Translations under genes and position numbers: made by a program
The notes under the pieces: generated by a model
Told to the model about the DNA's origin: nothing
What the model saw: only the letters and a program-made list of their open reading frames with translations
The model's database searches: none
IMG/VR virus record: IMGVR_UViG_3300025251_000012
Location: 14,444 to 78,443 of that record
Direction: 5' to 3' (one strand)
Origin: a virus
Lineage: Duplodnaviria; Caudoviricetes
DNA: 64,000 nt
In this document: one piece after another, positions 1 to 64,000 of the stretch
Numbering within the stretch: position 1 is the stretch's first letter
Layout of the letters: the number at the start of each line of letters is the position of its first letter

Positions 1-1
1 G

Positions 2-595
2 ATGCCGCCCCAGACGCTTCCGGGGGCAAGTGTTGGTGCTACTTCGGGCTCAGCGTTGCGCCCGGATGTTCCAGATCTTTTGGCAGCGAGTACTAATCGC
101 GCAAAAGCTGGTGTTGAAAAGGGTTTCACTGCTAGTACGGCAGGAGCCTTCACTTATAAAGTGGTCGGGGTTAACGCGAACGGCTTTGCTGTAAGCAGCG
201 CTTCGGATCAAATTACTGTAGCTAGTGGCGACGTTGCTCAAATTGCAATTGACCCAGAGGCAACAACCGAGGCGGCTTATTACCGTTTGTATCGCACGCC
301 GGATACAAAAACTGAAGATGCGGACATGCAGTATGTTTGGTCATACCCAAAATCAGCGGGCGGCGAAACTACCATCATTGATGATAATCGTCATGAGCCC
401 GGAACGGCCCCAGTATTTTTCCTCCAGCAAACGCCGGATGTTATGTATTGGGCGCAGTTGCTTGATTTCTTGCGGCGGCCTTTGGCACAAGTCCAAACTT
501 CTATCCCGTTTCTCTTGATGCTTTTTGGAGCACTTCATGTTAAAGTACCGACCAAATGTTCAGTACTTGACAATGCTTCGCTAACAGCGGCGTAA
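2..595 (+). CDS. Major capsid protein, C-terminal part (truncated by window start), SPO1/Twort/K-like
   Basis: C-terminus IIDDNRHEPGTAPVFFLQQTPDVMYWAQLLDFLRRPLAQVQTSIPFLLMLFGALHVKVPTK resembles, from recall, the phage K/A511 capsid end (FVDKNETLPETADVF...LLPMMKLPLAQINASITFAVLWYGAL); followed by neck-sheath-tube genes. Confidence 0.8.
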   Translation: MPPQTLPGASVGATSGSALRPDVPDLLAASTNRAKAGVEKGFTASTAGAFTYKVVGVNANGFAVSSASDQITVASGDVAQIAIDPEATTEAAYYRLYRTPDTKTEDADMQYVWSYPKSAGGETTIIDDNRHEPGTAPVFFLQQTPDVMYWAQLLDFLRRPLAQVQTSIPFLLMLFGALHVKVPTKCSVLDNASLTAA

Positions 596-615
596 CCGAG
601 GAAGAGGTGTAAATT

Positions 616-900
616 ATGGCTGGCCAATGGCACCATAAGACTTTGCGAAATGTTCGACTTAGCGTTAACGGATGCCACGTTGATATTGATGCCCATGGGA
701 ACCTTAATGGCGAGCTTAATGCTGCCGCCGTTAAAACCCTTGGATCTTTACCGGCGTTTACTTGTACCTCCGCAGAAAAACCTGCCGTGAAAGCAAGTGA
801 GCCCGCTGAAGCAGCAAGTAAGCCTGCTGAAGCAGCACCCGCTAAGAAACCGGCTAAGGCGAGCGCTTCAAAAAAGAAGTCTTCACCTAAAAAGAAGTAG
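616..900 (+). CDS. Small virion-region protein with Ala/Lys/Pro-rich basic tail
   Basis: 94 aa directly after capsid gene with GAGG-like RBS; tail AKKPAKASASKKKSSPKKK; K-like phages have a ~100-aa gene at this position. Confidence 0.55.
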   Translation: MAGQWHHKTLRNVRLSVNGCHVDIDAHGNLNGELNAAAVKTLGSLPAFTCTSAEKPAVKASEPAEAASKPAEAAPAKKPAKASASKKKSSPKKK

Positions 901-905
901 GTTCC

Positions 906-945
906 AGTGTGGGGGGTCACAACGAGACCCCCCACACTTTATTTT
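906..945 (+). terminator. Rho-independent terminator after capsid operon
   Basis: 13-bp stem AGTGTGGGGGGTC / GACCCCCCACACT with 7-nt loop, then TTATTTT. Confidence 0.85.
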
Positions 946-1012
946 AGCCGCTGTGTCTGCTTAGTTTTCTTGGCAGGGCTAGGCGTGGGCACGGTATTTG
1001 GAGAGTCCACGC

Positions 1013-1774
1013 ATGGCGTTGCTTAAGAACATAGTTACAGGCCAGTGGCTAAAAGACCGTTATTTGTTTGGTATTGACCTTACAGATGACGCGGGTATTG
1101 AATACCCAGACGCTTTATATGACCACTCAATTGCTGCTTCTATAGCAATTATTGAAGGCGAACTAGACTTAGTTCTTAATGGTCTAAACGAATATACAGA
1201 GCGCTACGATACGCATGACGCGCACCACGAAGCCTTTTTTCTAATTCATACTGACAAACGCCCTCTGCGTGAGATTACAAAAGTAGAGGTTCAGTTTGGG
1301 TCATTTGACCCTACGACACTTCCGAAGTCTTGGATGCAGATAGCCTCTGAAAAAACTGGGCAGATGCAGATTATACCAGGACCGGAAGGTATTGGGTCCG
1401 TGCTGTTTGGTGGGCAAGCCCCGTTTCTTGGTTTATCAGGCCTCTTAGGGCGGCCCTACACACCACTTTGGTTTAAGTTTAGTTATAAAGCTGGCTATGA
1501 CGGCGAGAATTATGCAGTTCCTGACGACATTTTGGAACTTATAGGGCTGTTGTCTGCGCAATTGCCCTTAGATACGGCGGGCGATCTCATCGTTGGAGCC
1601 GGTATCGCCTCAAAAAGCATCTCCATGGATGGGCTCGCCACTTCGATTAATACGACTGCATCGAGTACAAATGCGGGTTTTGGCGCACGTATGCTGTCGA
1701 TGCGCAGACGTTATGACAAGCTACTAAAAGAAGTTAAGCGCAAGTACAGAATTCCTAATTTGATGGTGTTTTAG
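1013..1774 (+). CDS. Head-tail adaptor / neck protein
   Basis: First gene of the post-capsid neck block; ends SISMDGLATSINTTASSTNAGFGARM, typical of SPO1/K-type adaptors; ATG at 1013 follows GGAGAG (ORF track start 998). Confidence 0.6.
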   Translation: MALLKNIVTGQWLKDRYLFGIDLTDDAGIEYPDALYDHSIAASIAIIEGELDLVLNGLNEYTERYDTHDAHHEAFFLIHTDKRPLREITKVEVQFGSFDPTTLPKSWMQIASEKTGQMQIIPGPEGIGSVLFGGQAPFLGLSGLLGRPYTPLWFKFSYKAGYDGENYAVPDDILELIGLLSAQLPLDTAGDLIVGAGIASKSISMDGLATSINTTASSTNAGFGARMLSMRRRYDKLLKEVKRKYRIPNLMVF

Positions 1775-2638
1775 ATGGCCAAGTTTATTGCTCTTAAACC
1801 AGCTAAACTAGGCCCTAGGACTGATTTCCCAACTAGAGACCTTCGACAGAATGTCTTTAAGTACGGTATGCGCGTACTTTGGGAGATGGTTACAGTCTGC
1901 CCTTGTGAAAGAAAAAGTATAGACGCTTTATCAATAGATTTTGGTACCCGCGAAAAGCCGATTGGATGTCCGCTAAAAGAATTTGATTCCGCTATTTGTG
2001 GTGGGAATGGTTACATATACCATAGTGGGCAAGAGATTCAGGCGCTTGTGCACGATGGGTCTAGAGACCCAGATCGTTGGAAAGTTTGGGGTGAGCACGC
2101 TGCGGGTAACGTGTCTATTACGACGCTTCCAGAGCACTTACCGTCGTTTCTAGACCGAATTACCCTCCTAGATACGGTTATGGTTTATCGTGAGCGTAAA
2201 AAGCGGACAGCAAATTCTGTCGAGGGCCTAAGATATCCAGTTGTAACGAGGTCTATGGTTCTGGGCACCGAAGAAGATCCTACTAAGTCAGTGGCTTCAG
2301 AGTTTGGAGTTTTATACGCTATAAAAGCGTCTGAGGATGGTAAGATTGTGCTGGGGGCGGATAACAAACCCTTAGAACTAAAGCAGGACGAGGATTTTAT
2401 AGTCACCGCAGAAGGCAAAATAGATTGGAGCCAAGGTTTATCCAGCGGGCGCGCACCGAACCCAGGCGAATATTATTCTATGCAGTACTTTATACACCCA
2501 GTGTATGTAATTCGTTCAATGCCTTACCAGTTTCGTGATTCTGTACACAAAGTTAAACAGGTTCAACAAGAGCTAACTAATCTACCGACAAAGGTTATGG
2601 CTTGGTTAGAATTTTTGGGGTCACCCGGTGGCGACTAA
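1775..2638 (+). CDS. Head closure / neck protein
   Basis: Synteny; VLWEMVTVCPC...C...GNGYIY motif typical of SPO1/K-type head-completion proteins. Confidence 0.55.
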   Translation: MAKFIALKPAKLGPRTDFPTRDLRQNVFKYGMRVLWEMVTVCPCERKSIDALSIDFGTREKPIGCPLKEFDSAICGGNGYIYHSGQEIQALVHDGSRDPDRWKVWGEHAAGNVSITTLPEHLPSFLDRITLLDTVMVYRERKKRTANSVEGLRYPVVTRSMVLGTEEDPTKSVASEFGVLYAIKASEDGKIVLGADNKPLELKQDEDFIVTAEGKIDWSQGLSSGRAPNPGEYYSMQYFIHPVYVIRSMPYQFRDSVHKVKQVQQELTNLPTKVMAWLEFLGSPGGD

Positions 2639-3503
2639 ACGTCTAGACTTATACAACGTTGTTCGGATTAAAAAATCCCACATGCGGCGGCGTATGACCG
2701 CCATGGCCCGCATCCTTGAAAATGAGTGGAAGCGTTTAGCGGCTAATGGCTTAAACACTACCTCTGTTACTTACAGAAACAACATTGTTGTAGAGGATGT
2801 TGACGAAGATAAACTTGTGCTGGTTCTAAGAGGTACTGTACCTAATATGGTAGAGCAGGGTTTAGGTCCGAGCGGCGTGGGCTCCTTCGGCGCGTTTGAT
2901 ATAAGAACCTTCGTGTTAAGCGGCACAAGCCCGAACATACGTTCTTCGGGAGGGGGTTCTTATGTGAACGTACCCTTTAGATTTTCAACAGGTCAAATCA
3001 AAGACTTGTCTTATTCTATCCGAGGTATTAATGCTCCAGCAGCCGCGAAAACGCTGGCATCTTTAGCATCTGTAAAATCTAAGTCTGGTGAGTACACCGT
3101 ATTTAATCCGGCCACGGGGATCGCCGGTTGGCCTCAAGGAACCCTTCAAGTTGGAGATCCCCTAACGGGTAAAAAGCGCGCTGCTATGGATGCAGCAAGG
3201 GGCGGCCCCCCGGGTAGGTTAGGCGCGGGCTTTGCACCTAAAATGCGTTCAAAGCCAAACTTTTTAATGGATCCAATGTCTGGAAATGTGCGGGTTCAAG
3301 AACCGCATAGGAACGACCCTTTAGCGGGTCTTGTAAAATTTGGCAAAACATATGCCTCTACGACACAGAGCACCTATGGAACTTTTAGGCGTATGTCTAG
3401 TAAAGGAAAGCCCTGGATACACCCGGGAATTAAGCCTCGTAAATTTGCTGAAAAACTTGACCTGGGCAAAGCCATGTCACTGGCTTTTATGGACCTTGTA
3501 TAA
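2628..3503 (+). CDS. Neck protein (Ne1/HK97-gp10-like position)
   Basis: Synteny; basic protein ending FRRMSSKGKPWIHPGIKPRKF, a common ending for this family. Confidence 0.5.
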   Translation: MATKRLDLYNVVRIKKSHMRRRMTAMARILENEWKRLAANGLNTTSVTYRNNIVVEDVDEDKLVLVLRGTVPNMVEQGLGPSGVGSFGAFDIRTFVLSGTSPNIRSSGGGSYVNVPFRFSTGQIKDLSYSIRGINAPAAAKTLASLASVKSKSGEYTVFNPATGIAGWPQGTLQVGDPLTGKKRAAMDAARGGPPGRLGAGFAPKMRSKPNFLMDPMSGNVRVQEPHRNDPLAGLVKFGKTYASTTQSTYGTFRRMSSKGKPWIHPGIKPRKFAEKLDLGKAMSLAFMDLV

Positions 3504-4231
3504 TGGCTGGCGTATTCGATTTGCACATAATGTCGGCTATGCGCCACGGGTGGCGCAATCTTGTAGCACCTACCGATGTTCTAACCGGCCATCGCGTGCC
3601 ATCGTCTAAAAAGTTTAAAGCCTTATTTGAGGGTATATCCGATGATGTTTTGGAAGAATGGTTCAAGGGGTTAGCCCCCGATGGCGACTTTACAAAGGTG
3701 GAGTTTAGACCGGCATATGTTCCAGAACAGACAAAGTTTCCGTGTGTTGTAGTTCAATATGAAGATGAGCCCGAAGATGAAGCCCCAATGGGCTACTTAG
3801 GGGGGCACTTTAATTATGATGAAGCGGTTTATGATCCCATTACGGAGACTACAACAAACACCACTTTTATTGGTGAACGCACGACAGCTTTATTGCTTAA
3901 GCAAACAGCTAGAGTGCACATCCTCACTACGCACCCGGAATTAACACGTGCATTGCATATTAGTTTAATTGCTTGCGCGATGGGCAGTAGAAAATCTTTT
4001 TATGACTTGGGGTACAGAGACCTTGAATATTTAGGGGCGGCGGATTTAAGTATAGAAGAGGGCCTTATGCCGGAAGACTTGGGCGTGTACGTCCGGGTTC
4101 AACGATATATGGCTAGGTCACATTTTGAAATTGCTGATATCAGCGAATTTACTAGTGGTGACGTGCTTATACATGCTTCCGACATCTTTTATGACGGTAT
4201 TCAGGGTGGTATGGACCCAACGAAAACATGA
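3503..4231 (+). CDS. Tail completion / terminator protein
   Basis: Immediately before sheath; FPCVVVQYEDE motif. Confidence 0.5.
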   Translation: MAGVFDLHIMSAMRHGWRNLVAPTDVLTGHRVPSSKKFKALFEGISDDVLEEWFKGLAPDGDFTKVEFRPAYVPEQTKFPCVVVQYEDEPEDEAPMGYLGGHFNYDEAVYDPITETTTNTTFIGERTTALLLKQTARVHILTTHPELTRALHISLIACAMGSRKSFYDLGYRDLEYLGAADLSIEEGLMPEDLGVYVRVQRYMARSHFEIADISEFTSGDVLIHASDIFYDGIQGGMDPTKT

Positions 4232-4335
4232 AAATTATAGCAGAATTAAAAATTAGAACTTTTGCCCTAAGTCATTACAGGTTAGTACCAAGTAGTGCTA
4301 TAGTTTGGGGCGTTAAGCTAATGGAGAACTGAGCC

Positions 4336-6387
4336 ATGCCACAGTCGATTACATTTAATGGGATTCAAACGCTAAAGCCGGGTGTTTATGCAGAGATAGA
4401 TACTTCTGCATTGTCCGGTTCTGTTACCGATATTAATCGCGTAGCCGTTGTAGGTGATTTTCCCTTTTTGGCCTCAAACACGCCAACAACAGTGACATCT
4501 GCCGCGTCGTTGGTGGGTCTTGAGTTTTCTGACTATACGTTAAAACTTTTGACCAAGTTGCTTTACAACGGATCCGGTGACGCCGCAGTAGCGGGCGGCC
4601 CAAGTGCCGTTACGCTTGTTAACGCTAACCAGACCGTGGTTGCCGCTAGTAAGACTTTGACAGACGCTAGTGACAAGGATTCGTTAGTACTAACGTCTTC
4701 GTGGACTGGTAAAATTGGTAACAAAACCGTCGTCAATTATCTTGTGAACCCTGACACAGCGACTTTGACAGACTTTGTTATCTCTAGGGATGGGGTGTCA
4801 GATACATTTTCCGCTGGTGGTAGTCGTGCAGACATGACCATTGCTCATTCTACCGCTGGTATGGACGCCGATGTGACTCTTGTAAGTCAGACCCTCACAT
4901 ACGGCCCAACGACTGGTATCAAGGTCGCGCAGTCCTTCTCAGTTAACAAAGCTGACACATTTACGACAGAAGGCTTGGCGTTTGACGGCACTATTACAGC
5001 AACTGCCAACATGCAGCCAGGTGCTGACGGCTCAAACGCTATCGGCATTACTATTAACGGAACTACTTCTGCGGGCGTGGTTCTTAGCGAAATACTTACT
5101 CCGGTAATCGACGCGGACACTACCACGACAACAAGTTCAAACTCGTGGAAAGCTGTCACTAGCATTATTGTTGAAGACCCCACTGCGACAATCCCCGCAG
5201 ACTCTGTTGTCATCACCTTCACTAATGACGCCTTCGCTATCACACCTACTGACGCCGCTAACCAGGGCGCTGCTGCTGATATCATTAACGCGGATTCCAC
5301 CAATGGGTTCACGGCCACACTTTCTACCGCCAAAGCCGGTAAGTTTGCACTTAGTACACTTGACGAGGCTTCTCTTGGTGACATCAAAGGTTCCAGTGGA
5401 ATTCTTCATAGTTTTCTACAGAGTGTGATTGACGACATTAATACGAACTCCGCTCTTGTGATTGCAACCCGCGCCACAATCAGCGAAAGTTCTGATACTG
5501 GCGTCCTCCGTCCCAAGGACAGTGCAGAAGTCACTACAATGCTTGTAGGCGGTTCTCAAGCAGCTTCGGTTAACTCCGCAGCTTATAAAACGGCTATCGA
5601 CACCCTAGACAAGAGCCGAAATATTCAAATTATTGTGACTTTGGATGACGGCGACATTGAGGTTGCAAAGCACGTTAGAAATCATTGCGTGCACATGGCA
5701 GGAAAGGGTGAGTCGGAAGTCTGCGGTTTTTGGGGAGCGGCGTCTAATTCTAGTTTAGCAACGCTTCAAGCCAATGCTAATGCCCTAAACACCCGCCACG
5801 TAGCCCAGGCAGGCCAAGACCTTACTTTGGTAGACCATCTAGGAAATACCGTTGCGGCAACCCCACAATGGGGGGCTGTAATCCTTACAGGGATCATGGC
5901 CGGTACCGCAATAGCAACGCCGCTTACTAGAAAACGTTTAGACATTTTGAAGACTCACGAGAATGGGTGGAGCGCCGCAAACGATCTTGAGGCAGCCATT
6001 GATTCTGGGTTTGTCCTAATTTCAAAAGATAGAATCGGCTTTTTTGTTGAGCGCAGTGTGACTACGTGGGTAGAGGACGACAACCCGATTTTTAGTGAAG
6101 TTAGTGCCAATGAATCTGTTAATACTTGTATTAGAGATTTGCGTAATTATGTGGACAGCCGAATTGGGGACGCGAATGACGCTGGCTTGGCAGAGATTGT
6201 TAAGCAGATTTGCATGACACGGCTAAAGCAACAGGTTTTGGACAGTATTATTAAAGCGTTCAACAAGGACACCCTTACTGTGGTGGATCTTGGCGATAGG
6301 TTGCGTGTTGACGTGCGTATTGCCGCTGTTGAGCCTTTGAACTTTATTCTTATTCACGCTGAAGTTGTTCGCAATGTTAACAGCTAG
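4336..6387 (+). CDS. Tail sheath protein (contractile tail)
   Basis: N-term FNGIQTLKPGVYAEID; C-term SVTTWVEDDNPIFSEVSANESVN...VDVRIAAVEPLNFILI is a sheath C-terminal domain; 683 aa. Confidence 0.9.
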   Translation: MPQSITFNGIQTLKPGVYAEIDTSALSGSVTDINRVAVVGDFPFLASNTPTTVTSAASLVGLEFSDYTLKLLTKLLYNGSGDAAVAGGPSAVTLVNANQTVVAASKTLTDASDKDSLVLTSSWTGKIGNKTVVNYLVNPDTATLTDFVISRDGVSDTFSAGGSRADMTIAHSTAGMDADVTLVSQTLTYGPTTGIKVAQSFSVNKADTFTTEGLAFDGTITATANMQPGADGSNAIGITINGTTSAGVVLSEILTPVIDADTTTTTSSNSWKAVTSIIVEDPTATIPADSVVITFTNDAFAITPTDAANQGAAADIINADSTNGFTATLSTAKAGKFALSTLDEASLGDIKGSSGILHSFLQSVIDDINTNSALVIATRATISESSDTGVLRPKDSAEVTTMLVGGSQAASVNSAAYKTAIDTLDKSRNIQIIVTLDDGDIEVAKHVRNHCVHMAGKGESEVCGFWGAASNSSLATLQANANALNTRHVAQAGQDLTLVDHLGNTVAATPQWGAVILTGIMAGTAIATPLTRKRLDILKTHENGWSAANDLEAAIDSGFVLISKDRIGFFVERSVTTWVEDDNPIFSEVSANESVNTCIRDLRNYVDSRIGDANDAGLAEIVKQICMTRLKQQVLDSIIKAFNKDTLTVVDLGDRLRVDVRIAAVEPLNFILIHAEVVRNVNS

Positions 6388-6397
6388 GAGGCTTTAA

Positions 6398-6826
6398 ATG
6401 GCAACGGGTAAAGCAATTTCAGGCGCGGCAGCGCTACTTTACTTAGGTGACTCTGGTAAGCCTATTGGCTGGGCTACGGGTGTTACCGCACAAGAAACAA
6501 TTGAATACATCCCCATTGACCCCGTAGGCATGATTGATGTTGCTGGTCATGAGCCCGTTAGACGTACTGTCAGTATGTCTGCATCTTTTGTTCGTATTAA
6601 GAATGAATCTCTTGCTACGCAGCAAGTTTGGTCTAAAGGCGACACATTAGAAGTTATTGAATTTGAGGCCATGAACGCAATTCTGATCGATCAGACTACA
6701 GGATCGGCGGTCTTTAAACTCGAAGGCGTGTATCCCCAGACACGATCTTGGCAAGTTCAAAAAGGAAGTATTGTCACCGTTAATGCTACGTTCTATGCTA
6801 GGACTATGACTGATGAACAAGGCTAG
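6398..6826 (+). CDS. Tail tube protein
   Basis: 142 aa directly after sheath; LLYLGDSGKPIGWATGVTAQE...VGMIDVAGHEPVR resembles K/SPO1-type tube. Confidence 0.8.
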   Translation: MATGKAISGAAALLYLGDSGKPIGWATGVTAQETIEYIPIDPVGMIDVAGHEPVRRTVSMSASFVRIKNESLATQQVWSKGDTLEVIEFEAMNAILIDQTTGSAVFKLEGVYPQTRSWQVQKGSIVTVNATFYARTMTDEQG

Positions 6827-6841
6827 TAATAGGAGCAAAGC

Positions 6842-7396
6842 ATGGGGAACAAACTTCCAAGTGATAACCTTGGGTCGATTGATTTACGGCAGTTAAAAGA
6901 CACCGTAGATGAGGTCGCCACGCCAGAAGTACCTGAAGAAGACACACCCGTAATTCTTGTGCCACGACGGCTGGAGATAGAAATTATCTATGTAACTCCA
7001 GAAGGGAATCGTTTGCACGGAATCGGGTACAGTCAGATAAAAACAGGGAAGGACCGGCTAGATGTGGCTAAATTGGCTACACAGCTTGGGGGTGGTACTC
7101 CTTGGAGTGTAATGCCAGCATTAGCCCAAGGACGCATTTGGGGATTATCGACACTTACGATCCAACTACAGGATGGGCCGGAGTGGGTTTATAAATGGGT
7201 ACAAGAAGACGACGACTTATTAGCAGCTATCGTGGGTGAGTTGGAGGCCCACGAAGACCGTTACTTTCGCAGATACCCTAGCGAGGGTAGCAGCGATGCG
7301 CAGAAGCCGAAATTGGTGGTACGTCCAGCTAACCCTTCCACCTATCCAACCGAGTCCGATTTATCCGACCCAACCAGACTTGTGCCCAGCGGATAG
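6842..7396 (+). CDS. Tail assembly chaperone (gpG-like)
   Basis: Lies between tube and tape measure; overlapped by a second ORF in the +1 frame. Confidence 0.65.
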   Translation: MGNKLPSDNLGSIDLRQLKDTVDEVATPEVPEEDTPVILVPRRLEIEIIYVTPEGNRLHGIGYSQIKTGKDRLDVAKLATQLGGGTPWSVMPALAQGRIWGLSTLTIQLQDGPEWVYKWVQEDDDLLAAIVGELEAHEDRYFRRYPSEGSSDAQKPKLVVRPANPSTYPTESDLSDPTRLVPSG

Positions 7397-7577
7397 GTAT
7401 GAAGCGGGTTTGATGCGGTTAGGGGATGAACAATTTTCCGACGCTATTAGTGGCGTACTGCCGCAGCTAGAGGGGCCAGCCGTCAAAAGCGGTGTTGTAG
7501 AAATTGACGCTCTAGAAGAAGAATTCTGGTCAGAAGTAGAAGGACTAACGGACTCTGTTAGTATAGACTTTGACTGA
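7236..7577 (+). CDS. Tail assembly chaperone extension (gpT-like), probably made by frameshift
   Basis: +1 frame relative to 6842..7396; RNWWYVQLTLPP motif and acidic end are typical of T-like extensions; no good own start/RBS. Confidence 0.55.
   Translation: MSWRPTKTVTFADTLARVAAMRRSRNWWYVQLTLPPIQPSPIYPTQPDLCPADRYEAGLMRLGDEQFSDAISGVLPQLEGPAVKSGVVEIDALEEEFWSEVEGLTDSVSIDFD
7262..7271 (+). promoter_or_regulatory. Candidate +1 ribosomal frameshift site UAC_UUU_CGC
   Basis: In-frame TTT(7265-7267) CGC; slipping to TTC(7266-7268) enters the 7236..7577 frame. Confidence 0.55.
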
Positions 7578-7586
7578 TAGGAGAAT

Positions 7587-9572
7587 GTGCTTATGGCCAG
7601 CAATCGCCACACAACTACAGTTGAAGTAAATGCGGACATTTCTCAAGCCGAATCTGGTCTGCAAAGACTCTCTGCTCTCCTTGATCAAATAAATCAGAAA
7701 GCCGGAAATCTGTCCCTAGGCATAGGCGGCGGCGGTGGCGGTGGTGTAGGCGGCGGTACGTCTGGTACAGCGTTGCCCCAGGCCCCCGCTACCGCAACAG
7801 GCTCTGGCGGCGGTACGGGGCCTGCGCCTCAGACCGGCGGCGGGGGCCAGTCCCTTAGTAATAGGGGCGCGCGCGGGCAAGCTGGTCAGGACACCGGAAT
7901 GCTGGGCAGTGCCTTTGGGTGGGCCACAATGGGCGGCGGCGGAGGTGGCATAGGTGCGCTGTCTGGTGCGCTCGGTTTGGGCGGCGGGATGAGCTATCTT
8001 GCAGCAAGCCAGCGGAGGATTCTTTCTGCACAAAGAGGCGGCACATTCTGGGGAGCAAGAGAGGCCCAATTAGAGGGGCAAAAAAATAGGGACATTGTTT
8101 ACGGCGCGGCCGCAGGCGCTGGCGTTGCGGGCACCCTTGGTCTGATGGGGGGCTTGTCTGCGGCAGGCCCTCCGGGGTGGGTTGCTGCCGGTATTGTTGG
8201 GCTTGGTGCGCTCGGCGGGTGGGCGCTAGGTGAATCAGAGCGCGCTGAATTTGAAGCGGATAAACCAGGCATGTCCTCGCTCATGGAGGGAGGCCCACAA
8301 GTAGCAGAAAGGACAAACAGGCTGCGCCGCCTAGAGCAGATGGGTGGCCGTAGAGCAGGGTCCAAGATGTTTCGTGGTGGCCGCAGTACATCGTATGGCC
8401 CCGGCGGTTATATGACTGGCAGGAGTGCGGGCCATGGCGAATATTGGCTTAGGGGCCGTAAAAGGTCCGGCGGCGGCGGCCTGGGCATGTGGGAACACTT
8501 TGGGCAGGAACTTGGTCTATCTGCTGAGCAGGCTATAGGGGGGTTTGAAAACTACCTAGGCGGCTTTGATGTGACGCCGGATTATGGCGGGGCAGCGGGG
8601 ATACCGCATGGTGCGGATCCCATGATGGACGTAAATAGATTGTCAGTACTGACGGGAGTAGATCCTGGAGCACTCGGTAAATATACAAGCATGGCCCAAG
8701 AAGTTGGTCGTTCGGGTCGTGGGGGGTTTCCCGCGTCCCCAATGGGCGCACTGCTTGGCGGTCAGCATGAAGCCGCCATTGGAACTATGCAGGGACTTGG
8801 ACTAACCCCACAAGGGGTTAGTAAATATTTAGAACGGATTGCTAATGCCACCGGAGCAATGGCAAATAAGGGCGTAAAAGTCGATTCTCAGGACATGCTT
8901 CAGATGTACCGTGAGATTGGAGGGCAGCTAATAGGTAGTGCAGACCCCGGTGTCAAAAGCCGCTGGGGGCCGCAAAGAGCAATGCAAGCCACCGGTATTA
9001 CCCAAGGATGGGGTCAAGGCCCCATGCAAAAGCTAATGCAACCGTTTGGCCAAATAGCCGATTGGAAGGCTTTTTCTGCTGCCCAGACAAAGGCCGGTCC
9101 AGGAGCCACACTTTCCGGCATAATAAAGGCCGGTCAAGCTATGCAGGGGCGGCCCACCGAAATGTTGGGCGCGATGCAGGGCCTGATGGGTAAGGAAGAG
9201 TTTGCATTAGCGTATGGTGCCAAAGGTTTAAACGTTGAGCTTGGCGAAGATTTGTACGGGCTGGCCCCCGGGAGGGGTACGGCTATGCCAGGGTTTAGTG
9301 GGCTTAAAACGACTCCGGTGACGGAGTATCAAAAAGCAATGGCTAAGGCCGCAAATAAAGCGGCGGACCAGCTAGACAGAATTCACACCATACTAATGAA
9401 TGTCGGACGATTGTGGCAGAAACAAATACGAAGGATGATGGAATCTGGTGTTAGTGGTGCCGAGGAAGTATTTGGGGATGAGCCTGGTGTCCATCAGAGA
9501 GATCTGCACTATAACCGTAACAACGTAGAATCCACCGGAACATGGAACTGGAATCAAAAGAGTGAATACTAA
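7587..9572 (+). CDS. Tape measure protein
   Basis: Follows chaperones; Gly/Ala-rich, helical, with hydrophobic segments; N-term VEVNADISQAESGLQRL. Confidence 0.75.
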   Translation: MLMASNRHTTTVEVNADISQAESGLQRLSALLDQINQKAGNLSLGIGGGGGGGVGGGTSGTALPQAPATATGSGGGTGPAPQTGGGGQSLSNRGARGQAGQDTGMLGSAFGWATMGGGGGGIGALSGALGLGGGMSYLAASQRRILSAQRGGTFWGAREAQLEGQKNRDIVYGAAAGAGVAGTLGLMGGLSAAGPPGWVAAGIVGLGALGGWALGESERAEFEADKPGMSSLMEGGPQVAERTNRLRRLEQMGGRRAGSKMFRGGRSTSYGPGGYMTGRSAGHGEYWLRGRKRSGGGGLGMWEHFGQELGLSAEQAIGGFENYLGGFDVTPDYGGAAGIPHGADPMMDVNRLSVLTGVDPGALGKYTSMAQEVGRSGRGGFPASPMGALLGGQHEAAIGTMQGLGLTPQGVSKYLERIANATGAMANKGVKVDSQDMLQMYREIGGQLIGSADPGVKSRWGPQRAMQATGITQGWGQGPMQKLMQPFGQIADWKAFSAAQTKAGPGATLSGIIKAGQAMQGRPTEMLGAMQGLMGKEEFALAYGAKGLNVELGEDLYGLAPGRGTAMPGFSGLKTTPVTEYQKAMAKAANKAADQLDRIHTILMNVGRLWQKQIRRMMESGVSGAEEVFGDEPGVHQRDLHYNRNNVESTGTWNWNQKSEY

Positions 9573-9601
9573 TAGCTATTAAAGGGTAGTGGCGGAACAT
9601 A

Positions 9602-11587
9602 ATGGGCGTTTCAGCGTACAGAAAAAGACGAAAGTTTAACCAAAACGAAGTAGAGCGTTATGGCGTCCGCGTACTTTTGTACTATTTCAGAGATATGTCC
9701 GTAAAGCTTGAGCGCGCGTTAGCGCTGGATATTGCGGGGGGTGCTGGCGAAAGAAACACAGATAAGCTTATCTCAAAAGGTTTGTTGTGGGACATTATTG
9801 ATGTCACAAAGTTCGTTACATCTGTGCAGTGGTCAGAATCAATACACCAACCTTACGGCACTATCACCTGTAATCTGGCCGAAGAGTTGTACAACTTATT
9901 GGACGTATTAAACGACAAGCTTGGGCCAGCCTGGATTTCTGTACAGGCGAAGGAGACTAGTTCAACCGGCAACAAGGGCAAGCGGCTGAAAAAGCTAAAA
10001 AAGCAAGGGTACGTAGTCCTTCAAGCAGGATATGTAGTTAAATTTTACGCCCGGAAGGATGTGCGCGCTGACGGGTCTATAACTGAGACTCAAACTGTAG
10101 AAGCTGTGTCGTATCTTGATTTTTGTGCTCAATTTAGTCTTAACATTTGTACAATCACAAGCGACGATGAAGGTCAGCGCCGTAAATTAAGGCGGCTACT
10201 AAACGGAACTTTTTTTAGTGTCGAGGACTGGACCGAGAAGGCTAGTTCGATAATAAAGGAGTTGCCCGGTAATGATGTTGGTGTGGCCTTTAAGCTGGCA
10301 TGGTCGCACTTTGCGCGTGTTCATGTGCCAATCGGGGCGTTTATTGGGGGCTGGCATCACGGCTCAATAATGCTTAAAGATTTGGTTACCGTGCTAACAA
10401 GCGGTGCTAAGACATCCTCTAATAACCATGTTGCTGGCGAACGCACGTGGGATAGGCACGGCAAGTGGGAAGCCCCATTAATACCAGGATTTTCTATAAG
10501 CGCATTATCAAATGCCATGAGTTTTGGCGGGTCATTCCTGGGATTTTTGCAGTCATCATTCGTGGCAGATCCGGGTATGGTAGAACTGTTCCCCGTATTA
10601 GCGAATAACAAAGTTTATCTTATCTTCAGACTAGCACCCTTCCGCGTTTTGAAATCTAGTGTTTGGGCAGACTTTGTATACAACCAAGATAACAAAGATT
10701 TTGTGGCAACCCTGCCGATGCGCACCATGGCCAAGGAAGGTGCCGTAGATCCTATGACTAAGATGTCGGTAATGAAAGATGCCAAAATTACAGGCGGTGC
10801 GGGGCCACAGATGGTGGAGTCTGAAAAGCTTGTGAAATTTAACTCTGAAGATGCGGATAAATTTTTTGGTAAGCCCACGTGGAAGAGATCGCACGCAGAT
10901 CATTTACATCTTGATGATTGCAGGACTGTGCAAATGGTTTATCAAGATGCCCAAAGGGTATCTACTGCGATAACGGCAACGTGGCCTACAATGCCTGACT
11001 CGTTAGCCTTTATATGTGGCCAGACAGGGCTTCCAGTGGTTGATGATGCGGGCTTATTAACGCAAGGTTGCCGCGTATACAGACCGTCATGGCCCTTCAT
11101 ACCGAATGTCGATGCGGCAACAGCTACCCCAGCGGATTGGAGGGCTCAATTGGCGGAGTTCTCTGTTTTTATTAGGGCTATAGCGCTTGAAGCTGCGCAG
11201 TATCGCATGAACTTACACTTTATGTGGAAGCTTAACATTGGAGCTATATATAGCCCACAGCTTAGAGTAGGTAGGCCATTCGCGTTTCATAAAGAACCGG
11301 GGTCAGCCCTTCTACTGGAAAATACAGGCGTAAACCCGCAGCGTGATGCGACTACACACAGGACTAAGAAGCTAAAGACTTTGGTCGAGTATGGATATAC
11401 TGAAACAGTATCTCACACAATATCAATGCAGGGGGATTCATTCATAGGAACTTCGCAAATTGATGTAGACAGGTTCCTTAGTAAAAAATATGAGCATATT
11501 AGGTATTCGCCCATTAGCGTAGATATGACATTCCGGCTTAGATTTGGGCACATATTACCATCTCCACCAAGAAAAACTGGGAAATAG
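9602..11587 (+). CDS. Baseplate hub / tail protein
   Basis: Position after tape measure; DVTKFVTSVQWSESIHQPYGTITC resembles hub N-termini; ends YGYTETVSHTI. Confidence 0.5.
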   Translation: MGVSAYRKRRKFNQNEVERYGVRVLLYYFRDMSVKLERALALDIAGGAGERNTDKLISKGLLWDIIDVTKFVTSVQWSESIHQPYGTITCNLAEELYNLLDVLNDKLGPAWISVQAKETSSTGNKGKRLKKLKKQGYVVLQAGYVVKFYARKDVRADGSITETQTVEAVSYLDFCAQFSLNICTITSDDEGQRRKLRRLLNGTFFSVEDWTEKASSIIKELPGNDVGVAFKLAWSHFARVHVPIGAFIGGWHHGSIMLKDLVTVLTSGAKTSSNNHVAGERTWDRHGKWEAPLIPGFSISALSNAMSFGGSFLGFLQSSFVADPGMVELFPVLANNKVYLIFRLAPFRVLKSSVWADFVYNQDNKDFVATLPMRTMAKEGAVDPMTKMSVMKDAKITGGAGPQMVESEKLVKFNSEDADKFFGKPTWKRSHADHLHLDDCRTVQMVYQDAQRVSTAITATWPTMPDSLAFICGQTGLPVVDDAGLLTQGCRVYRPSWPFIPNVDAATATPADWRAQLAEFSVFIRAIALEAAQYRMNLHFMWKLNIGAIYSPQLRVGRPFAFHKEPGSALLLENTGVNPQRDATTHRTKKLKTLVEYGYTETVSHTISMQGDSFIGTSQIDVDRFLSKKYEHIRYSPISVDMTFRLRFGHILPSPPRKTGK

Positions 11588-11598
11588 GAGTATAAACT

Positions 11599-13014
11599 AT
11601 GGGTGGCCGTAGAGGCGGTTTTGAGATGGCGGCCTGGAAAGAGAGCCAGTCAGGGGCTCATACAGACTCCTATATTATATATGATACGCGGATAAAATAT
11701 GGGCGGGTATACCTGGATATAATTCACCCAATTAACGCTAAACAGTTTCAAAACGTATGTTTTATCAACGCCATTAAAAGGCCTGTATTACATACAGTTG
11801 GCCTTGAGGCGTGTCTAGCAAAGCTGGGCGACGGCAGTATGGGCAGTATCGGCCTAACAACAGCAGTTACGATTACAAGGCCTGGAATATGTGAACCATA
11901 TGTTATGGGCATTGTAAATCAGGCCGACGCCGGAGATCGTCGTGGTGCTGTCACTCCGTCAGCAGAGGCGTTGGAGCGCGAAATAAGCATATCAGGAGAG
12001 TGTCCAAACTTTTTTATGTTTGGTAATGAAGGGACAGACACCGAACATTTCGTTGCGCACAATGGCGAGTTCCCCTCTGGTTATGACGCAGATGCGTATG
12101 CGGGGATTGTTGCCCGGGCAGACGGGATGGCTAAACTTACTGCCCGTAATCTGCAAGCACCCGACATGGTTAAAATTTTACTAGAGTTGGATTCTAGTAT
12201 GGGGAATATTGAGCTTATACGTAGACCGGACCCCAAAAAAGAGCAGCCTGGTGTTGTAGTACCGACAGGCCTTGAGGCGCAATGCAACCCGCTGGAAAAT
12301 GCCGCCTATGGTGGAAGGCTGATCGAATTTTTATCTAAAATGCTCATGGACCTTGATGAGTACATAGCGTGTGTTGGGGCTATAGCTATTCAGCAGGGAA
12401 ATCCCTTGTCATCATTTACGGCGCTTGTCGCCGCGAAGAGCCTCGAAGCCGCATTTGATCCAGATATTGGGGGGCCTAATCCCGCGAAGGGTCCGTCGAA
12501 GGTTGAGATAAAGCTGGCTGCGGTAGAGAACAAACTCGCTTATACGACAGTGTTTCCCTCTGCGGAAGTAGCCGCATTAGATCCCGTTTTAGGGGCAACG
12601 GCGCTTCATCGTGCCGTAGACGGCAAACCTCCGTACACAGAAGTTTTTGCCGGGGAGAGAGTTTGGGCTAATTTAGGTTTCGAGGATGCCCTCTTCACTG
12701 AATTACAGGAAGCAGGCGGCTATTATGAAACATTTAGACAAAAAATATTGAAATATGCAACAGAGGATAACGGCACAACAACATTTGTTGAGACAAACGC
12801 ATTGGGAGTGGCAGAAAAGGGGTTTTATACCCCTGGCGGCACCGACTTGCGGGTACCTTTTGTGCGTATTTCAAAAGAGAATTCTCTCACGAGTGAGGAA
12901 AAACCTGGAGGCGTAGAAGCCTCAAAGTATATTGCTAGTGCTGATATTGATGGGGTACCCATCGACGAGAAGCCTAAGAATCTAAGTACACACGACGAAT
13001 CTGAGCTTGTATAG
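11599..13014 (+). CDS. Baseplate spike-region protein (uncertain)
   Basis: Synteny after hub; N-terminal beta-rich region compatible with a gp5-type OB fold. Confidence 0.35.
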   Translation: MGGRRGGFEMAAWKESQSGAHTDSYIIYDTRIKYGRVYLDIIHPINAKQFQNVCFINAIKRPVLHTVGLEACLAKLGDGSMGSIGLTTAVTITRPGICEPYVMGIVNQADAGDRRGAVTPSAEALEREISISGECPNFFMFGNEGTDTEHFVAHNGEFPSGYDADAYAGIVARADGMAKLTARNLQAPDMVKILLELDSSMGNIELIRRPDPKKEQPGVVVPTGLEAQCNPLENAAYGGRLIEFLSKMLMDLDEYIACVGAIAIQQGNPLSSFTALVAAKSLEAAFDPDIGGPNPAKGPSKVEIKLAAVENKLAYTTVFPSAEVAALDPVLGATALHRAVDGKPPYTEVFAGERVWANLGFEDALFTELQEAGGYYETFRQKILKYATEDNGTTTFVETNALGVAEKGFYTPGGTDLRVPFVRISKENSLTSEEKPGGVEASKYIASADIDGVPIDEKPKNLSTHDESELV

Positions 13015-13023
13015 GGGGCCGCT

Positions 13024-14910
13024 ATGAAATCCGGCTTTAATTTTAACCAGTTTGGCAGTAAAAAGCTTAGTGCGGCAGACCAGGAGAGGCTTGATGATAA
13101 ACGCGCCAGACTCCCCTTACACCCACCAATTGATAATTGGTACGCTAAAGCAACAGGTAGAGGGCGTCCAGGAGGTGGTAGGTCTACCCTTTATTATTTA
13201 ACAACCCGCCCGGTTTATTGGAGGCTTAAGAAGGGCGTACCAATGCTTCTACCCGGATGGAAAAAGGGGTCAGGCCCTTATAGGCCTGACCCACAGATTC
13301 TGCCTTTTGTAAGTTCAGTAAGTTATACAAAACGCCCGCAAATAACACCTGTGATGACGTTTGGTACCGTTCCAGCACGACAAGTTCGTTACAGAATGCT
13401 TTATGACATTAGCATATCGGGAATGGCTCCTACGATGGACCACCCAGGAATTAATATCATGCCGAGTGGTGGCGGTAAGGCTAAAAAGGTATCTGGTCCG
13501 CAGACGGGCGTAGAGATTCTTGATTCTCTGATTGAGTTTGTTGACAACTATACAAGGGCTCTAGGCCGAATGGGTAAGGGTACAAAACGTTACTACAGAT
13601 CAACTAACACAGAATTAATGATTTTCCACGCGCCCTATGAAAATCTGAATCTTTTTGTAGAGCCATTAAGTTTAAACTATTCGAGGAGTAAAAGCGGCTC
13701 TCATTTTGGGTATACCTATGACATTAATTTTATGGCTTGGGGCGAAGGTCTTTGGGCTTCGCCCGAGTACGCGCTTGATATTGAGCAGCAAGAGCTATCT
13801 TTTTTGGAGACCATGCAACAGGCCATAGCTCAAGGCGCTGATATTGCGAACCGGGCCGAGAGCATGGTTGTCGGAAATCTTATGCAGGCGCAGCACATTT
13901 ATATGAACGCGGTAGTTGGTTCAACACAAGCGCTTTCAACCGCTGTGACTGATCTTACCAGCGGCGTTGTTGGCGCTGTGACTGGGATAATAGGAAGTTT
14001 AGACGTTGCGTGTAAGAACTTTAAAACAGCATTTGGCAATCTTGTGCCACAAGTGGCCTACGCCTACGGAATCCCCACTTGGTGGAACAATCCAATTCTA
14101 GACAAAGCAGAACGATCCTATAGAGAAGGTACAGAGGGTTATCGAGCAGTTCAAACGTCACAACAGTTGGTGTACCAAAAAGCCAGCCAAAGCCCCACCC
14201 TTACAAAAAATTATAAGGATTTTGTGGATAAAATTCCGTACCCGTTTTGGACCACACAGGCGTTGGATTTTAATTTCGGCTCTATGCCCGGTTATGTGCC
14301 GCCACCAGATGCTGAAACTGAGCCCACAGAAGTTTACGTGGCTAAAGATGGAGACACATTTCAGTCTATAGCATTAGAGCAGTTAGGGTCTGTGGATATG
14401 TGGCCAGTTTTAATGCTACTTAATGGCGGCACCGAGGCCGATTTCTTAGCAGGACATAAGCCTCTGCACATGGGTGCAAAAGTTATTGTGCCTACTTCAA
14501 ACTTTAGTGCCGCACTAGGATCTTCGCCCACAGACGACCCATATTTAACGGATTATTTGCTGGCTGACGACGGAGATTTAGTCGCTGTTAATGACGAGTT
14601 TAACGACGTAAAGATTGTAACTGGTCCGTTGTGCCTTAAACAGGGTCTTCAGCATAGACTTTCTATGCGCACAGGCGACTCCTTAGTATTTCCAGATAAT
14701 GGGCTGGCGTTTGGTGCGGGAGACAACATCTCTATGGAGACTAGTGTGTTTATTTCTGAAGATGTGAAGAATCAAATTCTTAGCGATCCAAGGATTATAG
14801 AGTATAAACTATTAGAACTCATAGACGTAGGGCACGCAATCGAAGTAAACTCCCAGGCGACGGCGATTTCTGGGGCTTCTATTTCTTTAACGGTGCCAGT
14901 AAATTCATAG
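13024..14910 (+). CDS. Fused tail-initiator / LysM / gp25-like baseplate wedge protein
   Basis: LysM motif VYVAKDGDTFQSIALEQLGSVDMWPVLMLLNG; C-term LKQGLQHRLSMRTGD...ILSDPRI resembles gp25/gpW. Confidence 0.65.
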   Translation: MKSGFNFNQFGSKKLSAADQERLDDKRARLPLHPPIDNWYAKATGRGRPGGGRSTLYYLTTRPVYWRLKKGVPMLLPGWKKGSGPYRPDPQILPFVSSVSYTKRPQITPVMTFGTVPARQVRYRMLYDISISGMAPTMDHPGINIMPSGGGKAKKVSGPQTGVEILDSLIEFVDNYTRALGRMGKGTKRYYRSTNTELMIFHAPYENLNLFVEPLSLNYSRSKSGSHFGYTYDINFMAWGEGLWASPEYALDIEQQELSFLETMQQAIAQGADIANRAESMVVGNLMQAQHIYMNAVVGSTQALSTAVTDLTSGVVGAVTGIIGSLDVACKNFKTAFGNLVPQVAYAYGIPTWWNNPILDKAERSYREGTEGYRAVQTSQQLVYQKASQSPTLTKNYKDFVDKIPYPFWTTQALDFNFGSMPGYVPPPDAETEPTEVYVAKDGDTFQSIALEQLGSVDMWPVLMLLNGGTEADFLAGHKPLHMGAKVIVPTSNFSAALGSSPTDDPYLTDYLLADDGDLVAVNDEFNDVKIVTGPLCLKQGLQHRLSMRTGDSLVFPDNGLAFGAGDNISMETSVFISEDVKNQILSDPRIIEYKLLELIDVGHAIEVNSQATAISGASISLTVPVNS

Positions 14911-14925
14911 GCGAGGAAAACAGGC

Positions 14926-16563
14926 GTGCCTTACGTACCTAGATTATATGATGAGCTTTTCCAGTCATTACTGGCGCGGGTGGTCACACAGTCTAAACTT
15001 ACGGACGTAAGCCCAGGCTCTGTGCTGACGCATTTATTGGGCACTGTTGCTCAAGAGATAGAACTGGCAGAATATCGGCTAGAGCAAATCCGCGATTCTT
15101 TTGATTTTGATAATGCTAGTGGTTCAGACCTTGATCTAAGGATTCAAGACCTACCTTTGGCCCAAATTTGGCGCAAAGAAGCTTCAAAGGCTTCTGGCGA
15201 GGTTATGCGGCTAACATTAGTACGTCTTGAAACTTCTCCAGACGAACTAGAAATACCGGCGGGCTTGATCTACAAACGTTCTGATAACGAGGATGTGTCT
15301 TATATACAAACAGCTACTGTTTTTGTAGATATGACCGTCGCTCCATCTGGCGGCCCATGGGTTGTTGATGCTACGCACGAATACCCAGATCCCAATAACC
15401 CGCTAGTTGCCGGTATTAGGGTGCTTTCTACTGCCGCTGGGACCATTGGTAATGCCAGTAAGGATATTATTGACCTCTCCCCAGTAGGCGCTCCAGACGA
15501 AATAGTCGCCTCTACAAATGTGTTCCCCTGCATTGGGGGCACTGATGGTGAAAGTGACGCTGCTTTAAAAGCCCGGGCCAGAAATTATTTGGGGGCCTTA
15601 AGTCGAATAACATCTGCTGCATTGATGTATATAGCCAAGACGTTTTCTTCGACGGATGGCACTACTTTTAAGCACGTAAGCGTGTATGAGCCCGTCGAGG
15701 TTAAAGGGTACACAGAACTTCTTGTAGATCCAGGCTCCGCTAACCTCTCTACTGGGGCTACACTGGCTCAAAACTATTCCAAATCTAGTGCAAAAACAAT
15801 CTATAGTTGGCCTTATGATAGTGATCCGCCGCCATATTTTACGCACGAAGCCCCTTCCGTGGAAGATCTTACAGATGACAACGTTCTTTTAGGTGGTTTT
15901 TGGGAAGGCTGGGCTGGCCCAGAAGACTGGGAATCCTCTCTTGTTTATTACCCATTGTCGCACCCCAAGGTGCGGCAAATGTTCGGCATACCAGACGGCG
16001 AAAAGTTTGTACTATCTATTGGCGAGCGGGGTATCTTGTATTTAAACACGGACTACAAAATTAAGTGGTCCGATGTCTCAGCAGATACGCAAATAGCGGT
16101 CTGGGGGCAAAGCATTAACTTTGCAACCTATGGCCATTTACTTTCTATTGGAAGCGACGAAAATCCCGTTAGAGTTTACATAGGGGCACTTGCAGAATTT
16201 CAAGCAATAATAGAGGGAGATCCTAGTGATCCTGTGGCTATGCCCGGGTATCGCCCTGCCGGTACGCGAGTAAGAGTAGTATTACCTACGACACAGTTTG
16301 TTACTGGCGGCGTCAGCCTTGATATTACGTATGCAGTAGGCGCTGATATTGAAGCGGCTGGACCCGAGGTTCTGAATAGGGTTCTTTACTATGCGGCGGA
16401 ATTAGGCCCCGGAGATCCCCTATTGGTGGCTGAACTGTATTCAACTATCATGGCTATTGACGGTATTATAAACGTCCATGTAAAAAAACCGCTAAATGAC
16501 GTGTGGCCCATCGACGCACGGCATTCTTTAAGAATAGATCCTGACGAGATTGATCTTTTCTAG
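14926..16563 (+). CDS. Baseplate J-like wedge protein
   Basis: TDVSPGSVLTHLLGTVAQE, FDNASGSDLD, AAGTIGN, GGTDGESDAALKAR are Baseplate_J motifs. Confidence 0.85.
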   Translation: MPYVPRLYDELFQSLLARVVTQSKLTDVSPGSVLTHLLGTVAQEIELAEYRLEQIRDSFDFDNASGSDLDLRIQDLPLAQIWRKEASKASGEVMRLTLVRLETSPDELEIPAGLIYKRSDNEDVSYIQTATVFVDMTVAPSGGPWVVDATHEYPDPNNPLVAGIRVLSTAAGTIGNASKDIIDLSPVGAPDEIVASTNVFPCIGGTDGESDAALKARARNYLGALSRITSAALMYIAKTFSSTDGTTFKHVSVYEPVEVKGYTELLVDPGSANLSTGATLAQNYSKSSAKTIYSWPYDSDPPPYFTHEAPSVEDLTDDNVLLGGFWEGWAGPEDWESSLVYYPLSHPKVRQMFGIPDGEKFVLSIGERGILYLNTDYKIKWSDVSADTQIAVWGQSINFATYGHLLSIGSDENPVRVYIGALAEFQAIIEGDPSDPVAMPGYRPAGTRVRVVLPTTQFVTGGVSLDITYAVGADIEAAGPEVLNRVLYYAAELGPGDPLLVAELYSTIMAIDGIINVHVKKPLNDVWPIDARHSLRIDPDEIDLF

Positions 16564-16574
16564 GGAGATTTTGA

Positions 16575-19500
16575 ATGAAAAAGGTCAAGTTTTACGAAAA
16601 CGAACGTTTAGACATTGTAGACGCTGCGGCACTTGCAGAGCTTCCGTATGGCTATATGCAGCAGGTAACGCATGCCATGGGGCTAGGGTATGCAAACGGC
16701 ATTATCCCCGATGTAATACATTCTGGGCAAGGGCGTCTAGTCCCAGGTAAAACCAGATATTACGACGAAGAAGAACAAGTCTGGAAAACGGAAGAAAAGA
16801 GCTTCGGCTCTTTTGTCCCCACAGATAACTTTCAATCTGAAGATAAACGCCCTGTTGTAGATAATAGTGCTTTTACCCTAGGCAGGATTGAAGTTTCAGG
16901 ACGCTTTTATGTTTACCGGTCTAACCAAGGTATGTGGGATTATACTGATGACGTTGATGGTGGTAAGCCGGATCAGTATTGGGCTAATAAAAGCGGCGGG
17001 ACAGGTGTTATAACTTGTTTTGATGGCGCAAACCCAGACCAACCGACCACTATAACAGTCGGCGTGACTGAATTACTTGAGGACGTTAACTCGCGCGGCG
17101 AAAGTGCTGCAAAAGAGTGGTCTATTTGGGCGCGTAGGCTAGAGCACCCTGTTGCGAATGAAAGCCGCCGCTTTTGGAGCGTGGCAGCTTCGCAAGAAGT
17201 ACTTCAAGCCGTCCATACGAGAGTAGAGGGTCTTGTTGAGTTTGCCTGTGCCCCGACATTGGATTCTGAGGGCAAAATGCGGGCAGCCGGTTGGGTACGC
17301 GCATTTGATGGCGTCGGTATGTATAAAGGGCCTTTAACCGCAGACGGTTCTGATGCTCGATACGCTTCAGGCCCCGTTTGGCGGCCGGTGCTCGCGTTTG
17401 ACTATTGGAGGCAATGGGCTGGGAACGCTAAAAATGTAGCTATGAGCCCGAACGATTCATACGCTAGTCGAGCGTCTTTTCCATATTGGCCCGGGTCAAA
17501 ATCCGGGGGTACCGGAGGGAACCCAATAGAACCCATTATTGGCAATATTCATAATAGGTTTGATCATTTAGATCTACTTCAGGTTAAAAATACAAGCCAG
17601 GTTAGTGGGTACTATAGATGGCTAACTTCTATCACGGATACAGTGAAAAAACGTATTCGCCCTTCTGGCCCAGATAATCATGGACCTTCAAAATGTAGTA
17701 ACTTTGATGCTGGGCTAGAGTCTAATTACGAAGAGTTCCCGATCGGGTACCCACATGGCATTGACCATTTGTCAGGGGATCTTTATCACATAATGCCAGG
17801 AACATCGACCCTTGTAACTGGTGATTCCAGCGCCGCAGATGCGGACATTGGCTTTGTGGGCAATCATACGTCAGCGCAGTCTTTTCTTTTTGATTCTAAC
17901 GGTCAACCGGGCAGGGCGTTTGATCTGTACGATTGCTTGATGAATAGTGATGATCCCATTTTTGGTCAGAATTGCACTTCTTTAGGTGAATTGGTTTTTA
18001 GGCTTGCACGTGCTGTTAGCCAGCTTCGATCGGGGACAGATTTAGACCCCTATTTGTTTCGGCGGACGTATGAGCGCCAAGCTAAAACAGCTTGGGCAGG
18101 AGGGCCTAGAAAAGGCACACTAAACGAGCCCCAAACGCAGACTGATCTACAATTCGGTACAGGTACTGCACCAACGGATTCGTGGTTTCAGCACCAAGTT
18201 AATGCTGCCCCGACGCAGAATCGTCAGGGCAGCTTTATATTTGATGGTCATAATACAGACACCGTTAGACCGCTTTCTCATTTAGAAGAATTTTATGACA
18301 ACTATGCTTTCGCACACCCGCACATTCTTTACCAAGGGTCGTGGTATTGGAGCGCTAATACCGCTAGGGTATTACCTACAGCCCTTGGCGAACCAGAAGA
18401 TGCCCAGCAAGTGAATCACCTTAGTGGGGGTCACGGAATCGGCCTGTTTGCGGGCTCTAAGCCCAGTGAAACGGTCAGTAACGGCTGGCTCCCCGTTGGA
18501 AGGCAGTTTAACCCTCATAAGTGCTCTATAGCTAAAAATGGTGGGTATGGGGCCTTTCGCTCCGTTGCTCCGAGGACATACTCGCGTAAAAGCCAGATGG
18601 ACGACGGCTCTCCCGCAGTGGACTACGGCAGTGGGGATCATTATGCCGCCGCTTCGTCGGATTTGGCCCTGCCCAACCCCCAGGTAGCGGACGCGGCAAG
18701 TATGCTTACTCGGGGATTTTCCCCCAACGGCATCGCGGGTTATCCGAGACTTGTTGGCCCAGGTAATGGGTGGGGCGATGGGACGTTAATCCCTTTTGAA
18801 GGCGGATTTGAGTTTTGTTTGATGGTTCCGTGTGAGTTTCAAATTACCGCCGTTCATGTGCAACCCCTATCTACGTGGGGTGCGAGCAACGCCGGAGGAT
18901 CAGGAGACCATCTCAACGATCTTCGGTACGAGTGGGTCGCCCAAAACGAGCACCAACCTGAGTCTTCCCAGGTACACTATAACGATACTTTGTATCGAAA
19001 TACGGCGCTTGCGGTAAATGCCAGCAATACGCTAGGGATTGTGGGCTCTAACTCTGTTCATGGAGAGCAGATCCACAAAAGAATACTAGTTCATGTAAAT
19101 AACCCAACTGAGGGCATCGCCACGCATCCGCCTAAGAATTTCAATATCACTGTATACGGCAATTACTTTAGACATACTGGGGACTTTGTATACCGTAATG
19201 AGGGCGGTACTAACTCTGGGGATAGAACAGCCGCGCATAATTTGGGCAACGCGGGATGGGCGGACCAGCACATGAAACAACTCTGGCGAACGCCGAGGTC
19301 GCTAACGAGGGTTTCGGCAATGGATCAGCACATGAGCGGCTATGGCGACACGCTGGCATATGGGAGAGTCCAAAATTCGTATACACCGAAGCCATCGGAG
19401 GCCCCAGGATATTTAGACGATTCTACTGCTTACGAGGGCGGGCCTACTACGTATGGATACCAATATGGTAAGCGGCGAAGATACGACAACGTAGTAGGCT

Positions 19501-19865
19501 TTGGTCAGCACAATCAGAGTGTAGAGCAACAGCATCCGTGGCCAGTTTCAAATTTAGGTGGCCCCAACACGTCTGAAGGGATAGCTAACACAGGCGATAT
19601 TGTCGTTGAGGGGGATTCGTATATACCATTATCGGCGCAATCACCAGCCGCGCCCCCCGGCTGTAATGATGCACATAATATGAATTATCTTGCTGTTGAT
19701 ATGGGCGGGGAACCAAACCCATATTTGGAAGTCTCTGGCATTGGCGCTGAAGCCGGGTTGGCGGTTGAAGCAGACATAGGTAAGGTAAACCCGCCAAATA
19801 TATTCCCCAGCATTGATTGGTGGTCAGGGTATCCGGGTCAGCGCGGCGTAATAGGGGGTTGGTAA
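16575..19865 (+). CDS. Large baseplate/tail-associated protein (1096 aa)
   Basis: After baseplate J; N-term KVKFYENERLDIVD is typical of myovirus baseplate/fibre-attachment proteins. Confidence 0.45.
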   Translation: MKKVKFYENERLDIVDAAALAELPYGYMQQVTHAMGLGYANGIIPDVIHSGQGRLVPGKTRYYDEEEQVWKTEEKSFGSFVPTDNFQSEDKRPVVDNSAFTLGRIEVSGRFYVYRSNQGMWDYTDDVDGGKPDQYWANKSGGTGVITCFDGANPDQPTTITVGVTELLEDVNSRGESAAKEWSIWARRLEHPVANESRRFWSVAASQEVLQAVHTRVEGLVEFACAPTLDSEGKMRAAGWVRAFDGVGMYKGPLTADGSDARYASGPVWRPVLAFDYWRQWAGNAKNVAMSPNDSYASRASFPYWPGSKSGGTGGNPIEPIIGNIHNRFDHLDLLQVKNTSQVSGYYRWLTSITDTVKKRIRPSGPDNHGPSKCSNFDAGLESNYEEFPIGYPHGIDHLSGDLYHIMPGTSTLVTGDSSAADADIGFVGNHTSAQSFLFDSNGQPGRAFDLYDCLMNSDDPIFGQNCTSLGELVFRLARAVSQLRSGTDLDPYLFRRTYERQAKTAWAGGPRKGTLNEPQTQTDLQFGTGTAPTDSWFQHQVNAAPTQNRQGSFIFDGHNTDTVRPLSHLEEFYDNYAFAHPHILYQGSWYWSANTARVLPTALGEPEDAQQVNHLSGGHGIGLFAGSKPSETVSNGWLPVGRQFNPHKCSIAKNGGYGAFRSVAPRTYSRKSQMDDGSPAVDYGSGDHYAAASSDLALPNPQVADAASMLTRGFSPNGIAGYPRLVGPGNGWGDGTLIPFEGGFEFCLMVPCEFQITAVHVQPLSTWGASNAGGSGDHLNDLRYEWVAQNEHQPESSQVHYNDTLYRNTALAVNASNTLGIVGSNSVHGEQIHKRILVHVNNPTEGIATHPPKNFNITVYGNYFRHTGDFVYRNEGGTNSGDRTAAHNLGNAGWADQHMKQLWRTPRSLTRVSAMDQHMSGYGDTLAYGRVQNSYTPKPSEAPGYLDDSTAYEGGPTTYGYQYGKRRRYDNVVGFGQHNQSVEQQHPWPVSNLGGPNTSEGIANTGDIVVEGDSYIPLSAQSPAAPPGCNDAHNMNYLAVDMGGEPNPYLEVSGIGAEAGLAVEADIGKVNPPNIFPSIDWWSGYPGQRGVIGGW

Positions 19866-22037
19866 ATGTCTAAACCAACGGCAATTACTAATGTAGATGT
19901 TTTAATAAATCAGAGTGCGATTGGCACAAGCCTAACGCAAGCTCTTGGTACGGCAACGGGAGTGGATTCACAGGGTGGTAGGAACATACAAACGTTTACG
20001 TGGGTTTTATTGTCTAAACCAGAGGGGTCTTCTGCGGTTATTACGAGCCCAAGCACCTCTAGCCCAACACTAGCCTCTATAGACACGTGGGGAAATTACC
20101 TTGTATTTTTACGTGTAACGGACATTTATGGGTCCGTTAGTGAAGCAGATCCTACCAGAGCACCCAGCACAGCTTTGCAAACAATCCGCGTTCAGTCGGC
20201 AGGGCTTAGTCTAGAAAAACCGGCAGCGGGCGAGCGGGCATGGACGACCTCTGTGCACAAAGTTATCGACGCCGTAGAAAGTTTAAACACTTCTTACACG
20301 GCCGTGGCCCCTGTTAAGCGTTTGGCCGGTACACAGGCTAGTGCACAGGAGTTAGATCGTCTTGTAGCCGAAGAAGTGCTTACAGGCATGCACACGCATA
20401 AAGGCTCTGACGTTACGCAAGCTTCTATGGCGAATCGTGGTGCCGTGTCCTTGGCTTATGAGCCTTTATCTGTTTCTGCCCCAAAGGTAGCTAATCAGGT
20501 TCGCGGTGCTTGGCACACACGCTGGGAACATCTTACGGGATTAGGCCCGCTTGGAAGCCAAGCGACCATTACATTTACTGGTAATCCAGCGACAGATTCG
20601 TCTGAAACATTAACGCTGATATCTACCGATGGAACCGTTGTTGTTTACACGGCGGCTCTGGCCTCAGACTATACACGGGGGAACAATGATTTTCAGGCCG
20701 ATGAGTCTGTTGCGAACATCGCCGCAAAGTTAAAACTAGCAATTGACAACGAAGGGGGTCACGGCGGGAAACTTACTGTTGCGGACGATAGCGCCGGAAC
20801 TTTGACCATAACCCAAACCGTTCCCGGCGCTGCCGGTAACACGTACTTGTTTAGCACGTTATCTAATACCACTATCGTCGGGTTTGATAACGGTGGCCGC
20901 AGTAATATTTTGCAGGGCGGCGGGCTTGAAGAAGAGATTTTAGCCTCTTTCACGGTCGCAGATACTAATCTAACTGTGAATTCAATCGGTGTTTCCGCTT
21001 TACAGGCTAGAGGGTCAACAAATCCTACTGTAGTACAGTTTAGACTATTAACTGCCAGTGAGTTTAAGGGCTTGAACACGCCCCATGTTGAGTCTGGTAC
21101 CGCCCTTTCTACCACCGGAACTCTTTTAGGGGACGTAACTCTTACGCATACAAATATTTCTGACGTAGGAAAACCCTTATCTGCTTATGCCGATCTTGGG
21201 GCCGTGTCTTGTGCGCAAGGCTCTGTAATTGTTGCGAGACCAACCGCTTTACTTGAGGCAACAAGGCCCTACATAGATTTGATAGTAACGGACTATACGG
21301 CCATTACTAGCGGAGATACGGTAACGCTTAATACGAGGGATGAGACAACAGCCTATGTGTTTGCGTCTACAGTTAATACTACATGGCACGCGGCAACGAG
21401 TAATAACACCACAGCAACAAATATTGCCGCGTGGATTAATAACACGGCATCTACTTATCCAGGAACAGAGTTTGTGTGTAGCGCCCCCACGCTTGACACA
21501 AGTGTGCAAAATGCGGCTACAGCAACCGTAACTGTCACTGATTTTACCGAACTCAACTCTACGGATTCGATTGAACTTGTGTCCACCTCTGGCGTGCGCG
21601 CCACTTTCTCGGAGACCTCAGAATGGGAAGCTACAGTAAGTAATAATCAAACGGCCGCTAATATAGCAACGGCTATAAATGCCAACGCGAATTTCACAGC
21701 AAGCGCTGTGAGCACCAATGTGGTGACTATAACGCAGTCAACAGTCGGGTCTTCTGGGAACACAACTATCACCTTGGTAGATACCGGTAGCGCCGGGATG
21801 TCAAAAACAGACTTTACGGGCGGCGTTAGCGCTACGGCTACTGTACGCGTAACAGTTTTAAATGATTATGGGGCACGCTATGGGGATGCGACTGTAACTA
21901 TGGCCACGGGCGGGGGCATTACTTTGGGTACAAGCGGTAGCGCCACAACGTCTACATTTAGTGGTGGCGGACATGCGGGCGACGATTTCACAGCTAACGC
22001 GCTTGATATCATTGTTAACTGGAAGAAGAGGTACTAA
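19866..22037 (+). CDS. Tail fibre/appendage protein with PKD-like N-terminus and three Thr-rich repeated beta domains
   Basis: TFTWVLLSKPEGSSAVI...GNYLVFLRVTD (PKD-like); repeats of the form ATxTVTDF...W.A..SNN.TA.NIA.AIN. Confidence 0.55.
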   Translation: MSKPTAITNVDVLINQSAIGTSLTQALGTATGVDSQGGRNIQTFTWVLLSKPEGSSAVITSPSTSSPTLASIDTWGNYLVFLRVTDIYGSVSEADPTRAPSTALQTIRVQSAGLSLEKPAAGERAWTTSVHKVIDAVESLNTSYTAVAPVKRLAGTQASAQELDRLVAEEVLTGMHTHKGSDVTQASMANRGAVSLAYEPLSVSAPKVANQVRGAWHTRWEHLTGLGPLGSQATITFTGNPATDSSETLTLISTDGTVVVYTAALASDYTRGNNDFQADESVANIAAKLKLAIDNEGGHGGKLTVADDSAGTLTITQTVPGAAGNTYLFSTLSNTTIVGFDNGGRSNILQGGGLEEEILASFTVADTNLTVNSIGVSALQARGSTNPTVVQFRLLTASEFKGLNTPHVESGTALSTTGTLLGDVTLTHTNISDVGKPLSAYADLGAVSCAQGSVIVARPTALLEATRPYIDLIVTDYTAITSGDTVTLNTRDETTAYVFASTVNTTWHAATSNNTTATNIAAWINNTASTYPGTEFVCSAPTLDTSVQNAATATVTVTDFTELNSTDSIELVSTSGVRATFSETSEWEATVSNNQTAANIATAINANANFTASAVSTNVVTITQSTVGSSGNTTITLVDTGSAGMSKTDFTGGVSATATVRVTVLNDYGARYGDATVTMATGGGITLGTSGSATTSTFSGGGHAGDDFTANALDIIVNWKKRY

Positions 22038-22039
22038 TT

Positions 22040-22750
22040 GTGGGCTGGGGCTTTGGCAACGATTTTGATCCGGCTCCCAATGAGGCTCCGCCAGGTGCTT
22101 TCGATCCCGAACCGCTTCCTGGGGTTCCTGGGGTTCCCCCCGTCGTTCCCCAGCCATACGAATATGGGGGTGACGGCTCTGATGCGTCCCCAAATCAGGG
22201 TTTTGGGGACGATACCCCTAGTTTAACCCCAGGAGACCCAGATGCCGGTTTTGGCGACGAAGCTGACAAGGCCCCACCAATCGTACTTGATATGGATGGG
22301 AAGGGTCTCGTTTTTTCAGATGAAGGCGGCGATATAGTCACTATAGCCGGGACATTACCCATAAATTTGGCTAAGGCGGGCACCAATTTCAAGTTTGTTA
22401 GGTATAAGTTTAGAGTTGCGCACGTGGGCACAGGCGAGCTTTTTCCAAAGGTCGGTTTTTGCTACGCCGCTATTCAGGGAAACATAGACGTTTGCCCCGT
22501 TGTACAACTCGGTTTGGTGCAGTTTGCTTTACCCCCGTGCTATGTGGGCGATTATCACATACACGTGTATACGTGCTACGTACCAGACACCGCTAATGCT
22601 CAATACGCGGTTACGCTTCCTTACGCCATAAATGTTGACAGACGGGTAAGAGATTTCCCAACATATCGGGTACGCAAAAGCCTTCCACCGAACTATTTAA
22701 CCGGACCAATACGTGTAGATGACGAAGGTCTGTACCCGGCGGAGGCTTAA
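22040..22750 (+). CDS. Virion structural protein with Pro-rich GFGD-repeat N-terminus
   Basis: GFGND/GFGDD/GFGDE repeats, then an Ig/IPT-like region (DEGGDIVTIAGT). Confidence 0.4.
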   Translation: MGWGFGNDFDPAPNEAPPGAFDPEPLPGVPGVPPVVPQPYEYGGDGSDASPNQGFGDDTPSLTPGDPDAGFGDEADKAPPIVLDMDGKGLVFSDEGGDIVTIAGTLPINLAKAGTNFKFVRYKFRVAHVGTGELFPKVGFCYAAIQGNIDVCPVVQLGLVQFALPPCYVGDYHIHVYTCYVPDTANAQYAVTLPYAINVDRRVRDFPTYRVRKSLPPNYLTGPIRVDDEGLYPAEA

Positions 22751-25700
22751 TGTCGAACTTAACAGGCGTAGAAGGCCACGCAACTTTAATATCTGGGCAA
22801 ACCGCCACCATTTATCTGCGCGGAGGGTACTCTAGTGTTCGTTGGTCTAACGCCTATCCGCCCAATCTAGCCGCAGTAGATACTTGGGGTACCCCGCTAA
22901 TAACGCCTGGGAACTATACGTACAACATTACAGTAAAGGTTTTGGACGATAAGTTTCTTTTTAAAAATGACCCGCTTTCTGGGGACGGATACGAGGGCGG
23001 GTTTACCTTACACGAAGCGAACACATATGTATTTGATGTAAGCGACACTACCAATAGCGGCAACGTGTTAAAGTTTTCGGAAAAACCCCCCAGTTTCGGA
23101 TGGAATGACCAGCTATATTCTCTGTACACCACTGGTGTTAGTTCCTCTGGAACACCAGGTAATCCTAGCGCCACAGTAACTATTACAGTTGCTTCAGATA
23201 TGCCCACGCTATATCCGGTGTGTGGCAACCATTTTAATATGGGAGGTAATACCCGTTTTATTCGCGGGGCCGATGATGGTGCTCATTCCAGAAGCTTTTC
23301 CGCGCCATACGGGCGCACAACGTATTATTTCGCTGGCGTAGATAGTTCAGACAAATTACAGGGTGGAATTTATGCCGTAACGGCGAGCACTAGAAAAGGT
23401 CTTAAAGATTATGTGCTCGAAAGCCACGATGGGACCGGCAATGTAACTAAAGGGCTGATTTCGCCTTATTATGCGGCTTCTAATGGGGACGCAAGGCTTC
23501 TAAGCCCGTTAAACGGGAGTAACGTTGGCCTATGGTCTAGTGCTAAAGAGCATGTTTCTGAGTCAGTATCCCTAGGGTTTAAATTTCCGATGGGTGAAAA
23601 TTCTTACACGAGTGCAAGCGCTTCTATAAATGGCTGGGTTTTACTTTCTGGGAACATTACTCAAGATGCCGGAAACCCAATGCACTCACCCGCGAATAAC
23701 GCCTATGCCGGGGGGATGTCCAATGTTCTAATATTTCCGTGGTGGACGCCGCAGAAACCGGCGGGTTCAAGAACACAGCGTGCAGCGGTAAATAGCTACG
23801 GCGAAACATACGTTGATGGTGGGCTCTATTTTAGGCGCGAATCTTCCCCAGAGAGGGCGATTTTTACTTGGATTACTTATAGCCATCCCGCACATACGGC
23901 TTCTGATCATAGGCTACTTGAGTACCAGGCGGTCCTTTATCCTAATGGGCAACTTGAATATAGGCATGAGGCTGTATCAGAATCTGGGTCACCAGCATCG
24001 GCGGACAGGTCTTCTGCCGCAAAGGGCGCACGCTTAGACACGACAAATACCACAACGTGGACAGACGGCAGTAGTGCCGAACATACCGGCGCTCCCGATA
24101 TTGGTGAGTACTACGACTTCTTCTCTTCGGACGGGTTCCCTCAAGATGACGCGCCCGGAACAGCCCCAACAATTACTGCCACGGAGGCGTCGAATTGGTC
24201 TACAAACACAACCTATTTCGCTAGAGATGCTTCTGGTGGGAAAACGGTGATCATTCCTAATGATACTTTTAGTTTAGACGGTTTGCCCCATTCTGGAGTG
24301 TCCTCTGTGGATCCCATATTCACTAATTGGCTAGAAAACCCAGAAGAACAGTTCGATGTTACTATTGAGGATCCTGCGCCTGGGGGGTCTAGATCTGCGT
24401 ACACAGCATCGCCCGTAGGCGAGTTGAACGCTTTGTATAACCCAGATGGAAGCGCTCTCGGGACATTTAGAGCTAATTTAGTACTTATGTTTAATGGAGC
24501 CTCGCAAACAACTATAGATATAATTCGTGGGCGAACATATGTTTTTGACCAGAGCGCTAGTTCCAATAAAGGGTACCCGCTTGAATTTTCACATGGCCCT
24601 GATGGCACTAATAATAATTTCACTAAATTTTATTATCGTGTCACGTACTTTATTGATGATGTAGAGGTCGCTTTTAGTAAGTACAAAACAGAGCTAAATC
24701 GGGGTACTAGTACTTCTGCAAGAGTTCGCCTAGCCGTATCGAGATTAGCCCTAGATAAATATAGTACTCCTAGCGAACTCTACCCATTTGTCGCTGATAA
24801 AGTTATGTGCGGCGACGGCACGAAGTTTTCTATAGCTGAGACCAGTCCGTTATTGCCGCTTTCTTCGGTAAGGCCCCTTTCTGTGATTTTTGTCGCAGAC
24901 GAAAACTTTGACGGCGAACGGGTTACTGAAAATAGGTATTCACACAGGGAATGGTTTAATAAAACAATTGCTAAACCTATAAATGGTTTAAACTATTTTA
25001 ATGTTTTTTATCACCAAGGCCTGATCCACCTTAGAGCACGGCACGAGGCCCACCATTGGAACTGGTCTACTAGTGCTATGACAACTACAAATGGTGTTTT
25101 AAGTGGAACCTCTGTTCCTTCAGGAAACAAGGCCGCTCATGTGATAACAACCGGCGGCCATTATACGTTTTATGCCCAAGCGGTAGATTACAATGGTGGT
25201 CCCGTTGGCGACACATATGTAGCCTCTATTGAAATAACTCCGGCAAGTTTTGTTGATGATAGCGGTTGCCCGGAAGATCCGGTCTTTGATCTTGAAAGGC
25301 GTATTGGATCCCCAGCCACCGCAAATATTAAGGCTAGGCCTAAACATAGTTTAGACACCAGTGTCGATACGAAGCCAATCATTGACGTTATATCACTAAC
25401 GTTTGCCAGACCTTATAGGCTTACTGACGGCCTCGTTAATGTGGACCTTAGTAATGCTTCGGTGCATGTAATAATTTGGGCCTACGATATTACTTGGTGG
25501 TCATATTGGGTTGATGGCGATACCAACAACATAACGCACGTGCATAACTCCCCACAGGCAACATTTTTAATGCCCCGTACATCGTCCACAACAGAACTTC
25601 ATGTGCTAAATGTTTGTGGCTATGATCGTTATGGTACTAAGGTAGCTGAAAATGTTAGAACTTTTGAGTTTAGGCCGGAGCCGATGCCAAATATGCTAGA

Positions 25701-25992
25701 CCCAACATATCCTGTGTCGCTATCATTATCCCAACCTGTAGATCAGCGGGACAGGGACTGGGCAGCGGCCACTAGCGCTAGTCACGCCCCTATAGTTACA
25801 AGAGCTTGGGATGATAGATCGCTTGGGAATTTTGAGGTATCTGTAGCCGATGCCCGTCTAGGCTGGATAAATTGGCCTAGGTTCAATAAAACCGAAACCG
25901 CGACAAACAGCGGTTCTACCGCCAGTACTTCCAGCCCCACCCCTTATGTTTCAAGTAGTTCTGGTACGGGCGGTTCTGATAGTGGATATTAA
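22750..25992 (+). CDS. Large virion appendage protein (1080 aa) with two copies of a small beta domain
   Basis: TYVFDVSDTTNSGNVLKFS and TYVFDQSASSNKGYPLEFS; nidogen-like segment SVSLGFKFPMGENSYTSASASINGW. Confidence 0.45.
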   Translation: MSNLTGVEGHATLISGQTATIYLRGGYSSVRWSNAYPPNLAAVDTWGTPLITPGNYTYNITVKVLDDKFLFKNDPLSGDGYEGGFTLHEANTYVFDVSDTTNSGNVLKFSEKPPSFGWNDQLYSLYTTGVSSSGTPGNPSATVTITVASDMPTLYPVCGNHFNMGGNTRFIRGADDGAHSRSFSAPYGRTTYYFAGVDSSDKLQGGIYAVTASTRKGLKDYVLESHDGTGNVTKGLISPYYAASNGDARLLSPLNGSNVGLWSSAKEHVSESVSLGFKFPMGENSYTSASASINGWVLLSGNITQDAGNPMHSPANNAYAGGMSNVLIFPWWTPQKPAGSRTQRAAVNSYGETYVDGGLYFRRESSPERAIFTWITYSHPAHTASDHRLLEYQAVLYPNGQLEYRHEAVSESGSPASADRSSAAKGARLDTTNTTTWTDGSSAEHTGAPDIGEYYDFFSSDGFPQDDAPGTAPTITATEASNWSTNTTYFARDASGGKTVIIPNDTFSLDGLPHSGVSSVDPIFTNWLENPEEQFDVTIEDPAPGGSRSAYTASPVGELNALYNPDGSALGTFRANLVLMFNGASQTTIDIIRGRTYVFDQSASSNKGYPLEFSHGPDGTNNNFTKFYYRVTYFIDDVEVAFSKYKTELNRGTSTSARVRLAVSRLALDKYSTPSELYPFVADKVMCGDGTKFSIAETSPLLPLSSVRPLSVIFVADENFDGERVTENRYSHREWFNKTIAKPINGLNYFNVFYHQGLIHLRARHEAHHWNWSTSAMTTTNGVLSGTSVPSGNKAAHVITTGGHYTFYAQAVDYNGGPVGDTYVASIEITPASFVDDSGCPEDPVFDLERRIGSPATANIKARPKHSLDTSVDTKPIIDVISLTFARPYRLTDGLVNVDLSNASVHVIIWAYDITWWSYWVDGDTNNITHVHNSPQATFLMPRTSSTTELHVLNVCGYDRYGTKVAENVRTFEFRPEPMPNMLDPTYPVSLSLSQPVDQRDRDWAAATSASHAPIVTRAWDDRSLGNFEVSVADARLGWINWPRFNKTETATNSGSTASTSSPTPYVSSSSGTGGSDSGY

Positions 25993-26014
25993 GTATACTT
26001 AGGAGACTCCAATT

Positions 26015-26953
26015 ATGGCTGAATTTCATCAAAAAATACCGCTGCCCGACCACAACAGCGATGGTACCGTAGATGTTGGCGATCTCATGTTCGCTATTTA
26101 CGAATCAATTACGCATAGCTCTCAGTCTACACTGCAATTTGCGGTACACGACAGCAACACGGCAGTTTACGTTGACTCCACCGGAAACGGCACAGCCGAC
26201 TCTTTTGCCACCCCTTCAAACGGCCTAGCCTTTGTTGCCGGTAATGGCACCCCGTATATGGTTATTGAACCTAAAGCGGAGTACCCGGGCGGTGGTAAGT
26301 GGCAGCTTAAATTGTCTAGGCAAAGCGGTGGCCTATTCTATGAACTAGACCAGGCAGGCACGTGGTCTAGTTCCAACGGTAACTTTAGCGGATCTGTGGC
26401 TACAACCGGCAATATTTCCCTGGTTACCGGAGGCGTAGCCGCCACTAATATTACTGGGACACACCTGTATTTCAGTTCTGGCACAGAAACTTATAACGTT
26501 AACAACTCCTATTCTTACCTACGCCTAATCTTGCGCAATGGGGCTAGTAATTCAGATTGGGCGCTGTACTGCGGGGGTTACATCCCATTTTCGCCTACAG
26601 CAGACACAAAACCAGTTGTACTTTTAGCTGGCACCCCCCAGACAAGCAGCGGGTGGTCCGAGGCCGGTTCTGGCGGCTTAAATAGGACACACCAAAGCTA
26701 TGCCCACACAGCAGCGCCCACAACGAAAGCCTACGTAGCCTCAATCACGTCTATCGTTGGCGGTAATGGGCACGACTACGGGAGTAATTACATAGCCCCA
26801 AGCGCTTATTTACTCACTACATCGGGCGAAACATTAGGCATTTTTGGGCCTACAACTTTTAGAGGGTTTGATTCTACGGTGCCAGATTGGACAGTAGATG
26901 CGTCTGGGGCCTACATAAAAGCTGGTGGCTGGTTGCATAGATTTGTCGGTTAA
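26015..26953 (+). CDS. Hypothetical virion-region protein
   Basis: 312 aa, Gly/Ser/Thr-rich, RBS AGGAG. Confidence 0.5.
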   Translation: MAEFHQKIPLPDHNSDGTVDVGDLMFAIYESITHSSQSTLQFAVHDSNTAVYVDSTGNGTADSFATPSNGLAFVAGNGTPYMVIEPKAEYPGGGKWQLKLSRQSGGLFYELDQAGTWSSSNGNFSGSVATTGNISLVTGGVAATNITGTHLYFSSGTETYNVNNSYSYLRLILRNGASNSDWALYCGGYIPFSPTADTKPVVLLAGTPQTSSGWSEAGSGGLNRTHQSYAHTAAPTTKAYVASITSIVGGNGHDYGSNYIAPSAYLLTTSGETLGIFGPTTFRGFDSTVPDWTVDASGAYIKAGGWLHRFVG

Positions 26954-26964
26954 GGAGTACTTGA

Positions 26965-28482
26965 GTGTCCGTTACAGTACTACTTCCAGATGATGGTCCC
27001 GCTTTCACAGGCCTTTCTGATGTTAGCTTGTCTGTACACATTACTAACACTAATGTGTTTGCCCCGGACGCTACGTTTGCACGACCGCGAATTCAGCCAA
27101 ATTTTGTTTTAGCAGCATCTACGGGCGTGCGCGCAGTCACAGATTTTAAGAAGGCTGAATATCCGCAGGCACCTAGAGTAACAAGTGCAGAGTTTGAACT
27201 TTTAGCCTCTAAATTGGGGGCTAACCAAATAGTAATCGAGTTTGAAACGGGCGACATTCCTTCCGAACCCTGGCGGTACCAAATATATAGCCGTGCTACA
27301 GGGGCTAGTCATGCGCATGTGATAGCGGTATCAATATTTTCTGAGACAAGGCTTGCTGTTGCCACAATTGAGGGGTCTTTAAGGAAAAATGTTGGCTATA
27401 GGCTTTTTGTGCTTATCCCATCTAGATTGTTGGCCGACGGCAGCATTTCAAATGCAACTACCGTCGAGGAAATGCAAGTTTTAGAGACTGGTGGGGATAG
27501 TCCACTGGGCGCAGATATGGTGCCCTATACACCTAATAATCCAGAGGAAGCCGATTCTTTAAACATTATCAATTTTCCAACATCTAGTAAGGTAGCGAAG
27601 TATTTGGATACTTCTATGTACCCAAGCGTGGTGAAGGCCGGGGACGAGCTTTGGGCTAGTCATAATGAAAATAATTTAGCTGCCCGCACAGGGCTAATAT
27701 ATGAGCGGCCCTTTTTTGTTAATTCTAAAGACAGGCTATTTGATGACAATGTAGAAATGCCACGCCAGTACGGGTCAAAACATAAAACCTCCGGCAGAAA
27801 CCCAGATCACGGGTCTAAATTTGCGCGAGAAGATCTTGTTACTAAGTACCGCGATAATGCTTCAAAAACGCGCTTTAGAAATGTCGCGGGTGCTAGGGAA
27901 GAAACGGCAGCAGAGGTTTTAGCCCGTGGCGGAGACAGGCCTAGACTACTAGACATTAATAAACCTGATCCAGAAGAAGAGGTCTACTTTCTTGTTGGGG
28001 CCTCCGGTGGCGACGTTGAGTTTCCAGCCTATAAGTCATTTCAAGCGGCGTTTATTTCTGGCGTAGAAATTATAGTTGAAGAGGCTGTAGAACTAGATGT
28101 ATGTGGCGGCGAAAGTTTAAACAAAATACTACCCGCTTTATTAAGAGCTTTTGGGTCGAACTTAGCAGAACTGCGCGGAGAACCGGTCACTAGAACCCTT
28201 AATCAGATAACAGCATCGGCACAAGAAAAAGTGCCCAAAGGCTATTTGCTCGGTAAAATCAGAGTTGAGACAACCTTAGCTTTTCCGAAAGACTTGCAGT
28301 TTGGCCCCTATAAAGTTTGGATTAATGGGTTTGAATTTGAGTATTCCCACGCAACTTCTGGGTGTAACGCCTATTTAGTGGATGTTGTTAGTAAAGACTA
28401 TTTACAGGACAGCATCCCCGCAAATGCCCAGGTTGTTTTAGACGTGCCGTCGCTTCCTCCAGAGATCATAGGGTTAGGCTAA
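26965..28482 (+). CDS. Hypothetical baseplate-region protein
   Basis: 505 aa, RBS AAGGAG, coupled to next gene. Confidence 0.45.
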   Translation: MSVTVLLPDDGPAFTGLSDVSLSVHITNTNVFAPDATFARPRIQPNFVLAASTGVRAVTDFKKAEYPQAPRVTSAEFELLASKLGANQIVIEFETGDIPSEPWRYQIYSRATGASHAHVIAVSIFSETRLAVATIEGSLRKNVGYRLFVLIPSRLLADGSISNATTVEEMQVLETGGDSPLGADMVPYTPNNPEEADSLNIINFPTSSKVAKYLDTSMYPSVVKAGDELWASHNENNLAARTGLIYERPFFVNSKDRLFDDNVEMPRQYGSKHKTSGRNPDHGSKFAREDLVTKYRDNASKTRFRNVAGAREETAAEVLARGGDRPRLLDINKPDPEEEVYFLVGASGGDVEFPAYKSFQAAFISGVEIIVEEAVELDVCGGESLNKILPALLRAFGSNLAELRGEPVTRTLNQITASAQEKVPKGYLLGKIRVETTLAFPKDLQFGPYKVWINGFEFEYSHATSGCNAYLVDVVSKDYLQDSIPANAQVVLDVPSLPPEIIGLG

Positions 28483-30008
28483 TGCTTACAGCGTTTTCAA
28501 AAACGGAAATGGCTTTTAGGGACACTCTTTTGATGAAGAGTGACGCGAAGTCTTTTGATGCCCTGGCTGGGCAGTATGGCTTCCCAAGACCGCATTGGAT
28601 TCCAGTTGAAAACTGGCGCAGAGCTTTACAGTGTGTGCTCCATGGGCCTAGGGGCACTTTGCATACATTAAGAGCTTTTTTACACCATGCTTTAATGCCA
28701 TGGACGATTCCGTACACTTGGACGGCCGGTGCGGCCGTCCAGCAGTGGCACGTAGATCCGTTGTCCGGTAGTGTTGTAGCTAGGCCTGCAAAACAACCGT
28801 TTGTCTTTGCTTCGACTTATGTACCCGCCGGGTCTAAAACAGGCGTCCCGGTTATGAGTGAAATCGACCTGTCTTTTAGAGAAACTTGGCTAAGGCCTAT
28901 TCAAGAGGCGTATGCGGAGAGCGTAGTCACAACTCCCGCAGTTTTTGATGATGATGGGAATCTTGTTTCTGGGGCCGAAGAGGTGCCCGGTGGCGAATGG
29001 ACATTTAAGCCCTCTTTTGTAGACGCCAACGGCGACTGGATAGACCAAACTTTTATGGGGTATCCAAAGCACCCGTGGAAGTTTCATCATATAGCGAGCA
29101 CTTCAAAGGCAAACACATTCGTAAGTTTGTTGGGGTTCGATACTGGGTATCATGCTGGAAGCCTAAAATTAATTACAGACGACCCAAACCCAACGGATAA
29201 AGTTTCCGCAGAGTACAAGGCCTTGTACACCATGAAGGATGAAGGGGAAGGCTTTATCTCACCGTATGTGATTTCAGAGCGTAGCGGTGGGTTTGGTAAC
29301 GTTGGTACAAGTTTGCTTACTAAAGAGCACTATGGCGGGGAAGCCGCCCACGTGCGCATACACTTATTTTTACATGAAGTGCCCGTATTTGTTTTTGAAG
29401 AGGGCATGGGCACTTATCTTATTTGTGGGGTTCCGCAGTTTCAACCGCCCGCACCGTTGGGGCCGCAGCAGCCCGTAGACCCATTGGTCACGGGAGAGCA
29501 GGCAGCGGCAAACCCGCTGATGCAGTATCCGAGTGGTGGCGAACGTTTAGAAGGCCAACCTTGGGGTGGGCACATGCAAATAAGTGAATTGCACCCGTTC
29601 GGCCCAGCATTGTTTTTTCCCGGTGGAATGGACAGATGGCCGCCCTATTTAACGGGTACAGGTGATAACCCAGAAGCAAACAAATATGAGGCTGGGTTCA
29701 AAAATTCGCTTGAAGAAGCGATACAAAAACTGATTCCGGTTGGTATATCGTGGGAGATTATTAAAGGTTGGGGTGATGGCCTGCCCTCATCCTATGCCCC
29801 AAACGCATCTACTGGCACAATTGTACGTAGCTTTCCGTGGCCAGCAAAGGGATACCCATCAAACGCAAATTGGGAAAATGTCGGTGCGGGAGCGGCAGAA
29901 GGTTCCATTGGGTATATACCCCCGTTCATTATTAAACCCATACTTCCCCCTCCTGACCCGGACCCGATCCCACCGCCCCCTGACCCAGACCCACTACCAG
30001 ATATATAA
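28482..30008 (+). CDS. Baseplate wedge/fibre-attachment protein (gpI-like N-terminus), Pro-rich C-terminus
   Basis: FDALAGQYGFPRP...WRRALQCVLHGPRGTLHTLRAFL resembles gpI/DUF2313-type; ends PPPDPDPIPPPPDPDPLPD. Confidence 0.5.
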   Translation: MLTAFSKTEMAFRDTLLMKSDAKSFDALAGQYGFPRPHWIPVENWRRALQCVLHGPRGTLHTLRAFLHHALMPWTIPYTWTAGAAVQQWHVDPLSGSVVARPAKQPFVFASTYVPAGSKTGVPVMSEIDLSFRETWLRPIQEAYAESVVTTPAVFDDDGNLVSGAEEVPGGEWTFKPSFVDANGDWIDQTFMGYPKHPWKFHHIASTSKANTFVSLLGFDTGYHAGSLKLITDDPNPTDKVSAEYKALYTMKDEGEGFISPYVISERSGGFGNVGTSLLTKEHYGGEAAHVRIHLFLHEVPVFVFEEGMGTYLICGVPQFQPPAPLGPQQPVDPLVTGEQAAANPLMQYPSGGERLEGQPWGGHMQISELHPFGPALFFPGGMDRWPPYLTGTGDNPEANKYEAGFKNSLEEAIQKLIPVGISWEIIKGWGDGLPSSYAPNASTGTIVRSFPWPAKGYPSNANWENVGAGAAEGSIGYIPPFIIKPILPPPDPDPIPPPPDPDPLPDI

Positions 30009-30020
30009 AGGAGCCTATAA

Positions 30021-32216
30021 GTGTCTTATAAACCTCTGTTTCCTATTGATAGTGACGAGGCCGAAGAACGGCCTACAGAGCTAACTATAGGTGACTTCTC
30101 CACTACAAGGTTTGTAAGTCTTCTTAAGAAGCTTGGTATTAAGGGCAGCATAAAAGTGGGTAAACCAGGGAAAATATCTGTGTACCCATTTAATCTAACG
30201 CCGCGACTTGGCCGCCTGTACCAAGAACAGAAAAAGAGTTTGAACTTTTGTGACCTAGTTAAGGCTGCTAACTTTGTGGCTCCACCAAAAGCGAACGCGG
30301 AAGCCGCTGCGGAAGCACCGGTTGGCACGGTTCATTATTGGAAAACAGGGCCGCATAAGAAAGTTGCGCCGGGGAAGTGGGTGCCAGTTACAGAAGAACA
30401 CGCTAAAAAGTTAATGGAAACGAAGCAAAGACCTCCGCAAAGGGTTAACGACCCAGACAAGGAATGGGGCAATGATCTCGATAAGAAAAATGATGATGGC
30501 ACGGTCACGCTTTACCACCGGACTAGCGCTGAAGGAGCGCAGGGTATTACAGAAAGCGGTACGTTCTATTCAAAAGAATACGATGGTTCGGCGTATTTCT
30601 CTACACGTGATCATGGGGCGGCTTCCAGTTACGGCGACCACCTTATCGCGGTAGACATTGATCCGGGTTACGTCCATTTAAATGATGAGTTTTCTGATGG
30701 GGAAGTGCATGTACGTGTAACCCCCGAAAACCACCAGAAGATGCGGAACTTGCAGGTTTTAGAGGGCGGTGCATTTGAGGACGTTGTAGAAGGGTTTGAG
30801 TACGCAGACAAGCTGGCGATGTGGGTAGAAGACCAGGGTATTGAAGACGCAGCCACTTTTGCCGCAGCAGATCTAGGGGGCACTGGCGCTAAGGATACTA
30901 ACGAGGTCACGACGCACATAGAGAATAATACAAGTGGGCAAATAGACAGGGCCGGTGCAAGGGCTGAACTTTCCAAAACAGGCGACTGGCATTACCTCCA
31001 TAAAGTTTCGGTAGACGCTGTAGACACAAAGACGCACGGGGACGTTGAGCCTAGTGGTGAAGAAGACCTTGATGTGCCGATTGTGATCAACGCCAAGGGC
31101 GAAGTTATTGATGGCCGTCACCGGGTAGAGTTAGCGCGAAAGCGGGGTATCAAAGAGTTACCAGCTTACATGCCAGCATCAAAGTACTGGGAAGATAACT
31201 TAGAGGTAGATGAACCCGACCGGGGCGTATTTTTCGGTGACGAAAAGAAGCCACCCCCCGAAGGGTGGACGATGGAGGACGGGCTTAAAAAGCTTTCTGA
31301 AACGCCGTCCGACGACTTCATGGAATCGGGTTATGGCACAGAACCGGCCGATTATTGGCTTCATATTGAAGACGCTATTGAAAACGTGTTCGATGGCGCA
31401 AAATTACCGGGTGGCTACAAAGCGCGGGATTATAATGTAACCCCGTTTCAAGTTAGCGAGGATGATTACACGTATCGTGGTGTAGGGTCTGAAAAATACA
31501 CTCAGGGGGTTGAGGTAAGTGGCGATATAGATGTAGTTGACACTAAAACCGGGGTGACACTAGATACGATTGGTACGTATCACCGCGAGTTCACAATTAA
31601 TTCCGAAGGCGACTTGGAAGTGCACCATGGGTCGCTATTTCTTAATGCTCACGTCCAAGGCGAAGGAATCGGATCCGCCTTTATAGCTCATAGCCTCGAA
31701 TCCTATGGCCCATTAGGAGTAAAGAAAATAACCATAGAGCCCGCAGAGGTTGGTGCTTATGTTTGGGCACGCCTCGGGTTTAGTTGGGGAAGCCCCGACA
31801 AAGCCGAGCGGAATCTTATCCCCTTTGTGGCCCGGGAAATTGCGGAAGAAGTTAATAGGGTGAACCGGGGCACAGAGGGGTATGTTGACATGACATACGA
31901 CGAAGCTGTGAAGATAGCGAGGAAGCATAAAGAACCTCATGATCTAGCCAGACTTCATGTTGGCGAGTTACACCTAGGGAAAGAGCTTCTGATGCACAAT
32001 TCGCGCTTGTGGAAGAAAATGGGTGGTGCCGCAATGGATATCCCAAGTAAAGAACATACCCGCCTTACAGAACATTTGAGTAAAAAGACAGCGGGGCGGC
32101 TGCAAAAAGCGGGCAAAAAAGGCGGCAAAAAGAAACAGATCTCACTTGGCGAAGATATGTTAAATGATGCAGATGCCTTTGGAGAGGCTATAAACCTGTC
32201 CAGAGAGGCGGAGTAG
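30021..32216 (+). CDS. Polyvalent protein: ADP-ribosyltransferase-like + ParB/Srx-like + GNAT-like domains
   Basis: TLYHRTSAEGAQGI...AYFST...A..YG...E (ART); PIVINAKGEVIDGRHRVELARKRGIKELPAY (ParB/Srx); HVQGEGIGSAF...KITIEPAEVGAYVWARLGF (GNAT motifs A/B). Confidence 0.7.
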   Translation: MSYKPLFPIDSDEAEERPTELTIGDFSTTRFVSLLKKLGIKGSIKVGKPGKISVYPFNLTPRLGRLYQEQKKSLNFCDLVKAANFVAPPKANAEAAAEAPVGTVHYWKTGPHKKVAPGKWVPVTEEHAKKLMETKQRPPQRVNDPDKEWGNDLDKKNDDGTVTLYHRTSAEGAQGITESGTFYSKEYDGSAYFSTRDHGAASSYGDHLIAVDIDPGYVHLNDEFSDGEVHVRVTPENHQKMRNLQVLEGGAFEDVVEGFEYADKLAMWVEDQGIEDAATFAAADLGGTGAKDTNEVTTHIENNTSGQIDRAGARAELSKTGDWHYLHKVSVDAVDTKTHGDVEPSGEEDLDVPIVINAKGEVIDGRHRVELARKRGIKELPAYMPASKYWEDNLEVDEPDRGVFFGDEKKPPPEGWTMEDGLKKLSETPSDDFMESGYGTEPADYWLHIEDAIENVFDGAKLPGGYKARDYNVTPFQVSEDDYTYRGVGSEKYTQGVEVSGDIDVVDTKTGVTLDTIGTYHREFTINSEGDLEVHHGSLFLNAHVQGEGIGSAFIAHSLESYGPLGVKKITIEPAEVGAYVWARLGFSWGSPDKAERNLIPFVAREIAEEVNRVNRGTEGYVDMTYDEAVKIARKHKEPHDLARLHVGELHLGKELLMHNSRLWKKMGGAAMDIPSKEHTRLTEHLSKKTAGRLQKAGKKGGKKKQISLGEDMLNDADAFGEAINLSREAE

Positions 32217-32222
32217 GTGCAT

Positions 32223-32381
32223 ATGAGCGGTAACGATATCGGTCATCGTGACTGGCGAATGCGTCTGCGCGAACAAGAAAGAATGTATATAAACGCCGCA
32301 GTATATCATGGTGATAAATACTTTGTGCGGCTGCGGACCAAAAGGTATAGACGTGTAGCCAGTACTTCTGGCACATGCTGA
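32223..32381 (+). CDS. Small basic protein (52 aa, below ORF-track cutoff)
   Basis: My translation MSGNDIGHRDWRMRLREQERMYINAAVYHGDKYFVRLRTKRYRRVASTSGTC; fills gap, AGGTG upstream. Confidence 0.4.
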   Translation: MSGNDIGHRDWRMRLREQERMYINAAVYHGDKYFVRLRTKRYRRVASTSGTC

Positions 32382-32394
32382 TTAGGAGGCTTTC

Positions 32395-32892
32395 ATGGCG
32401 ACTACGATTACCCCGGCGGCTTTGACCGTCACTATTAAAGAGAGCATTACACTTAATGGTCTCCAACGAGGCAACGAGCAGAAGCTTACCATTACTGGTG
32501 TTTCGGCGTTTGATAGCCGGATTCTTACGGTTACTTCAGGTACTCATAAAAAACTCGCTTCTTTTGGAAGCGGTACAGAAAGTGCTGGTAACTACGACTC
32601 CACAGCGGTTGTTTATGTACGCGTTACCAATTTGGATGCCGTAAATAGTGTAGACCTTATTTTGGAAGAGGCGGACGCCGAGGGCATTGTCGGGAATACT
32701 TCCCCAAGTGCCGCCTACTTTGTATTGGGTCCGGGCAAGTCTTTTTTGGTTGGCACAGCTTCTTTAAACACAGAAGCCGGGTTTGGCGCTGGTGCGCCTC
32801 CTAGTAGTATAGCTACGGCACCAACACTTTCTGGTATTTACGCGCAGTCTGACGCTAACGTGGATCTGGAACTGGTTATAGCCAGTACATAG
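32395..32892 (+). CDS. Conserved phage hypothetical (probable structural)
   Basis: MATTITPAALTVTIKESITLNG is an N-terminus I recall from aquatic phage proteins; RBS AGGAGG. Confidence 0.5.
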   Translation: MATTITPAALTVTIKESITLNGLQRGNEQKLTITGVSAFDSRILTVTSGTHKKLASFGSGTESAGNYDSTAVVYVRVTNLDAVNSVDLILEEADAEGIVGNTSPSAAYFVLGPGKSFLVGTASLNTEAGFGAGAPPSSIATAPTLSGIYAQSDANVDLELVIAST

Positions 32893-32900
32893 AGCCTAGT

Positions 32901-33260
32901 ATGTTTAAAAAGTTAAAACCTAAGTTCTTTTGGGGCAGCCGCGTTCCTGGGTGGCTTGGAAAAATACTACCCTTTAAGCCAGACGCGGTTAGCTTCTTAT
33001 GCTTTGTTTGGGTTAGATATCCGCACAAAGATAGGCGCTTACAGGATCACGAAACGATCCATTTTCAGCAACAATTAGAGTTGTTATTTGTTCTACAGTG
33101 GTTGTTGTACAGTCTTTTCTATCTAAAAAGACTGTACGACTACAGGAATGTTTACCAAGCATATTTGCAAAATCCTTTTGAAAGGGAAGCCTATTCAAAT
33201 GAAGGAAATAGACAATATCTAGAGCACCGCCCTAGGTTTGCGTGGTATAAATATATTTGA
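32901..33260 (+). CDS. Small HExxH zincin-like protein (DUF4157-like)
   Basis: HETIHFQQQ...NPFEREAY. Confidence 0.55.
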   Translation: MFKKLKPKFFWGSRVPGWLGKILPFKPDAVSFLCFVWVRYPHKDRRLQDHETIHFQQQLELLFVLQWLLYSLFYLKRLYDYRNVYQAYLQNPFEREAYSNEGNRQYLEHRPRFAWYKYI

Positions 33261-33319
33261 TGCTAGAAGTATAGACTAAAAGGTGTTGGTACAGTAATCT
33301 GGATGCGCCGAGGGGAATT

Positions 33320-33679
33320 ATGCTAGAACGCTTTAAACAAAACACATACGCTGTAGGGCACCAGTCCTCATCGAACGTTTGGACTATTACCGCTCAAAAT
33401 TTAGGTTACGACCCTACCGGGTCTTTTTCTGAACACCAAGTTCAAGTAGCAGGCATCGACGGCCCGGGTGCTGATGAAGCTGGCCTTTGGAAAGTCGAAA
33501 CTCGCCCCGATCATGGCACAAGCACTGTTCTTACAGAACAAGCTATAAATATGGGCACAGAAGACACGGTACTTTTTGACGCTTTGTTCGCAAAAACCAT
33601 TGTAGTTACGGTAGCCCCGCATTCTAATCACACGTCTGGGGATGTCAGGCTTGTTATTACCAGCCGTAGGAGACGCTAG
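33320..33679 (+). CDS. Hypothetical protein
   Basis: 119-aa ORF, RBS GAGGGG. Confidence 0.5.
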   Translation: MLERFKQNTYAVGHQSSSNVWTITAQNLGYDPTGSFSEHQVQVAGIDGPGADEAGLWKVETRPDHGTSTVLTEQAINMGTEDTVLFDALFAKTIVVTVAPHSNHTSGDVRLVITSRRRR

Positions 33680-35518
33680 ATGAGTACTTTTAAAGACGGC
33701 CAATTAATTTCTCGAATTATCGGCACTGGCGAACTCGGTGTTGGCCGCACCATTGACGGTGTTGACATTTCTGCCCATGCTAATGCGACAAATAACCCTC
33801 ATTCGGTCACTGCGGACCAAGCAAGTACGTCTACTATTAAGCTGGACTCCACTGGTACGGGTAAAATCGGGGTAGGGACTACTAGCCCTGTTCAAGCGCT
33901 CCATCTTAAAGGCAGTAACGCTTTTATTAAGCTCGAAGGCTCGGACGCGGCTAACGTCGAGTGGACCGTAGGCGTCGAAGGCGAAGACAATTTTATTATT
34001 CGCGACGACACGGGCGATAACAAGCGGCTTGTCATTGATAGTTCCGGTAACGTCGGAATTGGCACCAGCACCCCGGGCGCTAAACTGTCCATTCCTTGTC
34101 CTAGTGGTACCGTCCTTGAGTTTGGTGCCGCACAAAACCAAATTATGAAAGTTGTGGGTGTTTCGGGCACAGACACGGCCGGTAAAACACTATCCATTGC
34201 GGCGGGTGCGGGTACAGGTACTGGCGTTAGTGGGAATTTGATTTTTTATGTTGCTAATGCGGCCACAAGTACTGGAACAAGTGTCAACGGGCTCACAACG
34301 GCTTTGACCCTAACCGCGCAAAGCGCTGCTGCTGTTAGTGCAGGCCAAACCGGCCCGACAGCCACGTTTGCCGGTAACATCGAGTTGGGCGACCAACAAA
34401 GTATTCTGTTCGGTTCCGCAACGACAAGTGGGCAGAACAACGGCGATGTGGGTCTCAGTTGGAGCACGGATGGCACCCACGCTCTACAGTTCAATTTTAC
34501 AGGCGCTGACGAAGACGACTCAGGTGCTGGTGGTATTCGGATTGGCAGCGGGGCAAACCCGAAAGAGCAAATTGGTGCTTGCTTTGATGCCCAGATTCGA
34601 CGGGGGCACGCGACAACCGCGTGTTCGGGTTTCAAAGCTACTATGGATAACTCGTCTGGAGCACACGCGGCCGGTGCTGGCGCGGTCATGTTTGGTTTTC
34701 AGGCGGCAATGACGTGCGATGGCTCAGACAACGCAGGCTCTAACTATATCGGGTTTGATGTTGGAATTGATGGTCTAGACAGTAACGGATCGCCACCTCA
34801 ATTCACTGGGTACAACGTAACGCATGCGTCCGGTAAAGTGTTGGATACAGCTTTTGGGATTGGTGATAATGCTGGGAACTCTTATTTCCGCATTGCACAT
34901 ACCGGAGATTCGGGCGCGGGTGCGGGCGACGGAACGATTAACAACGTAGCTGGTTCGCTTCAGATTCAATCCGCAGAAGACATTATCTTCAAAAGCAACA
35001 GCGTTGAATGTGGGCGTGTACATGATGTGACCGGCCCGCCTGCAAATTCATCGGCAACAGCCGGGGGGCTTGGATTCCGTAGACGCGTTTTGACAATTGA
35101 TGCGGGAGGCGGCAACGCGTCAGTAACGCTAACAGCAGCGGATTCAGGTTCAATGGTGGTTTGCGCTCCGGGGTCAAACTGGATTGCGATTACACTACCC
35201 GCTATTACGGCAGGCCTTGAGGGTGTTTTCTTTGAGTTTGTTCTCGCGGAAGGCGATACCGTTCAAACCGGCAAATACGTTTCGATTGAGTGTGCTGGTG
35301 CTGACGGCAATGACGATCTTATGGGACAATTGACCTTAATTGATCGAAGTTCAGGCGCACCCGTAACCATTAGCGATATTGACGGCGATAAATTCATATG
35401 GCCCGAAGATGTCGAGGGCGGATCTTCCGCTAAGTTTACGGCGGTAGCAGGCGGGGCCAACGAGTCATGGCTCGTACAAGCGACTCAGAGCGGTGCGCAA
35501 GCAACGATTACTGACTAG
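33680..35518 (+). CDS. Tail fibre / receptor-binding-like protein
   Basis: GKIGVGTTSP and GNVGIGTSTP fibre repeats; C-terminal LTAADSGSMVVCA...ITLPA...GVFFEFV domain. Confidence 0.6.
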   Translation: MSTFKDGQLISRIIGTGELGVGRTIDGVDISAHANATNNPHSVTADQASTSTIKLDSTGTGKIGVGTTSPVQALHLKGSNAFIKLEGSDAANVEWTVGVEGEDNFIIRDDTGDNKRLVIDSSGNVGIGTSTPGAKLSIPCPSGTVLEFGAAQNQIMKVVGVSGTDTAGKTLSIAAGAGTGTGVSGNLIFYVANAATSTGTSVNGLTTALTLTAQSAAAVSAGQTGPTATFAGNIELGDQQSILFGSATTSGQNNGDVGLSWSTDGTHALQFNFTGADEDDSGAGGIRIGSGANPKEQIGACFDAQIRRGHATTACSGFKATMDNSSGAHAAGAGAVMFGFQAAMTCDGSDNAGSNYIGFDVGIDGLDSNGSPPQFTGYNVTHASGKVLDTAFGIGDNAGNSYFRIAHTGDSGAGAGDGTINNVAGSLQIQSAEDIIFKSNSVECGRVHDVTGPPANSSATAGGLGFRRRVLTIDAGGGNASVTLTAADSGSMVVCAPGSNWIAITLPAITAGLEGVFFEFVLAEGDTVQTGKYVSIECAGADGNDDLMGQLTLIDRSSGAPVTISDIDGDKFIWPEDVEGGSSAKFTAVAGGANESWLVQATQSGAQATITD

Positions 35519-35694
35519 CCCTGTCTATAGGGGTCTTTACCCCGCGCCCGTAATAAAGCCCTACACAAAAGCTTTATAATGTGTGTCCGATCATCGTAAA
35601 TATTCAGTTCTAGGCGCGAAGCTTTCCTAAGTAAATCCCTAACCTTTCTGTCAGTAAGGTCGGACTCTTTTAATGGTTTTTTTGGGGCAGGCAT
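35515..35694 (-). CDS. Small basic protein (59 aa, below cutoff)
   Basis: My translation MPAPKKPLKESDLTDRKVRDLLRKASRLELNIYDDRTHIIKLLCRALLRARGKDPYRQG; stop overlaps fibre stop (CTAG). Confidence 0.4.
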   Translation of the reverse strand: MPAPKKPLKESDLTDRKVRDLLRKASRLELNIYDDRTHIIKLLCRALLRARGKDPYRQG

Positions 35695-35821
35695 TAGTTT
35701 GAACTGTTTAAAATTGGCTTGGTGTGACCACGCGAATCGGCGCTATTTTGCGCGCGACTTCGCGCGGCCCTAAAATCGCTCTTGTAACTCATTGTAATAA
35801 TTACCAAATAATAAACGTTCA

Positions 35822-35843
35822 AAATGCTCATTTTTGAGCATTT
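35822..35843. repeat. Perfect 9-bp inverted repeat in AT-rich gap
   Basis: AAATGCTCA-TTTT-TGAGCATTT. Confidence 0.6.
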
Positions 35844-35879
35844 AAAAACAATGGTTTAAAAAGTTCTAACCTTTAGAAA

Positions 35880-36047
35880 TTATTTTCTAGTGGAGGCCAG
35901 AAACGCGGTGACCTCATCTTCTATTTTCATAAGGATAAAACGCGGATTCTCTTTGTTGCGACGGTCGCAAAGACCTTGTACTCGCAGTAATAGCGCCCGG
36001 GCACGCTTGTACTCGTTGTCCATTAGAGCCTTGAATATATCAGACAT
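35880..36047 (-). CDS. Small protein (55 aa, below cutoff)
   Basis: My translation MSDIFKALMDNEYKRARALLLRVQGLCDRRNKENPRFILMKIEDEVTAFLASTRK; TAATG overlap with upstream gene. Confidence 0.5.
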   Translation of the reverse strand: MSDIFKALMDNEYKRARALLLRVQGLCDRRNKENPRFILMKIEDEVTAFLASTRK

Positions 36048-37414
36048 TAAAACCACTCGTATCCGGTGCCTTTTCGTATCTCTGCAATACGGCTATCACC
36101 ACGATAAACTGCCCCACCAATTACACAGCGCCCATCTTTAATTGGTATCACTTCGCACAAAGCGGTGGGTTTTCTTGAGGCAGTTGCCGGTAGTAGATTA
36201 ATTATGCCAAGCCCTTGCTGCCAATTGCTGCGGTGCGTGGACCCAGGAATAACCCCATCTAGTCTACAGAGGCATCCAGGAGACATTGCGAACAATGTTT
36301 CTTGCCCATCGGCCTTTGTGATGGTTTTTGAGCAAAGCTCAAGTCGGTGAATATGGCCGAACACGACAGATGAGTTGGCTTCCTTTATAAGGCTGGCTGT
36401 AGTAGCACCACTCCCAGACCTAACCCTATCGCCATGGTAAACCCTAACCTTGTCCCAAAGCCAAAGCTCCGCCGCCGGGTACCCCTCTAAGTACTCAATG
36501 TCTAAACTATCTAGAGCTAATAACCTTTTAACAGAGAGCGCAGCCGGTCCACCTGGGTCATTCACGGGCCTTAGATCTACAGCTTCTGATAGTTGCCCAA
36601 TTAGCTGTTTCTGTAAGCGCTTTTCGTGGTTGCCCTCTAGGTAATATATTTTAGCTGTTGGGGCGGCCAACCGAAGTTGCGCGCACCACCAATGCAGTTC
36701 TAGAAGTGTCGGCATAGTGGTAAAGGCAAGGTTGGGTTCTGTTAGGTAAGTACCAAAGGGGCCTAAATCCAGCATGTCCCCCAATAAAACTATGATTTCT
36801 GGCTGAAGCGTTTGCGCGGCTTGTATGGCTATGTCCCAAGCGAGGCGGTCATGCAGGGGCTTGTGCTCGTTTGTTTTCCTTTCTATGCGGTACCCGTTCT
36901 GTGAATCTGGGATTATAAGCGCACGTAGCAGCCCTTGAGCATTTCCCCTGCCGGGGCGTCGGCTGATGTTTTTGACTGGCTCTAGGACAAACCGGGCAAA
37001 GTCTGGGATACGCTCTAAGTAGGCTTTGACTTGCCACATGGCGACGGTATCGCCGCCCTTAGTCATGGCGTCCCATTTGTTTGCCGTCCATTTAGACACC
37101 CGCCATTCGTTAGTGTCTATTTGAGCTTCTTTTAGAAGGCCATAGAGAGTTTTAACTCTGCCTTTAGCATTTAGTACAAGGCTTTCGCCGTCGCGCTCTA
37201 TTGCAATACTATCTGGAACGGCGGCCGGTTTTATATCCCCAAGATCGACTTTGTTACGTTTAAGAACCCTATAAATACGGGTTCTATTCGTACCAAGCTT
37301 CTTAGCGATTTGTGTTATCGGAACACCCGTCTGTATTAGGGGTGTTATCTTGTCTAGTAACTCTACATCTTTAGATGACGGCATAGACGCTCCTAGCGCA
37401 GTTGGCGCTATCAT
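36047..37414 (-). CDS. Calcineurin-like metallophosphoesterase with N-terminal HTH
   Basis: IIPDSQ, LGDMLD, EGNHE, YHGD, GHIHR motifs; N-term ITQIAKKLGTNRTRIYRVLKR. Confidence 0.8.
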   Translation of the reverse strand: MIAPTALGASMPSSKDVELLDKITPLIQTGVPITQIAKKLGTNRTRIYRVLKRNKVDLGDIKPAAVPDSIAIERDGESLVLNAKGRVKTLYGLLKEAQIDTNEWRVSKWTANKWDAMTKGGDTVAMWQVKAYLERIPDFARFVLEPVKNISRRPGRGNAQGLLRALIIPDSQNGYRIERKTNEHKPLHDRLAWDIAIQAAQTLQPEIIVLLGDMLDLGPFGTYLTEPNLAFTTMPTLLELHWWCAQLRLAAPTAKIYYLEGNHEKRLQKQLIGQLSEAVDLRPVNDPGGPAALSVKRLLALDSLDIEYLEGYPAAELWLWDKVRVYHGDRVRSGSGATTASLIKEANSSVVFGHIHRLELCSKTITKADGQETLFAMSPGCLCRLDGVIPGSTHRSNWQQGLGIINLLPATASRKPTALCEVIPIKDGRCVIGGAVYRGDSRIAEIRKGTGYEWF

Positions 37415-37442
37415 CTAACGATACGGTAATTTTTTGGAGTAC

Positions 37443-37760
37443 TTAGGCCACAATGATGGCAGCGGCGGTTATGATAAACCACGTTTTTAACGCCGCAGTA
37501 ACTTCGGGGTATCCAAGGGCGGAAACGACTAATGAAATGGCGTAAAGGCACCACACAATCCCAGTTAGGTACCCAGCCGTCTTTAGTAACTTATTACCTA
37601 GAACATCTATAGATTCCGCTCTCGTTAGTACTATATGCCGTGCATCTTCGTCCTGGATGTTCATGCCCCGGGCATACATTTTTGCTGCGATAATAAGCAT
37701 TAATATAGCGATCATTATTGCACCCATTCGGATGTCGGAGCTATGGCGAAACCGCCGCAA
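37443..37760 (-). CDS. Small multi-pass membrane protein (holin candidate)
   Basis: Three hydrophobic stretches in about 100 aa; start uncertain. Confidence 0.35.
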   Translation of the reverse strand: MRRFRHSSDIRMGAIMIAILMLIIAAKMYARGMNIQDEDARHIVLTRAESIDVLGNKLLKTAGYLTGIVWCLYAISLVVSALGYPEVTAALKTWFIITAAAIIVA

Positions 37761-37930
37761 AGCCAGGTTTCCGCCCGGGTATATGCGTCTTGAATTTCTA
37801 TTGCTGGCGTGTCGTCACCATATTTCTCTAGTAGCATTTGCATGCCAAGGGGACTAAACATCGCGCTGATTGCATCATCAATAGAAATAAGCGGGTTTGA
37901 CAACGGCTCTTGTTGACAAGGTTTTTCCAT
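37715..37930 (-). CDS. Hypothetical protein (~71 aa)
   Basis: Likely start MEKPC at 37930 within the 37715..38014 ORF; fills gap. Confidence 0.35.
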   Translation of the reverse strand: MEKPCQQEPLSNPLISIDDAISAMFSPLGMQMLLEKYGDDTPAIEIQDAYTRAETWLCGGFAIAPTSEWVQ

Positions 37931-37946
37931 CCAACCCCCAGAAAAG

Positions 37947-38372
37947 TTAGGACTTCGCATCGTCCGACGCTTCGGCTTCGGCTTCAGCTTCATTGGAGGC
38001 TTTTGCGACGGCAATGTCCATAACTTGGGGATCTTCGGACAGCTTTTTTAGGAACCCCTGAAACTCTTCCACCCATTCACGTCTGTTCATAGCCCAGACA
38101 CAGAAGGATACAAGAAATCCACCCAGGTTAAGGTCAGCGTGGTTATCCGGCCCAAGATGCAGGACATACTCACCATTTTCTCGAAACAATAGGAAAGACT
38201 CCGCAGAATTTACGTCTAGTGTTGGCGGCGCGTCACTAGAAGCGGCGCTTTCGCCAGGAGAAGCGGGCACAGCATCCTCTAGTAGTGCCTGCTCTAAGTA
38301 ACTAGGTTGTTCGTGAGCAGCCTGTCCCACTGGATTTCCATTAACATCTACTAAATCGCTTTTAGCGGCCAT
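37947..38372 (-). CDS. Hypothetical acidic protein
   Basis: 141 aa, RBS AGGAG. Confidence 0.55.
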   Translation of the reverse strand: MAAKSDLVDVNGNPVGQAAHEQPSYLEQALLEDAVPASPGESAASSDAPPTLDVNSAESFLLFRENGEYVLHLGPDNHADLNLGGFLVSFCVWAMNRREWVEEFQGFLKKLSEDPQVMDIAVAKASNEAEAEAEASDDAKS

Positions 38373-38376
38373 AACA

Positions 38377-38874
38377 TTACTCCTTTTCCGGTGACCACGC
38401 TTTAATTACGGGCCGTCTTTTGTCTTCGCTAAACACCAGTACGCAAGAAGGCGCTGGTGAGGCGTTGGTTGTTTTCAAATCTCCGCGCATGAAATGGATT
38501 CTACCTTTAATCATTCTTATTTCTGAGGCCTTTAGTGCCCAATCGTGCCACCATTTCGTATCCGACCTTACATAAGTTAGAACTATTACGGTACAACCTT
38601 TAAGGGATTCCTTGTAGGCCTTTTCAATCCACTTACCAATGCCGCGCCCGTATGGGGGGTTTACCCACACAATGTTTGCAGCGGCTGACCAGTCTTTAAG
38701 AAGTGCATTATCCTTCTTAGTAAAGTACGCGTCACACTTTGCAGAGTCTTCTGTAGCACAGGCATCTAGCTCAAATTCAAACTCATCGTCTAACGGATCA
38801 AATATATATGAAGGCGTGTACCATTCATTGCTATTGGATGAGTAAAGTTGTTCGGCGTTCCAGGGCGATGTCAT
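38377..38874 (-). CDS. Phage DNA N6-adenine methyltransferase (Dam-like phage family)
   Basis: EWYTP...FELDACA...VWVNPPYG...TKWWH...IKGRIHF. Confidence 0.9.
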   Translation of the reverse strand: MTSPWNAEQLYSSNSNEWYTPSYIFDPLDDEFEFELDACATEDSAKCDAYFTKKDNALLKDWSAAANIVWVNPPYGRGIGKWIEKAYKESLKGCTVIVLTYVRSDTKWWHDWALKASEIRMIKGRIHFMRGDLKTTNASPAPSCVLVFSEDKRRPVIKAWSPEKE

Positions 38875-39233
38875 GGGCGTTGTTGCTGTGCGCGGTCAAA
38901 CGGCGGCATTTTTTTACGCAGTCGTCGTGGGCGCTTAATCTTTAGTGGGTCATCATCACCGCTAGTAGGTGCAGTGACCTTTGATGTTTTAATTCGACGT
39001 AGGCACTGCCTAAGTATTTTGCGCTCAATATCATCTAGGTGTGTTTCCATAGCGTCTAAGTCGTCAACCAGGGTATCAAAATTCTGCTTAGTGACTTCAT
39101 AGGTAGCTTCTGCGACGGGCTCGGCGGGGCTCATTCGGTTTATAAATGCCGTAGTGACGCCAGCTATACCAGTTATAAGCGCTATAAGCACCGCTATAGT
39201 TTCCTTCTTTAGCATTTGCCATCCTCTTTGCAC
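38871..39233 (-). CDS. N-terminally membrane-anchored coiled-coil protein
   Basis: TIAVLIALITGIAGVTTAFI followed by heptad-like region. Confidence 0.45.
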   Translation of the reverse strand: MQRGWQMLKKETIAVLIALITGIAGVTTAFINRMSPAEPVAEATYEVTKQNFDTLVDDLDAMETHLDDIERKILRQCLRRIKTSKVTAPTSGDDDPLKIKRPRRLRKKMPPFDRAQQQRP

Positions 39234-39442
39234 GGTGGTTCAAAGACTTCTTTCCAGGGGCCGTATAGATTGTTCTCATTAACAGGGACGAAGACACAGC
39301 ATTGAGGGCAGCGTTCACAACTAGAGTCTATAAAGTTGTCCCGCCATTCTCGCTGGTTAGCGGCCTCTGGCGGCGCAGCGCAGCACACAATGATAAAAGC
39401 CGCAGCGACTATGACTAAGATACTATTCATCACCAGCGTCAT
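39209..39442 (-). CDS. Small Cys-rich exported protein / lipoprotein candidate
   Basis: Hydrophobic signal ending IIVCC; CERCPQCC. Confidence 0.4.
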   Translation of the reverse strand: MTLVMNSILVIVAAAFIIVCCAAPPEAANQREWRDNFIDSSCERCPQCCVFVPVNENNLYGPWKEVFEPPCKEDGKC

Positions 39443-39806
39443 CCTTTGGTTGATATGGGATCGTGTAGTCGAAAGGGCTTATTTTGTCTTTAACAGCAGT
39501 TGCCACAGTTTCTAGTGCGTTGACTACGCGGTCTGTAATAGTAGGCGAGGCTTCGGCGTCTTTTGGCAGATGCTCTAGCGCAGCCCGTATTTCTTTAATG
39601 CGTTTCCACATAATGAACGACCAACCGGCAACGTCTAAAAGTTCTTCTTCAATTTCATCTAGTAGTACGTCTGGACTTTTAGAGAAGGAGCGGCCCTCAT
39701 ATTCAGCCTCGCCCTTATCAAGGCGCACCACTATTTTGGACATAAAAGCGAGCCAATCATCTTTAAAGCCTGGGTCCATCTGAAAGTTGTACCTTGTACT
39801 ACACAT
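39423..39806 (-). CDS. All-alpha NTP pyrophosphohydrolase-like (MazG-like) small protein
   Basis: RLDKGEAEY...LDEIEEELLDVAGW acidic EExxD helix motif. Confidence 0.5.
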   Translation of the reverse strand: MCSTRYNFQMDPGFKDDWLAFMSKIVVRLDKGEAEYEGRSFSKSPDVLLDEIEEELLDVAGWSFIMWKRIKEIRAALEHLPKDAEASPTITDRVVNALETVATAVKDKISPFDYTIPYQPKDDAGDE

Positions 39807-39811
39807 TTTTG

Positions 39812-41302
39812 CTACTCCATACTTTCCGCGTCATCCAACATATCAGCAGCGGCCGATACGACATAGGTACGCTTTTCTATTTGGTCGTCGCTATCGGGAT
39901 TAATTTCGGTCATATCGACCCATAGTAATTTAGAGTCCTGCAAATGCAGCGGAATCTTCGTACCGTCTTCGTATAGGCGGGGGCCTACATGGTATGTGTG
40001 CCAGTGCGCTTTTCTAAAATGACCACTAACCGCTTTACCGGTTGTCATAGTATTGCGGGTGGCGCGTGCTTCGTATGAGTTTCCGACCATAATAATAGAG
40101 CACTTCGTGGCTTTTAAAATTTTAGGCCCTAAGCGTTTGGCCCGAGAGAGTTTAGACTTTCTGAGCTTCTTTTTGAGGCTTCGTACATGCTTGCTGTTTG
40201 TGGCGTTAGACCGCGTGAAATCTGGGTTAGTGCTATTAGCATAAAGAATCAAGTTTACCAGGAGCTTAACGCAGTGGTGTAAGGAGGCTTTCATACGAGC
40301 ATACTGGTACGAGGATGTAGGCGCGTAAGGGATACCAGCGTCGTTCGCCTGATTATCGTGACTACTCAAAACCCATTCAACATAGTCAGTAATAGCATTA
40401 GGGGTTCCCCATTTTATATGTTTAAGGCACAGGGTTAGCTGTGTTGTAGGAACGTCAGATTCATTAACGGACTTTTCGTTCGGCCTACCAACAATGAGTA
40501 AGGACAGGAAGTCGCCGTGTTCTGTGACAAAAAACCCACCAAGCTTATGATATCCAGTATCTTCGGGCTGGAAAATACCAGTGCCTAAGCGCTTTTCTGG
40601 GTCGGTAGTCGGTAGCGCTCCGATTGCTGAATTTCTTCCCGTATCTCCGTGCCCATATAAAAGATGCTCGTCGGCCGCGATACTTTGTGTGTCTGGAAGT
40701 GCCACATAAAAAGCCCTGTATGGCAGTCTAAAGTATTTTTCTGGGACGTTTGATATGGGCGTTTCTGAAAGCGCCTTTTCCATAAAGCTATCTATAACAA
40801 AGCATTCTTGGCGATAGTGCCTGTACATAAGCAGGGACGTTAAAAGGATTTGCTGTACAGGTAGGACTTCGGGGTCGTTCGTTGGTTCAAGTAGTTCGCC
40901 TGTTGCAGGATCTCTTCCAAAATCTTTCTCGTACCAAATTCTGAAATTTGTGCACGTAGCTTCTGAAACCGTTATTTGTATTAGAAAGCGGCCCTTTTCT
41001 TTTGAGTCGTGTACGCCGTTTACATACACCAAGCCCTCAAAACCCGGTTTTCCAAAGCCCGGGCGGACGGCTAATATGGATACAATGTCGCCCAGTGAGG
41101 TCCCATCATGTGGGACAGTTCCGAAAGCTTCATCGCCTTCTGGATTCCCGCGAGCCGCTAATATGGCTTCATAGTAATTATAAAAGTCAGCTTTCATATG
41201 GTCCCTCGTTCCAGCGGTAAATATGTGCAGTGTGGGGAAGTTTCCATGACCCCATAGGGGCATCGCCTTTACAACATGCCGATCAACCGCAGTCTGACGC
41301 AT
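39812..41302 (-). CDS. Hypothetical protein (496 aa) with His/Arg-rich C-terminal motif
   Basis: SGHFRKAHWHTYHVG; RBS GGAGG; own sigma70 promoter. Confidence 0.6.
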   Translation of the reverse strand: MRQTAVDRHVVKAMPLWGHGNFPTLHIFTAGTRDHMKADFYNYYEAILAARGNPEGDEAFGTVPHDGTSLGDIVSILAVRPGFGKPGFEGLVYVNGVHDSKEKGRFLIQITVSEATCTNFRIWYEKDFGRDPATGELLEPTNDPEVLPVQQILLTSLLMYRHYRQECFVIDSFMEKALSETPISNVPEKYFRLPYRAFYVALPDTQSIAADEHLLYGHGDTGRNSAIGALPTTDPEKRLGTGIFQPEDTGYHKLGGFFVTEHGDFLSLLIVGRPNEKSVNESDVPTTQLTLCLKHIKWGTPNAITDYVEWVLSSHDNQANDAGIPYAPTSSYQYARMKASLHHCVKLLVNLILYANSTNPDFTRSNATNSKHVRSLKKKLRKSKLSRAKRLGPKILKATKCSIIMVGNSYEARATRNTMTTGKAVSGHFRKAHWHTYHVGPRLYEDGTKIPLHLQDSKLLWVDMTEINPDSDDQIEKRTYVVSAAADMLDDAESME

Positions 41303-41460
41303 TTACCTCCGCCCTAACCCACTAACGACCCTACACGGCCGACCCCATGGCTAATGCCTTTCCGAGGTCCGGTGCCGGAGTTTTCTGGCAACTAAACCAG
41401 TTAATTCATCGGGCCATGGCAATACCCGACTATCCGCTAGTTAACGCGGCACATACTCAC

Positions 41461-41489
41461 ACAATAAGACTACATGCTGTAACTGTCAA
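41461..41489 (-). promoter_or_regulatory. sigma70-type promoter
   Basis: TTGACA-17 nt-TATTGT on - strand upstream of 41302. Confidence 0.7.
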
Positions 41490-41544
41490 ATGGTTATTTA
41501 TAAATAATCTATAAAAACGCTACTTTTGTAGTGATTCAAAGAAC

Positions 41545-41574
41545 TTGCGTGGTGTATAAAACACCTAATATAGT
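41545..41574 (+). promoter_or_regulatory. Candidate divergent sigma70-type promoter for the + strand island
   Basis: TTGCGT-18 nt-TATAGT; spacer holds GGTGT-ATAAA-ACACC inverted repeat. Confidence 0.45.
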
Positions 41575-41583
41575 GATCTCGGC

Positions 41584-41964
41584 ATGGTTTTGCGCTTACA
41601 TAAATGGCCACAAGGTTTAGACTCTTGTCTTAATTGCACCTCGACTCCGGTGGAGGCGAGTTATGCCAGTCGCGGCCTTTGTACACGTTGCTACGATAAA
41701 CATCGTCGCCACGGCACACTAAAGAAGTACGAATTTTTAGGCGCTAGTTGGAAATCTACAGCAAAAAACCCAACGTTAAGAGCCGTCCGTAAAATAGGCA
41801 TCACTATAACCGCTATGTTGGTTGGCGAAGACCCCGGTGTAATCAGGGTCTGGTGTAAAGAAGGCACCCCTAAAAACATGCAGGCGATTATGGACGAAGC
41901 CCTTCTAATTATAAACTCGAAGAACCCCGACCACAGGGCATTGCTTTTCCCAGACGACCACTAG
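41584..41964 (+). CDS. Zn-finger-like protein, possible DNA-binding regulator
   Basis: CLNC...RGLCTRCY; C-terminal HTH-like TAMLVGEDPGVIRVWCKEG. Confidence 0.5.
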   Translation: MVLRLHKWPQGLDSCLNCTSTPVEASYASRGLCTRCYDKHRRHGTLKKYEFLGASWKSTAKNPTLRAVRKIGITITAMLVGEDPGVIRVWCKEGTPKNMQAIMDEALLIINSKNPDHRALLFPDDH

Positions 41965-42006
41965 CTGTAGTTGTGTTAGCTCCGGGTTGGGCAGTCGCGC
42001 AAGTGT

Positions 42007-44082
42007 GTGGCACTCGGAGATACTTTGCGAGCCAGGTTAGTCACAACAACCTTAGTTTTAGTACTGGCAAGCAGTTGTAGCAAGAGCAGCGGCGATGGGT
42101 TTTCGCCCAATGAACTGGACGCGGTGGATACCCTTAGCTTTGTAGACGCCGATACTTACGACCCCCATACCGGGGATACCTACGAATACGAAAAGCGTTG
42201 TTACCAAGACCAATATTGGTACTGCCCGCCCCTATCTGCTGTGTGGCGCAAAGTGGTTACAGTAGATATATGCGACGAAAACGGCGACCCGTGCACAGCC
42301 TCCGAGTGTCAGTGGTCTATCGTAACTATGGGTGACTGCGAAGAAATCTTTGAATGCGACCCTACGGGGCCGACCAATCTCGGTGAAATTGTGTGCGAGG
42401 TTGATGGGCTTTTAGGAGTTCAAACTAAATACTGTGACAAAGGCTTCTTTTCATACAGCCCATGTGACCCTTGTACAGATGAGATTTGTGACAGCATAGA
42501 CAACGATTGCGATGGGACAACAGATGAGGGTTTGTACCCATGCTCCACTGATTGCGGCGATGGTGAGGGTGCCTGCATAAATGGCAAGGTAACGCTGTGT
42601 TCCGCGCCCGAGCCCACGGAAGAGGTCTGCAACTACGTTGATGACGACTGCGACGGTCTTACTGATGAGGGTCAAACAAACATTTGTAATCTATGCGGCG
42701 ATGTTCCGAGCGAAGATTGCGATAGTTTTGACAATGACTGCGATGGGCTGATTGATGAGGATTTGCTAGATGGCTGTAGTACGGCCTGTGGCGATGGCTA
42801 TAAAACGTGTGTTTCCGGTATGTGGACCCTGTGCTCCGCGCAAGAGCCTCAAGACGAGGTGTGTAATGGGTTGGATGACGACTGCAATGGTTATATAGAC
42901 GACGGGATTAGCTGCGGCTGCCCCCCGGAAGATGTTGGGGCAATATTCCCCTGCCTTGAGCCGCCGCTCGTATGCGGCCAAGGCTACAAACAATGCGCAT
43001 GTGTGGACGTGGGTTGTGCAGAGACCGCGATGACGGAGTGCCACGCCCCCTGCCATTTCTTCCCGATACCCGGCCAGACGTGTGATGACACTCTTGGAGT
43101 TCCATACCCAGAGGTCTGCAATAACCACGACGACGATTGCGACACCTTGATAGACGAAGATCTTGTCAAGGGATGTTACACCGGGCCTCCAGCAACAGAG
43201 GGCGTTGGCGAGTGCATCCCCGGCGAGATGACGTGTCTCGCGGGCAAGTGGGGCGGTAAAGTTAAAACTTCTAATACCCCAGAGACATTTGTGGAAGGCC
43301 TCTGCGTTGGTGAAGTAACGCCCATGTCCGAAGATCTCTGCGGCGGGGCAGACAATGATTGCAATGGTCAGGTTGAAAAAGAGCTAGAGGATACAGACAT
43401 CCTTTTCATCATTGACGCTTCAGGGTCCATGTACGAAGAAATTGGGGCAGTGGCGCAAGCAATGACCACATTTGCGGCAAGCTACTCCGGCTCCACCGCA
43501 ATTCATTGGGGGCTGGTTACCGGACCTACGGCAGTTGGTTCTGGGTTGTCTGAGAAGCTATATCTCAACCAAAATCTTACTGAGTTCTCTACCTTTGTAC
43601 CCGCGCTTTCCGCAATGGCTACGTCGTATCTTGGCGGGGCCAATGAGATGTTATATGACGCCCTCTATTTAGCAGCGCACAACCTTGTAGATCCTCAAAC
43701 GCTACCGCACCAAATATCAGATCTTGCGTGGGGGCCGGGAGCCAACCCGTCAGTTCCTAGCATCCAAGGTTTCAAGATTAATTGGCGGGAAAACGCTCAC
43801 CACGTGATTATCGTGTTCTCGGACGAAATGGGTCAGAGCTATCTCAAGCCTATGTTGTCCCAGCAGAACCTAGTAGACGTTCTAAGCCATGCGGACGACC
43901 TATCTGTTTATACTTTTAGTACCGGGTTCACAAAAGACGTAACCGACTGGCTGGGCAACAAAGTCGGCTGGGAATCGGTTTCTGTTGGCGGCTCTTGGAA
44001 CGAACTGAGCACAGACCCAACAAAAATGTTTGGTGCATTGATGGACATTTTGGATGAAACCGCCTGCGGAGGTGCCCCATGA
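42007..44082 (+). CDS. Myxobacterial-type surface lipoprotein: six Cys/Asp-rich (MopE-like) repeats + C-terminal vWA domain
   Basis: Signal LVLVLASSC; repeats EICDSIDNDCDGTTDEG, EVCNYVDDDCDGLTDEG, EDCDSFDNDCDGLIDED, EVCNGLDDDCNGYIDDG, EVCNNHDDDCDTLIDED, DLCGGADNDCNGQVEKE; MIDAS DILFIIDASGSM; IIVFSDE. Confidence 0.85.
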   Translation: MALGDTLRARLVTTTLVLVLASSCSKSSGDGFSPNELDAVDTLSFVDADTYDPHTGDTYEYEKRCYQDQYWYCPPLSAVWRKVVTVDICDENGDPCTASECQWSIVTMGDCEEIFECDPTGPTNLGEIVCEVDGLLGVQTKYCDKGFFSYSPCDPCTDEICDSIDNDCDGTTDEGLYPCSTDCGDGEGACINGKVTLCSAPEPTEEVCNYVDDDCDGLTDEGQTNICNLCGDVPSEDCDSFDNDCDGLIDEDLLDGCSTACGDGYKTCVSGMWTLCSAQEPQDEVCNGLDDDCNGYIDDGISCGCPPEDVGAIFPCLEPPLVCGQGYKQCACVDVGCAETAMTECHAPCHFFPIPGQTCDDTLGVPYPEVCNNHDDDCDTLIDEDLVKGCYTGPPATEGVGECIPGEMTCLAGKWGGKVKTSNTPETFVEGLCVGEVTPMSEDLCGGADNDCNGQVEKELEDTDILFIIDASGSMYEEIGAVAQAMTTFAASYSGSTAIHWGLVTGPTAVGSGLSEKLYLNQNLTEFSTFVPALSAMATSYLGGANEMLYDALYLAAHNLVDPQTLPHQISDLAWGPGANPSVPSIQGFKINWRENAHHVIIVFSDEMGQSYLKPMLSQQNLVDVLSHADDLSVYTFSTGFTKDVTDWLGNKVGWESVSVGGSWNELSTDPTKMFGALMDILDETACGGAP

Positions 44083-44240
44083 GCCTACTTCGGGACATTT
44101 TACTTACAGGCATTGGCCTAAATTGTGGGCTTTTGCTTTTCAGCCTTGCAAACGGCGAGTCAACAGGGGTTTTTGTTGCGCTTATTAGCGGGATATTTTG
44201 TGCAGCAGGGGCGGGGTATGTGCGTGCGAAAATGGGCTAA
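44079..44240 (+). CDS. Small two-helix membrane protein (53 aa, below cutoff)
   Basis: My translation MSLLRDILLTGIGLNCGLLLFSLANGESTGVFVALISGIFCAAGAGYVRAKMG; ATGA overlap with vWA gene. Confidence 0.55.
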   Translation: MSLLRDILLTGIGLNCGLLLFSLANGESTGVFVALISGIFCAAGAGYVRAKMG

Positions 44241-44379
44241 ATCAACAGTCAGGCAGTTGGCCGGTTCGCTGATATTTGTGCTGGTGTGTTTTGCAACAGC
44301 GGCGGTATTTGCGCCAACGGCCGAAGATATTGGTGACCGAAAATGGCAGACGGGCAGTGGAGCTTTAGAAGAGGCGTGA
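44218..44379 (+). CDS. Small single-pass membrane protein
   Basis: C-terminal part of ORF 44125..44379; LAGSLIFVLVCFATAAVFA. Confidence 0.4.
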   Translation: MCVRKWAKSTVRQLAGSLIFVLVCFATAAVFAPTAEDIGDRKWQTGSGALEEA

Positions 44380-44642
44380 ATAGGGCACTTGGCAGGGGGA
44401 CAAGGGTAGAGGTTAAAAGGCCTATTGAGGTCACTTGCCCAACTAAAGATAAGACTATCCAAATAGTCGTTGCCCAAGGCACTACCGGAACCATCTTAGA
44501 AATCATACCGAACCTTCGTGTTCGACTTGACGATGTGTACGAGGGGAAAATCCGGGAAATACGGTGGCATTCAAGCGCAAAGATTAACGACGACTTGGTT
44601 TCTATTGATGACGAAGAGAGGCGATTGTGGGTGGTCAAATAG
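44343..44642 (+). CDS. Hypothetical small beta-rich protein
   Basis: ORF within + island; true start may be GTG near 44376. Confidence 0.45.
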   Translation: MADGQWSFRRGVNRALGRGTRVEVKRPIEVTCPTKDKTIQIVVAQGTTGTILEIIPNLRVRLDDVYEGKIREIRWHSSAKINDDLVSIDDEERRLWVVK

Positions 44643-45511
44643 TAAGATTATTTTTGGCGTTCTTAGTAGTGATAGCGCTTTCTTGTGCGGGCACAACCGG
44701 TGGGTCTACAGCAGTTACACAGCCTAAACTGCCCAGGGCCTCATTCGTTTTCTTGACGCACACATATTCAGAAAACCTTTGCCACAAAGACCAATGTATA
44801 CCGGCAAGTAGGGTTAAATTTGTTGGGTCAGGGTTTTCCATAGCAACAGATAAAACCGGATCGCTAATTATGACGGCTGGGCACCTTTGTAAGCGTCCGG
44901 TCCCTAAGTACACAGGCGGCTTTAGGATGTCTACTGAATCTAGTATGACAGCGGCAACCCCAGGCGGGGGGAAATACCCTGCAAAGGTGCTTGCGGTATA
45001 CACGGGAATTGACGCGTGTGTGTTGAGGATCGACGGTGTGCACATAACCCCTGTTAAATTTGCAACCGAGGCACCAAAATATGGGGAGCGTGTTTATGCA
45101 CTTGCGGCCCCGCTTGGGTTGTACTCGTCCGAGATGTTACCGAAATTCGAGGGCTTCTACTCTGGCAGCGCTTATAAGGTCGCAAAACCTTCCCCATGGA
45201 CAGGCTCTTTTGATGAACTAACTATTTACACAATACCCACAAGAGGTGGCAGCAGCGGTGCCCCGGTATTCAATTCAAAGGGCGAGGTCATTGGAATTAT
45301 AATCATGGCCGCTATTAGCCTAGAAAACTTGTGCTGGTCCCCAACATTTGAAGCCCTACAACAGATTTGGTTAGCTTTAGAGCGAGAGGCATATGGGAAA
45401 AAGAAAGAAGAAGGCAAAAACAGTTGGGAAAGAGGCGCAAGCGCGCCCAACAATGAAAATTTCACACCGGAATATGTTAAGTGTTTCCTCACAAAAGAAG
45501 AAGCGAAATAA
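44627..45511 (+). CDS. Exported trypsin-like serine protease (lipoprotein-like signal)
   Basis: Triad TAGHLC / IDACVL / RGGSSGAPVFN; N-term LFLAFLVVIALSC. Confidence 0.85.
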   Translation: MGGQIVRLFLAFLVVIALSCAGTTGGSTAVTQPKLPRASFVFLTHTYSENLCHKDQCIPASRVKFVGSGFSIATDKTGSLIMTAGHLCKRPVPKYTGGFRMSTESSMTAATPGGGKYPAKVLAVYTGIDACVLRIDGVHITPVKFATEAPKYGERVYALAAPLGLYSSEMLPKFEGFYSGSAYKVAKPSPWTGSFDELTIYTIPTRGGSSGAPVFNSKGEVIGIIIMAAISLENLCWSPTFEALQQIWLALEREAYGKKKEEGKNSWERGASAPNNENFTPEYVKCFLTKEEAK

Positions 45512-45676
45512 GCGTACAAAAAAATGACCCCTATAAGTTGTGGTGTGTTCTTCCAAACCCACAAGTTGTTGGGTACTTTAAATAGCTACTACTACTAAAA
45601 GTTATGACTATTTGCAGCTTTCTCGCGCGTAAGACGTGGGTGGCCCGCAATATCTGACAGGATTTCTGAAAGTTTT

Positions 45677-46279
45677 TTATCTTTTTCTGTGAATGGAGTC
45701 CGAGCCCTCGGTTTCCATTTCATTTAAAGGCAGCCTGTTAAAGATCTGGTTGTCATACATTTCAAGCAGGCGTTTCATGCTTCTTACTCTTCTAGCGTAA
45801 CCCTTTGACCTTTTATTACACACGCGCCCAGCATTGTAATGACACTGGTAACTGTCGCCGTAGGCATTTTTAAACTTTTTTACTGCCTTTAGACCCGCAG
45901 CTATGACATCGCAGCCACGTGCACGCCGTTTGGGGCAGAAGTACCTAGGCAAAATTTGTAGTGGCCCTATGGCCCCAGCAGATGACACAGCAGTCATAGA
46001 GAATTTGCTTTCGTAATAACCAATGGCGACGACCTCTGGGATAGAGAGTCCGTAGTCTTCGGCCTTACTAGCCAAGGTGACGCACGTCTTCATGCGCGGC
46101 GGAAGGTTTTTAGCTAGTTTATTTCTGTAACTTTTAGACCCCACGTTATGAAATAGCGTAGACAGGGCAAGAGCACAGTGTACCTCTGCTCTTAAAGAGG
46201 GCGTGTCCTGGTTTTTTGCGAACGCAAGATCTGTGATTCCAATATGGAAGATGACGGCCAGCGCTATAATCAAGTTCAT
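45677..46279 (-). CDS. Lytic transglycosylase (SLT domain) with N-terminal signal/anchor; endolysin candidate
   Basis: VVAIGYYESKFSMTAVSSAGAIGPLQILP and HYNAG motifs; hydrophobic N-terminus. Confidence 0.8.
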   Translation of the reverse strand: MNLIIALAVIFHIGITDLAFAKNQDTPSLRAEVHCALALSTLFHNVGSKSYRNKLAKNLPPRMKTCVTLASKAEDYGLSIPEVVAIGYYESKFSMTAVSSAGAIGPLQILPRYFCPKRRARGCDVIAAGLKAVKKFKNAYGDSYQCHYNAGRVCNKRSKGYARRVRSMKRLLEMYDNQIFNRLPLNEMETEGSDSIHRKR

Positions 46280-46301
46280 TTTTAATCCAATGTCCTAACG
46301 T

Positions 46302-47936
46302 TTAGAACGGCGTAGTTATGTTTAAAACAGCCGGTATCGCATTAGCAAGCTCATCGTTATGCGTAACAACAAATACCAATCTGTCTGTGCTTATCTCAGA
46401 CAGAACATCGACGATAGCAGCCACGCCGTCCGAATCTAGTGCGTCAAACACCTCATCAAACATCATGGCTCCCGAGTAGCCGGAAGCGGCTTCAGCTATA
46501 GCCCCCAACCCCAACATTAGCGCTACGTCCACCCGCCTACGTTGGCCGCTGGATAGCGCTTTATACCCATTACCGCCCCCGCCACCGTGGATGTGGAGGC
46601 TTATTGTGTCCACGACCTTCCCGCTGGCTTGCACAGTTTCGCCGCTTAATTCTATGCTAAGGTCCGTACATAAGCGCGATAGCCACGAATTAGCCGATGC
46701 TTGGAGCCCGTTTAGTGCGTTTGTAACCACTTGGGCACGGACACCTCTTGTGTTCAGAACTGTGGCAACGTGGCCTAAGACATCAACCTTGTCCTGTAGT
46801 TCAGACTTTTCATCGCCAAGCGACACCGCCTCTTCTTCGTGGGCGGCTTTAGAAGCAAGAAGCTGCTTCTTACTACTCTCAGCTTCTTTGGCAAAGGTTG
46901 TACTCTGGATTACAGAACGCATTTTGGTGTCTAGGTGATAAGACGCCTCGGATAGCAAATCGCAATCTCCGGTCAGTTCTTCTAGGTTGACAGTTAACGC
47001 AGATAGGGAAGCCCTCTTAGTTTTATGCTCTGCGGTTAGGGCCGCTGTAGTTTCATCTATCACAGCGCGAACGTTGTCCCGGTATTCTGCGCGTATGTCT
47101 TGGAAGCATGTAGGACACTTAGCATCTTTAATATTTTCAACCTTCTCTGCTTCAAAGCTAAGTTTTGATTCAATAGTTATTACGTCTTTACGACAGCTTC
47201 TTACTTCAGCGCTAACTTCAGAAACCTCACTTTGTGCCTGTTTATATTGTTCCTCAAGTTTAGACAGTTTGTCTTCAAGGACTTTTAAGTCGTCTGTAGG
47301 CCCTAGATTCTTCTCATATTTTTCGTAATCAGAAATTCGATCTTTAAGGCTTTTAATGCGCTCTTGTAAAATTTCACTGCCCTGCTCTAATTTCACAAGA
47401 TTCCCTTTACCGGTATTCAAATCAGTCCGACACAGCATGTGAGCACTGTCGAAACGATCTACGCCTAACACCTCTTCGAGCAACCTTTTTCGTTCTTTGT
47501 CCGAAGCCATAGAAAAGTACACGGCATCAGAAGATGAAAAGACCCTGCTACGAACCCAAAGGCCGAAGTCCCCAACGATTGACTCTAAAGCCTCTTGCGC
47601 AGCGCTCATGGTGGGAAACTCTGCGGGATCTTCAAAGGTGCCGTCATGGTTGTATTTCCAACCCATTTGGGTGCGCCCATTTTCCCGCCGCCTAATAATG
47701 TAAACTTCATCAGTTGTGAGTCCCACCTCACAAGCGACTTCATCGTCCCCACCTGGGATAGTTCCGCGAAGTGTTTTGCCCCAAACAGCCCAGCAAATAG
47801 CTTCAATAATCGTGCTTTTACCGGTGCCGTTAGCCCCAGTTATGACCACGGCACCCTTCTTAGGGAATGTTAGTGTGAAGCCATTCAACCCGTGAAAGCC
47901 CGTGACCTCTATGTGCAGAATATTCATGCTAGGCAT
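46302..47936 (-). CDS. SbcC/Rad50/gp46-like recombination ATPase
   Basis: GANGTGKS Walker A, CPTC zinc hook, LSSGQRRR signature, FDEVFD Walker B. Confidence 0.92.
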   Translation of the reverse strand: MPSMNILHIEVTGFHGLNGFTLTFPKKGAVVITGANGTGKSTIIEAICWAVWGKTLRGTIPGGDDEVACEVGLTTDEVYIIRRRENGRTQMGWKYNHDGTFEDPAEFPTMSAAQEALESIVGDFGLWVRSRVFSSSDAVYFSMASDKERKRLLEEVLGVDRFDSAHMLCRTDLNTGKGNLVKLEQGSEILQERIKSLKDRISDYEKYEKNLGPTDDLKVLEDKLSKLEEQYKQAQSEVSEVSAEVRSCRKDVITIESKLSFEAEKVENIKDAKCPTCFQDIRAEYRDNVRAVIDETTAALTAEHKTKRASLSALTVNLEELTGDCDLLSEASYHLDTKMRSVIQSTTFAKEAESSKKQLLASKAAHEEEAVSLGDEKSELQDKVDVLGHVATVLNTRGVRAQVVTNALNGLQASANSWLSRLCTDLSIELSGETVQASGKVVDTISLHIHGGGGGNGYKALSSGQRRRVDVALMLGLGAIAEAASGYSGAMMFDEVFDALDSDGVAAIVDVLSEISTDRLVFVVTHNDELANAIPAVLNITTPF

Positions 47937-49008
47937 CTCCCCGTTTCAAATAAGCAAGGGTTGTATCTAAAACCGCTTCCTTTGTGGCATCGGGTATATC
48001 CATACCAGCAATGTAAGTAGACGCCAGTTCTTCTATAGAATTAGTGCCACTTTTAACCGCTTCTACAGCATTCTTAGCCGATTCGCGGCAAGCAGAGACC
48101 GAAACATCGTGGATGATATCTAGAATACGAGCGTCTTTTTCTAGCTCCTGGATATAATCCGCTGGCAAAAGTTCAGACTTTATTTTGAAGCGTGCAAAGT
48201 TTTTTGCATTGAGCTTTCTCAGGACATCTTCCGCTTCGGTGGGCGTGTCTATATTAAAGTAGCGTGGGCCAGGTACTTGCACGCTTTTAATATCGCCCGC
48301 ATTGTACGTAGTAACATGCCCATAATTATGTCCCAGGTTGTCCCATCCCGTAGGGACTAGGGCTCCGACTTGTACAATCGGTTGCTTATTAGGCCCAGCC
48401 CATTGCTTACGATCATGCCAATCCCCCACAAACACGCCGCCAAGCTTATATTTATCGCACCAGCTACGCACCGTATGGATAGAAACAGACGACTCTGTAT
48501 TAACAAGCCACTCCGGGGTGTTGGTGTCACTAATACCAAAATGGGCAGCTAGGATAGTTCCTTCTGGAAAGTCTGCATCTTCTAGAACACCGCGCACGTT
48601 GTCTGCCATATTGCCCGGAATGAACGGCACAGCTAGTACAGAAGTACCGTTAAAACTTTCATGTGTTAGTAGGGTAGGGCTTGTTACGCAGTGAACGTGT
48701 GGAAGCCAGTCGAGAACAGAGATAGCAGAATCCCCTTCATGCGAAGATGCAATGTCGTGATTTCCTGCAAGAACAAACGTGGGCGTTTTGGGGTAAAGCG
48801 CATCGCCAGTTGCCTTCAGTATCGCTGGGTGCGGGTTATGCCTATCAAATAAATCGCCCAGAATAATTAGGGAGCCGTCAGCCGCTACGCCACTAGCAGT
48901 GCCAAAAGAAGTTATAACTTCTCGACACCTAGTGTTGATGTGCCCCACTAGCTCCCCGCCACACTTCTTATGGTTTCCTACGTGTACGTCGGCTATAAAA
49001 CTAATCAT
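47929..49008 (-). CDS. SbcD/Mre11/gp47-like nuclease
   Basis: ADVHVG, LGDLFD, AGNHD, AAHF, GDWH motifs; next to SbcC-like gene. Confidence 0.9.
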   Translation of the reverse strand: MISFIADVHVGNHKKCGGELVGHINTRCREVITSFGTASGVAADGSLIILGDLFDRHNPHPAILKATGDALYPKTPTFVLAGNHDIASSHEGDSAISVLDWLPHVHCVTSPTLLTHESFNGTSVLAVPFIPGNMADNVRGVLEDADFPEGTILAAHFGISDTNTPEWLVNTESSVSIHTVRSWCDKYKLGGVFVGDWHDRKQWAGPNKQPIVQVGALVPTGWDNLGHNYGHVTTYNAGDIKSVQVPGPRYFNIDTPTEAEDVLRKLNAKNFARFKIKSELLPADYIQELEKDARILDIIHDVSVSACRESAKNAVEAVKSGTNSIEELASTYIAGMDIPDATKEAVLDTTLAYLKRGDA

Positions 49009-49912
49009 CGGTTGGCTCCTTATCAGACCCTAACAAGCCCCACTCCCCGTTTTCACAGATTTCCAAAAGGGTGGGGTTGTCAAAAGAAAGCCGTTCCACC
49101 TGTATTTGAACGGCGTCATTGTTGTTGTCGATCAAAACATAACTGCGGTCATTACGTGCAGCGACCTCACCTAGGGTGCCGCTACCACTAAAGCAATCCA
49201 AACAACGGTCCCCCTGATTAGAATGGACCTTTATAATGCGCTCTAAAATACCCGCTGGTTTTTGCGTAGGGTAGCCTGTGCGTTCTTTGCCGTTAGTGGG
49301 TACAATTGTGTGCCACCAAACGTCGGTAGGTGTCTTGCCTTTAGCAGCCTTCTCCTTCCCCACCAATCCTGGTGCCATATAGGGAATGCGGTCCATGACG
49401 TCGTAATTGAAGGTATAGTTCTGCGGGTCCTTCGCGTACCACAGGATAGTGTCATGCTTGGTGGGCCACCGTTTCTTACTACGAGCCCCATAATCATAGG
49501 CCCATATGATTTCATTCATAAACGAATCGCGCCCAAAAATGTCGTCCAGCATCACCTTGACGTAGTGAACTTCTCGATAATCTAGATGTAGGAAGAACGA
49601 CCCATTGTCTGTTAATACACGATGGGCTTGCTCCAGACGTGGTTCCAGAAACTCAAGAAAACCATCAAATGTGTCGGTGTATTGGTAGTCGCTTATAACT
49701 TCGCTGTTGTATCGGTGCCCACCAAAACCAGTCCTGTCACCGGTTTCGTCTTGCGTTACTTGCAGTCGTTTTTGTCTGCGCGTTGTTCCGGTATTAAATG
49801 GTGGGTCAATATAAATAAGCTCAAACGAACTTTCCATAAAAGCAGCCAGTGCGCTGAGATTATCGCCACGGATTATCATCGAAGGCGTTACGTCGGATTC
49901 AAAAGTTATCAT
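49001..49912 (-). CDS. DNA methyltransferase, N6/N4 (beta-class) family
   Basis: IYIDPPF, YPTQKP, LDCFSGSGT. Confidence 0.92.
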   Translation of the reverse strand: MITFESDVTPSMIIRGDNLSALAAFMESSFELIYIDPPFNTGTTRRQKRLQVTQDETGDRTGFGGHRYNSEVISDYQYTDTFDGFLEFLEPRLEQAHRVLTDNGSFFLHLDYREVHYVKVMLDDIFGRDSFMNEIIWAYDYGARSKKRWPTKHDTILWYAKDPQNYTFNYDVMDRIPYMAPGLVGKEKAAKGKTPTDVWWHTIVPTNGKERTGYPTQKPAGILERIIKVHSNQGDRCLDCFSGSGTLGEVAARNDRSYVLIDNNNDAVQIQVERLSFDNPTLLEICENGEWGLLGSDKEPTDD

Positions 49913-49916
49913 TGGT

Positions 49917-50906
49917 TTAGACTCCTTTGGCTATTACTTCGGCTTCTAAAGCACTTAGTTTCTTTGGGTCTTCTTCTAAAGCATCAACGCATCGCCTTTT
50001 GCCTTGCCCCAACTTCTCACCATTGAATGAGAACCAGGCCCCAGACTGGACAACTACTCCGGCATCAATCGCCGCCTCTAGTACTGCGGCACTTTTTATA
50101 ACGCCCCGCCCGTACCAGATTTCAAACTCACAAGTTTGGAAGGGGGGAGCCACTTTGTTTTTTACGACTTTCACACGAGTGCGCGACCCATAGGGTTGCT
50201 CGATCCCATCGACTTTGTGCTTTAAAGTTTTTATGCGCCGAATGTCTAGACGTACAGAAGCATAAAACTTCAGGGAGTTGCCGCCCGTCGTGGTTTCTGG
50301 CGATCCATAAAAGACCCCGATCTTGTGCCTTATCTGGTTGATAAATATCAAAATAGCGTTGTTGGTCGATATCACAGCGGCCAATTTACGGAGTGCTTGA
50401 CTCATAAGCCTAGCTTGCAGGCCCATGTGCTTTTGCCCCATGTCCCCCTCAATCTCTGCTCTGGGTGTAAGCGCTGCAACTGAGTCCACAACTACTATCT
50501 GTGCGCCCGCGCTTATATAGGTGGACGCCGCTTCTAGCGCATCTTCCCCACAGTCAGGCTGCGTTAATGCCATGGCGTCTAGGTCAACGCCTAACGCCTC
50601 GGCATAGAAAGGGTCTAGCGCGTGTTCTGCGTCTACAAAACCCGCAATACCACCGGCTTCTTGAACACTAGCCATAGCGTGTAAAGCTAGGGTTGTTTTA
50701 CCACTTGATTCAGGGCCGTATATTTCAACAATCCTACCCTTCGGGTAACCACCAACGCCTAGAGCAACATCTAAGGGTAGTACCCCTGAAGACGCCGCTT
50801 CCACTTTGTGCCCGGTATTTGCTCCAACTATAAAAGACGAACCATCACCAAGCTTTTCGTGCACCGCATCAACAAGTTTTTGTAAGCGCTCTTGCTTAGT
50901 CGCCAT
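49917..50906 (-). CDS. recA: RecA recombinase (bacterial-type)
   Basis: GRIVEIYGPESSGKTT, DAEHALD, QARLMSQALRKL, TTGGNSLKFYASVRLDIRR, KVVKNKVAPPF. Confidence 0.97.
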   Translation of the reverse strand: MATKQERLQKLVDAVHEKLGDGSSFIVGANTGHKVEAASSGVLPLDVALGVGGYPKGRIVEIYGPESSGKTTLALHAMASVQEAGGIAGFVDAEHALDPFYAEALGVDLDAMALTQPDCGEDALEAASTYISAGAQIVVVDSVAALTPRAEIEGDMGQKHMGLQARLMSQALRKLAAVISTNNAILIFINQIRHKIGVFYGSPETTTGGNSLKFYASVRLDIRRIKTLKHKVDGIEQPYGSRTRVKVVKNKVAPPFQTCEFEIWYGRGVIKSAAVLEAAIDAGVVVQSGAWFSFNGEKLGQGKRRCVDALEEDPKKLSALEAEVIAKGV

Positions 50907-50909
50907 TAG

Positions 50910-50933
50910 AAAAGTCTCCGACGTATAGGGTGT
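50910..50933 (-). repeat. 24-bp motif copy 1 (overlaps recA RBS)
   Basis: + strand AAAAGTCTCCGACGTATAGGGTGT; 22/24 identical to 62849-62872. Confidence 0.75.
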
Positions 50934-50948
50934 AAATAGGCTACAAGA

Positions 50949-50992
50949 GACAGGTAATAATTATTACTAAAGGGTAACGATTATTACCTGTC
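50949..50992. other. Long intergenic hairpin between ssb and recA
   Basis: GACAGGTAATAATTATTAC-taaagg-GTAACGATTATTACCTGTC; on - strand a 19-bp stem with one G-U and one mismatch. Confidence 0.75.
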
Positions 50993-51022
50993 CCAGTAAG
51001 TAGCTTATTTTTGTCTAAACTT

Positions 51023-51772
51023 TTAGCCTCTGTTGAAGTCATCGAGAGCCGAACAGCTTGGCACTGTCTCAGCATCAATAACCGTTCCGGCCGTTAGTGC
51101 TGGATAGTTTGGGGTGTTTAAACCAAGTGCTGCGGAAGCATTTTCTAGTACATGATTCGGCGCGGCTGCGGTGAATCGGTCTAGATCTGTACGCTGATCC
51201 AACCATGTCATATCACTAAGCTGGGTCTCGTGCCTCGATGGACGCACATCGTACTTAGTGCTTAGGCCGGAACCCTCGCGGTGAATATTGATATCAAACC
51301 CCGTTTCAGGGTGTGTGAAGTCGCCCCCACTATCGCTATCATTACGGATATTTCGTAATTGGTTATAGATCATTTTCCCAAAAGCGAAGACCTGTACACC
51401 AGCATCAGAGTCATCCACGTTAACGACTTCACCAAAAACACGCATTTTAGGCCAAAGCTTATAGGCCTCTTCCCGGTCCATCTTGTTACCGGTGCGGCTA
51501 AGACGGTTAGCTTCCATACAAACGGGGCACGGCAAGTTGTACATCTTGCTAGGACACGGGAAAACAATTAGCTGCGCATCGGGCACGTTGGGTTCGCGCA
51601 CATAGTGTTGTTGCACAATAACCCAAGGGGCTTTCGCACCTACTTGCGGCGGCAAAAAACGGATAGTGTTCTTGCCCTCTTTTAGCTTCATGATCTCAAT
51701 CGCGTCTTGGCGGTCTCCATCAGCTTCTTTACTAGCGGCCTCGTCGGTCCACGGTTCATAGTTCTTAGACAT
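51023..51772 (-). CDS. gp32-like single-stranded DNA-binding protein
   Basis: KLKEGKNTIRFLP, HY, CP..CPVC, FAFGKMIY.QL, GFDINIHREGSGLSTKYDV. Confidence 0.85.
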   Translation of the reverse strand: MSKNYEPWTDEAASKEADGDRQDAIEIMKLKEGKNTIRFLPPQVGAKAPWVIVQQHYVREPNVPDAQLIVFPCPSKMYNLPCPVCMEANRLSRTGNKMDREEAYKLWPKMRVFGEVVNVDDSDAGVQVFAFGKMIYNQLRNIRNDSDSGGDFTHPETGFDINIHREGSGLSTKYDVRPSRHETQLSDMTWLDQRTDLDRFTAAAPNHVLENASAALGLNTPNYPALTAGTVIDAETVPSCSALDDFNRG

Positions 51773-51794
51773 TACAAATTCTCCTTTGGGCTTA

Positions 51795-52199
51795 TTAAAA
51801 CGATTTCATTTCTGCGCGGGTATGAGCACCCAACGAAATTAACATATCTCGCTTTGTGCGAAGAGATTCCAAAACCCCATAAAGGTAGGCGGCCTCCGCT
51901 TCGCACTCTATTTCTTTAGTCTTAACTTCCAGCCAAACGGGGTCTAGCTCGACTGTCGCGTCTACCATAGACTCGGTGGCACGCTTCCCGGACACTTCTA
52001 TTGTTTCTCGTGCGATCATGCGCAAGCGCGATCTTGTTATGTCACGGTTTAGTTTCGCCTCTGCAAACGCCTTTTTACTATTTGCGTATAGTTCAGAGAA
52101 ATAAGCGAAGTCAGACGGCAGACGAATATACTCTTCGTTTAGAGCAACTTCATCTATGGTCACGCTTGTACGCGCTAGGGCTATGTCTTCTTGTTTCAT
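51795..52199 (-). CDS. UvsY-like recombination mediator
   Basis: Helical 134 aa, IDE..LNEEY...KRATESMVDA...ESLRTKRDMLISL; between pol and ssb. Confidence 0.6.
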   Translation of the reverse strand: MKQEDIALARTSVTIDEVALNEEYIRLPSDFAYFSELYANSKKAFAEAKLNRDITRSRLRMIARETIEVSGKRATESMVDATVELDPVWLEVKTKEIECEAEAAYLYGVLESLRTKRDMLISLGAHTRAEMKSF

Positions 52200-54703
52200 C
52201 GGTCCTCCGGTGGTTCATAGGTTTCTAATTCTGCCCAGGACGGGCCTACTTCCATATCGACTACAAAGGGGATCCCCCTTGATTCCCATCGAGTCATGAT
52301 CTTTTTCATGTGCCACGCGCCCTCGTCTAAACAGTCTTCGCCCAGTTCCAGCATGATTGAATCGTGCACTGTGCTGACCACCTTGGCCGGAAAGTGGTCT
52401 GCCCTAATCCAATTAACTATTTCAACAAGGGACTTTAGGCATATATCCGAGGCTGTCCCTTGGACCGGCGTATTCCATGTGGCGCGTCTAGCGCTACTTT
52501 GAGCCTTTTTGTCGCTAGAAAACAGGTCTGGCAACCAACGTCTACGCGCCTTTTCGCCAGCCCACCATGTTGAGGCATACCCAAAGGACTTCGCGGTCTC
52601 AACCTGTTCAGAGATCCAATCTGCTAAGACGTGGAATTTTCCTAATATTGATATCCGTAAGTGGGCAGCTTCATCGACACTACAGCCTATTTGCTTTGCA
52701 ATACCGGTGTTGCTCATCCCGTACAGAAGCCCAAAGTTAAAAGTTTTTGCCGCCTGCCGGTGGAGCTTCTTCACTTCACTTGGTTCTATTCCCCACATTG
52801 ATTTAGAAACTAGTTCCGCTGTTCGCTGGTGGTAGTCCACGCCAGAAGTAAAGATTTCAGCCATCTCTGGGTCGCCAGACAACATAGCCGCCACTCTAAG
52901 TTCAAGCTGTGAATAATCGGCCTGTAGAAACATAAGCCCCTTTTTCGGCCTGAAGGCTAGGCGTATGGCGCGGCCAAGATCTGTGTCTGCTCTGGGTATA
53001 TTCTGTAGATTAGGTTCCCTACAAGAAAGTCTCCCGCTGGCAGTCCCGTCTAAGAGTAGGTCCGAGTGAACGCGCCCTTCATCTGTAATGTGGGGCAGTA
53101 GCCCGTCGGCGTATGTGCTTTTTACTTTACTTAGTTTGCGCCATTCAAGAATGTTGCCAACCATGGGGTCTAGATTTGTCATGGATTTTAAGACGGCCGC
53201 GCTTACCGAAGGCTTGCCCCCGGGTGTCTTGTCCTTTACGGGGTAACCTTTCACATCAAATAGATAGTGCCCAACGCTTACAGGCGAATCTGGATTGAGA
53301 GATTCGGCACTAAACACTTTTTCTAGCTCTGTTTGTTTAGACTCTATGAACGTAGACAGCGCCTCAATTTGTGCCCTGTCTACAGGCATACCCCAAAATT
53401 CTACGTGTGTGATAGCGCCGCTCGCTGGTAGAACTATATTTAGGCAGGCTCGTTTCAGGTCTGGGGTACGTCTTAAAGCCCCTTTGAACATACGGCATAG
53501 GCGAAAAGTTGCGACGGCATCGAGCGCGTTGTAGCGCCACAAAATATCCTCTGGAATTGCTGCGTAAGCATAGGCCCCAGGCTGCGGTTTTCCCTCGGAC
53601 TTCAAGCGGCTTATTTCAGTTTTAACATAGTTATGCGCTTCGTCTTTATGTGTTCCCATACCTACAAGGTGGCTCATATCGGCTAGACTTGCAGATTCGG
53701 TGTTCGCTAACAGTTTAGAAAAAAGTCTAGAGTCTCCACCAATGCCAACGGTGTCGATATCGAGGGCTTTTTTTATAGCACCCACATCAAATTTGACATT
53801 CTGCCCAAACTTTAGAAGGTGTTTATCTGAAAAAATTCTTCCGAGTGCGTCTGCGTTTTCTTTTATAAGATCTTTAGGGATCACATAAACGGCATCTTCG
53901 GTACAAGCAAAGGCTATAGATAGTAAGTGGTAATCTGAGTCATGAAATTTCCTGCCATATGTTTCTACGTCAAACGCGCATGACCCGTATGCGCGAATTT
54001 CGCTCACTATTCTGCGAACGTCACTCCTAGTTTCAGCCACTAAAACATCAGTATCTGTTGGTGGTGGGGGGAAGGCCACGCCAGCGGCCTCCACACAACC
54101 ACCTATAATACCTTTCGTGTACGTCAATAGCTGAGATCGTACAGCTATATTATCAATAGCCCTGCTTATTGGCGGCAATAACACAGCAAGATACCCGTTT
54201 GGGCTCCACGCATAACTTCTAAGGCGTCGAGCTTTTGTGCCCACAACCGCTTCCCAAGCTTCTGGCCCATAACAAAGAATTAGTCTGGCGTCAGCTTCTT
54301 CCAGGGACCATTTTAAATGTTTGCGGCAAGCCTCTAATTCTAATGGTTTAGACTTTGAAACACCGCACCTAGTAGCCATGGCAAACCTGGCGCAAGGCAT
54401 ATTCTCCTGAAACCAAGCTTCTATTTCGGACCCAACGCGCGTGCTGTTTGCACTTGAACTTTTAACGTCAAGATTTGTCGGGGTAAACACGCACAGCGTA
54501 GGCACACAAGTCTTCAGCCACTGCTCGTTTTTCTCCAAGTTCTTCGGTGGTTCAATCTGTAGGTCGTTAATTGGAAACATAGCTCGGTCTTTGTGCCTAG
54601 GACAGTCTTCGCATGACGAGACTGGTTCTTTTGCTTCAACAGTCTCTACAGCAAAAGGCAGCCAAATTTGCTCATCCGTGTATAAGGGCAGTGTTTTCAT
54701 CAA
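52196..54703 (-). CDS. polA: Family A DNA polymerase with N-terminal UDG-like domain and 3'-5' exonuclease (SPO1-type)
   Basis: AFDVET, GQNVKFD, YNALDA (exo); QADYSQLELR, RQAAKTFNFGLLYG, TVHDSI (pol); N-term CEDCP...ATRC...ELEACRKHL (UDG family 4-like). Confidence 0.93.
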   Translation of the reverse strand: MMKTLPLYTDEQIWLPFAVETVEAKEPVSSCEDCPRHKDRAMFPINDLQIEPPKNLEKNEQWLKTCVPTLCVFTPTNLDVKSSSANSTRVGSEIEAWFQENMPCARFAMATRCGVSKSKPLELEACRKHLKWSLEEADARLILCYGPEAWEAVVGTKARRLRSYAWSPNGYLAVLLPPISRAIDNIAVRSQLLTYTKGIIGGCVEAAGVAFPPPPTDTDVLVAETRSDVRRIVSEIRAYGSCAFDVETYGRKFHDSDYHLLSIAFACTEDAVYVIPKDLIKENADALGRIFSDKHLLKFGQNVKFDVGAIKKALDIDTVGIGGDSRLFSKLLANTESASLADMSHLVGMGTHKDEAHNYVKTEISRLKSEGKPQPGAYAYAAIPEDILWRYNALDAVATFRLCRMFKGALRRTPDLKRACLNIVLPASGAITHVEFWGMPVDRAQIEALSTFIESKQTELEKVFSAESLNPDSPVSVGHYLFDVKGYPVKDKTPGGKPSVSAAVLKSMTNLDPMVGNILEWRKLSKVKSTYADGLLPHITDEGRVHSDLLLDGTASGRLSCREPNLQNIPRADTDLGRAIRLAFRPKKGLMFLQADYSQLELRVAAMLSGDPEMAEIFTSGVDYHQRTAELVSKSMWGIEPSEVKKLHRQAAKTFNFGLLYGMSNTGIAKQIGCSVDEAAHLRISILGKFHVLADWISEQVETAKSFGYASTWWAGEKARRRWLPDLFSSDKKAQSSARRATWNTPVQGTASDICLKSLVEIVNWIRADHFPAKVVSTVHDSIMLELGEDCLDEGAWHMKKIMTRWESRGIPFVVDMEVGPSWAELETYEPPEDR

Positions 54704-54712
54704 GAACCTCTT

Positions 54713-55366
54713 TTATGTGCTCAAAGCTTCGCAAATGCGCTCGATACGGTGCTTCAAATTTGTTGCCCGTTTCAGGACGGGTACTTGTTCGCGCCAACCC
54801 TCGCAAGACTCGAAGATTTTGGCCGGATCTTTTGTGCCCCTATCAAGAAAATATATGACCACGTTCTTTAGTTTGCGTGCCGTCACAAGTTCTTCCGGGG
54901 CAGATCCATTTGAAGGTATTTCAGTGCGGGGAGTTTCTTCAACTTCTGCACTTTCTGGAACCACTGCTGGCGAAGGTTCGGCAGCGGCAGCCGGTTCAAT
55001 GCTCTCAGAGTTTGAACTTTCTACAACTAATGCAGGCGTGGGAGCCTCTGCTTGCTTCTTCGCTCGGGGCTTGCGAGTTTTCTTAGCCGTCTTTTTAGGG
55101 GGCTCGGGCGTACTATCTGCTGCTGACTCCCCAACTTCAGAAAGCGTCTGCGCCGAAATTTCTGTTTCCTGTTGCAAAGCACTTGCCATTTCTTGCGCAA
55201 CTTTGCGTGCATCAGCACTAGCTTCGGGAGCCTCCACTGCCTTTAAGATTTGCATGGCTTCCTCAACAGTACAGCCAACTTGAAGTACACCGTCCTTATG
55301 GTTGTACATAAAAGTTTTCTCATTACCATCCATAACAATAATTCCTGAAAATGCTGTCACTATCAT
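54713..55366 (-). CDS. Hypothetical protein with low-complexity A/E/P/K linker
   Basis: 217-aa ORF in replication operon. Confidence 0.55.
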   Translation of the reverse strand: MIVTAFSGIIVMDGNEKTFMYNHKDGVLQVGCTVEEAMQILKAVEAPEASADARKVAQEMASALQQETEISAQTLSEVGESAADSTPEPPKKTAKKTRKPRAKKQAEAPTPALVVESSNSESIEPAAAAEPSPAVVPESAEVEETPRTEIPSNGSAPEELVTARKLKNVVIYFLDRGTKDPAKIFESCEGWREQVPVLKRATNLKHRIERICEALST

Positions 55367-55368
55367 TT

Positions 55369-56238
55369 CTAGTCTCCATTTTTTACGTCGGTTCGCGCGG
55401 AACTGTAAGCATTACACAACCACGCATAGCCAAGGGTTGCTGGATCCTCACAAGGAGGCAGTTTAACGGGTATCGCAAAGCATCCACGGACACGTAAACG
55501 CATCGCAAAGGCCCATCCTTCTTGCCACGCATCGCCGTCCAAGGCAATGCAAAGCGGGCGATTTGCCCGGGTAATAATTTCCTCTTGAGCGTTTGTAGGT
55601 TTGCCCAACACCGCCACCGCATGGGGCCAAAGTGCTAAAGCATCAAAAACACCTTCAACTACGAAGGCCGGTTCTTTTGTGGGCACCGAAAGTATAGACT
55701 TATTGAATAGCGCTGTGGCGCGCTTAAAGCCCTTCGGGTATCGGTACTTTGGTTCAACTTGATCGTTGATCGCCCGGGCCGACCATCCGGCAAGTGTCCC
55801 GTCAACCCGTTCAACCGGGACCAGCACTCTACCCAGCCAATAGTTATTGCCTATGACACCGCCCACGTTCGCCGCTTGACACACCGCTTTGCTGATACCG
55901 CGCCCCTCCAGGTACCTTCGGTGTGGCTCTAGTACTTGAGCGGGTACACCCGCACGCGGGTAGATAGGCTCAAACCCATTCGGTAGGGACATAGTGTTTG
56001 AATCGGAAAAAGTCTCCGGTGGTGGGCGTATCTGTAGGCGTTCGCCAACATCAATCCGACCGCGCACCTTACATCGCCAGCACCCAAACCACCCAGATTC
56101 TGTGTTGATAGCAAGGCACCGTTTTCTGTCGTCTTTCCCCACTTTGCCCACACAGTGTGGACAATCTAAACGCACCCATTCCCGACCAGATTGCTCCGGC
56201 GGCAGGGCGTCGAATAGTTGTTGTATGTTAGAAGTCAT
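55369..56238 (-). CDS. DNA primase (Zn finger + TOPRIM)
   Basis: CPHC...CWRC; VVEGVFDAL; ALDGDA. Confidence 0.9.
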   Translation of the reverse strand: MTSNIQQLFDALPPEQSGREWVRLDCPHCVGKVGKDDRKRCLAINTESGWFGCWRCKVRGRIDVGERLQIRPPPETFSDSNTMSLPNGFEPIYPRAGVPAQVLEPHRRYLEGRGISKAVCQAANVGGVIGNNYWLGRVLVPVERVDGTLAGWSARAINDQVEPKYRYPKGFKRATALFNKSILSVPTKEPAFVVEGVFDALALWPHAVAVLGKPTNAQEEIITRANRPLCIALDGDAWQEGWAFAMRLRVRGCFAIPVKLPPCEDPATLGYAWLCNAYSSARTDVKNGD

Positions 56239-56241
56239 AAC

Positions 56242-57567
56242 TTATTGCCCGCTGCCAAAGTTAATTAATTGCGTGCTGTTCGTTAGGCGACCAAATGCAA
56301 AGTCAGTCTTGAACGGTCCCAGCGCTTTTCTACTCGCACCGTGCCGATTCTTTGCCACAAAAATTTCAACTTCCCGTTCGGCCTCTGGCGTTTCTGTGAC
56401 TGTTAGCGTGACCACTAGGTCTGCAACGCGTACCTTGTGCATAGAATCGGCCACATCATCTTGGTCTAGTCGCTTTGTACCCATCTTTTTACGGGTAGCC
56501 TGTGAAGCAGTCCAGCCCCACAAGCCGCGCTCGTGACATCCTACGCGCAAAGACTCATAGACCTTGCCCATTTCGCTGTAGTCACTTCGTTCCCCCGCTG
56601 CTGCTAGTTTATCTGCGTAGTCTACGACCAGGCAGTCAACGCTTCGATTATCTAACCGCTGCACCTCATCGACCCAACTCATAATATCTTGTGCCGTTGT
56701 CGCTTTTGCTGTGAATTCTCGGATTCTTGTGGGGCCAATTTTGTGCGCAAGGTTTTTCAAGCGATCTGCCGCAATGGGCGACCCCGATAGTATTTTATGT
56801 AGGGGTATTTGTGTGAGTGAAGCGGTCATCCGTGCAAGCACTACGGGTTCTGGAAGTTCTAACGTTGCGTAAAGTGTCGAGCACCCTTGTGCTGCCGCCA
56901 TCGCTGCCACTTGTGTTAGGTACATGGATTTCCCATCACCCGACCCACCAATAACAACGCCTAACGACCCCCGGGGAAGCCCCCCGTCCAAATAGTAATC
57001 CAAGTCATCAACCCCTGTGGGCAACTTGTCCAAATGGCGCAAGGCTGAAATTTCGGACAACGCTGCCGCTTCCAACTTCAAACCCGAAGACTGTTTTGAG
57101 ATTCCGATCTTGTTTGCGTCTTCGATTAACCGCATGGCTTTATTCAGATCGCCGTGCTGCCCAAATTCTGTGAGCGCTATTTTTAATGCGAACTGTTGCT
57201 TTCTACGTTTTAAAATTGGGGCGATTTCTGAAACTACAGCCTCTTCTGATATAGGGTTCGTGTCATCTTCGGAAGCTTCCAGAAGATCTAGGGCATCTAC
57301 TACAATACCCCTTTTTATTTTCCCTTCCCCACACCAACGCTGTAGTCGCTGCAACACCACAACGCTCCCACCAGGTCCGCGCCCAGTGTCTAATTGTATG
57401 TGCTTACACGCGCGCGCTAACCAGATCCCGGCCTCTGCCTGTAGGGTGTCCGGTTCTAACGCATGACCAGCACGGGCAAAAAATGACTCGCTTGAGACCA
57501 TATAGAATATGACCCACTGCTCAAATTTCGGGTCGAGCCCAAGTTTGTCTTGACCTACCATACCCAC
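56242..57567 (-). CDS. DnaB-like replicative helicase
   Basis: GGSGDGKS Walker A, YATLE, VVDYAD, WTASQ, VAKNRHG. Confidence 0.9.
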   Translation of the reverse strand: MGMVGQDKLGLDPKFEQWVIFYMVSSESFFARAGHALEPDTLQAEAGIWLARACKHIQLDTGRGPGGSVVVLQRLQRWCGEGKIKRGIVVDALDLLEASEDDTNPISEEAVVSEIAPILKRRKQQFALKIALTEFGQHGDLNKAMRLIEDANKIGISKQSSGLKLEAAALSEISALRHLDKLPTGVDDLDYYLDGGLPRGSLGVVIGGSGDGKSMYLTQVAAMAAAQGCSTLYATLELPEPVVLARMTASLTQIPLHKILSGSPIAADRLKNLAHKIGPTRIREFTAKATTAQDIMSWVDEVQRLDNRSVDCLVVDYADKLAAAGERSDYSEMGKVYESLRVGCHERGLWGWTASQATRKKMGTKRLDQDDVADSMHKVRVADLVVTLTVTETPEAEREVEIFVAKNRHGASRKALGPFKTDFAFGRLTNSTQLINFGSGQ

Positions 57568-58256
57568 TCCCCATTTCTGACGCGTGCATCGACCTCTCTT
57601 TGTTTAGACTTTTGTTCGTAGCGTGCTTTCTTAACAAGCGCTTCGTAAGTCCCACCAGGGAAGTGTTTTTCGGTAGCTTTTTTGCAGCCTATGATCAAAG
57701 CGTCGGTTGTAAATTTGTTGTATCGTTGAATAAGTGCCCGGTGCATAAACGTCAACACCGCTTTCGGAGCCCCATCACCAGCCTCGCGCCGGTACTGCTC
57801 AACGCGAATGTCGATCCGGGAAGCGCTAAAGATCCAGTGCACGGGTGCTGGCTTACTCGGACCCTTCCATTCTTCCCAGATTCCCATTGACCAGTACGCC
57901 CAGGTTAGCGGTGAAGTTTTGAACTGTAACAGCAATTTAGCCGCTGTCACCAGGGAGTTATAGTAGCGATAAGCTGTGATAGAACCCCGGGACATTGCAT
58001 ACGAACGTCTGCCCGTTCGTGCGTGAAATGCCGTGCGGTAGGCCTTTGCTATGAATTCGGCCCGGGCCTCATCTGTACTGGTAACATCTATGTGGGGTGG
58101 AGCGGGTATTATCACGGGTGGGGCAACTGAACTCCCGGGAAACGGGAAAGCGTCCCCGCGTTGAACTGCTTCAACCAACCACGCGGGGGTTCTTTCTGCG
58201 TAGCCATCAATCCGCATTGTTGTTACCCCATGACACTGTTTCGCTAAGACTGCCAA
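57555..58256 (-). CDS. Hypothetical replication-region protein
   Basis: 233-aa ORF coupled between SF2 helicase and DnaB-like gene. Confidence 0.5.
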   Translation of the reverse strand: MAVLAKQCHGVTTMRIDGYAERTPAWLVEAVQRGDAFPFPGSSVAPPVIIPAPPHIDVTSTDEARAEFIAKAYRTAFHARTGRRSYAMSRGSITAYRYYNSLVTAAKLLLQFKTSPLTWAYWSMGIWEEWKGPSKPAPVHWIFSASRIDIRVEQYRREAGDGAPKAVLTFMHRALIQRYNKFTTDALIIGCKKATEKHFPGGTYEALVKKARYEQKSKQREVDARVRNGEWVW

Positions 58257-59664
58257 CGCTGGCTGTCTGCACTTCGTAGCCTTCTTTTCTGTATGAGTTT
58301 AAACGTTCTCTGGCGTGACGCCTTAGCGTGTGCTCCCCCCGGTCGAATATGTCTATGACAACGCAATCGGATTTCCCGTCGGCCATTCGCATGGCACGCC
58401 CGACACGTTGAATAGTAGCTATACCAGATTTCCCGCCACTTGCTACTATAACGGATCTTAATTCTGGTATGTCCACGCCTTCCTGTAAGACAACGCTGGC
58501 AACAACAACGTCAGAGTGACCACTTTCTAGGCTGGAGATCTTTCGCTGCCTCAACTCGTTTGGGTCTCGCCCCGTCACCAACTCGACTCGAAGTCCAACG
58601 TCTTCGAGCATATCTTTCAAGTTGAATCCATGCTTCAACGCCTTTACAAAAACCAATGCCGGTTTGGGTGCCTTAAGGGTTTCTGCCACCACGACCCGGT
58701 TACGGTCTAAACTTTCTATGATCAACTCTTTGTATTTTTTCTGCCAGTCGTTCAAATAAACATGGGACGGGGACTGATAGCAGGGCACCATCCAGATCGT
58801 AGGCTTTGCAAGGACACCATGCTCGACAAGTTTGCTGGCTCCAAGCTTATATATGACCGGGCCGGTCGCCCCTTGAACTAGTACTGCTTTGTCGTCGGTT
58901 CGTGCGAAGGGTGTGCCGGATAAGCCAACCCGGTACCAAGCGTTCTCGCAGGCTAGAGCAACTTTCTGGAAGGTTCGCCCACCTAGCGTGTGTGCCTCAT
59001 CTATTATTATACCCTCAACCCCGAACACCAGATCCCGGATCTCCTGGTGCTTCCTGTTTTTCCAAATTGTTTGGAAGGTCGCCACCGTCAGGTTGCTATC
59101 TTCAGATCCTTTCTCTATAAGTCCAGACTTTACGCGCGAAGCCGTCAGGCCGGTGCGCAGCTTGTACCGGTCTGCAAGCTGTTCAACTAGTATGCCCCTG
59201 TGTACCAGGAACAACCATTGCCCGGGCACTTTTCGCGTGAGCGCTATAGCAACTTCTGTCTTTCCCGATCCGGTGGGCATCCACAAGACGCCAACATGAT
59301 TTTCTAGCACCGACCAAACCGCTTCGTGTTGATAGTCTCGTAGCCAACCAACATCGGCCGCGCAAAAAGTCTCCGGTGGGGAGCCCCTTTTGACGTCAAC
59401 TTGGACCGGTACTTGTGCCCGCTTTGCCGCATCCAATACCAGGGGGAGTAGGCCGGATCCGAAAGTCACAGGGTTTCCAAAGTATAGTTTGACGGGGAAT
59501 TGCTGTGGGGATCGGGGGTTTGGCGGGATTGTAAAGTATTGTTTTAGCCAACGGATCGAGTCTTCTGGCCCAGCGATAACCCGGCAGCAAGCTCGACCCT
59601 GCTCTATTGTGAGCGGCCGATCAAAAATCAGCGGGAGTTGCAGGCTTGTTGGTTCTTCGGGCAT
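58207..59664 (-). CDS. Superfamily 2 helicase (UvsW-like)
   Basis: LRDYQ, PTGSGKT, IDEAH, LSGTP, EGVDIP, QRVGRAMR. Confidence 0.92.
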   Translation of the reverse strand: MPEEPTSLQLPLIFDRPLTIEQGRACCRVIAGPEDSIRWLKQYFTIPPNPRSPQQFPVKLYFGNPVTFGSGLLPLVLDAAKRAQVPVQVDVKRGSPPETFCAADVGWLRDYQHEAVWSVLENHVGVLWMPTGSGKTEVAIALTRKVPGQWLFLVHRGILVEQLADRYKLRTGLTASRVKSGLIEKGSEDSNLTVATFQTIWKNRKHQEIRDLVFGVEGIIIDEAHTLGGRTFQKVALACENAWYRVGLSGTPFARTDDKAVLVQGATGPVIYKLGASKLVEHGVLAKPTIWMVPCYQSPSHVYLNDWQKKYKELIIESLDRNRVVVAETLKAPKPALVFVKALKHGFNLKDMLEDVGLRVELVTGRDPNELRQRKISSLESGHSDVVVASVVLQEGVDIPELRSVIVASGGKSGIATIQRVGRAMRMADGKSDCVVIDIFDRGEHTLRRHARERLNSYRKEGYEVQTASVGSLSETVSWGNNNAD

Positions 59665-59904
59665 ACGGACCTTCGGTGTTCATCGTTTTCATCGGTTTAA
59701 AAGAGGGTGCGCGCCCCCGGGCCTTTATGAGGACCGCCAGCTTTGCAGGCATTGGCATTCGTGACGCCGCCAATAAGCTATGCGATCCTGCACCTGAAGG
59801 CGCACACTTACTCCCAAATTTCTTATCTACCAATCGCAGTTAAACCCACGGGCATTTACAAGACCCGTGAAGCAACCTTGCCCCATATCTCAAAGGGTAT
59901 AAGT

Positions 59905-59933
59905 AACCTAACCGTTGTATTCCTAATAGTCAA
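59905..59933 (-). promoter_or_regulatory. sigma70-type promoter for replication operon
   Basis: TTGACT-17 nt-TAGGTT, T-rich upstream of -35. Confidence 0.65.
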
Positions 59934-59977
59934 GAAGAAAGCGCATAAATTTTTTGTTTAAAAGACATCTAAACCCT

Positions 59978-60727
59978 TCAAATGTTTAGACTTTTCTGGT
60001 GTACGTCCGGGCACAAGGCTTTGTGCGGGCACCCACCAAAGGCACTGCACTCTGATCGTGTTGGTTCGACCGATGATCGCCATTCTTCTTGGTAGGCTAT
60101 GACCATTTCTCTGGCTGTGGGGACGATCATCCGATCCCAAAACGCTGCGGCTTCGTCCCGGTCTATGTAAGCACTGGCCGTGTGTGAATGGTGCGCGCCT
60201 TTCGTTGTGCAGTAAACGTGCTCGACTTCCACCGAAGGCGCGTCCAGGCTTTCCATCAAGACGTGCGCGTAGCACAACATCTGCACATTGGCCTTTAGCT
60301 GTGGACCCGTTTTTGCGTAGCGAATGTTCCCCGTTGTTTTCAGGTCTTGAATCTTTGGCGCGACCCCGCGCAGATCTATAACGTCTGCCCGACCTTTGAA
60401 TTTCACAAACCCCAGGTCTTTCAAAAGCCAGGTCTCCACAAGGACGCCGCTAGTACCAGTTTCTTTGTTTAGACTTTCTATCTCAATCCCAGCGCCAGCC
60501 GGGGGGAAGTATTCCAAAGCAGGTAAAAGTCTCTCGCTGGTAGGGTCTTTCGAGTCTAGCAAGTATCGTTCGAGTTCCCCGTGTAAAGCCGTGCCCAAAG
60601 CAGCGGCCGGGTGAGTGACCCGTTCGACCCCTTGCGAGTATTCATGCCACCAACGCCGGTTGCACCCAAGAAAGTTCTGAATGCTCGACGGACTGACGTG
60701 TGCTAGTTGACCGCTAAGAATTGTCAT
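59978..60727 (-). CDS. Cas4-like PD-(D/E)XK exonuclease
   Basis: SPSSI..F.GC, GTALH, GRADVID...DLKT, Q..CY, C....GCP....C. Confidence 0.85.
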   Translation of the reverse strand: MTILSGQLAHVSPSSIQNFLGCNRRWWHEYSQGVERVTHPAAALGTALHGELERYLLDSKDPTSERLLPALEYFPPAGAGIEIESLNKETGTSGVLVETWLLKDLGFVKFKGRADVIDLRGVAPKIQDLKTTGNIRYAKTGPQLKANVQMLCYAHVLMESLDAPSVEVEHVYCTTKGAHHSHTASAYIDRDEAAAFWDRMIVPTAREMVIAYQEEWRSSVEPTRSECSAFGGCPHKALCPDVHQKSLNI

Positions 60728-60921
60728 GCGTCTTGTTTAGACTTTCTGCACTTCGGGCAGACTTTAATGTCTCCGAGTGATTTCGATTTCGTCTTGTAAA
60801 CGCACTTCGGGCAAACCGGCTTTGAGCAGTTGGCGCAGCCCATTGTTATGAGGTTTCCTTGTGCGCAACTTGCACAGGTTCCGATCATGATCCCCTGTAA
60901 AAAGCCTTCAAAGTTTCCCAT
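60724..60921 (-). CDS. Small Cys-rich (Zn-finger-like) protein
   Basis: CASC, CANC, CPKC, CPKC. Confidence 0.55.
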   Translation of the reverse strand: MGNFEGFLQGIMIGTCASCAQGNLITMGCANCSKPVCPKCVYKTKSKSLGDIKVCPKCRKSKQDA

Positions 60922-60933
60922 TGAGTCCCCCTG

Positions 60934-61191
60934 TCATTTCGCTTCTAACCCACTAGCCCACATTTCAAACCGATCCATTTCGCCCATTTCTGAATGCCAG
61001 GGCAAGATTTTAATTTCCAGCGCGGCGTTTCGTCGGCGCAATGTTCGCGCGCGTCGTTCTGCCAGTGTTAGCGTTGGGAAGATAGAAAGCCCGCTATAGT
61101 ATCGGGCGATCTGTGGGCTCTTTTTGTCTTTTCGAGACAGGACAAAGTACGCTTTTACTTTAGGGCTAACACGAGTCATCATTCCCAACAT
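60934..61191 (-). CDS. Hypothetical basic protein
   Basis: ORF in - strand early cluster. Confidence 0.45.
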   Translation of the reverse strand: MLGMMTRVSPKVKAYFVLSRKDKKSPQIARYYSGLSIFPTLTLAERRARTLRRRNAALEIKILPWHSEMGEMDRFEMWASGLEAK

Positions 61192-61202
61192 TTTAAGCCC
61201 CC

Positions 61203-61634
61203 CTATTCGCTATAGAGATCGTCTACCATTTCCATATAAGTTTGCTGTTCCATCGTTTCGGCCGGGATGGACCCCTTTAGAAGTTCCCAATCATTCAAAA
61301 GACCCATGTTTTTAAATGCCGCTTCGATGTATTCCGTGCCTTTCGTTTCGCCCTCCGTGAGGGTGACGTTCTCCAAACCTAGCACATGGTAGAAAGCAAT
61401 CCGCAAAACGTCCTGAGCCGAACAGTTTTTTGGCTCTACTGGAAACGTGCAAACGAAATTTGATTTGACCAACTTTTCGATCAAAGCCAAAGCCTTGATC
61501 GCTTTCGAGGCGGCGTCGTTATCCGATAGAAACATCATCTCGACCCTTCCTGTACGCGTAAACGGATGAATGGTTGTGCGATTTGTATGCGATTTTCCGT
61601 TGGAGCAGGCCAGCGGCGTGCATCTTTTTAACAA
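61203..61634 (-). CDS. Hypothetical protein
   Basis: True start probably near MMFLSDN. Confidence 0.45.
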   Translation of the reverse strand: MLKRCTPLACSNGKSHTNRTTIHPFTRTGRVEMMFLSDNDAASKAIKALALIEKLVKSNFVCTFPVEPKNCSAQDVLRIAFYHVLGLENVTLTEGETKGTEYIEAAFKNMGLLNDWELLKGSIPAETMEQQTYMEMVDDLYSE

Positions 61635-61827
61635 GAGTTATAACTTTGAGCCCGGAGGCGTGAGGAATCAGCCCGCCGTCTGCGATTCGAGGCGTGTCTA
61701 CCCAACCCGCGCCCGGACAGGTGTCGAAATAATAGAGCACTTCCCGTTCACGGGCGGCCCGGTTTGTTTTCGTGAGATTTTTATCCCAGCAACCAGACCG
61801 CCGTCCTTTGGGCATCCGATCATTCAT
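61519..61827 (-). CDS. Hypothetical, possible winged-helix protein
   Basis: VITLVKKMHAAGLLQRK; ATGA overlap with upstream gene. Confidence 0.45.
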   Translation of the reverse strand: MNDRMPKGRRSGCWDKNLTKTNRAAREREVLYYFDTCPGAGWVDTPRIADGGLIPHASGLKVITLVKKMHAAGLLQRKIAYKSHNHSSVYAYRKGRDDVSIG

Positions 61828-62777
61828 GCGGACACCTTGCCGTTTAGTTTAGACTTCAGTGCGTCCACCTCTTCCCGGAGTTCGATTTCATCGGCGGCGT
61901 ACTCACGTTGAAAGTTCTTAGCCTTTTCGCTGACTACCCGACCGTCGGGCGTGAGAAAGTTAATCGGGCAAAAGGCAAACCGTGTTTCTAGACAATCGGC
62001 GTAGTAGTCCGGGAGTACTTCGCCCATACTCTTAAGATTCCCCATGACGTAAGCTTCCGCAAACGCAACAAGACGCGCGGCCGTGATCTTTGCAAAGGCT
62101 ACGCGCAAATGCCCGGGGACGCACGTTGGACCGTCGGGACTAAACAACACCGAACGGACGTATGAGCCTATGACGAATGCGCCCGCAAGGTGCCCATGCT
62201 TTGCCGGGATAAGCCCGGGCCGCTTGACGCCAGCGATGAAAGCCTCAATCGTATCCGCTTTGTTGGTTCTGTCTGCGGTTTCGATCAGCAAACCCGCTGC
62301 GGATACGTCGGGGGATTGATCAAGCAGGCGTAGAAGTTTATCGAAGGCCAACGAAGAGATCGCTTCTCGGATATCTTCGGGCGTGTTGCAAACCTCTTCG
62401 GGTTCCAAAACCTCGAAGCTATACGCGTCGGCCGCTTCGGCCGGGTTCGTATCAATAGCGACCATTTCGGATAGCCAATTTTCCCCGGCGTTTGTTGCAG
62501 CCTCTTTCGTATCGAAGGTTCCAAGCGTATCACAAGCGTGCCCGTTATCCCAAGCAACGGTCCACGTGTAACGTTGGGGCAAGGCCGCAACATGGGTGCC
62601 GAAACATTCAGTGTTGCCGGTTTCATGGCAAACCGGGCACTCGGTACATTCGCAAGCTTGACCCGGTTTGGCTTCCACGTCTTTACCGCAAACCTCACAG
62701 TGGCAAGGTCCGTCAAATTCGGGGGGATGGGTATCGTTTGGTGAATTGTTCATTTTAAATTCCTTTCGTCGGTTCAT
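61824..62777 (-). CDS. Early protein with Cys-rich N-terminus
   Basis: CHCEVC...CECTECPVC; downstream of promoter; likely start MNNSPND after AAGGAA. Confidence 0.6.
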   Translation of the reverse strand: MNRRKEFKMNNSPNDTHPPEFDGPCHCEVCGKDVEAKPGQACECTECPVCHETGNTECFGTHVAALPQRYTWTVAWDNGHACDTLGTFDTKEAATNAGENWLSEMVAIDTNPAEAADAYSFEVLEPEEVCNTPEDIREAISSLAFDKLLRLLDQSPDVSAAGLLIETADRTNKADTIEAFIAGVKRPGLIPAKHGHLAGAFVIGSYVRSVLFSPDGPTCVPGHLRVAFAKITAARLVAFAEAYVMGNLKSMGEVLPDYYADCLETRFAFCPINFLTPDGRVVSEKAKNFQREYAADEIELREEVDALKSKLNGKVSA

Positions 62778-62806
62778 CGGTTGTGGTCATCTAGTGACCT
62801 ATAAAC

Positions 62807-62835
62807 AGAATAACAATTTGGTTACAGGGAGTCAA
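62807..62835 (-). promoter_or_regulatory. sigma70-type early promoter
   Basis: TTGACT-17 nt-TATTCT with upstream T-tract. Confidence 0.75.
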
Positions 62836-62848
62836 GAAAAAAGAGAGA

Positions 62849-62872
62849 AAAAGTCTCCGGCCTATAGGGTGT
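62849..62872 (-). repeat. 24-bp motif copy 2 (just upstream of -35)
   Basis: + strand AAAAGTCTCCGGCCTATAGGGTGT. Confidence 0.75.
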
Positions 62873-62879
62873 CTGGAAG

Positions 62880-63233
62880 TTATAACTTTTGAAGTTCTGA
62901 TTCATCGACCCAGGCCTGTTGCTCGCCCGATTCTCTGGGGTGCCGCCAACTGATTTGATAGCGGGTGCCTTCGGGTGCCAGTACAGCCCGGGTGATTTCG
63001 GCCAAGCAGGATCCCCACACAACGGTTTGACCCTGTGAGAATTCGGGGCCTGGAAGTGCATCCGGGCATTCACTTTTGAGGGCTAAATGACAGCGGACCC
63101 ATTGCCAAGCGTTCCGCATGTATCCGGGCCTACCATATGATCCACACATGGGGCATGGGCCTGCCGGTTTTTCGGGGGGAGCGGTTTCGTTTGGGGGGTT
63201 TGGCGTGTTCATTGGATCGGTCCTTCGGGTCAA
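62880..63233 (-). CDS. Early protein with CxxC Zn ribbon and SH3-like C-terminus
   Basis: CPMC...RC..C; FSQGQTVVW...WVDESELQKL. Confidence 0.55.
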   Translation of the reverse strand: MTRRTDPMNTPNPPNETAPPEKPAGPCPMCGSYGRPGYMRNAWQWVRCHLALKSECPDALPGPEFSQGQTVVWGSCLAEITRAVLAPEGTRYQISWRHPRESGEQQAWVDESELQKL

Positions 63234-63267
63234 CTGGTTTCGGGGGGTAGTCTAGCCCCACCGTTGA

Positions 63268-63296
63268 AGCCTAAACGGTTAGGCTACAGCCGTCAA
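63268..63296 (-). promoter_or_regulatory. sigma70-type early promoter
   Basis: TTGACG-17 nt-TAGGCT. Confidence 0.7.
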
Positions 63297-63346
63297 GAAA
63301 AAAGAGACCGGGGGGAACGGGTGCGCGTTTTGTTCCCCCCGGTCTC
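63297..63346 (-). terminator. Rho-independent terminator abutting the next -35 box
   Basis: Perfect 15-bp stem GAGACCGGGGGGAAC / GTTCCCCCCGGTCTC, then a T-run ending in CTTGAC on - strand. Confidence 0.8.
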
Positions 63347-63602
63347 CGGGCCTATAAGATCAGGCGGCTGTTATCCCGCCGACCCAATACGTCAAGAGTC
63401 GGCGCAGCCTGTCGATCAAGCCCTGACCCAGCGAATACACTTTTGTTTTAGGTTTTAGATCTTCGGGTGTCAACATTCATGGCCCGGACCAGCCTCAAAA
63501 TCTCAGGTTCATAGTCCCCAAAGTTAAGACTTTTTTGTTCTAGGTTCAAAACCCTACGGGTTTTGTTCCGGGCGATCTTGCTTTTCTTCGGACCCCGAAC
63601 GT

Positions 63603-63634
63603 AAAAAAGCCCGGTAGAGTTTCCCCTACCGGGC
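63603..63634 (-). terminator. Rho-independent terminator
   Basis: GCCCGGUAGGG-GAAA-CUCUACCGGGC-UUUUUU. Confidence 0.85.
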
Positions 63635-63721
63635 ACCTAGCACCGACGAAAGTGCAGGAAAGAATCGAACCTTCGGGCTAGAACCCGGGGGCCTGCTCCG
63701 AAGGCTGAAGACTTAAGCCTT
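63603..63721 (-). ncRNA. Candidate ~120-nt small RNA with tRNA-like acceptor/T-arm module
   Basis: Bracketed by promoter (63728-63757) and terminator; GGAGCAG/CUGCACU stem next to GAAGG-UUCGAUU-CUUUC T-arm; no complete ORF. Confidence 0.55.
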
Positions 63722-63727
63722 GTCTAA

Positions 63728-63757
63728 ATCATAAACGTTTAGGCTACAGGATGTCAA
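63728..63757 (-). promoter_or_regulatory. sigma70-type promoter
   Basis: TTGACA-18 nt-TATGAT; spacer closely similar to that of 63268-63296. Confidence 0.7.
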
Positions 63758-63795
63758 GCGAAAAGCGACACCGAACGTTTGGACCTTGAGCCGAT

Positions 63796-63907
63796 GGAAG
63801 GGTTCGAGCCCGGGTGCCATGCCCATATGTGGCAAAGGTTCGAGCCCGGGGCAAAGCTCGAAGCCCGGGGCAAAGCTCGAAGCCCGGGGCAAAGCTCGAA
63901 GCCCGGG
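63796..63907. repeat. 19-bp tandem repeat (3 exact + 2 degenerate copies)
   Basis: GCAAAGCTCGAAGCCCGGG at 63851, 63870, 63889; variants GGCAAAGGTTCGAGCCCGGG (63831) and GGAAGGGTTCGAGCCCGGG (63796). Confidence 0.9.
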
Positions 63908-64000
63908 CCAAAGATTTTAGAAAAGTCTCCGGGTGCGGGCGTGTTCGCAGACGGGTAAAAGGTCAAAACTTTTTTGAAAGAGTTTGGCATAAGTCCCCGG

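Follow-up and report, generated by a model that had tools for sequence, protein, structure and literature searches.

The window examined here, a 64,000-nucleotide stretch of a 78-kb record from an uncultured, tailed virus, encodes a 731-amino-acid protein (P0001) that is a new member of the known class of phage polyvalent proteins. According to the predicted structures, this single polypeptide carries an ADP-ribosyltransferase (ART) fold, a ParB/sulfiredoxin (ParB/Srx) fold, and a GNAT fold. Because a leader tag shared with other likely head-cargo proteins precedes the three enzyme-like domains, we consider it probable that this relatively small polyvalent protein is packed into the capsid and injected to reprogram the host. 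The features on which this reading is built are as follows.

30008 to 30013, plus strand: strong Shine-Dalgarno sequence AAGGAG, 7 nt before the GTG start (sequence)
30021 to 32216, plus strand: gene for the 731-aa polyvalent protein P0001, GTG start, stop codon included (ORF map)
30021 to 30236, plus strand: N-terminal leader, residues 1-72 (covered by no HMMER match)
30237 to 30269, plus strand: tag part 1, residues 73-83, S-L-N-F-C-D-L-V-K-A-A (proteome pattern and comparative enrichment)
30318 to 30389, plus strand: tag part 2, residues 100-123, P-V-G-T...H-Y-W-K-T-G-P...P-G-K-W-V-P-V (basic-aromatic, Gly-rich motif)
30486 to 30770, plus strand: predicted minimal ART-fold domain, residues 156-250 (predicted structure, fold search)
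30786 to 30980, plus strand: predicted four-helix extension, residues 256-320 (alignment A2, AlphaFold2 helices)
30981 to 31202, plus strand: predicted ParB/sulfiredoxin-fold core, residues 321-394 (DGRHR motif, predicted structure)
31203 to 31379, plus strand: acidic, proline-rich linker, residues 395-453 (few homologues)
31380 to 32105, plus strand: predicted GNAT-fold domain, residues 454-695 (predicted structure, fold search)
32106 to 32213, plus strand: C-terminal tail, residues 696-731, Lys-rich and then acidic (low-confidence helix, pLDDT about 40)

The preliminary description of this DNA had reported the reading frame and recognized the three domains from short motifs. The frame exists as described, and every quoted motif is present: DLVKA (residues 78-82), PVGTVHYWKTGPHKKVAPGKW (100-120), LYHRT (164-168), YFST (192-195), DGRHR (364-368), QGEGIG (546-551), and AYVWARLGF (579-587). 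Its three domain positions coincide with three HMMER modules and three confidently predicted folds. Structure prediction followed by fold searches upheld the assignments, and the candidate catalytic or cofactor motifs are conserved within each family.

An exhaustive HMMER search with P0001 matched 1018 database representatives at E<=1e-3 and 105 at E<=1e-10, a homology signal that, judged by sequence, is far more than chance would be expected to produce. The matches resolve into three independent modules spanning about residues 150-245, 256-393, and 490-665. Each module is found singly in proteins of 1-7.6 kaa of the polyvalent type, and none of the best 150 matches joins two of the three. At E<=1, the whole protein matches no Pfam model, including those for ART-PolyVal, ddrB-ParB, ParB_N, and GNAT. 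Searches of PDB sequences (phmmer and profiles) gave no match for the whole protein, the ART profile, or the ParB profile. The only tblastn hits among 50,697 phage records were marginal (E about 2e-3): mycobacteriophages matched the ART module, and an Acinetobacter phage matched the ParB motif. The whole protein and the GNAT module had no match there. In the combined MAFFT alignments A4 and A6, ART homologues were wrongly put on the ParB region, and both alignments were left out; A8 was checked by eye before folding. The AlphaFold2 models of the modules have pLDDT values of 87.8 and 79.7.

With about 90 aa, the ART module is very small; its residues 156-250 are predicted to form the split beta-sheet ART fold, as judged by structure prediction and fold search. 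Its candidate active site consists of H166 in strand 1, Y192/F193 in strand 2, Y204, D222, and E228 at the start of strand 5, positions that were assigned from secondary structure and motif spacing rather than by superposition. Among 18 homologues of the module, H166, T168, F193, G205, D222, F224, E228, and H230 are invariant. The putative catalytic set H166, F193, Y204, D222, and E228 is invariant or nearly so and falls on the expected model strands. Both the best fold neighbors, which belong to the H-Y-E clade, and the invariant residues (H, F/Y, and E/D, not R-S-E) suggest that the predicted ART is of the H-Y-E type typified by diphtheria toxin and PARP.

Pfam searches with the 18 homologues yielded no ART-PolyVal (PF18760) match and one weak match to Tox-ART-HYD1 (E=0.01). 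When alignment A1 was compared by hhalign with an ART-PolyVal-bearing protein, the strand-1/helix-1 motif alone was aligned (E=0.0044, probability 7.8%). A separate hhalign comparison of the ART profile with P0024 was uninformative. The closest systems are the minimal H-Y-E ART toxins TreTu (7zhl) and RhsP2 (7rt7), the diphtheria toxin catalytic domain, and Tpt1/KptA. In contrast to the H-Y-E ART toxins, to which it is 12-14% identical, the P0001 module lies outside any Rhs or secretion context and has no recognizable immunity gene.

The small size of this module and its lack of a Pfam match raise the question of whether any of the modules has lost catalysis and serves purely as a binding scaffold, which would make P0001 a structural or decoy internal protein. 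However, the residues proposed for catalysis and cofactor binding vary little or not at all among homologues that share 25%-45% identity, a pattern typical of active enzymes, and we regard a dead scaffold as very unlikely.

The core of the second module is predicted to adopt the alpha+beta fold of ParB-N/Srx proteins (structure prediction and fold search). Within its motif IDGRHRVELA, D364, G365, R368, and A372 are invariant in 14 homologues, of which 90% or more share R366 and H367; residues 352-383 also show a weak match to the PHROG 620 ParB family. The four-helix extension always accompanies the ParB-like core in homologues and carries a conserved G-x-G-[AG]-K-[ST] loop (GGTGAK, residues 286-291). 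It resembles LPD36, a likeness drawn from the published description only (PMC5512222).

Neither P0001 nor the 14 ParB-module homologues match the ddrB-ParB (PF18763) or ParB_N (PF02195) Pfam models. In P0011, a ddrB-ParB domain (residues 817-949) coexists with a ParB module of the P0001 type (1372-1485), and therefore the two are separate families; their sole overlap is a sub-threshold match in P0097 (E=0.007). Apart from true ddrB-ParB in P0011, the module is joined to InPase (P0035), to GNATs (P0097 and P0005), and, in P0131, to PBECR5, two ART-PolyVal domains, and LPD39. The repeated pairing with unrelated GNATs hints at functional coupling. Homologues of the ParB module are encoded in head modules, between the portal or Snf2 helicase gene and the S78 protease gene, and two members of alignment A2 carry Phage_min_cap2 or DarA_C.

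For the third module, structure prediction and fold search point to a GNAT fold over residues 454-695, with QGEGIG (546-551), the putative acetyl-CoA loop, as an intact motif A and AYVWARLGF (579-587, including the candidate catalytic Y580) as an intact motif B. Seventeen homologues conserve a Q/R-x-x-G-x-G/A loop along with Y580, W582, A583, and G586, and the profile aligns to GNATs in the PDB exactly at these two motifs. A 75-residue helical insert (592-666) lies between the core and the last strand. RimI/RimJ/RimL-like and AtaT/TacT-like GNATs are the closest systems, from which P0001 differs by this insert and by its lack of a Pfam GNAT match. In P0008, a stretch at 448-494 that scores below the cutoff for Acetyltransf_10 overlaps one homologous copy (406-501), and another copy of the same module (1572-1645) is matched strongly by Acetyltransf_1 (E 8e-16). 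Members of this family also occur in four- to ninefold tandem arrays in giant proteins.

GNAT-module homologues are also found in giant proteins with Gln_amidase toxin and Abhydrolase_8 domains, an association that speaks for an alternative in which P0001 is an ART and GNAT toxin fusion of the toxin-antitoxin or polymorphic-toxin type. Such a fusion would serve host killing, superinfection exclusion, or competition, possibly together with a small neighboring immunity ORF. A 54-aa Arg-rich ORF does follow P0001, and fold neighbors include the toxin-antitoxin toxins ParT, RES, DarT, AtaT, and TacT as well as the Rhs ART toxins TreTu and RhsP2. However, this similarity reflects superfamily rather than function, no recognizable immunity or antitoxin partner was found, and the ParB module and the tag tie the protein to phage head cargo. 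This alternative is very unlikely indeed.

The proposal that P0001 is polyvalent is borne out by the company its modules keep: they recur in bona fide polyvalent proteins whose loci contain portal, MuF, Snf2 helicase, LPD1/LPD29, and prohead protease (S78) genes. According to the published model, phages package and inject their polyvalent proteins, in which ART and GNAT domains are typically found as neighbors (Iyer, Burroughs, Anand, de Souza, and Aravind 2017, PMC5512222). ART plus GNAT architectures have been reported in (pro)phages of gammaproteobacteria as well as in an uncultured phage from the Mediterranean (PMC5512222). Like the proteins of that study, P0001 combines disparate enzyme domains with a ParB-superfamily domain, places an ART next to a GNAT, and is found in the company of late virion genes. 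Unrelated activities are predicted in its one ORF, and its domains are shared combinatorially. It differs from the proteins described by Iyer et al. (2017) in lacking ART-PolyVal and ddrB-ParB matches and a zincin MPTase domain, in its small size, and in being encoded in a fiber operon.

The region preceding the three domains bears on packaging. A search of the ESM Atlas with the N-terminal 140 residues returned nothing, and the leader (residues 1-72) has no paralogue in the phage genome. It is followed by a bipartite tag, [F/Y]-x-[D/E]-L-V-(E)-K-A and then a motif of the H-Y-x-K...G-K-W type, which in the phage proteome is confined to P0001 and the head-operon Snf2-like helicase. The tag patterns were written after examples had been seen, and on this footing [FY]x1-2[DE]L[LIVM]E?KA occurs three times in the 25,329-aa phage proteome, always in P0001 or the Snf2-like helicase of the head operon (0 of 300 shuffles). 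The P.GT.{4}KTG element of tag part 2 is shared, within the same proteome, only with this helicase (residue 1093). The GP-x6-GKW spacing of part 2 is the same as in the GPFIGPRGGKW motif of the homologues P0007, P0011, P0013, and P0035.

Comparisons with related loci extend this pattern. The 29 genes of two head modules contain L[LIVM]KA six times within their first 60 aa (0 of 1000 shuffles). Across 80 MCP-related loci, several of them near-duplicates, the same post hoc pattern occurs 24 times in the first 80 aa against 6.4 ± 2.3 expected, with no excess elsewhere, and in this sense a short peptide is shared near the N-termini of several head proteins of the lineage. The tagged proteins at these loci are Snf2/Sno helicases, a methyltransferase protein, portal proteins, and prohead proteases. 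The second motif of the tag comes after the first in 15 of 66 cases (23%), compared with a background of 1.5%, and the scaffold contains 10 h-x-K-[ASG] sites where 1.4 are expected. Taken over 149 domain homologues, tag occurrences (3 observed versus 1.6 expected) show no overall enrichment, and the enrichment within the first 60 residues is only mild.

It had been suggested from the start that the KA site and GKW motif could be a capsid-targeting or protease signal, and this idea gains support from the recurrence of the tag on the head-operon helicase and its enrichment at head-module N-termini in relatives. The proposed search for the motif in other head genes, taken literally, came up empty. 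For exact GKW, HYWK, and L[VIL]KA patterns, the sole finds were GKWs attributable to chance and an LVKA in the middle of the terminase, and a signal emerged only once one optional Glu and comparative data were allowed.

The tag suggests a putative prohead-protease site after K81, in which case residues 1-72 would be part of a putative propeptide removed on maturation. The literature search found no paper describing an L-x-K|A prohead-protease rule or this bipartite tag. We raise, as a tentative idea with somewhat less than even prospects, that the bipartite leader, in the wider form [F/Y]-S/x-F/x-x-[D/E]-L-[LVM]-(E)-K-A and, within about 50 residues, H-[KR]-Y-x-K...G-G-K-x-[RW]-Y / G-K-W, acts in a whole marine phage lineage with SPO1-like heads as a portable signal for capsid targeting and the prohead protease, one not described before. 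Such a signal would load the product of any gene into the head wherever that gene lies, and P0001 would be its first example encoded outside the head module.

Several well-studied phage proteins are useful for comparison. T4 Alt is a packaged and injected ADP-ribosyltransferase (PMC5512222), and T4 has a capsid-targeting sequence (Mullaney and Black 1996). Like Alt, P0001 is a predicted ART that would be expressed late, from a gene close to those for baseplate and tail, and its proposed route likewise runs through capsid packaging by an N-terminal signal, protease trimming, and ejection with the DNA. The parallel with Alt drawn in the preliminary description probably does not extend to the type of ART: Alt is of the R-S-E type and lacks ParB and GNAT domains, whereas the candidate active site of P0001 has H, aromatic-x10-Y, and E in the manner of diphtheria toxin and PARP. 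Likewise, the T4 signal is N-terminal and is cut at L/I-x-E by gp21, whereas the candidate site of P0001 is L-V-K|A at residue 81.

Phage P1 packs the large enzymes DarB, DdrB, and DarA into its head and injects them, and DdrB includes a ParB-superfamily domain. Similarly, the head operon of the phage studied here, and of its relatives, includes a gene for a DarB-like Snf2 helicase that bears the same tag as P0001, and ParB-module homologues are fused to DarA_C or MuF-like domains. In contrast to the Dar proteins, P0001 has no methylase or helicase, and its ParB module is outside the ddrB-ParB family.

The genomic location of P0001 is less easily reconciled with packaging. The gene is at the end of the tail-fiber operon on the late strand, with tail-fiber and baseplate genes upstream and a Gly/Ser/Thr-rich fiber-like gene downstream. 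The stop of the upstream gene precedes the GTG by 12 nt, and no plus-strand terminator was found between the two genes. Because the Shine-Dalgarno sequence overlaps the end of that stop codon, this arrangement suggests that P0001 is co-transcribed and coupled with the tail-fiber operon. With regard to the earlier placement inside the virion module, the gene sits among tail-fiber genes and not in the head module, which is 30 kb away. Almost all tagged proteins in relatives are unlike P0001 in this respect, and the distance was counted against packaging.

This position among fiber genes would suit a late (or leaky early) cytoplasmic enzyme that modifies host or phage components and stays unpackaged, like T4 ModA/ModB. 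P0001 would then act in the producing cell, for example on defense proteins, translation factors, or phage DNA-bound proteins, with the tag serving as a protein-interaction or regulatory peptide. The tag is indeed internal, beginning at residue 73 rather than at the N-terminus, and the existence of relatives without the gene implies that it is not a structural requirement. Nevertheless, we judge this explanation to be unlikely, given that elsewhere the tag clusters at head-module N-termini, including those of portal and prohead protease, and on Snf2 helicases with a placement like that of P1 DarB, and that each of the three modules turns up again in classic polyvalent proteins found in a packaging context.

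Location could also point to an effector associated with the tail or baseplate, carried on or in the tail like the cargo of a contractile injection system and delivered by the tail tip. The gene directly follows tail-fiber and baseplate genes and precedes a fiber-like gene, and two genes downstream is a small HExxH protein whose nearest Pfam-bearing Atlas cluster is eCIS_core, a weak lead. However, no tail-attachment domain was detected in P0001, its leader tag is common to head-operon proteins rather than tail proteins, and the lumen of a phage tail is normally occupied by the tape-measure protein. Delivery of this kind seems very unlikely.

We infer instead that P0001 is packaged, cleaved, and injected, and that it has ART and GNAT activities. 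In the proposed sequence of events, P0001 would be made late along with the tail-fiber proteins, and its internal tag (F-x-D-L-V-K-A, then H-Y-W-K...G-K-W) would direct it into the assembling prohead. There it would be trimmed after K81 by the prohead protease (genome positions 11881-12681), which is also proposed to process the capsid, the scaffold, and the Snf2-like helicase, in each case at h-x-K|[A/S/G] sites. The mature protein of roughly 650 residues would be ejected with the DNA. In the new host, the ART module might use NAD+ to ADP-ribosylate a protein or nucleic acid of the host, the GNAT module might acetylate a host protein or an aminoacyl-tRNA-like substrate, and the ParB/Srx module might bind or nick DNA in an NTP-dependent manner. 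Together, these activities could blunt host defense or redirect host machinery before phage gene expression.

Phages are predicted to fire polyvalent proteins as their first weapons, and almost none of these proteins have been tested. P0001 is small, has three well-separated and confidently modeled domains with candidate catalytic residues, and is unchanged in about 40 metagenome contigs. Its size, clear domains, and recurrence therefore make it a tractable model for the joint delivery of ADP-ribosylation, acetylation, and a ParB-type activity. The three domain families, for none of which Pfam has a model that matches P0001, broaden the known set of phage effector modules. A role for the tag in capsid targeting and cleavage, if confirmed, would account for the ability of cargo genes to move around the genome and would give a handle for loading foreign proteins into heads. 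Should the portable-signal reading be true, the position of P0001 outside the head module would show how cargo repertoires diversify.

No P0001 homologue was found in five related phage genomes, and therefore the protein is probably dispensable for this virion type. A related-locus search of IMG/VR with the protein found no relative, and a word-indexed search returned only its own cluster and one 407-aa partial relative. The cluster comprises nine near-identical members on about 40 metagenome contigs, seven of them full-length (731 aa) and two short fragments on contigs of 1.3 and 4.9 kb. Two of the four internal sites that vary among the members fall in the linker (residues 395-453). Near the C-terminus, a second candidate site, L-Q-K-A (694-697), straddles the start of the C-terminal tail, which is possibly a DNA-binding segment or a second processing site.

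The 731-codon open reading frame encoding the polyvalent protein (window positions 30021-32216, + strand, GTG start) was confirmed as originally delineated, and every motif quoted in the preliminary description was found in the product where it had been placed. The GTG is preceded by the Shine-Dalgarno sequence AAGGAG, with 7 nt between the two, and lies 12 nt from the stop codon of the preceding gene. No terminator was found on the + strand between the polyvalent gene and the genes that precede it. In the IMG/VR source record, which at 78,443 bp is complete according to CheckV and of which the window spans bases 14444-78443, the gene occupies genome positions 44464-46659. The head module is located elsewhere and includes the genes listed here.

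Head-module genes in coordinates of the whole record (the first six lie upstream of the window)
118-1677, terminase
4549-6324, portal
6581-7705, MuF-like protein
7811-11599, Snf2/Sno-like helicase, 1262 aa
11881-12681, prohead protease
12681-13472, scaffold, 263 aa
13494-15038, major capsid protein

After the head module come the genes for neck, sheath, baseplate, and fibres. Upstream of the polyvalent gene are a 1080-aa fibre gene and then three unannotated genes, while downstream there are, in order, a 54-aa ORF and genes for proteins of 165 aa (beta-rich), 119 aa (HExxH), again 119 aa, and 612 aa (Gly/Ser/Thr-rich and fibre-like). Because the gene is flanked by fibre-region genes and the head module is elsewhere, its earlier assignment to a "virion module" holds in the sense of a late structural operon but fails in the sense of a head region. 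This fibre-region location bears on one rival explanation, in which the protein is an effector borne by the tail; on the other side is the peptide tag, discussed below, that the protein has in common with head-module proteins. The 54-aa ORF (window 32217-32381, +) is Arg-rich, putatively coding, and occupies most of the gap before the following gene. The 612-aa protein (window 33680-35518, +), rich in Gly, Ala, Ser, and Thr, has no PHROG or Pfam match and resembles a further fibre or spike protein, in which case the fibre cluster would enclose the polyvalent gene instead of ending with it.

Pfam gave no match to the polyvalent protein at E≤1, nor did PDB sequences or 50,697 phage records. PHROGs contributed phrog_6170, of unknown function, on residues 155-244 and a weak ParB match on residues 352-383. 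An exhaustive phmmer search of 1.84 billion cluster representatives returned 1018 matches at E≤1e-3, many of them to proteins of 1,000-7,600 residues. These matches form three sharply separate blocks on the query, corresponding to an ART-like module A (residues ~150-245), a ParB/Srx-like module B (~256-393), and a GNAT-like module C (~490-665). Coverage is near zero for residues 1-130, the linker (395-480), and the tail (665-731). Among the best 150 matches, 46 carry module A alone, 24 module B alone, and 79 module C alone, and none joins two modules.

The three folds that had been proposed were each corroborated. Mean AlphaFold2 pLDDT is 87.8 for residues 135-400 and 79.7 for residues 434-731. 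Foldseek matches of module A in the PDB are the ART toxins TreTu and RhsP2, Tpt1/KptA, CNFy domain 4, and diphtheria toxin. In the fold searches, module B matches pNOB8 ParB-N, the Caulobacter and Myxococcus ParB proteins, Noc, PadC, sulfiredoxin, and SerK, a serine kinase with a ParB/Srx fold. The module C profile matches only GNATs among PDB sequences, aligned on motif A. Homologues were aligned module by module and also jointly, and the joint alignments were inspected by eye; A8 and A5 are sound, and A4 and A6 were discarded because ART homologues were wrongly placed.

Each module retains conserved candidate catalytic residues. In the six-stranded AlphaFold2 model of module A, H166 ends strand 1 (V-T-L-Y-H-R-T), strand 2 holds Y192 and F193, Y204 lies 11 residues past F193, D222 closes strand 4, and E228 starts strand 5. 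Across 18 homologues with 36-44% identity, H166, T168, F193, G205, D222, F224, E228, and H230 are invariant. The candidate site is predicted from alignment and model to be of the H / aromatic-x10-Tyr / acid type of the diphtheria-toxin/PARP clade. T4 Alt, in contrast, has an R-S-E arrangement. The ART of polyvalent proteins has been described as an H-Y-D type related to Tox-ART-HYD2 (Iyer et al., PMC5512222), and Tox-ART-HYD1 weakly matches one module A homologue. When the module A alignment was compared by hhalign with a protein carrying two Pfam ART-PolyVal domains, the two aligned exactly at the domain start (Y-H-x-T-S-x-E-A-A), albeit weakly (E=0.0044, probability 7.8%). Module A is therefore an ART that falls outside the Pfam ART-PolyVal family as modelled and is probably a distant, shortened relative of it.

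In module B, D364, G365, R368, and A372 of I-D-G-R-H-R-V-E-L-A are invariant. This core is always preceded by a four-helix extension (residues 256-320, window 30786-30980), in which helices 2 and 3 are linked by a conserved G-x-G-[AG]-K-[ST] loop (GGTGAK, 286-291). Compared by wording only, the extension agrees with the published description of LPD36 (four helices and a GXGU motif), for which nucleotide binding has been suggested and which precedes a DarB-type methylase in other polyvalent proteins. In module C the pyrophosphate loop, Q-G-E-G-I-G (546-551), is intact, A-Y-V-W-A-R-L-G-F with Y580 resembles motif B, and a helical insert of 75 residues lies ahead of the last strand. These residues are to be weighed against the rival that the modules are pseudo-enzymes. 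The closest structures point to no single substrate, since the ARTs target EF-Tu (TreTu), RNA (RhsP2, Tpt1), or EF-2 (diphtheria toxin) and the GNATs ribosomal proteins, histones, or aminoacyl-tRNA.

Elsewhere, the modules keep varied company. P0131 combines module B with PBECR5, LPD39, and two ART-PolyVal domains; in P0035 its partner is InPase, and in both P0029 and P0042 it is Prim-Pol. In P0011 module B coexists with a genuine ddrB-ParB, which shows that the two are separate ParB families. The P0011 and P0035 loci are phage head modules, with portal, LPD1-LPD29, or Snf2 helicase genes on one side and an S78 protease on the other, and two longer module B proteins carry a DarA_C or MuF-type Phage_min_cap2 domain. 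At least two more proteins fuse module B to GNATs of other families in a different order. P0097 (719 aa) reads ParB-GNAT-ParB_N, with Acetyltransf_7 and Acetyltransf_10 at E values of 4e-4 and 3e-3, below Pfam cut-offs, and P0005 (329 aa), in the order GNAT-ParB, joins a RimI-like GNAT to a module B 63% identical to that of the polyvalent protein. Such fusions suggest that the ParB-like and GNAT activities are functionally coupled.

Module C forms four- to nine-fold tandem arrays within giant proteins, detected by Pfam GNAT models and adjoining Gln_amidase toxin and Abhydrolase_8 domains. Arrays of this kind are unusual; they were seen in P0004 (7601 aa), P0006 (3212 aa), P0008, and P0012, the last combining GNAT-like copies with a Gln_amidase toxin domain of papain fold and Abhydrolase_8. 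A toxin module is among the rivals to be considered; on the other side, polyvalent proteins from packaging contexts have these modules too.

Polyvalent proteins are defined by just such combinatorial use of domains, and the protein fits this definition. ART and GNAT domains are typical neighbours in such proteins, and their pairing is already known (Iyer et al. 2017, PMC5512222). What is new is that all three modules belong to families lacking Pfam models, that no two are joined elsewhere among the best 150 matches, that the head module does not include the gene, and that the protein bears an apparently lineage-wide leader tag, D-L-V-K-A followed by a basic-aromatic G-K-W part. The more novel part is the hypothesized, and unproven, role of this tag in capsid targeting or cleavage.

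A literal search of the phage's own genome for this proposed signal gave nothing convincing, but relaxed patterns recur on the helicase and in relatives' head modules. With patterns defined post hoc from examples already seen, [FY]-x(1-2)-[DE]-L-[LIVM]-E?-K-A (one optional Glu) has three occurrences in the proteome of 25,329 residues, two in the helicase (residues 45 and 1032) and one in the polyvalent protein (residue 76), and none of 300 shuffles had as many. P-x-G-T-x4-K-T-G occurs in the proteome only at helicase residue 1093 and polyvalent protein residue 100. [LIVM]-x-K-[ASG] sites number ten in the scaffold (1.4 expected) and five in the prohead protease (1.1 expected), an excess consistent with cleavage after Lys by that protease. 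D-L-N-K-A and L-A-K-A are found at the N-terminus of the capsid protein; their aligned Ala residues, A25 and A36, do not vary among related capsid proteins, and the preceding Lys is not kept in the capsid of one relative, L003.

Across 29 genes in two head modules found through module B homologues, six L[LIVM]KA sites fall within the first 60 residues (0 of 1000 shuffles), and a protease, Snf2 helicases, and polyvalent-type proteins are among the carriers. In 80 loci chosen by capsid similarity alone, some of them duplicates, 24 sites lie in the first 80 residues, against 6.4±2.3 expected (maximum 13 in 200 shuffles), with no excess beyond residue 80 (19 versus 19.0). Among the proteins tagged in these loci are several prohead proteases (P-L-L-V-K-A-D-N-P-N-G-G), a portal, a Strawberry-notch/Snf2 helicase, and a protein that bears a methyltransferase. 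In 15 of 66 cases the 50 residues past the tag contain a motif of the H-[KR]-Y-x-K, G-G-K-x-R-Y, or G-K-W type, versus 1.5% of random windows, and the G-P-x6-G-K-W spacing of the polyvalent protein is that of G-P-F-I-G-P-R-G-G-K-W at the N-termini of several module B homologues. Relatives' prohead proteases (L025, L033, L039, L003) start F-x-x-W-x-P-[LM]-L-V-K-A-D-N-P-N-G-G, with L-V-K-A, which may be an autoprocessing site, in residues 12-22; the phage's own protease has the variant F-N-I-V-E-K-G. A literature search found no paper on this tag or on an L-x-K|A cleavage rule.

A packaged effector is the reading we moderately favour for the polyvalent protein. The leader tag would bring it into the prohead, where the prohead protease would cleave after K81 and possibly also at L-Q-K-A (694-697). 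The mature protein would then leave the capsid with the DNA, and its ART, GNAT, and ParB/Srx modules would act on host targets. Features behind this proposal include the three predicted enzyme folds of a late-operon product and a peptide tag that head-module proteins also bear. Enrichment of the tag is weak among 149 domain homologues. In the polyvalent protein the tag begins at residue 73 and is internal, a point to set beside the rival of a modifier that acts in the cytoplasm and is not packaged, comparable to T4 ModA/ModB.

The 90% cluster of the polyvalent protein has nine members from about 40 contigs, of which seven are full-length and differ at no more than three residues and two are fragments from short contigs. 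No homologue of the gene was found in five related phage genomes, of which two are complete, and G001, a complete relative of 70.7 kb, has nothing at the syntenic site past its fibre genes. This marks the gene as accessory, swappable, and of cargo type. Instead, G001 has a different 1718-aa protein between its portal and MuF genes (44144-49300, -), which would be other cargo of the same lineage. The tag of this protein, I-L-M-K-A ... G-G-P-Y-R-G-P-R-G-G, is internal (residue 891).

Two genes past the polyvalent gene, the 119-aa HExxH protein (window 32901-33260, +) contains H-E-T-I-H and a downstream E-R-E-A-Y. It is a "protease" by PHROG 15610 and belongs to a purely viral family in the Atlas, where, of the clusters bearing Pfam domains, the closest is eCIS_core (29% of members), which serves as a lead only. 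By analogy with the MPTase domains of other polyvalent proteins, a possible role for it is cargo processing as a stand-alone zincin peptidase.

What the first reader, a model, noticed from the sequence alone, without database searches (positions are those of the whole stretch)
41584..45511. Counter-oriented island of cell-envelope genes: a phage host-surface remodelling cassette
Seen: within a - strand arm, a + strand operon with its own divergent promoter encodes a Zn-finger/HTH-like protein, the vWA adhesin, two small membrane proteins, a small beta protein and an exported trypsin-like protease; several are coupled by overlapping stop/start codons. Known: in Myxococcus the surface vWA adhesin CglB is held by an outer-membrane platform and shed by proteolysis. 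Inference: an adhesin plus protease module that alters host adhesion, motility or phage receptors (superinfection exclusion or host clumping). I know of no description of such a system in a phage.
Basis: partly seen in the sequence, partly recalled or inferred. Interest (0 to 1): 0.8.

Follow-up and report, generated by a model that had tools for sequence, protein, structure and literature searches.

The report
Phage operon for two envelope lipoproteins
An uncultured 78-kb marine phage carries a tightly packed operon for an integrin-like sticky lipoprotein, a lipid-anchored protease and three small proteins; both large proteins belong to undescribed, phage-only families found in hundreds of marine phages and probably alter the infected cell's surface, though nothing has been tested.

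Summary
Window 41584-45511 is a plus-strand run of six genes inside a minus-strand arm, and four of its five gene junctions overlap. It encodes the only two predicted lipoproteins of the 78-kb phage. One is a Cys-rich protein with a C-terminal vWA domain whose metal-binding adhesion site (MIDAS) is invariant. The other is an S1 serine protease with an intact catalytic triad. Independent assemblies and contigs bridge both borders, so the island is not a chimera.

Both lipoproteins belong to families seen almost only in uncultured marine phages: 464 and 237 IMG/VR contigs, none in GenBank phages. Cellular genomes, mostly Myxococcota, match only the Cys/Asp repeats.

The order vWA, small SH3-like barrel, protease, with one or two membrane peptides ahead of the barrel in three of them, recurs in four lineages. 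Protease-then-vWA occurs in three more. In most jumbo phages the two genes lie kilobases apart.

Best reading: an infection-time module aimed at the host envelope. Surface remodelling or superinfection exclusion is plausible but unproven. The specific CglB and gliding analogy is weak, because the vWA domain has no homologue in the Myxococcaceae searched, this phage has no GltF, and the host is unknown.

The scan noted the same gene pair before on other phage DNA. I found no published description.

The parts
41303..41583 (.). Divergent intergenic region between the AcrVA2-like gene (-) and the island (+). This is the presumed promoter region.
   Evidence: It is 281 nt at 44.8% GC, and its last 114 nt are 32% GC. 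Sigma-70-like matches were not above shuffles. Contig X9 record 20 bridges it.
41584..41964 (+). zf126: a small protein with CxxC...CxxC plus an HTH-like C-terminal half. It may be a regulator and is not conserved with the rest of the cassette.
   Evidence: Sequence. No Pfam, PHROG, NCBIfam or PADLOC hit. Only two relatives in 5.8 billion proteins. The Atlas gave Cro/YdaS-like structural leads with TM 0.52-0.61 by row. It is absent from L001.
42007..44082 (+). Cys-rich lipoprotein with repeats and a vWA domain. The probable true start is TTG 42025. It has lipobox Cys24, a disordered tether at about residues 22-54, five D[DN]DC[DN]G repeats, and a C-terminal integrin-like vWA domain with a MIDAS site.
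   Evidence: - Pfam PF11617 (4 stretches) and PF00092.
- Invariant C24, D470/S472/S474, E547, D551 and D606 in 26 homologues.
- AF2 pLDDT 82.5.
- Foldseek hits to integrin beta, ANTXR2, TRAP and LapA vWA domains at E about 1e-6.
- 49 Cys.
- GGAGA lies 5 nt before TTG 42025.
44079..44240 (+). tm53: a 53-aa peptide with two predicted TM segments. Its start overlaps the vWA stop (ATGA).
   Evidence: It is 77% identical in L001, with dN/dS 0.13. A 46-aa counterpart sits in L271.
44218..44379 (+). tm84, better read as a 53-aa single-TM peptide. It overlaps tm53 by 23 nt.
   Evidence: Independent gene calls in four assemblies give this 53-aa form. Sequence. A weak homologue exists in L001 (35% identity). 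It is absent from L271 and L008.
44343..44642 (+). b99: a small SH3-like beta-barrel with no signal peptide. It is the recurrent gene between the vWA and protease genes.
   Evidence: - AF2 pLDDT 84.4, pTM 0.72.
- Best VIA matches are SH3/KOW-like barrels with Z of 6.9 or less, which gives no function.
- 15 relatives among 1.84 billion representatives.
- It lies between vWA and protease in the window, L006, L271 and L008, follows vWA in L007, and stands alone in L269.
44627..45511 (+). Lipoprotein S1 (Trypsin_2) serine protease. Its GTG start overlaps the end of b99 by 16 nt.
   Evidence: - PF13365 at E 3.9e-20.
- Invariant lipobox C20, triad H86/D129/S210 and three further Cys (C52, C57, C88) in 10 homologues.
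- No PDZ domain. Only weak HtrA/MarP similarity.
- 237 IMG/VR contigs carry a relative.
45512..45676 (.). Convergent intergenic region between the protease (+) and the SLT gene (-).
   Evidence: No convincing intrinsic terminator: fold z-score -0.73 (scan). Independent contigs bridge it (X9 record 25, X11 record 15).
45677..46279 (-). Neighbour, not part of the operon: an SLT-type lytic transglycosylase with an N-terminal signal-like segment. It is the last gene of the SbcCD-containing minus-strand operon.
   Evidence: PF01464 at E 1.3e-6. Sequence. SLT genes also lie within 7 kb of the vWA gene in L005, L017, L063 and L071.

Best explanation
This is a real accessory operon of an uncultured marine myovirus-like phage, and its translational coupling implies it is made as a unit in the infected cell.

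Shown:
- It encodes the phage's only two lipoproteins. One has Cys/Asp repeats of the calcium-binding type and an integrin-like vWA domain with a conserved metal-ion adhesion site. The other is an S1 serine protease with an intact triad.
- Between them lie two tiny membrane peptides and a cytoplasmic SH3-like barrel.
- Both lipoproteins belong to large, essentially phage-only families.
- Their adjacency, usually with the barrel between them, recurs in several phage lineages.

Inferred:
- After Sec export and lipidation, both proteins sit in the host envelope, probably anchored in the outer membrane.
- The vWA domain grips a conserved envelope ligand through its MIDAS face.
- The protease cuts envelope proteins there. 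The target could be what the vWA protein has captured, as the vWA and protease domains of complement factor B work together. Alternatively it could be the disordered tether of the vWA protein itself, releasing it.
- The net effect is a remodelled host surface during infection. The most likely outcomes are masking or removal of a receptor or adhesion structure, which would exclude superinfecting phage and keep progeny from sticking to debris.

The envelope-targeted, jointly acting reading is fairly secure (about 0.7). The exclusion or adhesion outcome is a guess (about 0.35).
For: - ORFs, overlaps and orientation.
- Domain calls.
- Invariant lipobox and MIDAS residues; invariant lipobox and catalytic triad.
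- vWA fold.
- Only two lipobox ORFs in the genome, both in the island.
- Family sizes: more than 2520 metagenomic proteins and 464 viral contigs for the vWA protein; 237 viral contigs for the protease.
- No GenBank phage carries either. No cellular orthologue was found.
- The same gene order occurs in L001/L006, L271 and L008. Other adjacent orders occur in L017, L019, L028 and L043.
- Adjacency needs at least 4 changes on the vWA tree.
- The protease is found elsewhere in 3 of 5 jumbo contigs that carry the vWA gene.
- tm53 has dN/dS 0.13.
- In jumbo relatives both genes lie among replication, nucleotide-metabolism and PhoH genes rather than virion genes.
- The island is bridged in independent assemblies.
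Against: - No experiment and no expression data exist.
- In most jumbo phages the two genes are 6-86 kb apart. One contig that CheckV rates complete (G001) has the vWA gene but no protease, so the two proteins can work alone.
- Six of the seven adjacent cases fall in one clade of the vWA tree, so linkage may partly be inheritance.
- The ligand, the protease substrate and the host are all unknown.
- There is no similarity to any known exclusion protein (PHROGs).
- Promoter and terminator were not demonstrated.
Confidence: 0.45

Rival explanations
1. The genes are independent accessory genes that only happen to be neighbours here. The vWA lipoprotein and the protease each have their own role, and the operon is a product of genome compaction.
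For: - In jumbo phages the protease is a lone counter-oriented gene next to PIN-PhoH in 70 of 81 loci. The vWA gene sits elsewhere, among replication genes.
- Only 18 of 80 protease loci have a vWA gene within 10 kb.
- G001, rated 100% complete, lacks the protease.
- b99 occurs without either gene in L269.
Against: - Translational coupling runs across the operon.
- Adjacency occurs in at least three different orders, and once outside the main clade.
- b99 lies between the two genes in four lineages.
- A second, distant vWA type also sits beside the protease in L212, L214, L215 and L241.
Confidence: 0.2
2. This is a lysis-accessory module. The small membrane peptides act as holin-like proteins. 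The two lipoproteins, together with the neighbouring SLT transglycosylase, loosen the outer membrane or its tethers to peptidoglycan at the end of infection, in place of spanins.
For: - An SLT with a signal-like N-terminus lies 165 nt away, convergent.
- SLT genes lie within 7 kb of the vWA gene in four other loci.
- There are two roughly 53-aa membrane peptides.
- Spanins include an outer-membrane lipoprotein (established knowledge).
Against: - The SLT belongs to the opposite-strand SbcCD operon.
- A candidate amidase endolysin lies elsewhere in the genome, at 2638-3027 (weak). The related contig L269 has an Amidase_2 gene with small downstream genes.
- Both lipoproteins are far larger than o-spanins, and no i-spanin-like partner is present.
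- In jumbo relatives the genes sit among early/middle-type genes and apart from each other.
- The membrane peptides are missing from L008 and are not conserved in jumbo phages.
Confidence: 0.12
3. This is the first reader's specific reading: a mimic of the myxobacterial gliding adhesins CglB/CglD plus a shedding protease. It would plug into or sabotage the host Glt focal-adhesion machine and so change gliding, clumping or receptor display in a Myxococcota host.
For: - The layout (lipoprotein, Cys-rich calcium-type repeats, then a beta-integrin-like vWA domain) parallels CglD and partly CglB.
- The repeats match Myxococcota and Bradymonadia proteins best.
- Sub-threshold GltF-like ORFs occur in 3 of 5 jumbo relatives.
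- Earlier scan notes report GltF beside this gene pair in giant phages.
Against: - No Myxococcaceae protein matched the vWA half in the 41 genomes searched.
- There is no NCBIfam gliding-family hit and no GltF in this phage.
- The phage is 48.7% GC, which by general knowledge is far below typical Myxococcota.
- CglB release is ascribed to a metalloprotease and was seen only in mutants.
- The host is unidentified.
Confidence: 0.15
4. The products are virion-associated proteins, for example an adhesin displayed on the particle with a maturation protease.
For: In L001 the cassette lies between head-module genes on the same strand.
Against: - Lipoprotein signal peptides direct both proteins out of the cytoplasm, where tailed-phage particles assemble.
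- There are no PHROG structural hits.
- In jumbo relatives the neighbours are replication and metabolism genes.
- In the window the island is in the non-structural arm.
Confidence: 0.03

Closest known systems
[quoted passage not shown]
   Same: Both are lipoproteins with Cys-rich, Asp-rich calcium-type repeats in the N-terminal half and a C-terminal vWA domain. That domain has a MIDAS site and resembles the integrin beta I domain.
   Different: - The phage protein is 691 aa against 1130 aa for CglD.
- No sequence match to the vWA half was found in 41 Myxococcaceae genomes.
- There is no Glt context and no GltF in this phage.
- It is encoded by a phage and belongs to a phage-only family.
CglB of M. 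xanthus (vWA surface lipoprotein adhesin; PMC9946355)
   Same: Both are vWA lipoproteins with many disulphide-forming Cys and a functional MIDAS site. CglB can be released from the cell by proteolysis.
   Different: - CglB has an N-terminal vWA domain plus a jellyroll and no MopE repeats.
- Its release is EDTA-sensitive, which points to a metalloprotease, and occurs only in glt mutants.
- No homology was detected here.
Phage superinfection-exclusion lipoproteins such as T5 Llp and the Cor proteins (my own knowledge)
   Same: They are phage-encoded outer-membrane lipoproteins made during infection or lysogeny. They bind a host surface protein, block further adsorption and protect progeny.
   Different: - Those are small, single-domain proteins that act on FhuA.
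- There is no sequence or fold relation (no PHROG hit).
- They have no protease partner.
- An exclusion role here is untested.
Complement factor B / C2 (vWA domain plus trypsin-like serine protease; my own knowledge)
   Same: A MIDAS-bearing vWA module docks on a target, and a chymotrypsin-fold protease cleaves a substrate there.
   Different: In factor B and C2 the two modules are fused in one eukaryotic polypeptide. Here they are separate lipoproteins. This is an analogy of logic only.
HtrA/DegP and MarP periplasmic serine proteases
   Same: Chymotrypsin fold, a Trypsin_2 Pfam match and an envelope location.
   Different: - No PDZ domain.
- Scores lie far below the family cut-offs (23 bits against 416 for TIGR02037).
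- Lipid anchor.
- The family is phage-only.

Membership tests
von Willebrand factor A domain (PF00092) | Profile match above the curated threshold | tested here: met
   25.6 bits against a cut-off of 23.8, residues 464-563.
von Willebrand factor A domain (PF00092) | MIDAS motif: DxSxS plus distal acidic or Thr ligands | tested here: met
   D470, S472, S474, E547, D551 and D606 are invariant in 26 homologues. The spatial arrangement in the model was not inspected.
von Willebrand factor A domain (PF00092) | Alpha/beta Rossmann-like vWA fold | tested here: met
   AF2 pLDDT is mostly 80-97 over residues 460-680. Foldseek probability is 1.00 to integrin beta, ANTXR2, TRAP, LapA and BatB vWA domains.
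MopE-type putative metal-binding repeat (PF11617) | Profile match above threshold, repeated | tested here: met
   51.4 bits against a cut-off of 27, in 4 stretches. Five D[DN]DC[DN]G motifs.
Bacterial lipoprotein (both large proteins) | Signal peptide ending in a lipobox with an invariant Cys | tested here: met
   VLASSC (C24) and IALSC (C20). The Cys is invariant across 26 and 10 homologues respectively.
Bacterial lipoprotein (both large proteins) | Actual lipidation and membrane location | not testable with these tools
   Needs globomycin or palmitate labelling and cell fractionation.
S1 / Trypsin_2 serine protease (PF13365) | Profile match above threshold and a His-Asp-Ser triad | tested here: met
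   73.5 bits against a cut-off of 27.6. H86, D129 and S210 are invariant.
HtrA/DegP family | Protease domain followed by PDZ domain(s), scoring above the family cut-off | tested here: not met
   No PDZ hit. TIGR02037 scores 23.3 bits against 416.
CglB / CglD gliding adhesins | Sequence homology across the vWA domain to myxobacterial proteins | tested here: not met
   Profile A1 matched only repeat positions (about 105-494) in 41 Myxococcaceae genomes, and never the rest of the vWA domain (profile positions about 495-673). No NCBIfam hit.
CglB / CglD gliding adhesins | Genomic or functional association with Glt machinery parts (such as GltF/CglF) | tested here: not met
   NF033764 is absent from this phage. 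Only sub-threshold hits, far from the vWA gene, occur in 3 of 5 jumbo relatives.
Moron (autonomous accessory transcription unit) | Own promoter and terminator | tested here: inconclusive
   Consensus scans were not above shuffles. No stable terminator hairpin. There is an AT-rich divergent gap.
Moron (autonomous accessory transcription unit) | Present, absent or relocated among related phages | tested here: met
   In L001 the cassette sits inside the head module, next to the g455 homologue. L269 has only b99 there.
Holin / spanin lysis proteins | Holin-like or spanin-like topology with linkage to the endolysin | tested here: inconclusive
   tm53 (2 TM) and tm84s (1 TM) are of holin size, but no family matched them. 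There is no i-spanin-like partner, and the SLT is on the other strand.
Known anti-phage defence proteins (PADLOC) | Profile match beyond a generic domain | tested here: not met
   Only weak trypsin-domain hits, at E of 1.5e-5 or weaker.

The most novel reading that the evidence does not exclude
The vWA lipoprotein, SH3-like barrel and lipoprotein protease form a previously unrecognised phage system that is widespread in marine phages. It would rewire the host outer membrane during infection. The integrin-like lipoprotein would capture a conserved envelope machine, such as a gliding or adhesion complex or a receptor. The protease would then clip that machine or release the adhesin, giving exclusion, altered motility or clumping of infected cells. 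If the hosts exchange outer-membrane lipoproteins between kin, as myxobacteria do, the effect might even spread to neighbouring cells.
Probability: 0.2. Interest if true: 0.8.

Novelty: new variant of a known kind. Interest (0 to 1): 0.58.

Why it matters
Phage genes that act on the host envelope decide who can be infected next and how infected cells behave. The known examples are small, come from model coliphages and are few.

Here two large, strongly conserved protein families appear to be almost exclusive to uncultured marine phages: an integrin-like vWA lipoprotein and a lipid-anchored protease. They occur in hundreds of viral contigs and thousands of metagenomic proteins, and I found no description of them in the searched literature.

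The compact operon in this 78-kb phage, and its three relatives with the same order, is the clearest sign that the two proteins work together. It also offers a small, clonable unit for testing what they do.

If they mask or cut a conserved surface structure, that would be a new mechanism of exclusion or host-behaviour control in the sea. It would also give a handle for identifying the hosts of a large group of jumbo phages.

Tried and rejected
- **Similarity to known phages.** DNA and protein searches of GenBank phages found nothing.
- **Solved structures.** No solved structure matches the vWA family by sequence.
- **Protease relatives.** The word-based search found only 5, so I built a profile from the loci instead. 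'Relatives' cannot be drawn for a virus record.
- **GltF/CglF** (a lead from earlier scan notes). It is absent from the cassette and from the whole phage.
- **Defence-system libraries.** Only generic trypsin hits.
- **b99.** The fold search gave only generic SH3/KOW barrels with Z under 7, which carries no functional information.
- **zf126.** No family match and almost no relatives.
- **Promoter and terminator.** Scans and the fold of the convergent gap were not above chance.
- **Selection.** dS was saturated for vWA, b99 and the protease, so no dN/dS could be given for them.
- **Expression.** No RNA holder was listed among the sequencing runs, so nothing can be said about expression.
- **Chimera hypothesis.** Rejected.
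- **Virion-protein reading.** Rejected on signal peptides and gene context.
- **tRNA host clues.** None in the window.

Full report
**What is there**

The window is bases 14444-78443 of a single 78,443-bp virus record (48.7% GC; CheckV completeness 100%; no exact terminal repeat found). Baseplate and tail-fibre PHROG hits on the + strand mark it as a tailed, myovirus-like phage.

From 36 kb onward the genes run on the - strand. They include an HTH-metallophosphoesterase, Dam, an AcrVA2-like protein and SbcCD. The one exception is a + strand run at 41584-45511.

- zf126, 41584-41964.
- A 691-aa vWA protein, 42007-44082.
- tm53, 44079-44240.
- A second membrane peptide.
- b99, 44343-44642.
- A 294-aa protease, 44627-45511.

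The vWA stop and the tm53 start share ATGA. The next three junctions overlap by 23, 37 and 16 nt. The vWA protein probably starts at TTG 42025, which has GGAGA 5 nt upstream and gives a textbook signal peptide.

**Not an artefact**

The identical vWA protein sits in 24 contigs from several samples, with the same neighbours on both sides. In marine metagenome runs that are not the likely source, contigs bridge both borders: X9 record 20 covers 40933-43001 and X9 record 25 covers 45147-46800. No alternative joints were seen.

**The proteins**

*vWA protein*
- It scores above the Pfam cut-offs for the MopE-type repeat (4 stretches) and for VWA.
- It has 49 Cys and five D[DN]DC[DN]G motifs.
- Among 26 homologues at 43-53% identity, the lipobox Cys24, the DxSxS at 470-474, E547, D551, D606 and about 100 other columns are invariant.
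- AF2 gives pLDDT 82.5, with a disordered tether at residues 22-54.
- The C-terminal domain matches integrin beta I-like, ANTXR2, TRAP and LapA vWA domains.

*Protease*
- It is a Trypsin_2 domain (E 4e-20) without PDZ.
- Ten homologues share an invariant lipobox Cys20, the triad H86/D129/S210 and three more Cys.
- It is therefore a lipoprotein, not merely an exported protein.

*Whole genome*
- A regex scan of the whole genome finds only these two lipobox ORFs.

*Small proteins*
- b99 folds as an SH3-like barrel (pLDDT 84.4). Only generic matches came back. It has no signal peptide.
- tm53 is under purifying selection against its L001 counterpart (dN/dS 0.13).
- zf126 has two CxxC pairs and a weakly Cro-like half. 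It has no family and almost no relatives, and it does not travel with the cassette.

**Distribution**

- The vWA lipoprotein has more than 2520 full-length relatives in metagenomes and relatives in 464 IMG/VR viral contigs. Many of these are 145-267-kb jumbo phage contigs carrying ThyX, PurA, DnaB, peptide deformylase, ClpP, TROVE and similar genes.
- No GenBank phage carries it.
- A scan of 185,579 species genomes returned only matches to the repeat region (mostly residues about 120-460; a few weak ones, at 26-27% identity, reach residue 600-670), chiefly in Myxococcota and Bradymonadia. A profile search of 41 Myxococcaceae genomes likewise never matched the vWA half.
- The protease family is in 237 viral contigs. 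It is absent from GenBank phages. Five cellular genomes gave only weak HtrA-like matches.
- Both are therefore essentially phage-only families. Their Cys/Asp repeat module is shared with Myxococcota-type surface proteins.

**Linkage**

It does.

| Arrangement | Where |
|---|---|
| vWA, tm, tm, b99, protease | L001/L006 (42-kb viral contig), at 69, 77, 35, 47 and 39% identity |
| vWA (78% identical), tm, b99, protease | L271 (Tara contig) |
| vWA, b99, protease, all overlapping | L008 |
| vWA, an 85-aa ORF, protease | L017 |
| protease directly upstream of vWA | L019, L028, L043 |

- On a vWA tree, adjacency needs at least 4 changes. Six of the seven adjacent cases sit in one well-supported 15-member clade, and one lies outside it.
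- Elsewhere the genes are looser. 18 of 80 protease loci have a vWA gene within 10 kb, typically convergent and 6-9 kb away.
- In 3 of 5 jumbo contigs with no nearby protease, the protease lies 8-86 kb away. One contig rated complete lacks it.
- In 70 of 81 protease loci the protease is a lone counter-oriented gene divergent from PIN-PhoH.
- b99 also occurs alone, beside the g455 homologue, in L269.
- In L001 the cassette lies in a different place, inside the head module next to the g455 homologue. It therefore behaves as a movable accessory unit.

**Mechanism**

Shown: two exported, lipid-anchor-type proteins, one with a conserved ligand-binding MIDAS site and one with an intact protease triad, are encoded in one translationally coupled unit, and that unit recurs.

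Inferred: they act on the host envelope during infection, with the vWA protein binding a conserved ligand and the protease cutting at that site or cutting the vWA tether.

The very high conservation of the vWA family argues for a conserved target rather than lineage-specific receptors.

Rivals:
- *Independent neighbours.* Loose linkage in jumbo phages and the protease-less G001 favour this. The repeated adjacency counts against it.
- *Lysis role.* The neighbouring SLT with a signal-like N-terminus and the two small membrane peptides favour it. Against it, the SLT is in the opposite SbcCD operon, a weak Amidase_2 candidate lies at genome 2638-3027, and the jumbo-phage context looks early or middle.
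- *CglB/Glt mimicry.* This rests on architecture only. The closer analogue is CglD, which has calcium-type repeats followed by a beta-integrin-like vWA domain. There is no sequence homology, no GltF in this phage and no known host. CglB shedding is attributed to a metalloprotease in mutants.

**Novelty**

Full-text searches found no description of a phage vWA lipoprotein and protease pair.

This scan has noted the same pair before on other phage DNA, including giant phages where GltF lies beside it. I tested that lead. There is no GltF here, and 3 of 5 jumbo relatives give sub-threshold GltF-like hits that are not adjacent to the vWA gene.

I class the finding as a new variant of a known kind, namely phage accessory genes that act on the host envelope. 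Function is unproven.

Noticed in passing
window 39812-41302 (-) and 38377-38874 (-): The gene divergent from the island carries a precomputed AcrVA2-like Pfam hit (PF26125) and matches phrog_6160. A Dam methylase lies just beyond it. Together they look like an anti-defence neighbourhood.
   Followed up: no
L169-L248 (protease loci of jumbo marine phages): In 70 of 81 loci the lipoprotein protease is a lone counter-oriented gene divergent from a PIN-PhoH gene. GT4 glycosyltransferases, a PD-(D/E)XK nuclease and an M90-like peptidase lie nearby.
   Followed up: partly
L010, L015, L016, L021, L026, L029, L045, L046 and others: A DUF5658 three-TM protein directly follows the vWA gene in 23 of 83 loci. 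Other small single-TM proteins take that position in further loci.
   Followed up: partly
L212, L214, L215, L241: A second, distant vWA protein type (25-27% identity) lies about 1 kb from the protease on the opposite strand. This hints at a wider vWA-protease association.
   Followed up: no
L274 (G002), L275 (G005), L276 (G003): Sub-threshold GltF/CglF-like ORFs (E 8e-11 to 4e-6, below the curated cut-off) occur in 3 of 5 jumbo phage contigs that carry the vWA lipoprotein. They lie 25-30 kb from the vWA gene.
   Followed up: partly
genome 2638-3027, before the window (L273): A weak Amidase_2 match (E 3.8e-5) sits in a 333-aa frame near the contig start. It is a likelier endolysin than the SLT next to the island.
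   Followed up: no
L269 5001-5285 and 5527-6870: A related 31.6-kb phage contig has a b99 homologue convergent with the g455 (HTH-metallophosphoesterase) homologue, but no vWA or protease gene. This is the same spot where L001 carries the full cassette.
   Followed up: partly
window about 63800-64000: The contig end carries tandem copies of a GGCAAAGCTCGAAGCCCGGG-like unit.
   Followed up: no
window 32901-33260 (+): A 119-aa ORF after the tail-fibre genes matches phrog_15610, annotated 'protease' (E 2.4e-20).
   Followed up: no

What the first reader, a model, noticed from the sequence alone, without database searches (positions are those of the whole stretch)
42007..44082. Phage-encoded CglB/CglD-like integrin-type adhesin (lipoprotein + Cys/Asp repeats + MIDAS vWA)
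Seen: signal ending in Cys, six E-x-C-x3-D-x-D-C-(D/N)-x3-(D/E) repeats (nt about 42480-43390) and a vWA domain with intact DxSxS. Known: these repeats are greatly expanded in Myxococcota surface proteins, and the M. xanthus gliding adhesins CglB and CglD are Cys-rich outer-membrane lipoproteins with vWA domains. Inference: a captured myxobacterial adhesin, which is both the best host clue in the window and a candidate auxiliary gene for manipulating motility or cell-cell contact.
Basis: partly seen in the sequence, partly recalled or inferred. Interest (0 to 1): 0.85.

Follow-up and report, generated by a model that had tools for sequence, protein, structure and literature searches.

The report
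Phage-specific integrin-like surface lipoprotein family
This marine phage encodes a large exported, lipid-anchored, cysteine- and calcium-motif-rich protein with an integrin-type metal-dependent binding head; it belongs to a big, undescribed family found only in viruses, not a gene recently taken from myxobacteria.

Summary
ORF 42007-44082 (+) encodes a 691-aa protein with a lipoprotein signal (Cys24), six Cys/Asp MopE-type repeats (nt 42487-43377) and a C-terminal VWA domain with DxSxS.

The layout (lipid anchor, Cys/Asp stalk, beta-integrin-like MIDAS head) does parallel the published M. xanthus adhesin CglD. But this is not a recently captured myxobacterial gene:
- All close relatives (37-74% identity, full length) lie on viral contigs from marine metagenomes, including complete genomes of about 185-285 kb.
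- A complete 186-kb carrier shares only 5 of 155 ORFs with this 78-kb phage.
- None of about 900 sampled cellular genomes (301 Myxococcota) holds a member.
- The N-terminal domain occurs nowhere else among 1.84 billion representative proteins.
- Similarity to Myxococcota proteins is limited to the repeat module and a MIDAS-proximal motif, and is no more specific for CglB-like proteins than for another VWA lipoprotein.
- Carrier GC (median 41%) does not fit typical Myxococcota.

The gene co-occurs with a trypsin-like lipoprotein protease, which is adjacent here.

Most likely function: a binding protein displayed on the envelope of the infected cell. Ligand and host are unknown. The scan had flagged this family before on other phage DNA.

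The parts
42007..44082 (+). Whole ORF as listed (GTG start), 691 aa. The mature lipoprotein is 668 aa, 71 kDa, pI 4.05, with 48 Cys besides the lipid-anchor Cys.
42016..42027 (+). GGAG Shine-Dalgarno (42016-42019), a 5-nt spacer, then the in-frame TTG at 42025, the probable true start (MRARLV...).
   Evidence: Sequence. The analogous GGGAGG-N5-ATG and 18-aa signal are present in the closest homologue L089.
42025..42078 (+). Lipoprotein signal peptide ending in the lipobox L-A-S-S-C. The Cys24 codon is at 42076-42078.
   Evidence: Pattern match. Cys24 is invariant in the 72-sequence alignment. A lipobox is found in 73 of 79 family members with an intact N-terminus. The AF2 model has a helix at residues 4-22.
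42079..42174 (+). Acidic, proline-rich flexible tether (aa 25-56). Its length varies from 34 to 87 aa across the family.
   Evidence: pLDDT below 50 for residues 25-54. Composition is D/P/E-rich and conservation is lowest here, 0.31.
42175..42456 (+). Family-specific N-terminal beta-rich domain (aa 57-150) with 9 conserved Cys. No known fold.
   Evidence: Domain model pLDDT 91.8. Best PDB Z is 4.0. Only 77 hits in 1.84 billion representative proteins. In all but a few 5'-truncated fragments the domain lies near the N-terminus (starting at about residues 25-150), in proteins of family size or in fragments.
42457..43386 (+). Cys/Asp-rich stalk (aa 151-460). It holds six MopE-type C-x3-D-x-D-C-[DN]-x3-[DE] motifs (nt 42487-43377) alternating with Cys-knotted beta-hairpin modules. 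Three motifs contain a strict DxDxDG.
   Evidence: This is the most conserved region of the family, 0.66.
43387..44070 (+). VWA domain (aa 461-688), beta-integrin I-like. D470-x-S472-x-S474-M475 is encoded at nt 43414-43431. E547, D551, W593, R594, D606 and E607 are invariant.
   Evidence: Pfam. Foldseek top hits are integrin beta7/beta8/beta3, ANTXR2, LapA vWFA and TRAP. The PDB profile's best hit is integrin beta-8, E 4.8e-4. The listed residues are invariant in 85 of 85 sequences.
44627..45511 (+). Trypsin-like serine protease (294 aa) with its own lipoprotein signal (…VVIALS-C). It co-occurs with the adhesin in other phages.
   Evidence: Pfam Trypsin_2, 3.9e-20. Lipobox. Present in 9 of 10 carrier records and 6 of 6 that are at least 90% complete. 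Most homologues have a lipobox. In the reverse direction, 17 of 33 long protease contigs carry the adhesin.
45677..46279 (-). SLT-type lytic transglycosylase (200 aa) with a cleavable signal peptide (…DLAFA|KNQ). It is the third envelope-targeted gene of the island.
   Evidence: Pfam SLT, 1.3e-6. N-terminus. A weak homologue is also present in carrier G003.

Best explanation
The gene encodes a member of a large, virus-only family of exported lipoproteins of about 700 aa.

Proposed mechanism:
1. In the infected cell the precursor is exported by Sec and lipidated at Cys24.
2. It is tethered to the envelope, probably the outer membrane and plausibly facing outward, through a flexible acidic linker.
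3. A small family-specific beta domain and a rigid stalk follow. The stalk is held by up to 24 disulfides and by Asp-rich MopE/TSP3-like motifs of a calcium-binding type.
4. The stalk carries a C-terminal beta-integrin-like VWA head, which binds its ligand through a metal ion at an invariant MIDAS-type site (D470, S472, S474, E547, D606).

It is an auxiliary, non-virion gene that changes what the surface of the infected cell binds. I think adhesion of the infected cell to a surface, a particle or another cell is the most likely role, with masking of a surface receptor close behind.

A co-travelling lipoprotein serine protease probably processes or sheds it, or remodels the same surface.

The family shares its building blocks with Myxococcota envelope proteins. 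It is a long-established phage lineage exchanged among unrelated marine phages, not a recent capture, and it does not identify the host.
For: Shown:
- The ORF, signal and lipobox, repeats and DxSxS are present.
- The lipobox Cys, about 40 other Cys and the MIDAS-related residues are invariant across the family.
- The confident model has the order signal helix, disordered tether, beta domain, Cys-rich stalk, VWA.
- The VWA's best matches are extracellular MIDAS adhesion domains, mainly integrin beta I-like.
- The gene lies outside the structural module, in a + strand island with two other exported proteins.
- The family is viral only: more than 2,500 relatives in marine metagenomes with phage-like contexts, 80 IMG/VR loci, and Atlas clusters labelled 100% Viruses.
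- The N-domain is exclusive to the family.
- No member was found in 903 sampled cellular genomes.
- Carriers are unrelated to this phage: only 5 of 155 ORFs are shared with the complete 186-kb G003, and the adhesin is the strongest of them at 541 bits.
- The protease co-occurs with the adhesin.

Inferred: surface exposure, calcium binding by the repeats, disulfide formation, the identity of the ligand, the biological role, and any protease-adhesin relationship.
Against: - No experiment or expression data exist.
- Surface exposure as opposed to a periplasmic orientation is not shown.
- The canonical MIDAS Thr is not conserved.
- The stalk has no sequence match to COMP or any other solved calcium-binding repeat.
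- Many carriers appear to be one clade of roughly 190-kb phages. Protease co-occurrence could therefore partly reflect shared ancestry rather than function, and the two genes are usually not adjacent.
- No promoter or terminator signal above chance flanks the gene.
Confidence: 0.6

Rival explanations
1. Superinfection-exclusion or anti-adsorption lipoprotein. The MIDAS head binds and masks a host surface receptor or appendage. This blocks later phages and stops progeny being lost on cell debris, as T5 Llp does with FhuA.
For: Phage-encoded lipoproteins that mask receptors are an established class (review PMC8829019). The protein is exported and lipid-anchored. It is kept by unrelated phages, as a generally useful accessory gene would be. 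The VWA segments away from the metal site are variable (conservation 0.34-0.47), which fits differing targets.
Against: Known receptor-masking lipoproteins are small, whereas this one has a long stalk that would hold the head far from the membrane. Unrelated phages would be expected to use different receptors, yet the metal site and much of the head are conserved. No receptor or host is known.
Confidence: 0.22
2. One reading: a recently captured myxobacterial CglB/CglD orthologue. It would mark a Myxococcota host and act on gliding adhesion complexes.
For: - Repeat-region hits in cellular genomes are mostly Myxococcota.
- VWA-only profile hits at E<=1e-5 occur in 39 of 301 Myxococcota genomes, against 4 of 301 Bacteroidota and 0 of 301 Pseudomonadota.
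- The best hits in Myxococcaceae genomes are lipoproteins of about 404-460 aa that resemble CglB in size, lipobox position (C20/C21) and DxSxS position (54-58).
- The nearest bacterial Atlas clusters are Myxococcota TSP3/MopE/VWA proteins.
- The layout parallels CglD.
Against: - There is no family member in 301 Myxococcota genomes; the best hit is 32 bits, against roughly 260-290 bits for family members under the same profile.
- Similarity is confined to the repeats (26-43% identity) and to about 40 residues around DxSxS.
- hhalign is no better for CglB-like proteins than for another VWA lipoprotein.
- The frames of about 1100 aa that were hit are not CglD: DxSxS lies near residue 800, there is no DxDxDG, and they have 18-20 Cys.
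- The N-domain is absent from all cellular proteins.
- Carrier GC has a median of 41% against 68%.
- No match was found among 50,697 deposited phage genomes, a collection that includes Myxococcus phage Mx1.
Confidence: 0.07
3. Periplasm-facing envelope factor linked to lysis or wall remodelling. The lipoprotein would act with the neighbouring SLT transglycosylase and protease on the cell wall or outer membrane, in a spanin-like or release-related role, rather than as a surface adhesin.
For: It sits in one island with a secreted SLT and a lipoprotein protease. Outer-membrane lipoproteins face the periplasm by default. All three gene types recur in the unrelated carrier G003.
Against: The size, the stalk and the invariant MIDAS site have no parallel among spanins or lysis proteins. 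No inner-membrane spanin partner is evident. In most carriers the three genes are dispersed, 0.5 to about 110 kb apart. All the best structural matches of the head are extracellular adhesion domains.
Confidence: 0.08

Closest known systems
[quoted passage not shown]
   Same: - It is a lipoprotein.
- An Asp-rich calcium-type repeat region lies N-terminal to a Cys-rich stalk.
- It has a beta-integrin I-like VWA with DxSxS.
- It has many disulfide-forming Cys (46 in CglD, 49 here).
- The physical order is the same: anchor, stalk, head.
   Different: - CglD is 1130 aa with twelve DxDxDG motifs matched to COMP. The phage protein is 691 aa with six MopE-type motifs, and its stalk has no PDB sequence match.
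- The phage protein has its own N-domain.
- No protein with CglD's features was retrieved by the VWA profile in five Myxococcaceae genomes.
- The phage family is viral only.
CglB of Myxococcus xanthus, a VWA surface lipoprotein and gliding adhesin (PMC9946355)
   Same: It is a lipoprotein with a MIDAS VWA domain stabilised by disulfides. CglB-like lipoproteins are the top hits of the phage VWA in Myxococcaceae genomes, and they share the motif TDILF-[IV]-[IV]-D-x-SGSM-x-E-E and a V-x-SDE strand.
   Different: - CglB is 416 aa with a jellyroll plus an alpha-I-like VWA and no repeat stalk.
- Identity is 25-28% over the VWA only.
- The hhalign score is not better than for an unrelated 1077-aa VWA lipoprotein.
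- The proteins I compared are CglB-like, not proven CglB: 404 aa and 9-11 Cys, against 416 aa and 17 Cys.
Integrin beta-subunit I-like domains (beta8, beta7, beta3)
   Same: They are the best Foldseek hits (E about 1e-6, probability 1.00, about 280 columns) and the only significant PDB sequence-profile hits. They share DxxxxVDxSxSM and the (I/G)-WR-x-x-A-x-r-x-x-x-v-x-x-D strand.
   Different: Identity is 12-14%. There is no hybrid or PSI domain and no alpha-subunit partner. The anchor is an N-terminal lipid rather than a C-terminal helix. Equivalence of the ADMIDAS and SyMBS sites was not tested.
Myxococcota TSP3/MopE/VWA proteins (ESM Atlas cluster of about 756 aa) and giant MopE-repeat proteins
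   Same: They use the same repeat module (PF11617), sometimes combined with VWA. They are the nearest cellular look-alikes.
   Different: Atlas scores are 0.80-0.83, which is lead level only. tblastn identity is 26-43% over the repeats only. Their architectures are heterogeneous, up to 3,205 aa and 252 Cys. None has the N-domain.
Phage T5 Llp, a receptor-masking lipoprotein (PMC8829019)
   Same: It is a phage-encoded lipoprotein made in the infected cell that acts at the outer membrane.
   Different: From my own knowledge, Llp is a small protein with no VWA, no repeats and no metal site. No sequence or fold relationship was found or expected.

Membership tests
Pfam PF11617 (Cu-binding_MopE, putative metal-binding motif) | The score exceeds the curated gathering threshold. 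| tested here: met
   51.4 bits against a cut-off of 27, with four stretches. Six regex copies.
VWA domain (PF00092) with MIDAS | A VWA Rossmann-like fold plus DxSxS and a distal Asp. | tested here: met
   25.6 bits against a cut-off of 23.8. Foldseek gives probability 1.00 to many VWA structures. D470, S472, S474 and D606 are invariant in 85 of 85 sequences.
VWA domain (PF00092) with MIDAS | The canonical MIDAS Thr. | tested here: inconclusive
   The position in 'GG-x-E' is variable, while E547 is invariant. Beta integrins use Glu here, which I recall from memory. The geometry could not be checked because no coordinates were available.
Bacterial lipoprotein (SPase II substrate) | An n-region, an h-region and a lipobox [LVI..][ASTG][GAS]-C. 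| tested here: met
   Pattern match at LASS-C24, conserved across the family. No dedicated predictor such as SignalP or LipoP was available, and lipidation itself is untested.
CglB (M. xanthus) | A lipoprotein of about 416 aa made only of a jellyroll plus a VWA. | tested here: not met
   The phage protein is 691 aa with an extra N-domain and a 310-aa repeat stalk, against the published description.
CglB (M. xanthus) | Specific sequence kinship beyond that of a generic VWA. | tested here: not met
   hhalign gives 95.7-95.9% against CglB-like lipoproteins and 94.4% against an unrelated VWA lipoprotein. HMMER scores are 32 bits or less.
CglB (M. xanthus) | Works with the Glt outer-membrane platform at focal adhesions. 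| not testable with these tools
   The host is unknown. No glt-like gene was noticed in the window, and no dedicated search was made.
CglD (M. xanthus) | A lipoprotein with an Asp-rich calcium-type repeat region, then a Cys-rich stalk, then a beta-I-like MIDAS VWA. | tested here: met
   Met at the level of layout only, against the description.
CglD (M. xanthus) | 1130 aa, twelve DxDxDG motifs matching COMP, MIDAS at D656. | tested here: not met
   691 aa. Only three of the six motifs are strict DxDxDG. The stalk has no COMP or other PDB match.
CglD (M. xanthus) | Detectable sequence kinship of the VWA domains. | tested here: inconclusive
   The VWA profile retrieved no protein with CglD's features in five Myxococcaceae genomes. 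The frames of about 1100 aa that I inspected are different proteins. No verified CglD sequence was on hand.
Receptor-masking phage lipoproteins (T5 Llp type) | A small lipoprotein that binds the phage's own receptor. | not testable with these tools
   The lipoprotein feature is met and the small size is not. Receptor and host are unknown (for the class).

The most novel reading that the evidence does not exclude
A 'virocell integrin' module. Unrelated marine phages, including jumbo phages of about 190-285 kb, exchange a two-gene set: a calcium-stiffened, lipid-anchored MIDAS adhesin and a lipoprotein serine protease that trims or sheds it. The set would reprogram what infected cells stick to, whether particles, neighbouring cells or their own receptors. 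Phages would thereby control the aggregation or particle attachment of infected cells in the ocean.
Probability: 0.22. Interest if true: 0.8.

Novelty: new variant of a known kind. Interest (0 to 1): 0.6.

Why it matters
Phage auxiliary genes that act on the outside of the infected cell are poorly known. The examples I know of are small receptor-masking lipoproteins.

Here there is a large, strongly conserved, virus-only family with an integrin-like binding head. It is widespread in marine viral contigs and shared by phages that have almost nothing else in common. That pattern implies a generally useful function at the cell surface.

If the protein mediates adhesion, infection would change how marine bacteria attach to particles or to each other, which bears on phage transmission and particle-associated carbon flux. 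If it masks receptors, it would be a new and unusually elaborate type of exclusion device.

It is also a caution for host prediction. The 'myxobacterial-type' repeats have been read as a host clue several times in this scan, and the evidence here does not support that use.

Tried and rejected
- **No hit in annotation libraries.** NCBIfam and PHROGs gave nothing for the protein.
- **No hit in deposited phages.** tblastn against 50,697 deposited phage genomes found no match.
- **No transcription signals.** Promoter and terminator scans around the island found no more than chance: 5 found against 4.9 expected, and 3 against 4.7.
- **DUF5658 coupling does not hold here.** Earlier scan notes reported it, and it is seen in L002 and L003. 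In this window the upstream 126-aa ORF is soluble, has CxxC…CxxC and has no Pfam hit.
- **The neighbourhood is not conserved.** Only L089 shares the window's flanks.
- **The N-domain fold is unassigned.** The wide PDB search gave a best Z of 4.0. The nearest Atlas rows are viral family fragments.
- **The stalk has no PDB sequence match**.
- **BFVD has no named viral counterpart of the whole architecture**.
- **Host placement through other genes failed.** PolA, the baseplate protein, the terminase and the capsid have only remote or no cultured relatives, with mixed hosts. The window has no tRNA.
- **I withdrew the label 'CglD-sized'.** I first read the frames of about 1110-1146 aa hit in Myxococcaceae that way. 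The ones I inspected are different VWA lipoproteins.
- **Scan limits.** Counts are lower bounds, and absence from cellular genomes rests on the sampled phylum scans.
- **Not run.** Complex prediction was not run, because an enzyme-substrate pair is a poor use of it.
- **Unpublished genome.** G205 appeared.
Full report
**1. The observation**

The ORF 42007-44082 (+) is open and encodes 691 aa.
- The N-terminus has two Arg, a hydrophobic run and L-A-S-S-C. Cys24 fits the lipobox pattern.
- DxSxS is D470-A-S-G-S474.
- Pfam gives PF11617 (MopE-type motif) at 51.4 bits against a cut-off of 27, and VWA at 25.6 bits against 23.8.
- The protein has 49 Cys, 74 Asp and 47 Glu. The mature form is 668 aa, 71 kDa and pI 4.05, with 48 Cys besides the anchor Cys.
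- A GGAG lies 5 nt before an in-frame TTG at 42025. The closest homologue, L089, has GGGAGG-N5-ATG and an 18-aa signal. TTG 42025 is therefore the likelier start, and the signal is intact either way.

The window is part of a 78,443-bp IMG/VR virus record rated complete by CheckV. It carries baseplate, tail-fibre, PolA, DnaB and SbcCD genes.

**2. Anatomy**

An AF2 model built on a 72-sequence family alignment is confident, with mean pLDDT 86.5. It shows, in order:
- a signal helix (residues 4-22);
- a disordered acidic tether (25-54);
- a beta-rich domain (about 57-150);
- a long Cys-rich stalk of small hairpin modules (about 151-460);
- a classic alpha/beta VWA domain (463-686).

Foldseek places the head among extracellular MIDAS adhesion domains. 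The top hits are integrin beta7, beta8 and beta3 I-like domains, followed by ANTXR2/CMG2, the LapA adhesin vWFA and TRAP. A VWA-only family profile (A2) finds integrin beta-8 as the only significant PDB sequence match (E 4.8e-4). The aligned segments are DxxxxVDxSxSM and the i(n/g)WRxxAxrxxxvxxD strand.

Across 85 family sequences, D470, S472, S474, M475, E547, D551, W593, R594, D606 and E607 are invariant. Segments 501-540, 561-580 and 621-660 are variable. The classical MIDAS Thr position is not conserved. By analogy with beta integrins, which use Glu (recalled from memory, not tested), E547 is the candidate fifth ligand.

The N-domain, folded alone (pLDDT 91.8), has no convincing structural match; the best Z is 4.0. 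The stalk has no PDB sequence match.

**3. The family**

The protein has more than 2,500 relatives in the metagenome protein collection. The best 120 are mostly full-length, about 650-830 aa, 35-74% identical and largely from marine data sets.
- The three genomic contexts I looked up are phage-like: PolA, a DnaG-type primase, ThyX, Tmk, PDF, ClpP, Ro60/TROVE and many small orphan ORFs.
- ESM Atlas look-alike clusters with score 0.88 or more are all labelled 100% Viruses.
- The lipoprotein signal is present in 73 of 79 members with an intact N-terminus. The tether varies from 34 to 87 aa and is rich in D, P and E.
- The N-domain profile finds only 77 proteins among 1.84 billion representatives. 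In all but a few 5'-truncated fragments the domain lies near the N-terminus (starting at about residues 25-150), in proteins of family size or in fragments.
- None of 50,697 deposited phage genomes has the gene.
- I found no paper describing it.

**4. Not a recent capture, and not a host marker**

In one genome per GTDB species, pattern-seeded hits are mostly Myxococcota. They cover only the repeat region (query residues about 130-465, 26-43% identity), in heterogeneous giant Cys-rich proteins.

With the repeat-free VWA profile (A2):
- 301 Myxococcota genomes give no member; the best hit is 32 bits.
- At E<=1e-5, 39 of 301 Myxococcota genomes have a hit (my count from the table), against 4 of 301 Bacteroidota and 0 of 301 Pseudomonadota.

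So the nearest cellular relatives are enriched in Myxococcota, which also have larger genomes, but they are remote.

In Myxococcaceae genomes the best hits are lipoproteins of about 404-460 aa. They resemble published CglB in size, lipobox position (C20/C21) and DxSxS position (54-58), though they have fewer Cys. hhalign gives 95.7-95.9% against them, but 94.4% against an unrelated 1077-aa VWA lipoprotein, so the resemblance is not specific to CglB. The frames of about 1100 aa that were also hit are not CglD.

The layout does parallel CglD as published: lipoprotein, Asp-rich calcium-type repeats, Cys-rich stalk, beta-I-like MIDAS VWA. That is a resemblance in how it is built, not membership.

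Carrier loci have a median GC of 41% (range 26-54%), against 68% for the Myxococcota loci. Terminase, capsid, PolA and baseplate have only remote or no cultured relatives, with mixed hosts. The host is unresolved.

**5. Spread among unrelated phages, and a travelling partner**

Apart from L089, the window's flanking genes are not found next to the gene elsewhere. Five long carrier records lack detectable relatives of this phage's PolA and baseplate wedge, apart from one weak PolA hit (29% identity over about 180 aa) in G004.

A whole-genome comparison with the complete 186-kb, direct-terminal-repeat carrier G003 (35.7% GC, against 48.7% here) finds 5 shared ORFs out of 155:
- the adhesin (46% identity, 541 bits);
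- a trypsin-like protease (140 bits);
- the SLT;
- DnaB;
- one 329-aa ORF.

In the window the protease (44627-45511) lies 0.5 kb downstream and has its own lipobox. The SLT (45677-46279, minus strand) has a cleavable signal.

The protease is present in 9 of 10 carrier records tested and in all 6 that are at least 90% complete. It lies 0.5 to about 110 kb from the adhesin and is mostly a lipoprotein. In the reverse direction, 17 of 33 protease-bearing viral contigs of 40 kb or more carry the adhesin, although most are fragments of 20-40% completeness.

Because several complete carriers are of similar size (185-193 kb) and may be one clade, part of this association may be inherited. Its recurrence in the unrelated 78-kb phage is the stronger argument for a functional link.

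**6. Mechanism**

Shown:
- export and lipobox signals;
- a conserved Cys framework;
- a conserved metal-site motif;
- the adhesion-type VWA fold;
- a genomic position outside the structural module;
- viral exclusivity.

Inferred:
- Sec export, lipidation and outer-membrane anchoring;
- disulfide and calcium stiffening of the stalk;
- metal-dependent binding of an unknown ligand by the head, on or in the envelope of the infected cell;
- processing or shedding by the partner protease (CglB is itself released by proteolysis).

I favour a role in adhesion of the infected cell, with receptor masking (T5 Llp class) as the main rival. A periplasmic or lysis-linked role and the recent-capture reading are less likely.

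**7. Verdict**

This is a new, virus-specific variant of the MIDAS-VWA lipoprotein adhesin theme. It is of moderate to high interest because it is widespread, conserved, undescribed and testable.

The scan had already flagged this family on other phage genomes. Those were first-reader notes proposing the same host idea, and the evidence here does not support that idea.

Noticed in passing
window 44627-45511 (+): The trypsin-like serine protease carries its own lipoprotein signal. It co-occurs with the adhesin in unrelated marine phage genomes, so it may be a sheddase or processing partner.
   Followed up: yes
window 45677-46279 (-): An SLT lytic transglycosylase with a cleavable Sec signal (AFA|K). 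It could be a secreted endolysin or a wall-remodelling enzyme. A weak homologue is present in carrier G003.
   Followed up: partly
window 41584-41964 (+): The 126-aa ORF directly upstream has CxxC…CxxC (zinc-ribbon-like), no TM segment and no Pfam hit. It is not the DUF5658 membrane protein that precedes the adhesin in other carriers (L002, L003).
   Followed up: partly
L091 and L152 (IMGVR_UViG_3300030329_006583, 267 kb): One jumbo-phage contig carries two full-length copies of the adhesin about 50 kb apart.
   Followed up: no
G003, G914, G915, G916, G926 (carrier records): Five carrier genomes that CheckV rates complete cluster at 185-193 kb. Others reach 284 kb, and fragments have completeness estimates implying genomes above 300 kb. 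Most carriers may belong to an uncultured marine large-phage clade with no relative in the deposited phage collection.
   Followed up: partly
L291 (G006:C17:58000-68500), L292, L169, L293: Myxococcota encode a subfamily of VWA lipoproteins that share D-[IL]-L-[FL]-V-[IV]-D-N-S-[GC]-S-M-x-[DE]-E-Q and a V-[IV]-[ST]-D-E-[ED] strand. The subfamily includes members of about 404 aa (CglB-like) and about 1080 aa, sometimes adjacent to each other. The phage VWA is remotely related to this subfamily as a whole.
   Followed up: partly
family N-termini (P0004-P0121; viral loci L089-L168): After the lipid-anchor Cys, position +2 is mostly Ser and +3 mostly Asp, giving C-S-D. Many signal peptides are rich in K, I, F and L. 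From memory, this resembles the lipoprotein surface-export signals described for Bacteroidota. It is an untested hint about surface exposure and about possible hosts for part of the family. The window's own protein has C-S-K-S.
   Followed up: no
L290:13494-15038 (G000 capsid gene; its end lies at window 1-595): The major capsid protein has only remote relatives (22-26% identity). They include Herelleviridae-type capsids, Thermus phages and Myxococcus phage Mx1 (E 3e-8, weaker than the Bacillus phage hits). This is not informative about the host.
   Followed up: yes
window 38377-38874 (-): A Dam-type N6-adenine methyltransferase (Pfam PF05869, 1.2e-30) lies close to the island.
   Followed up: no
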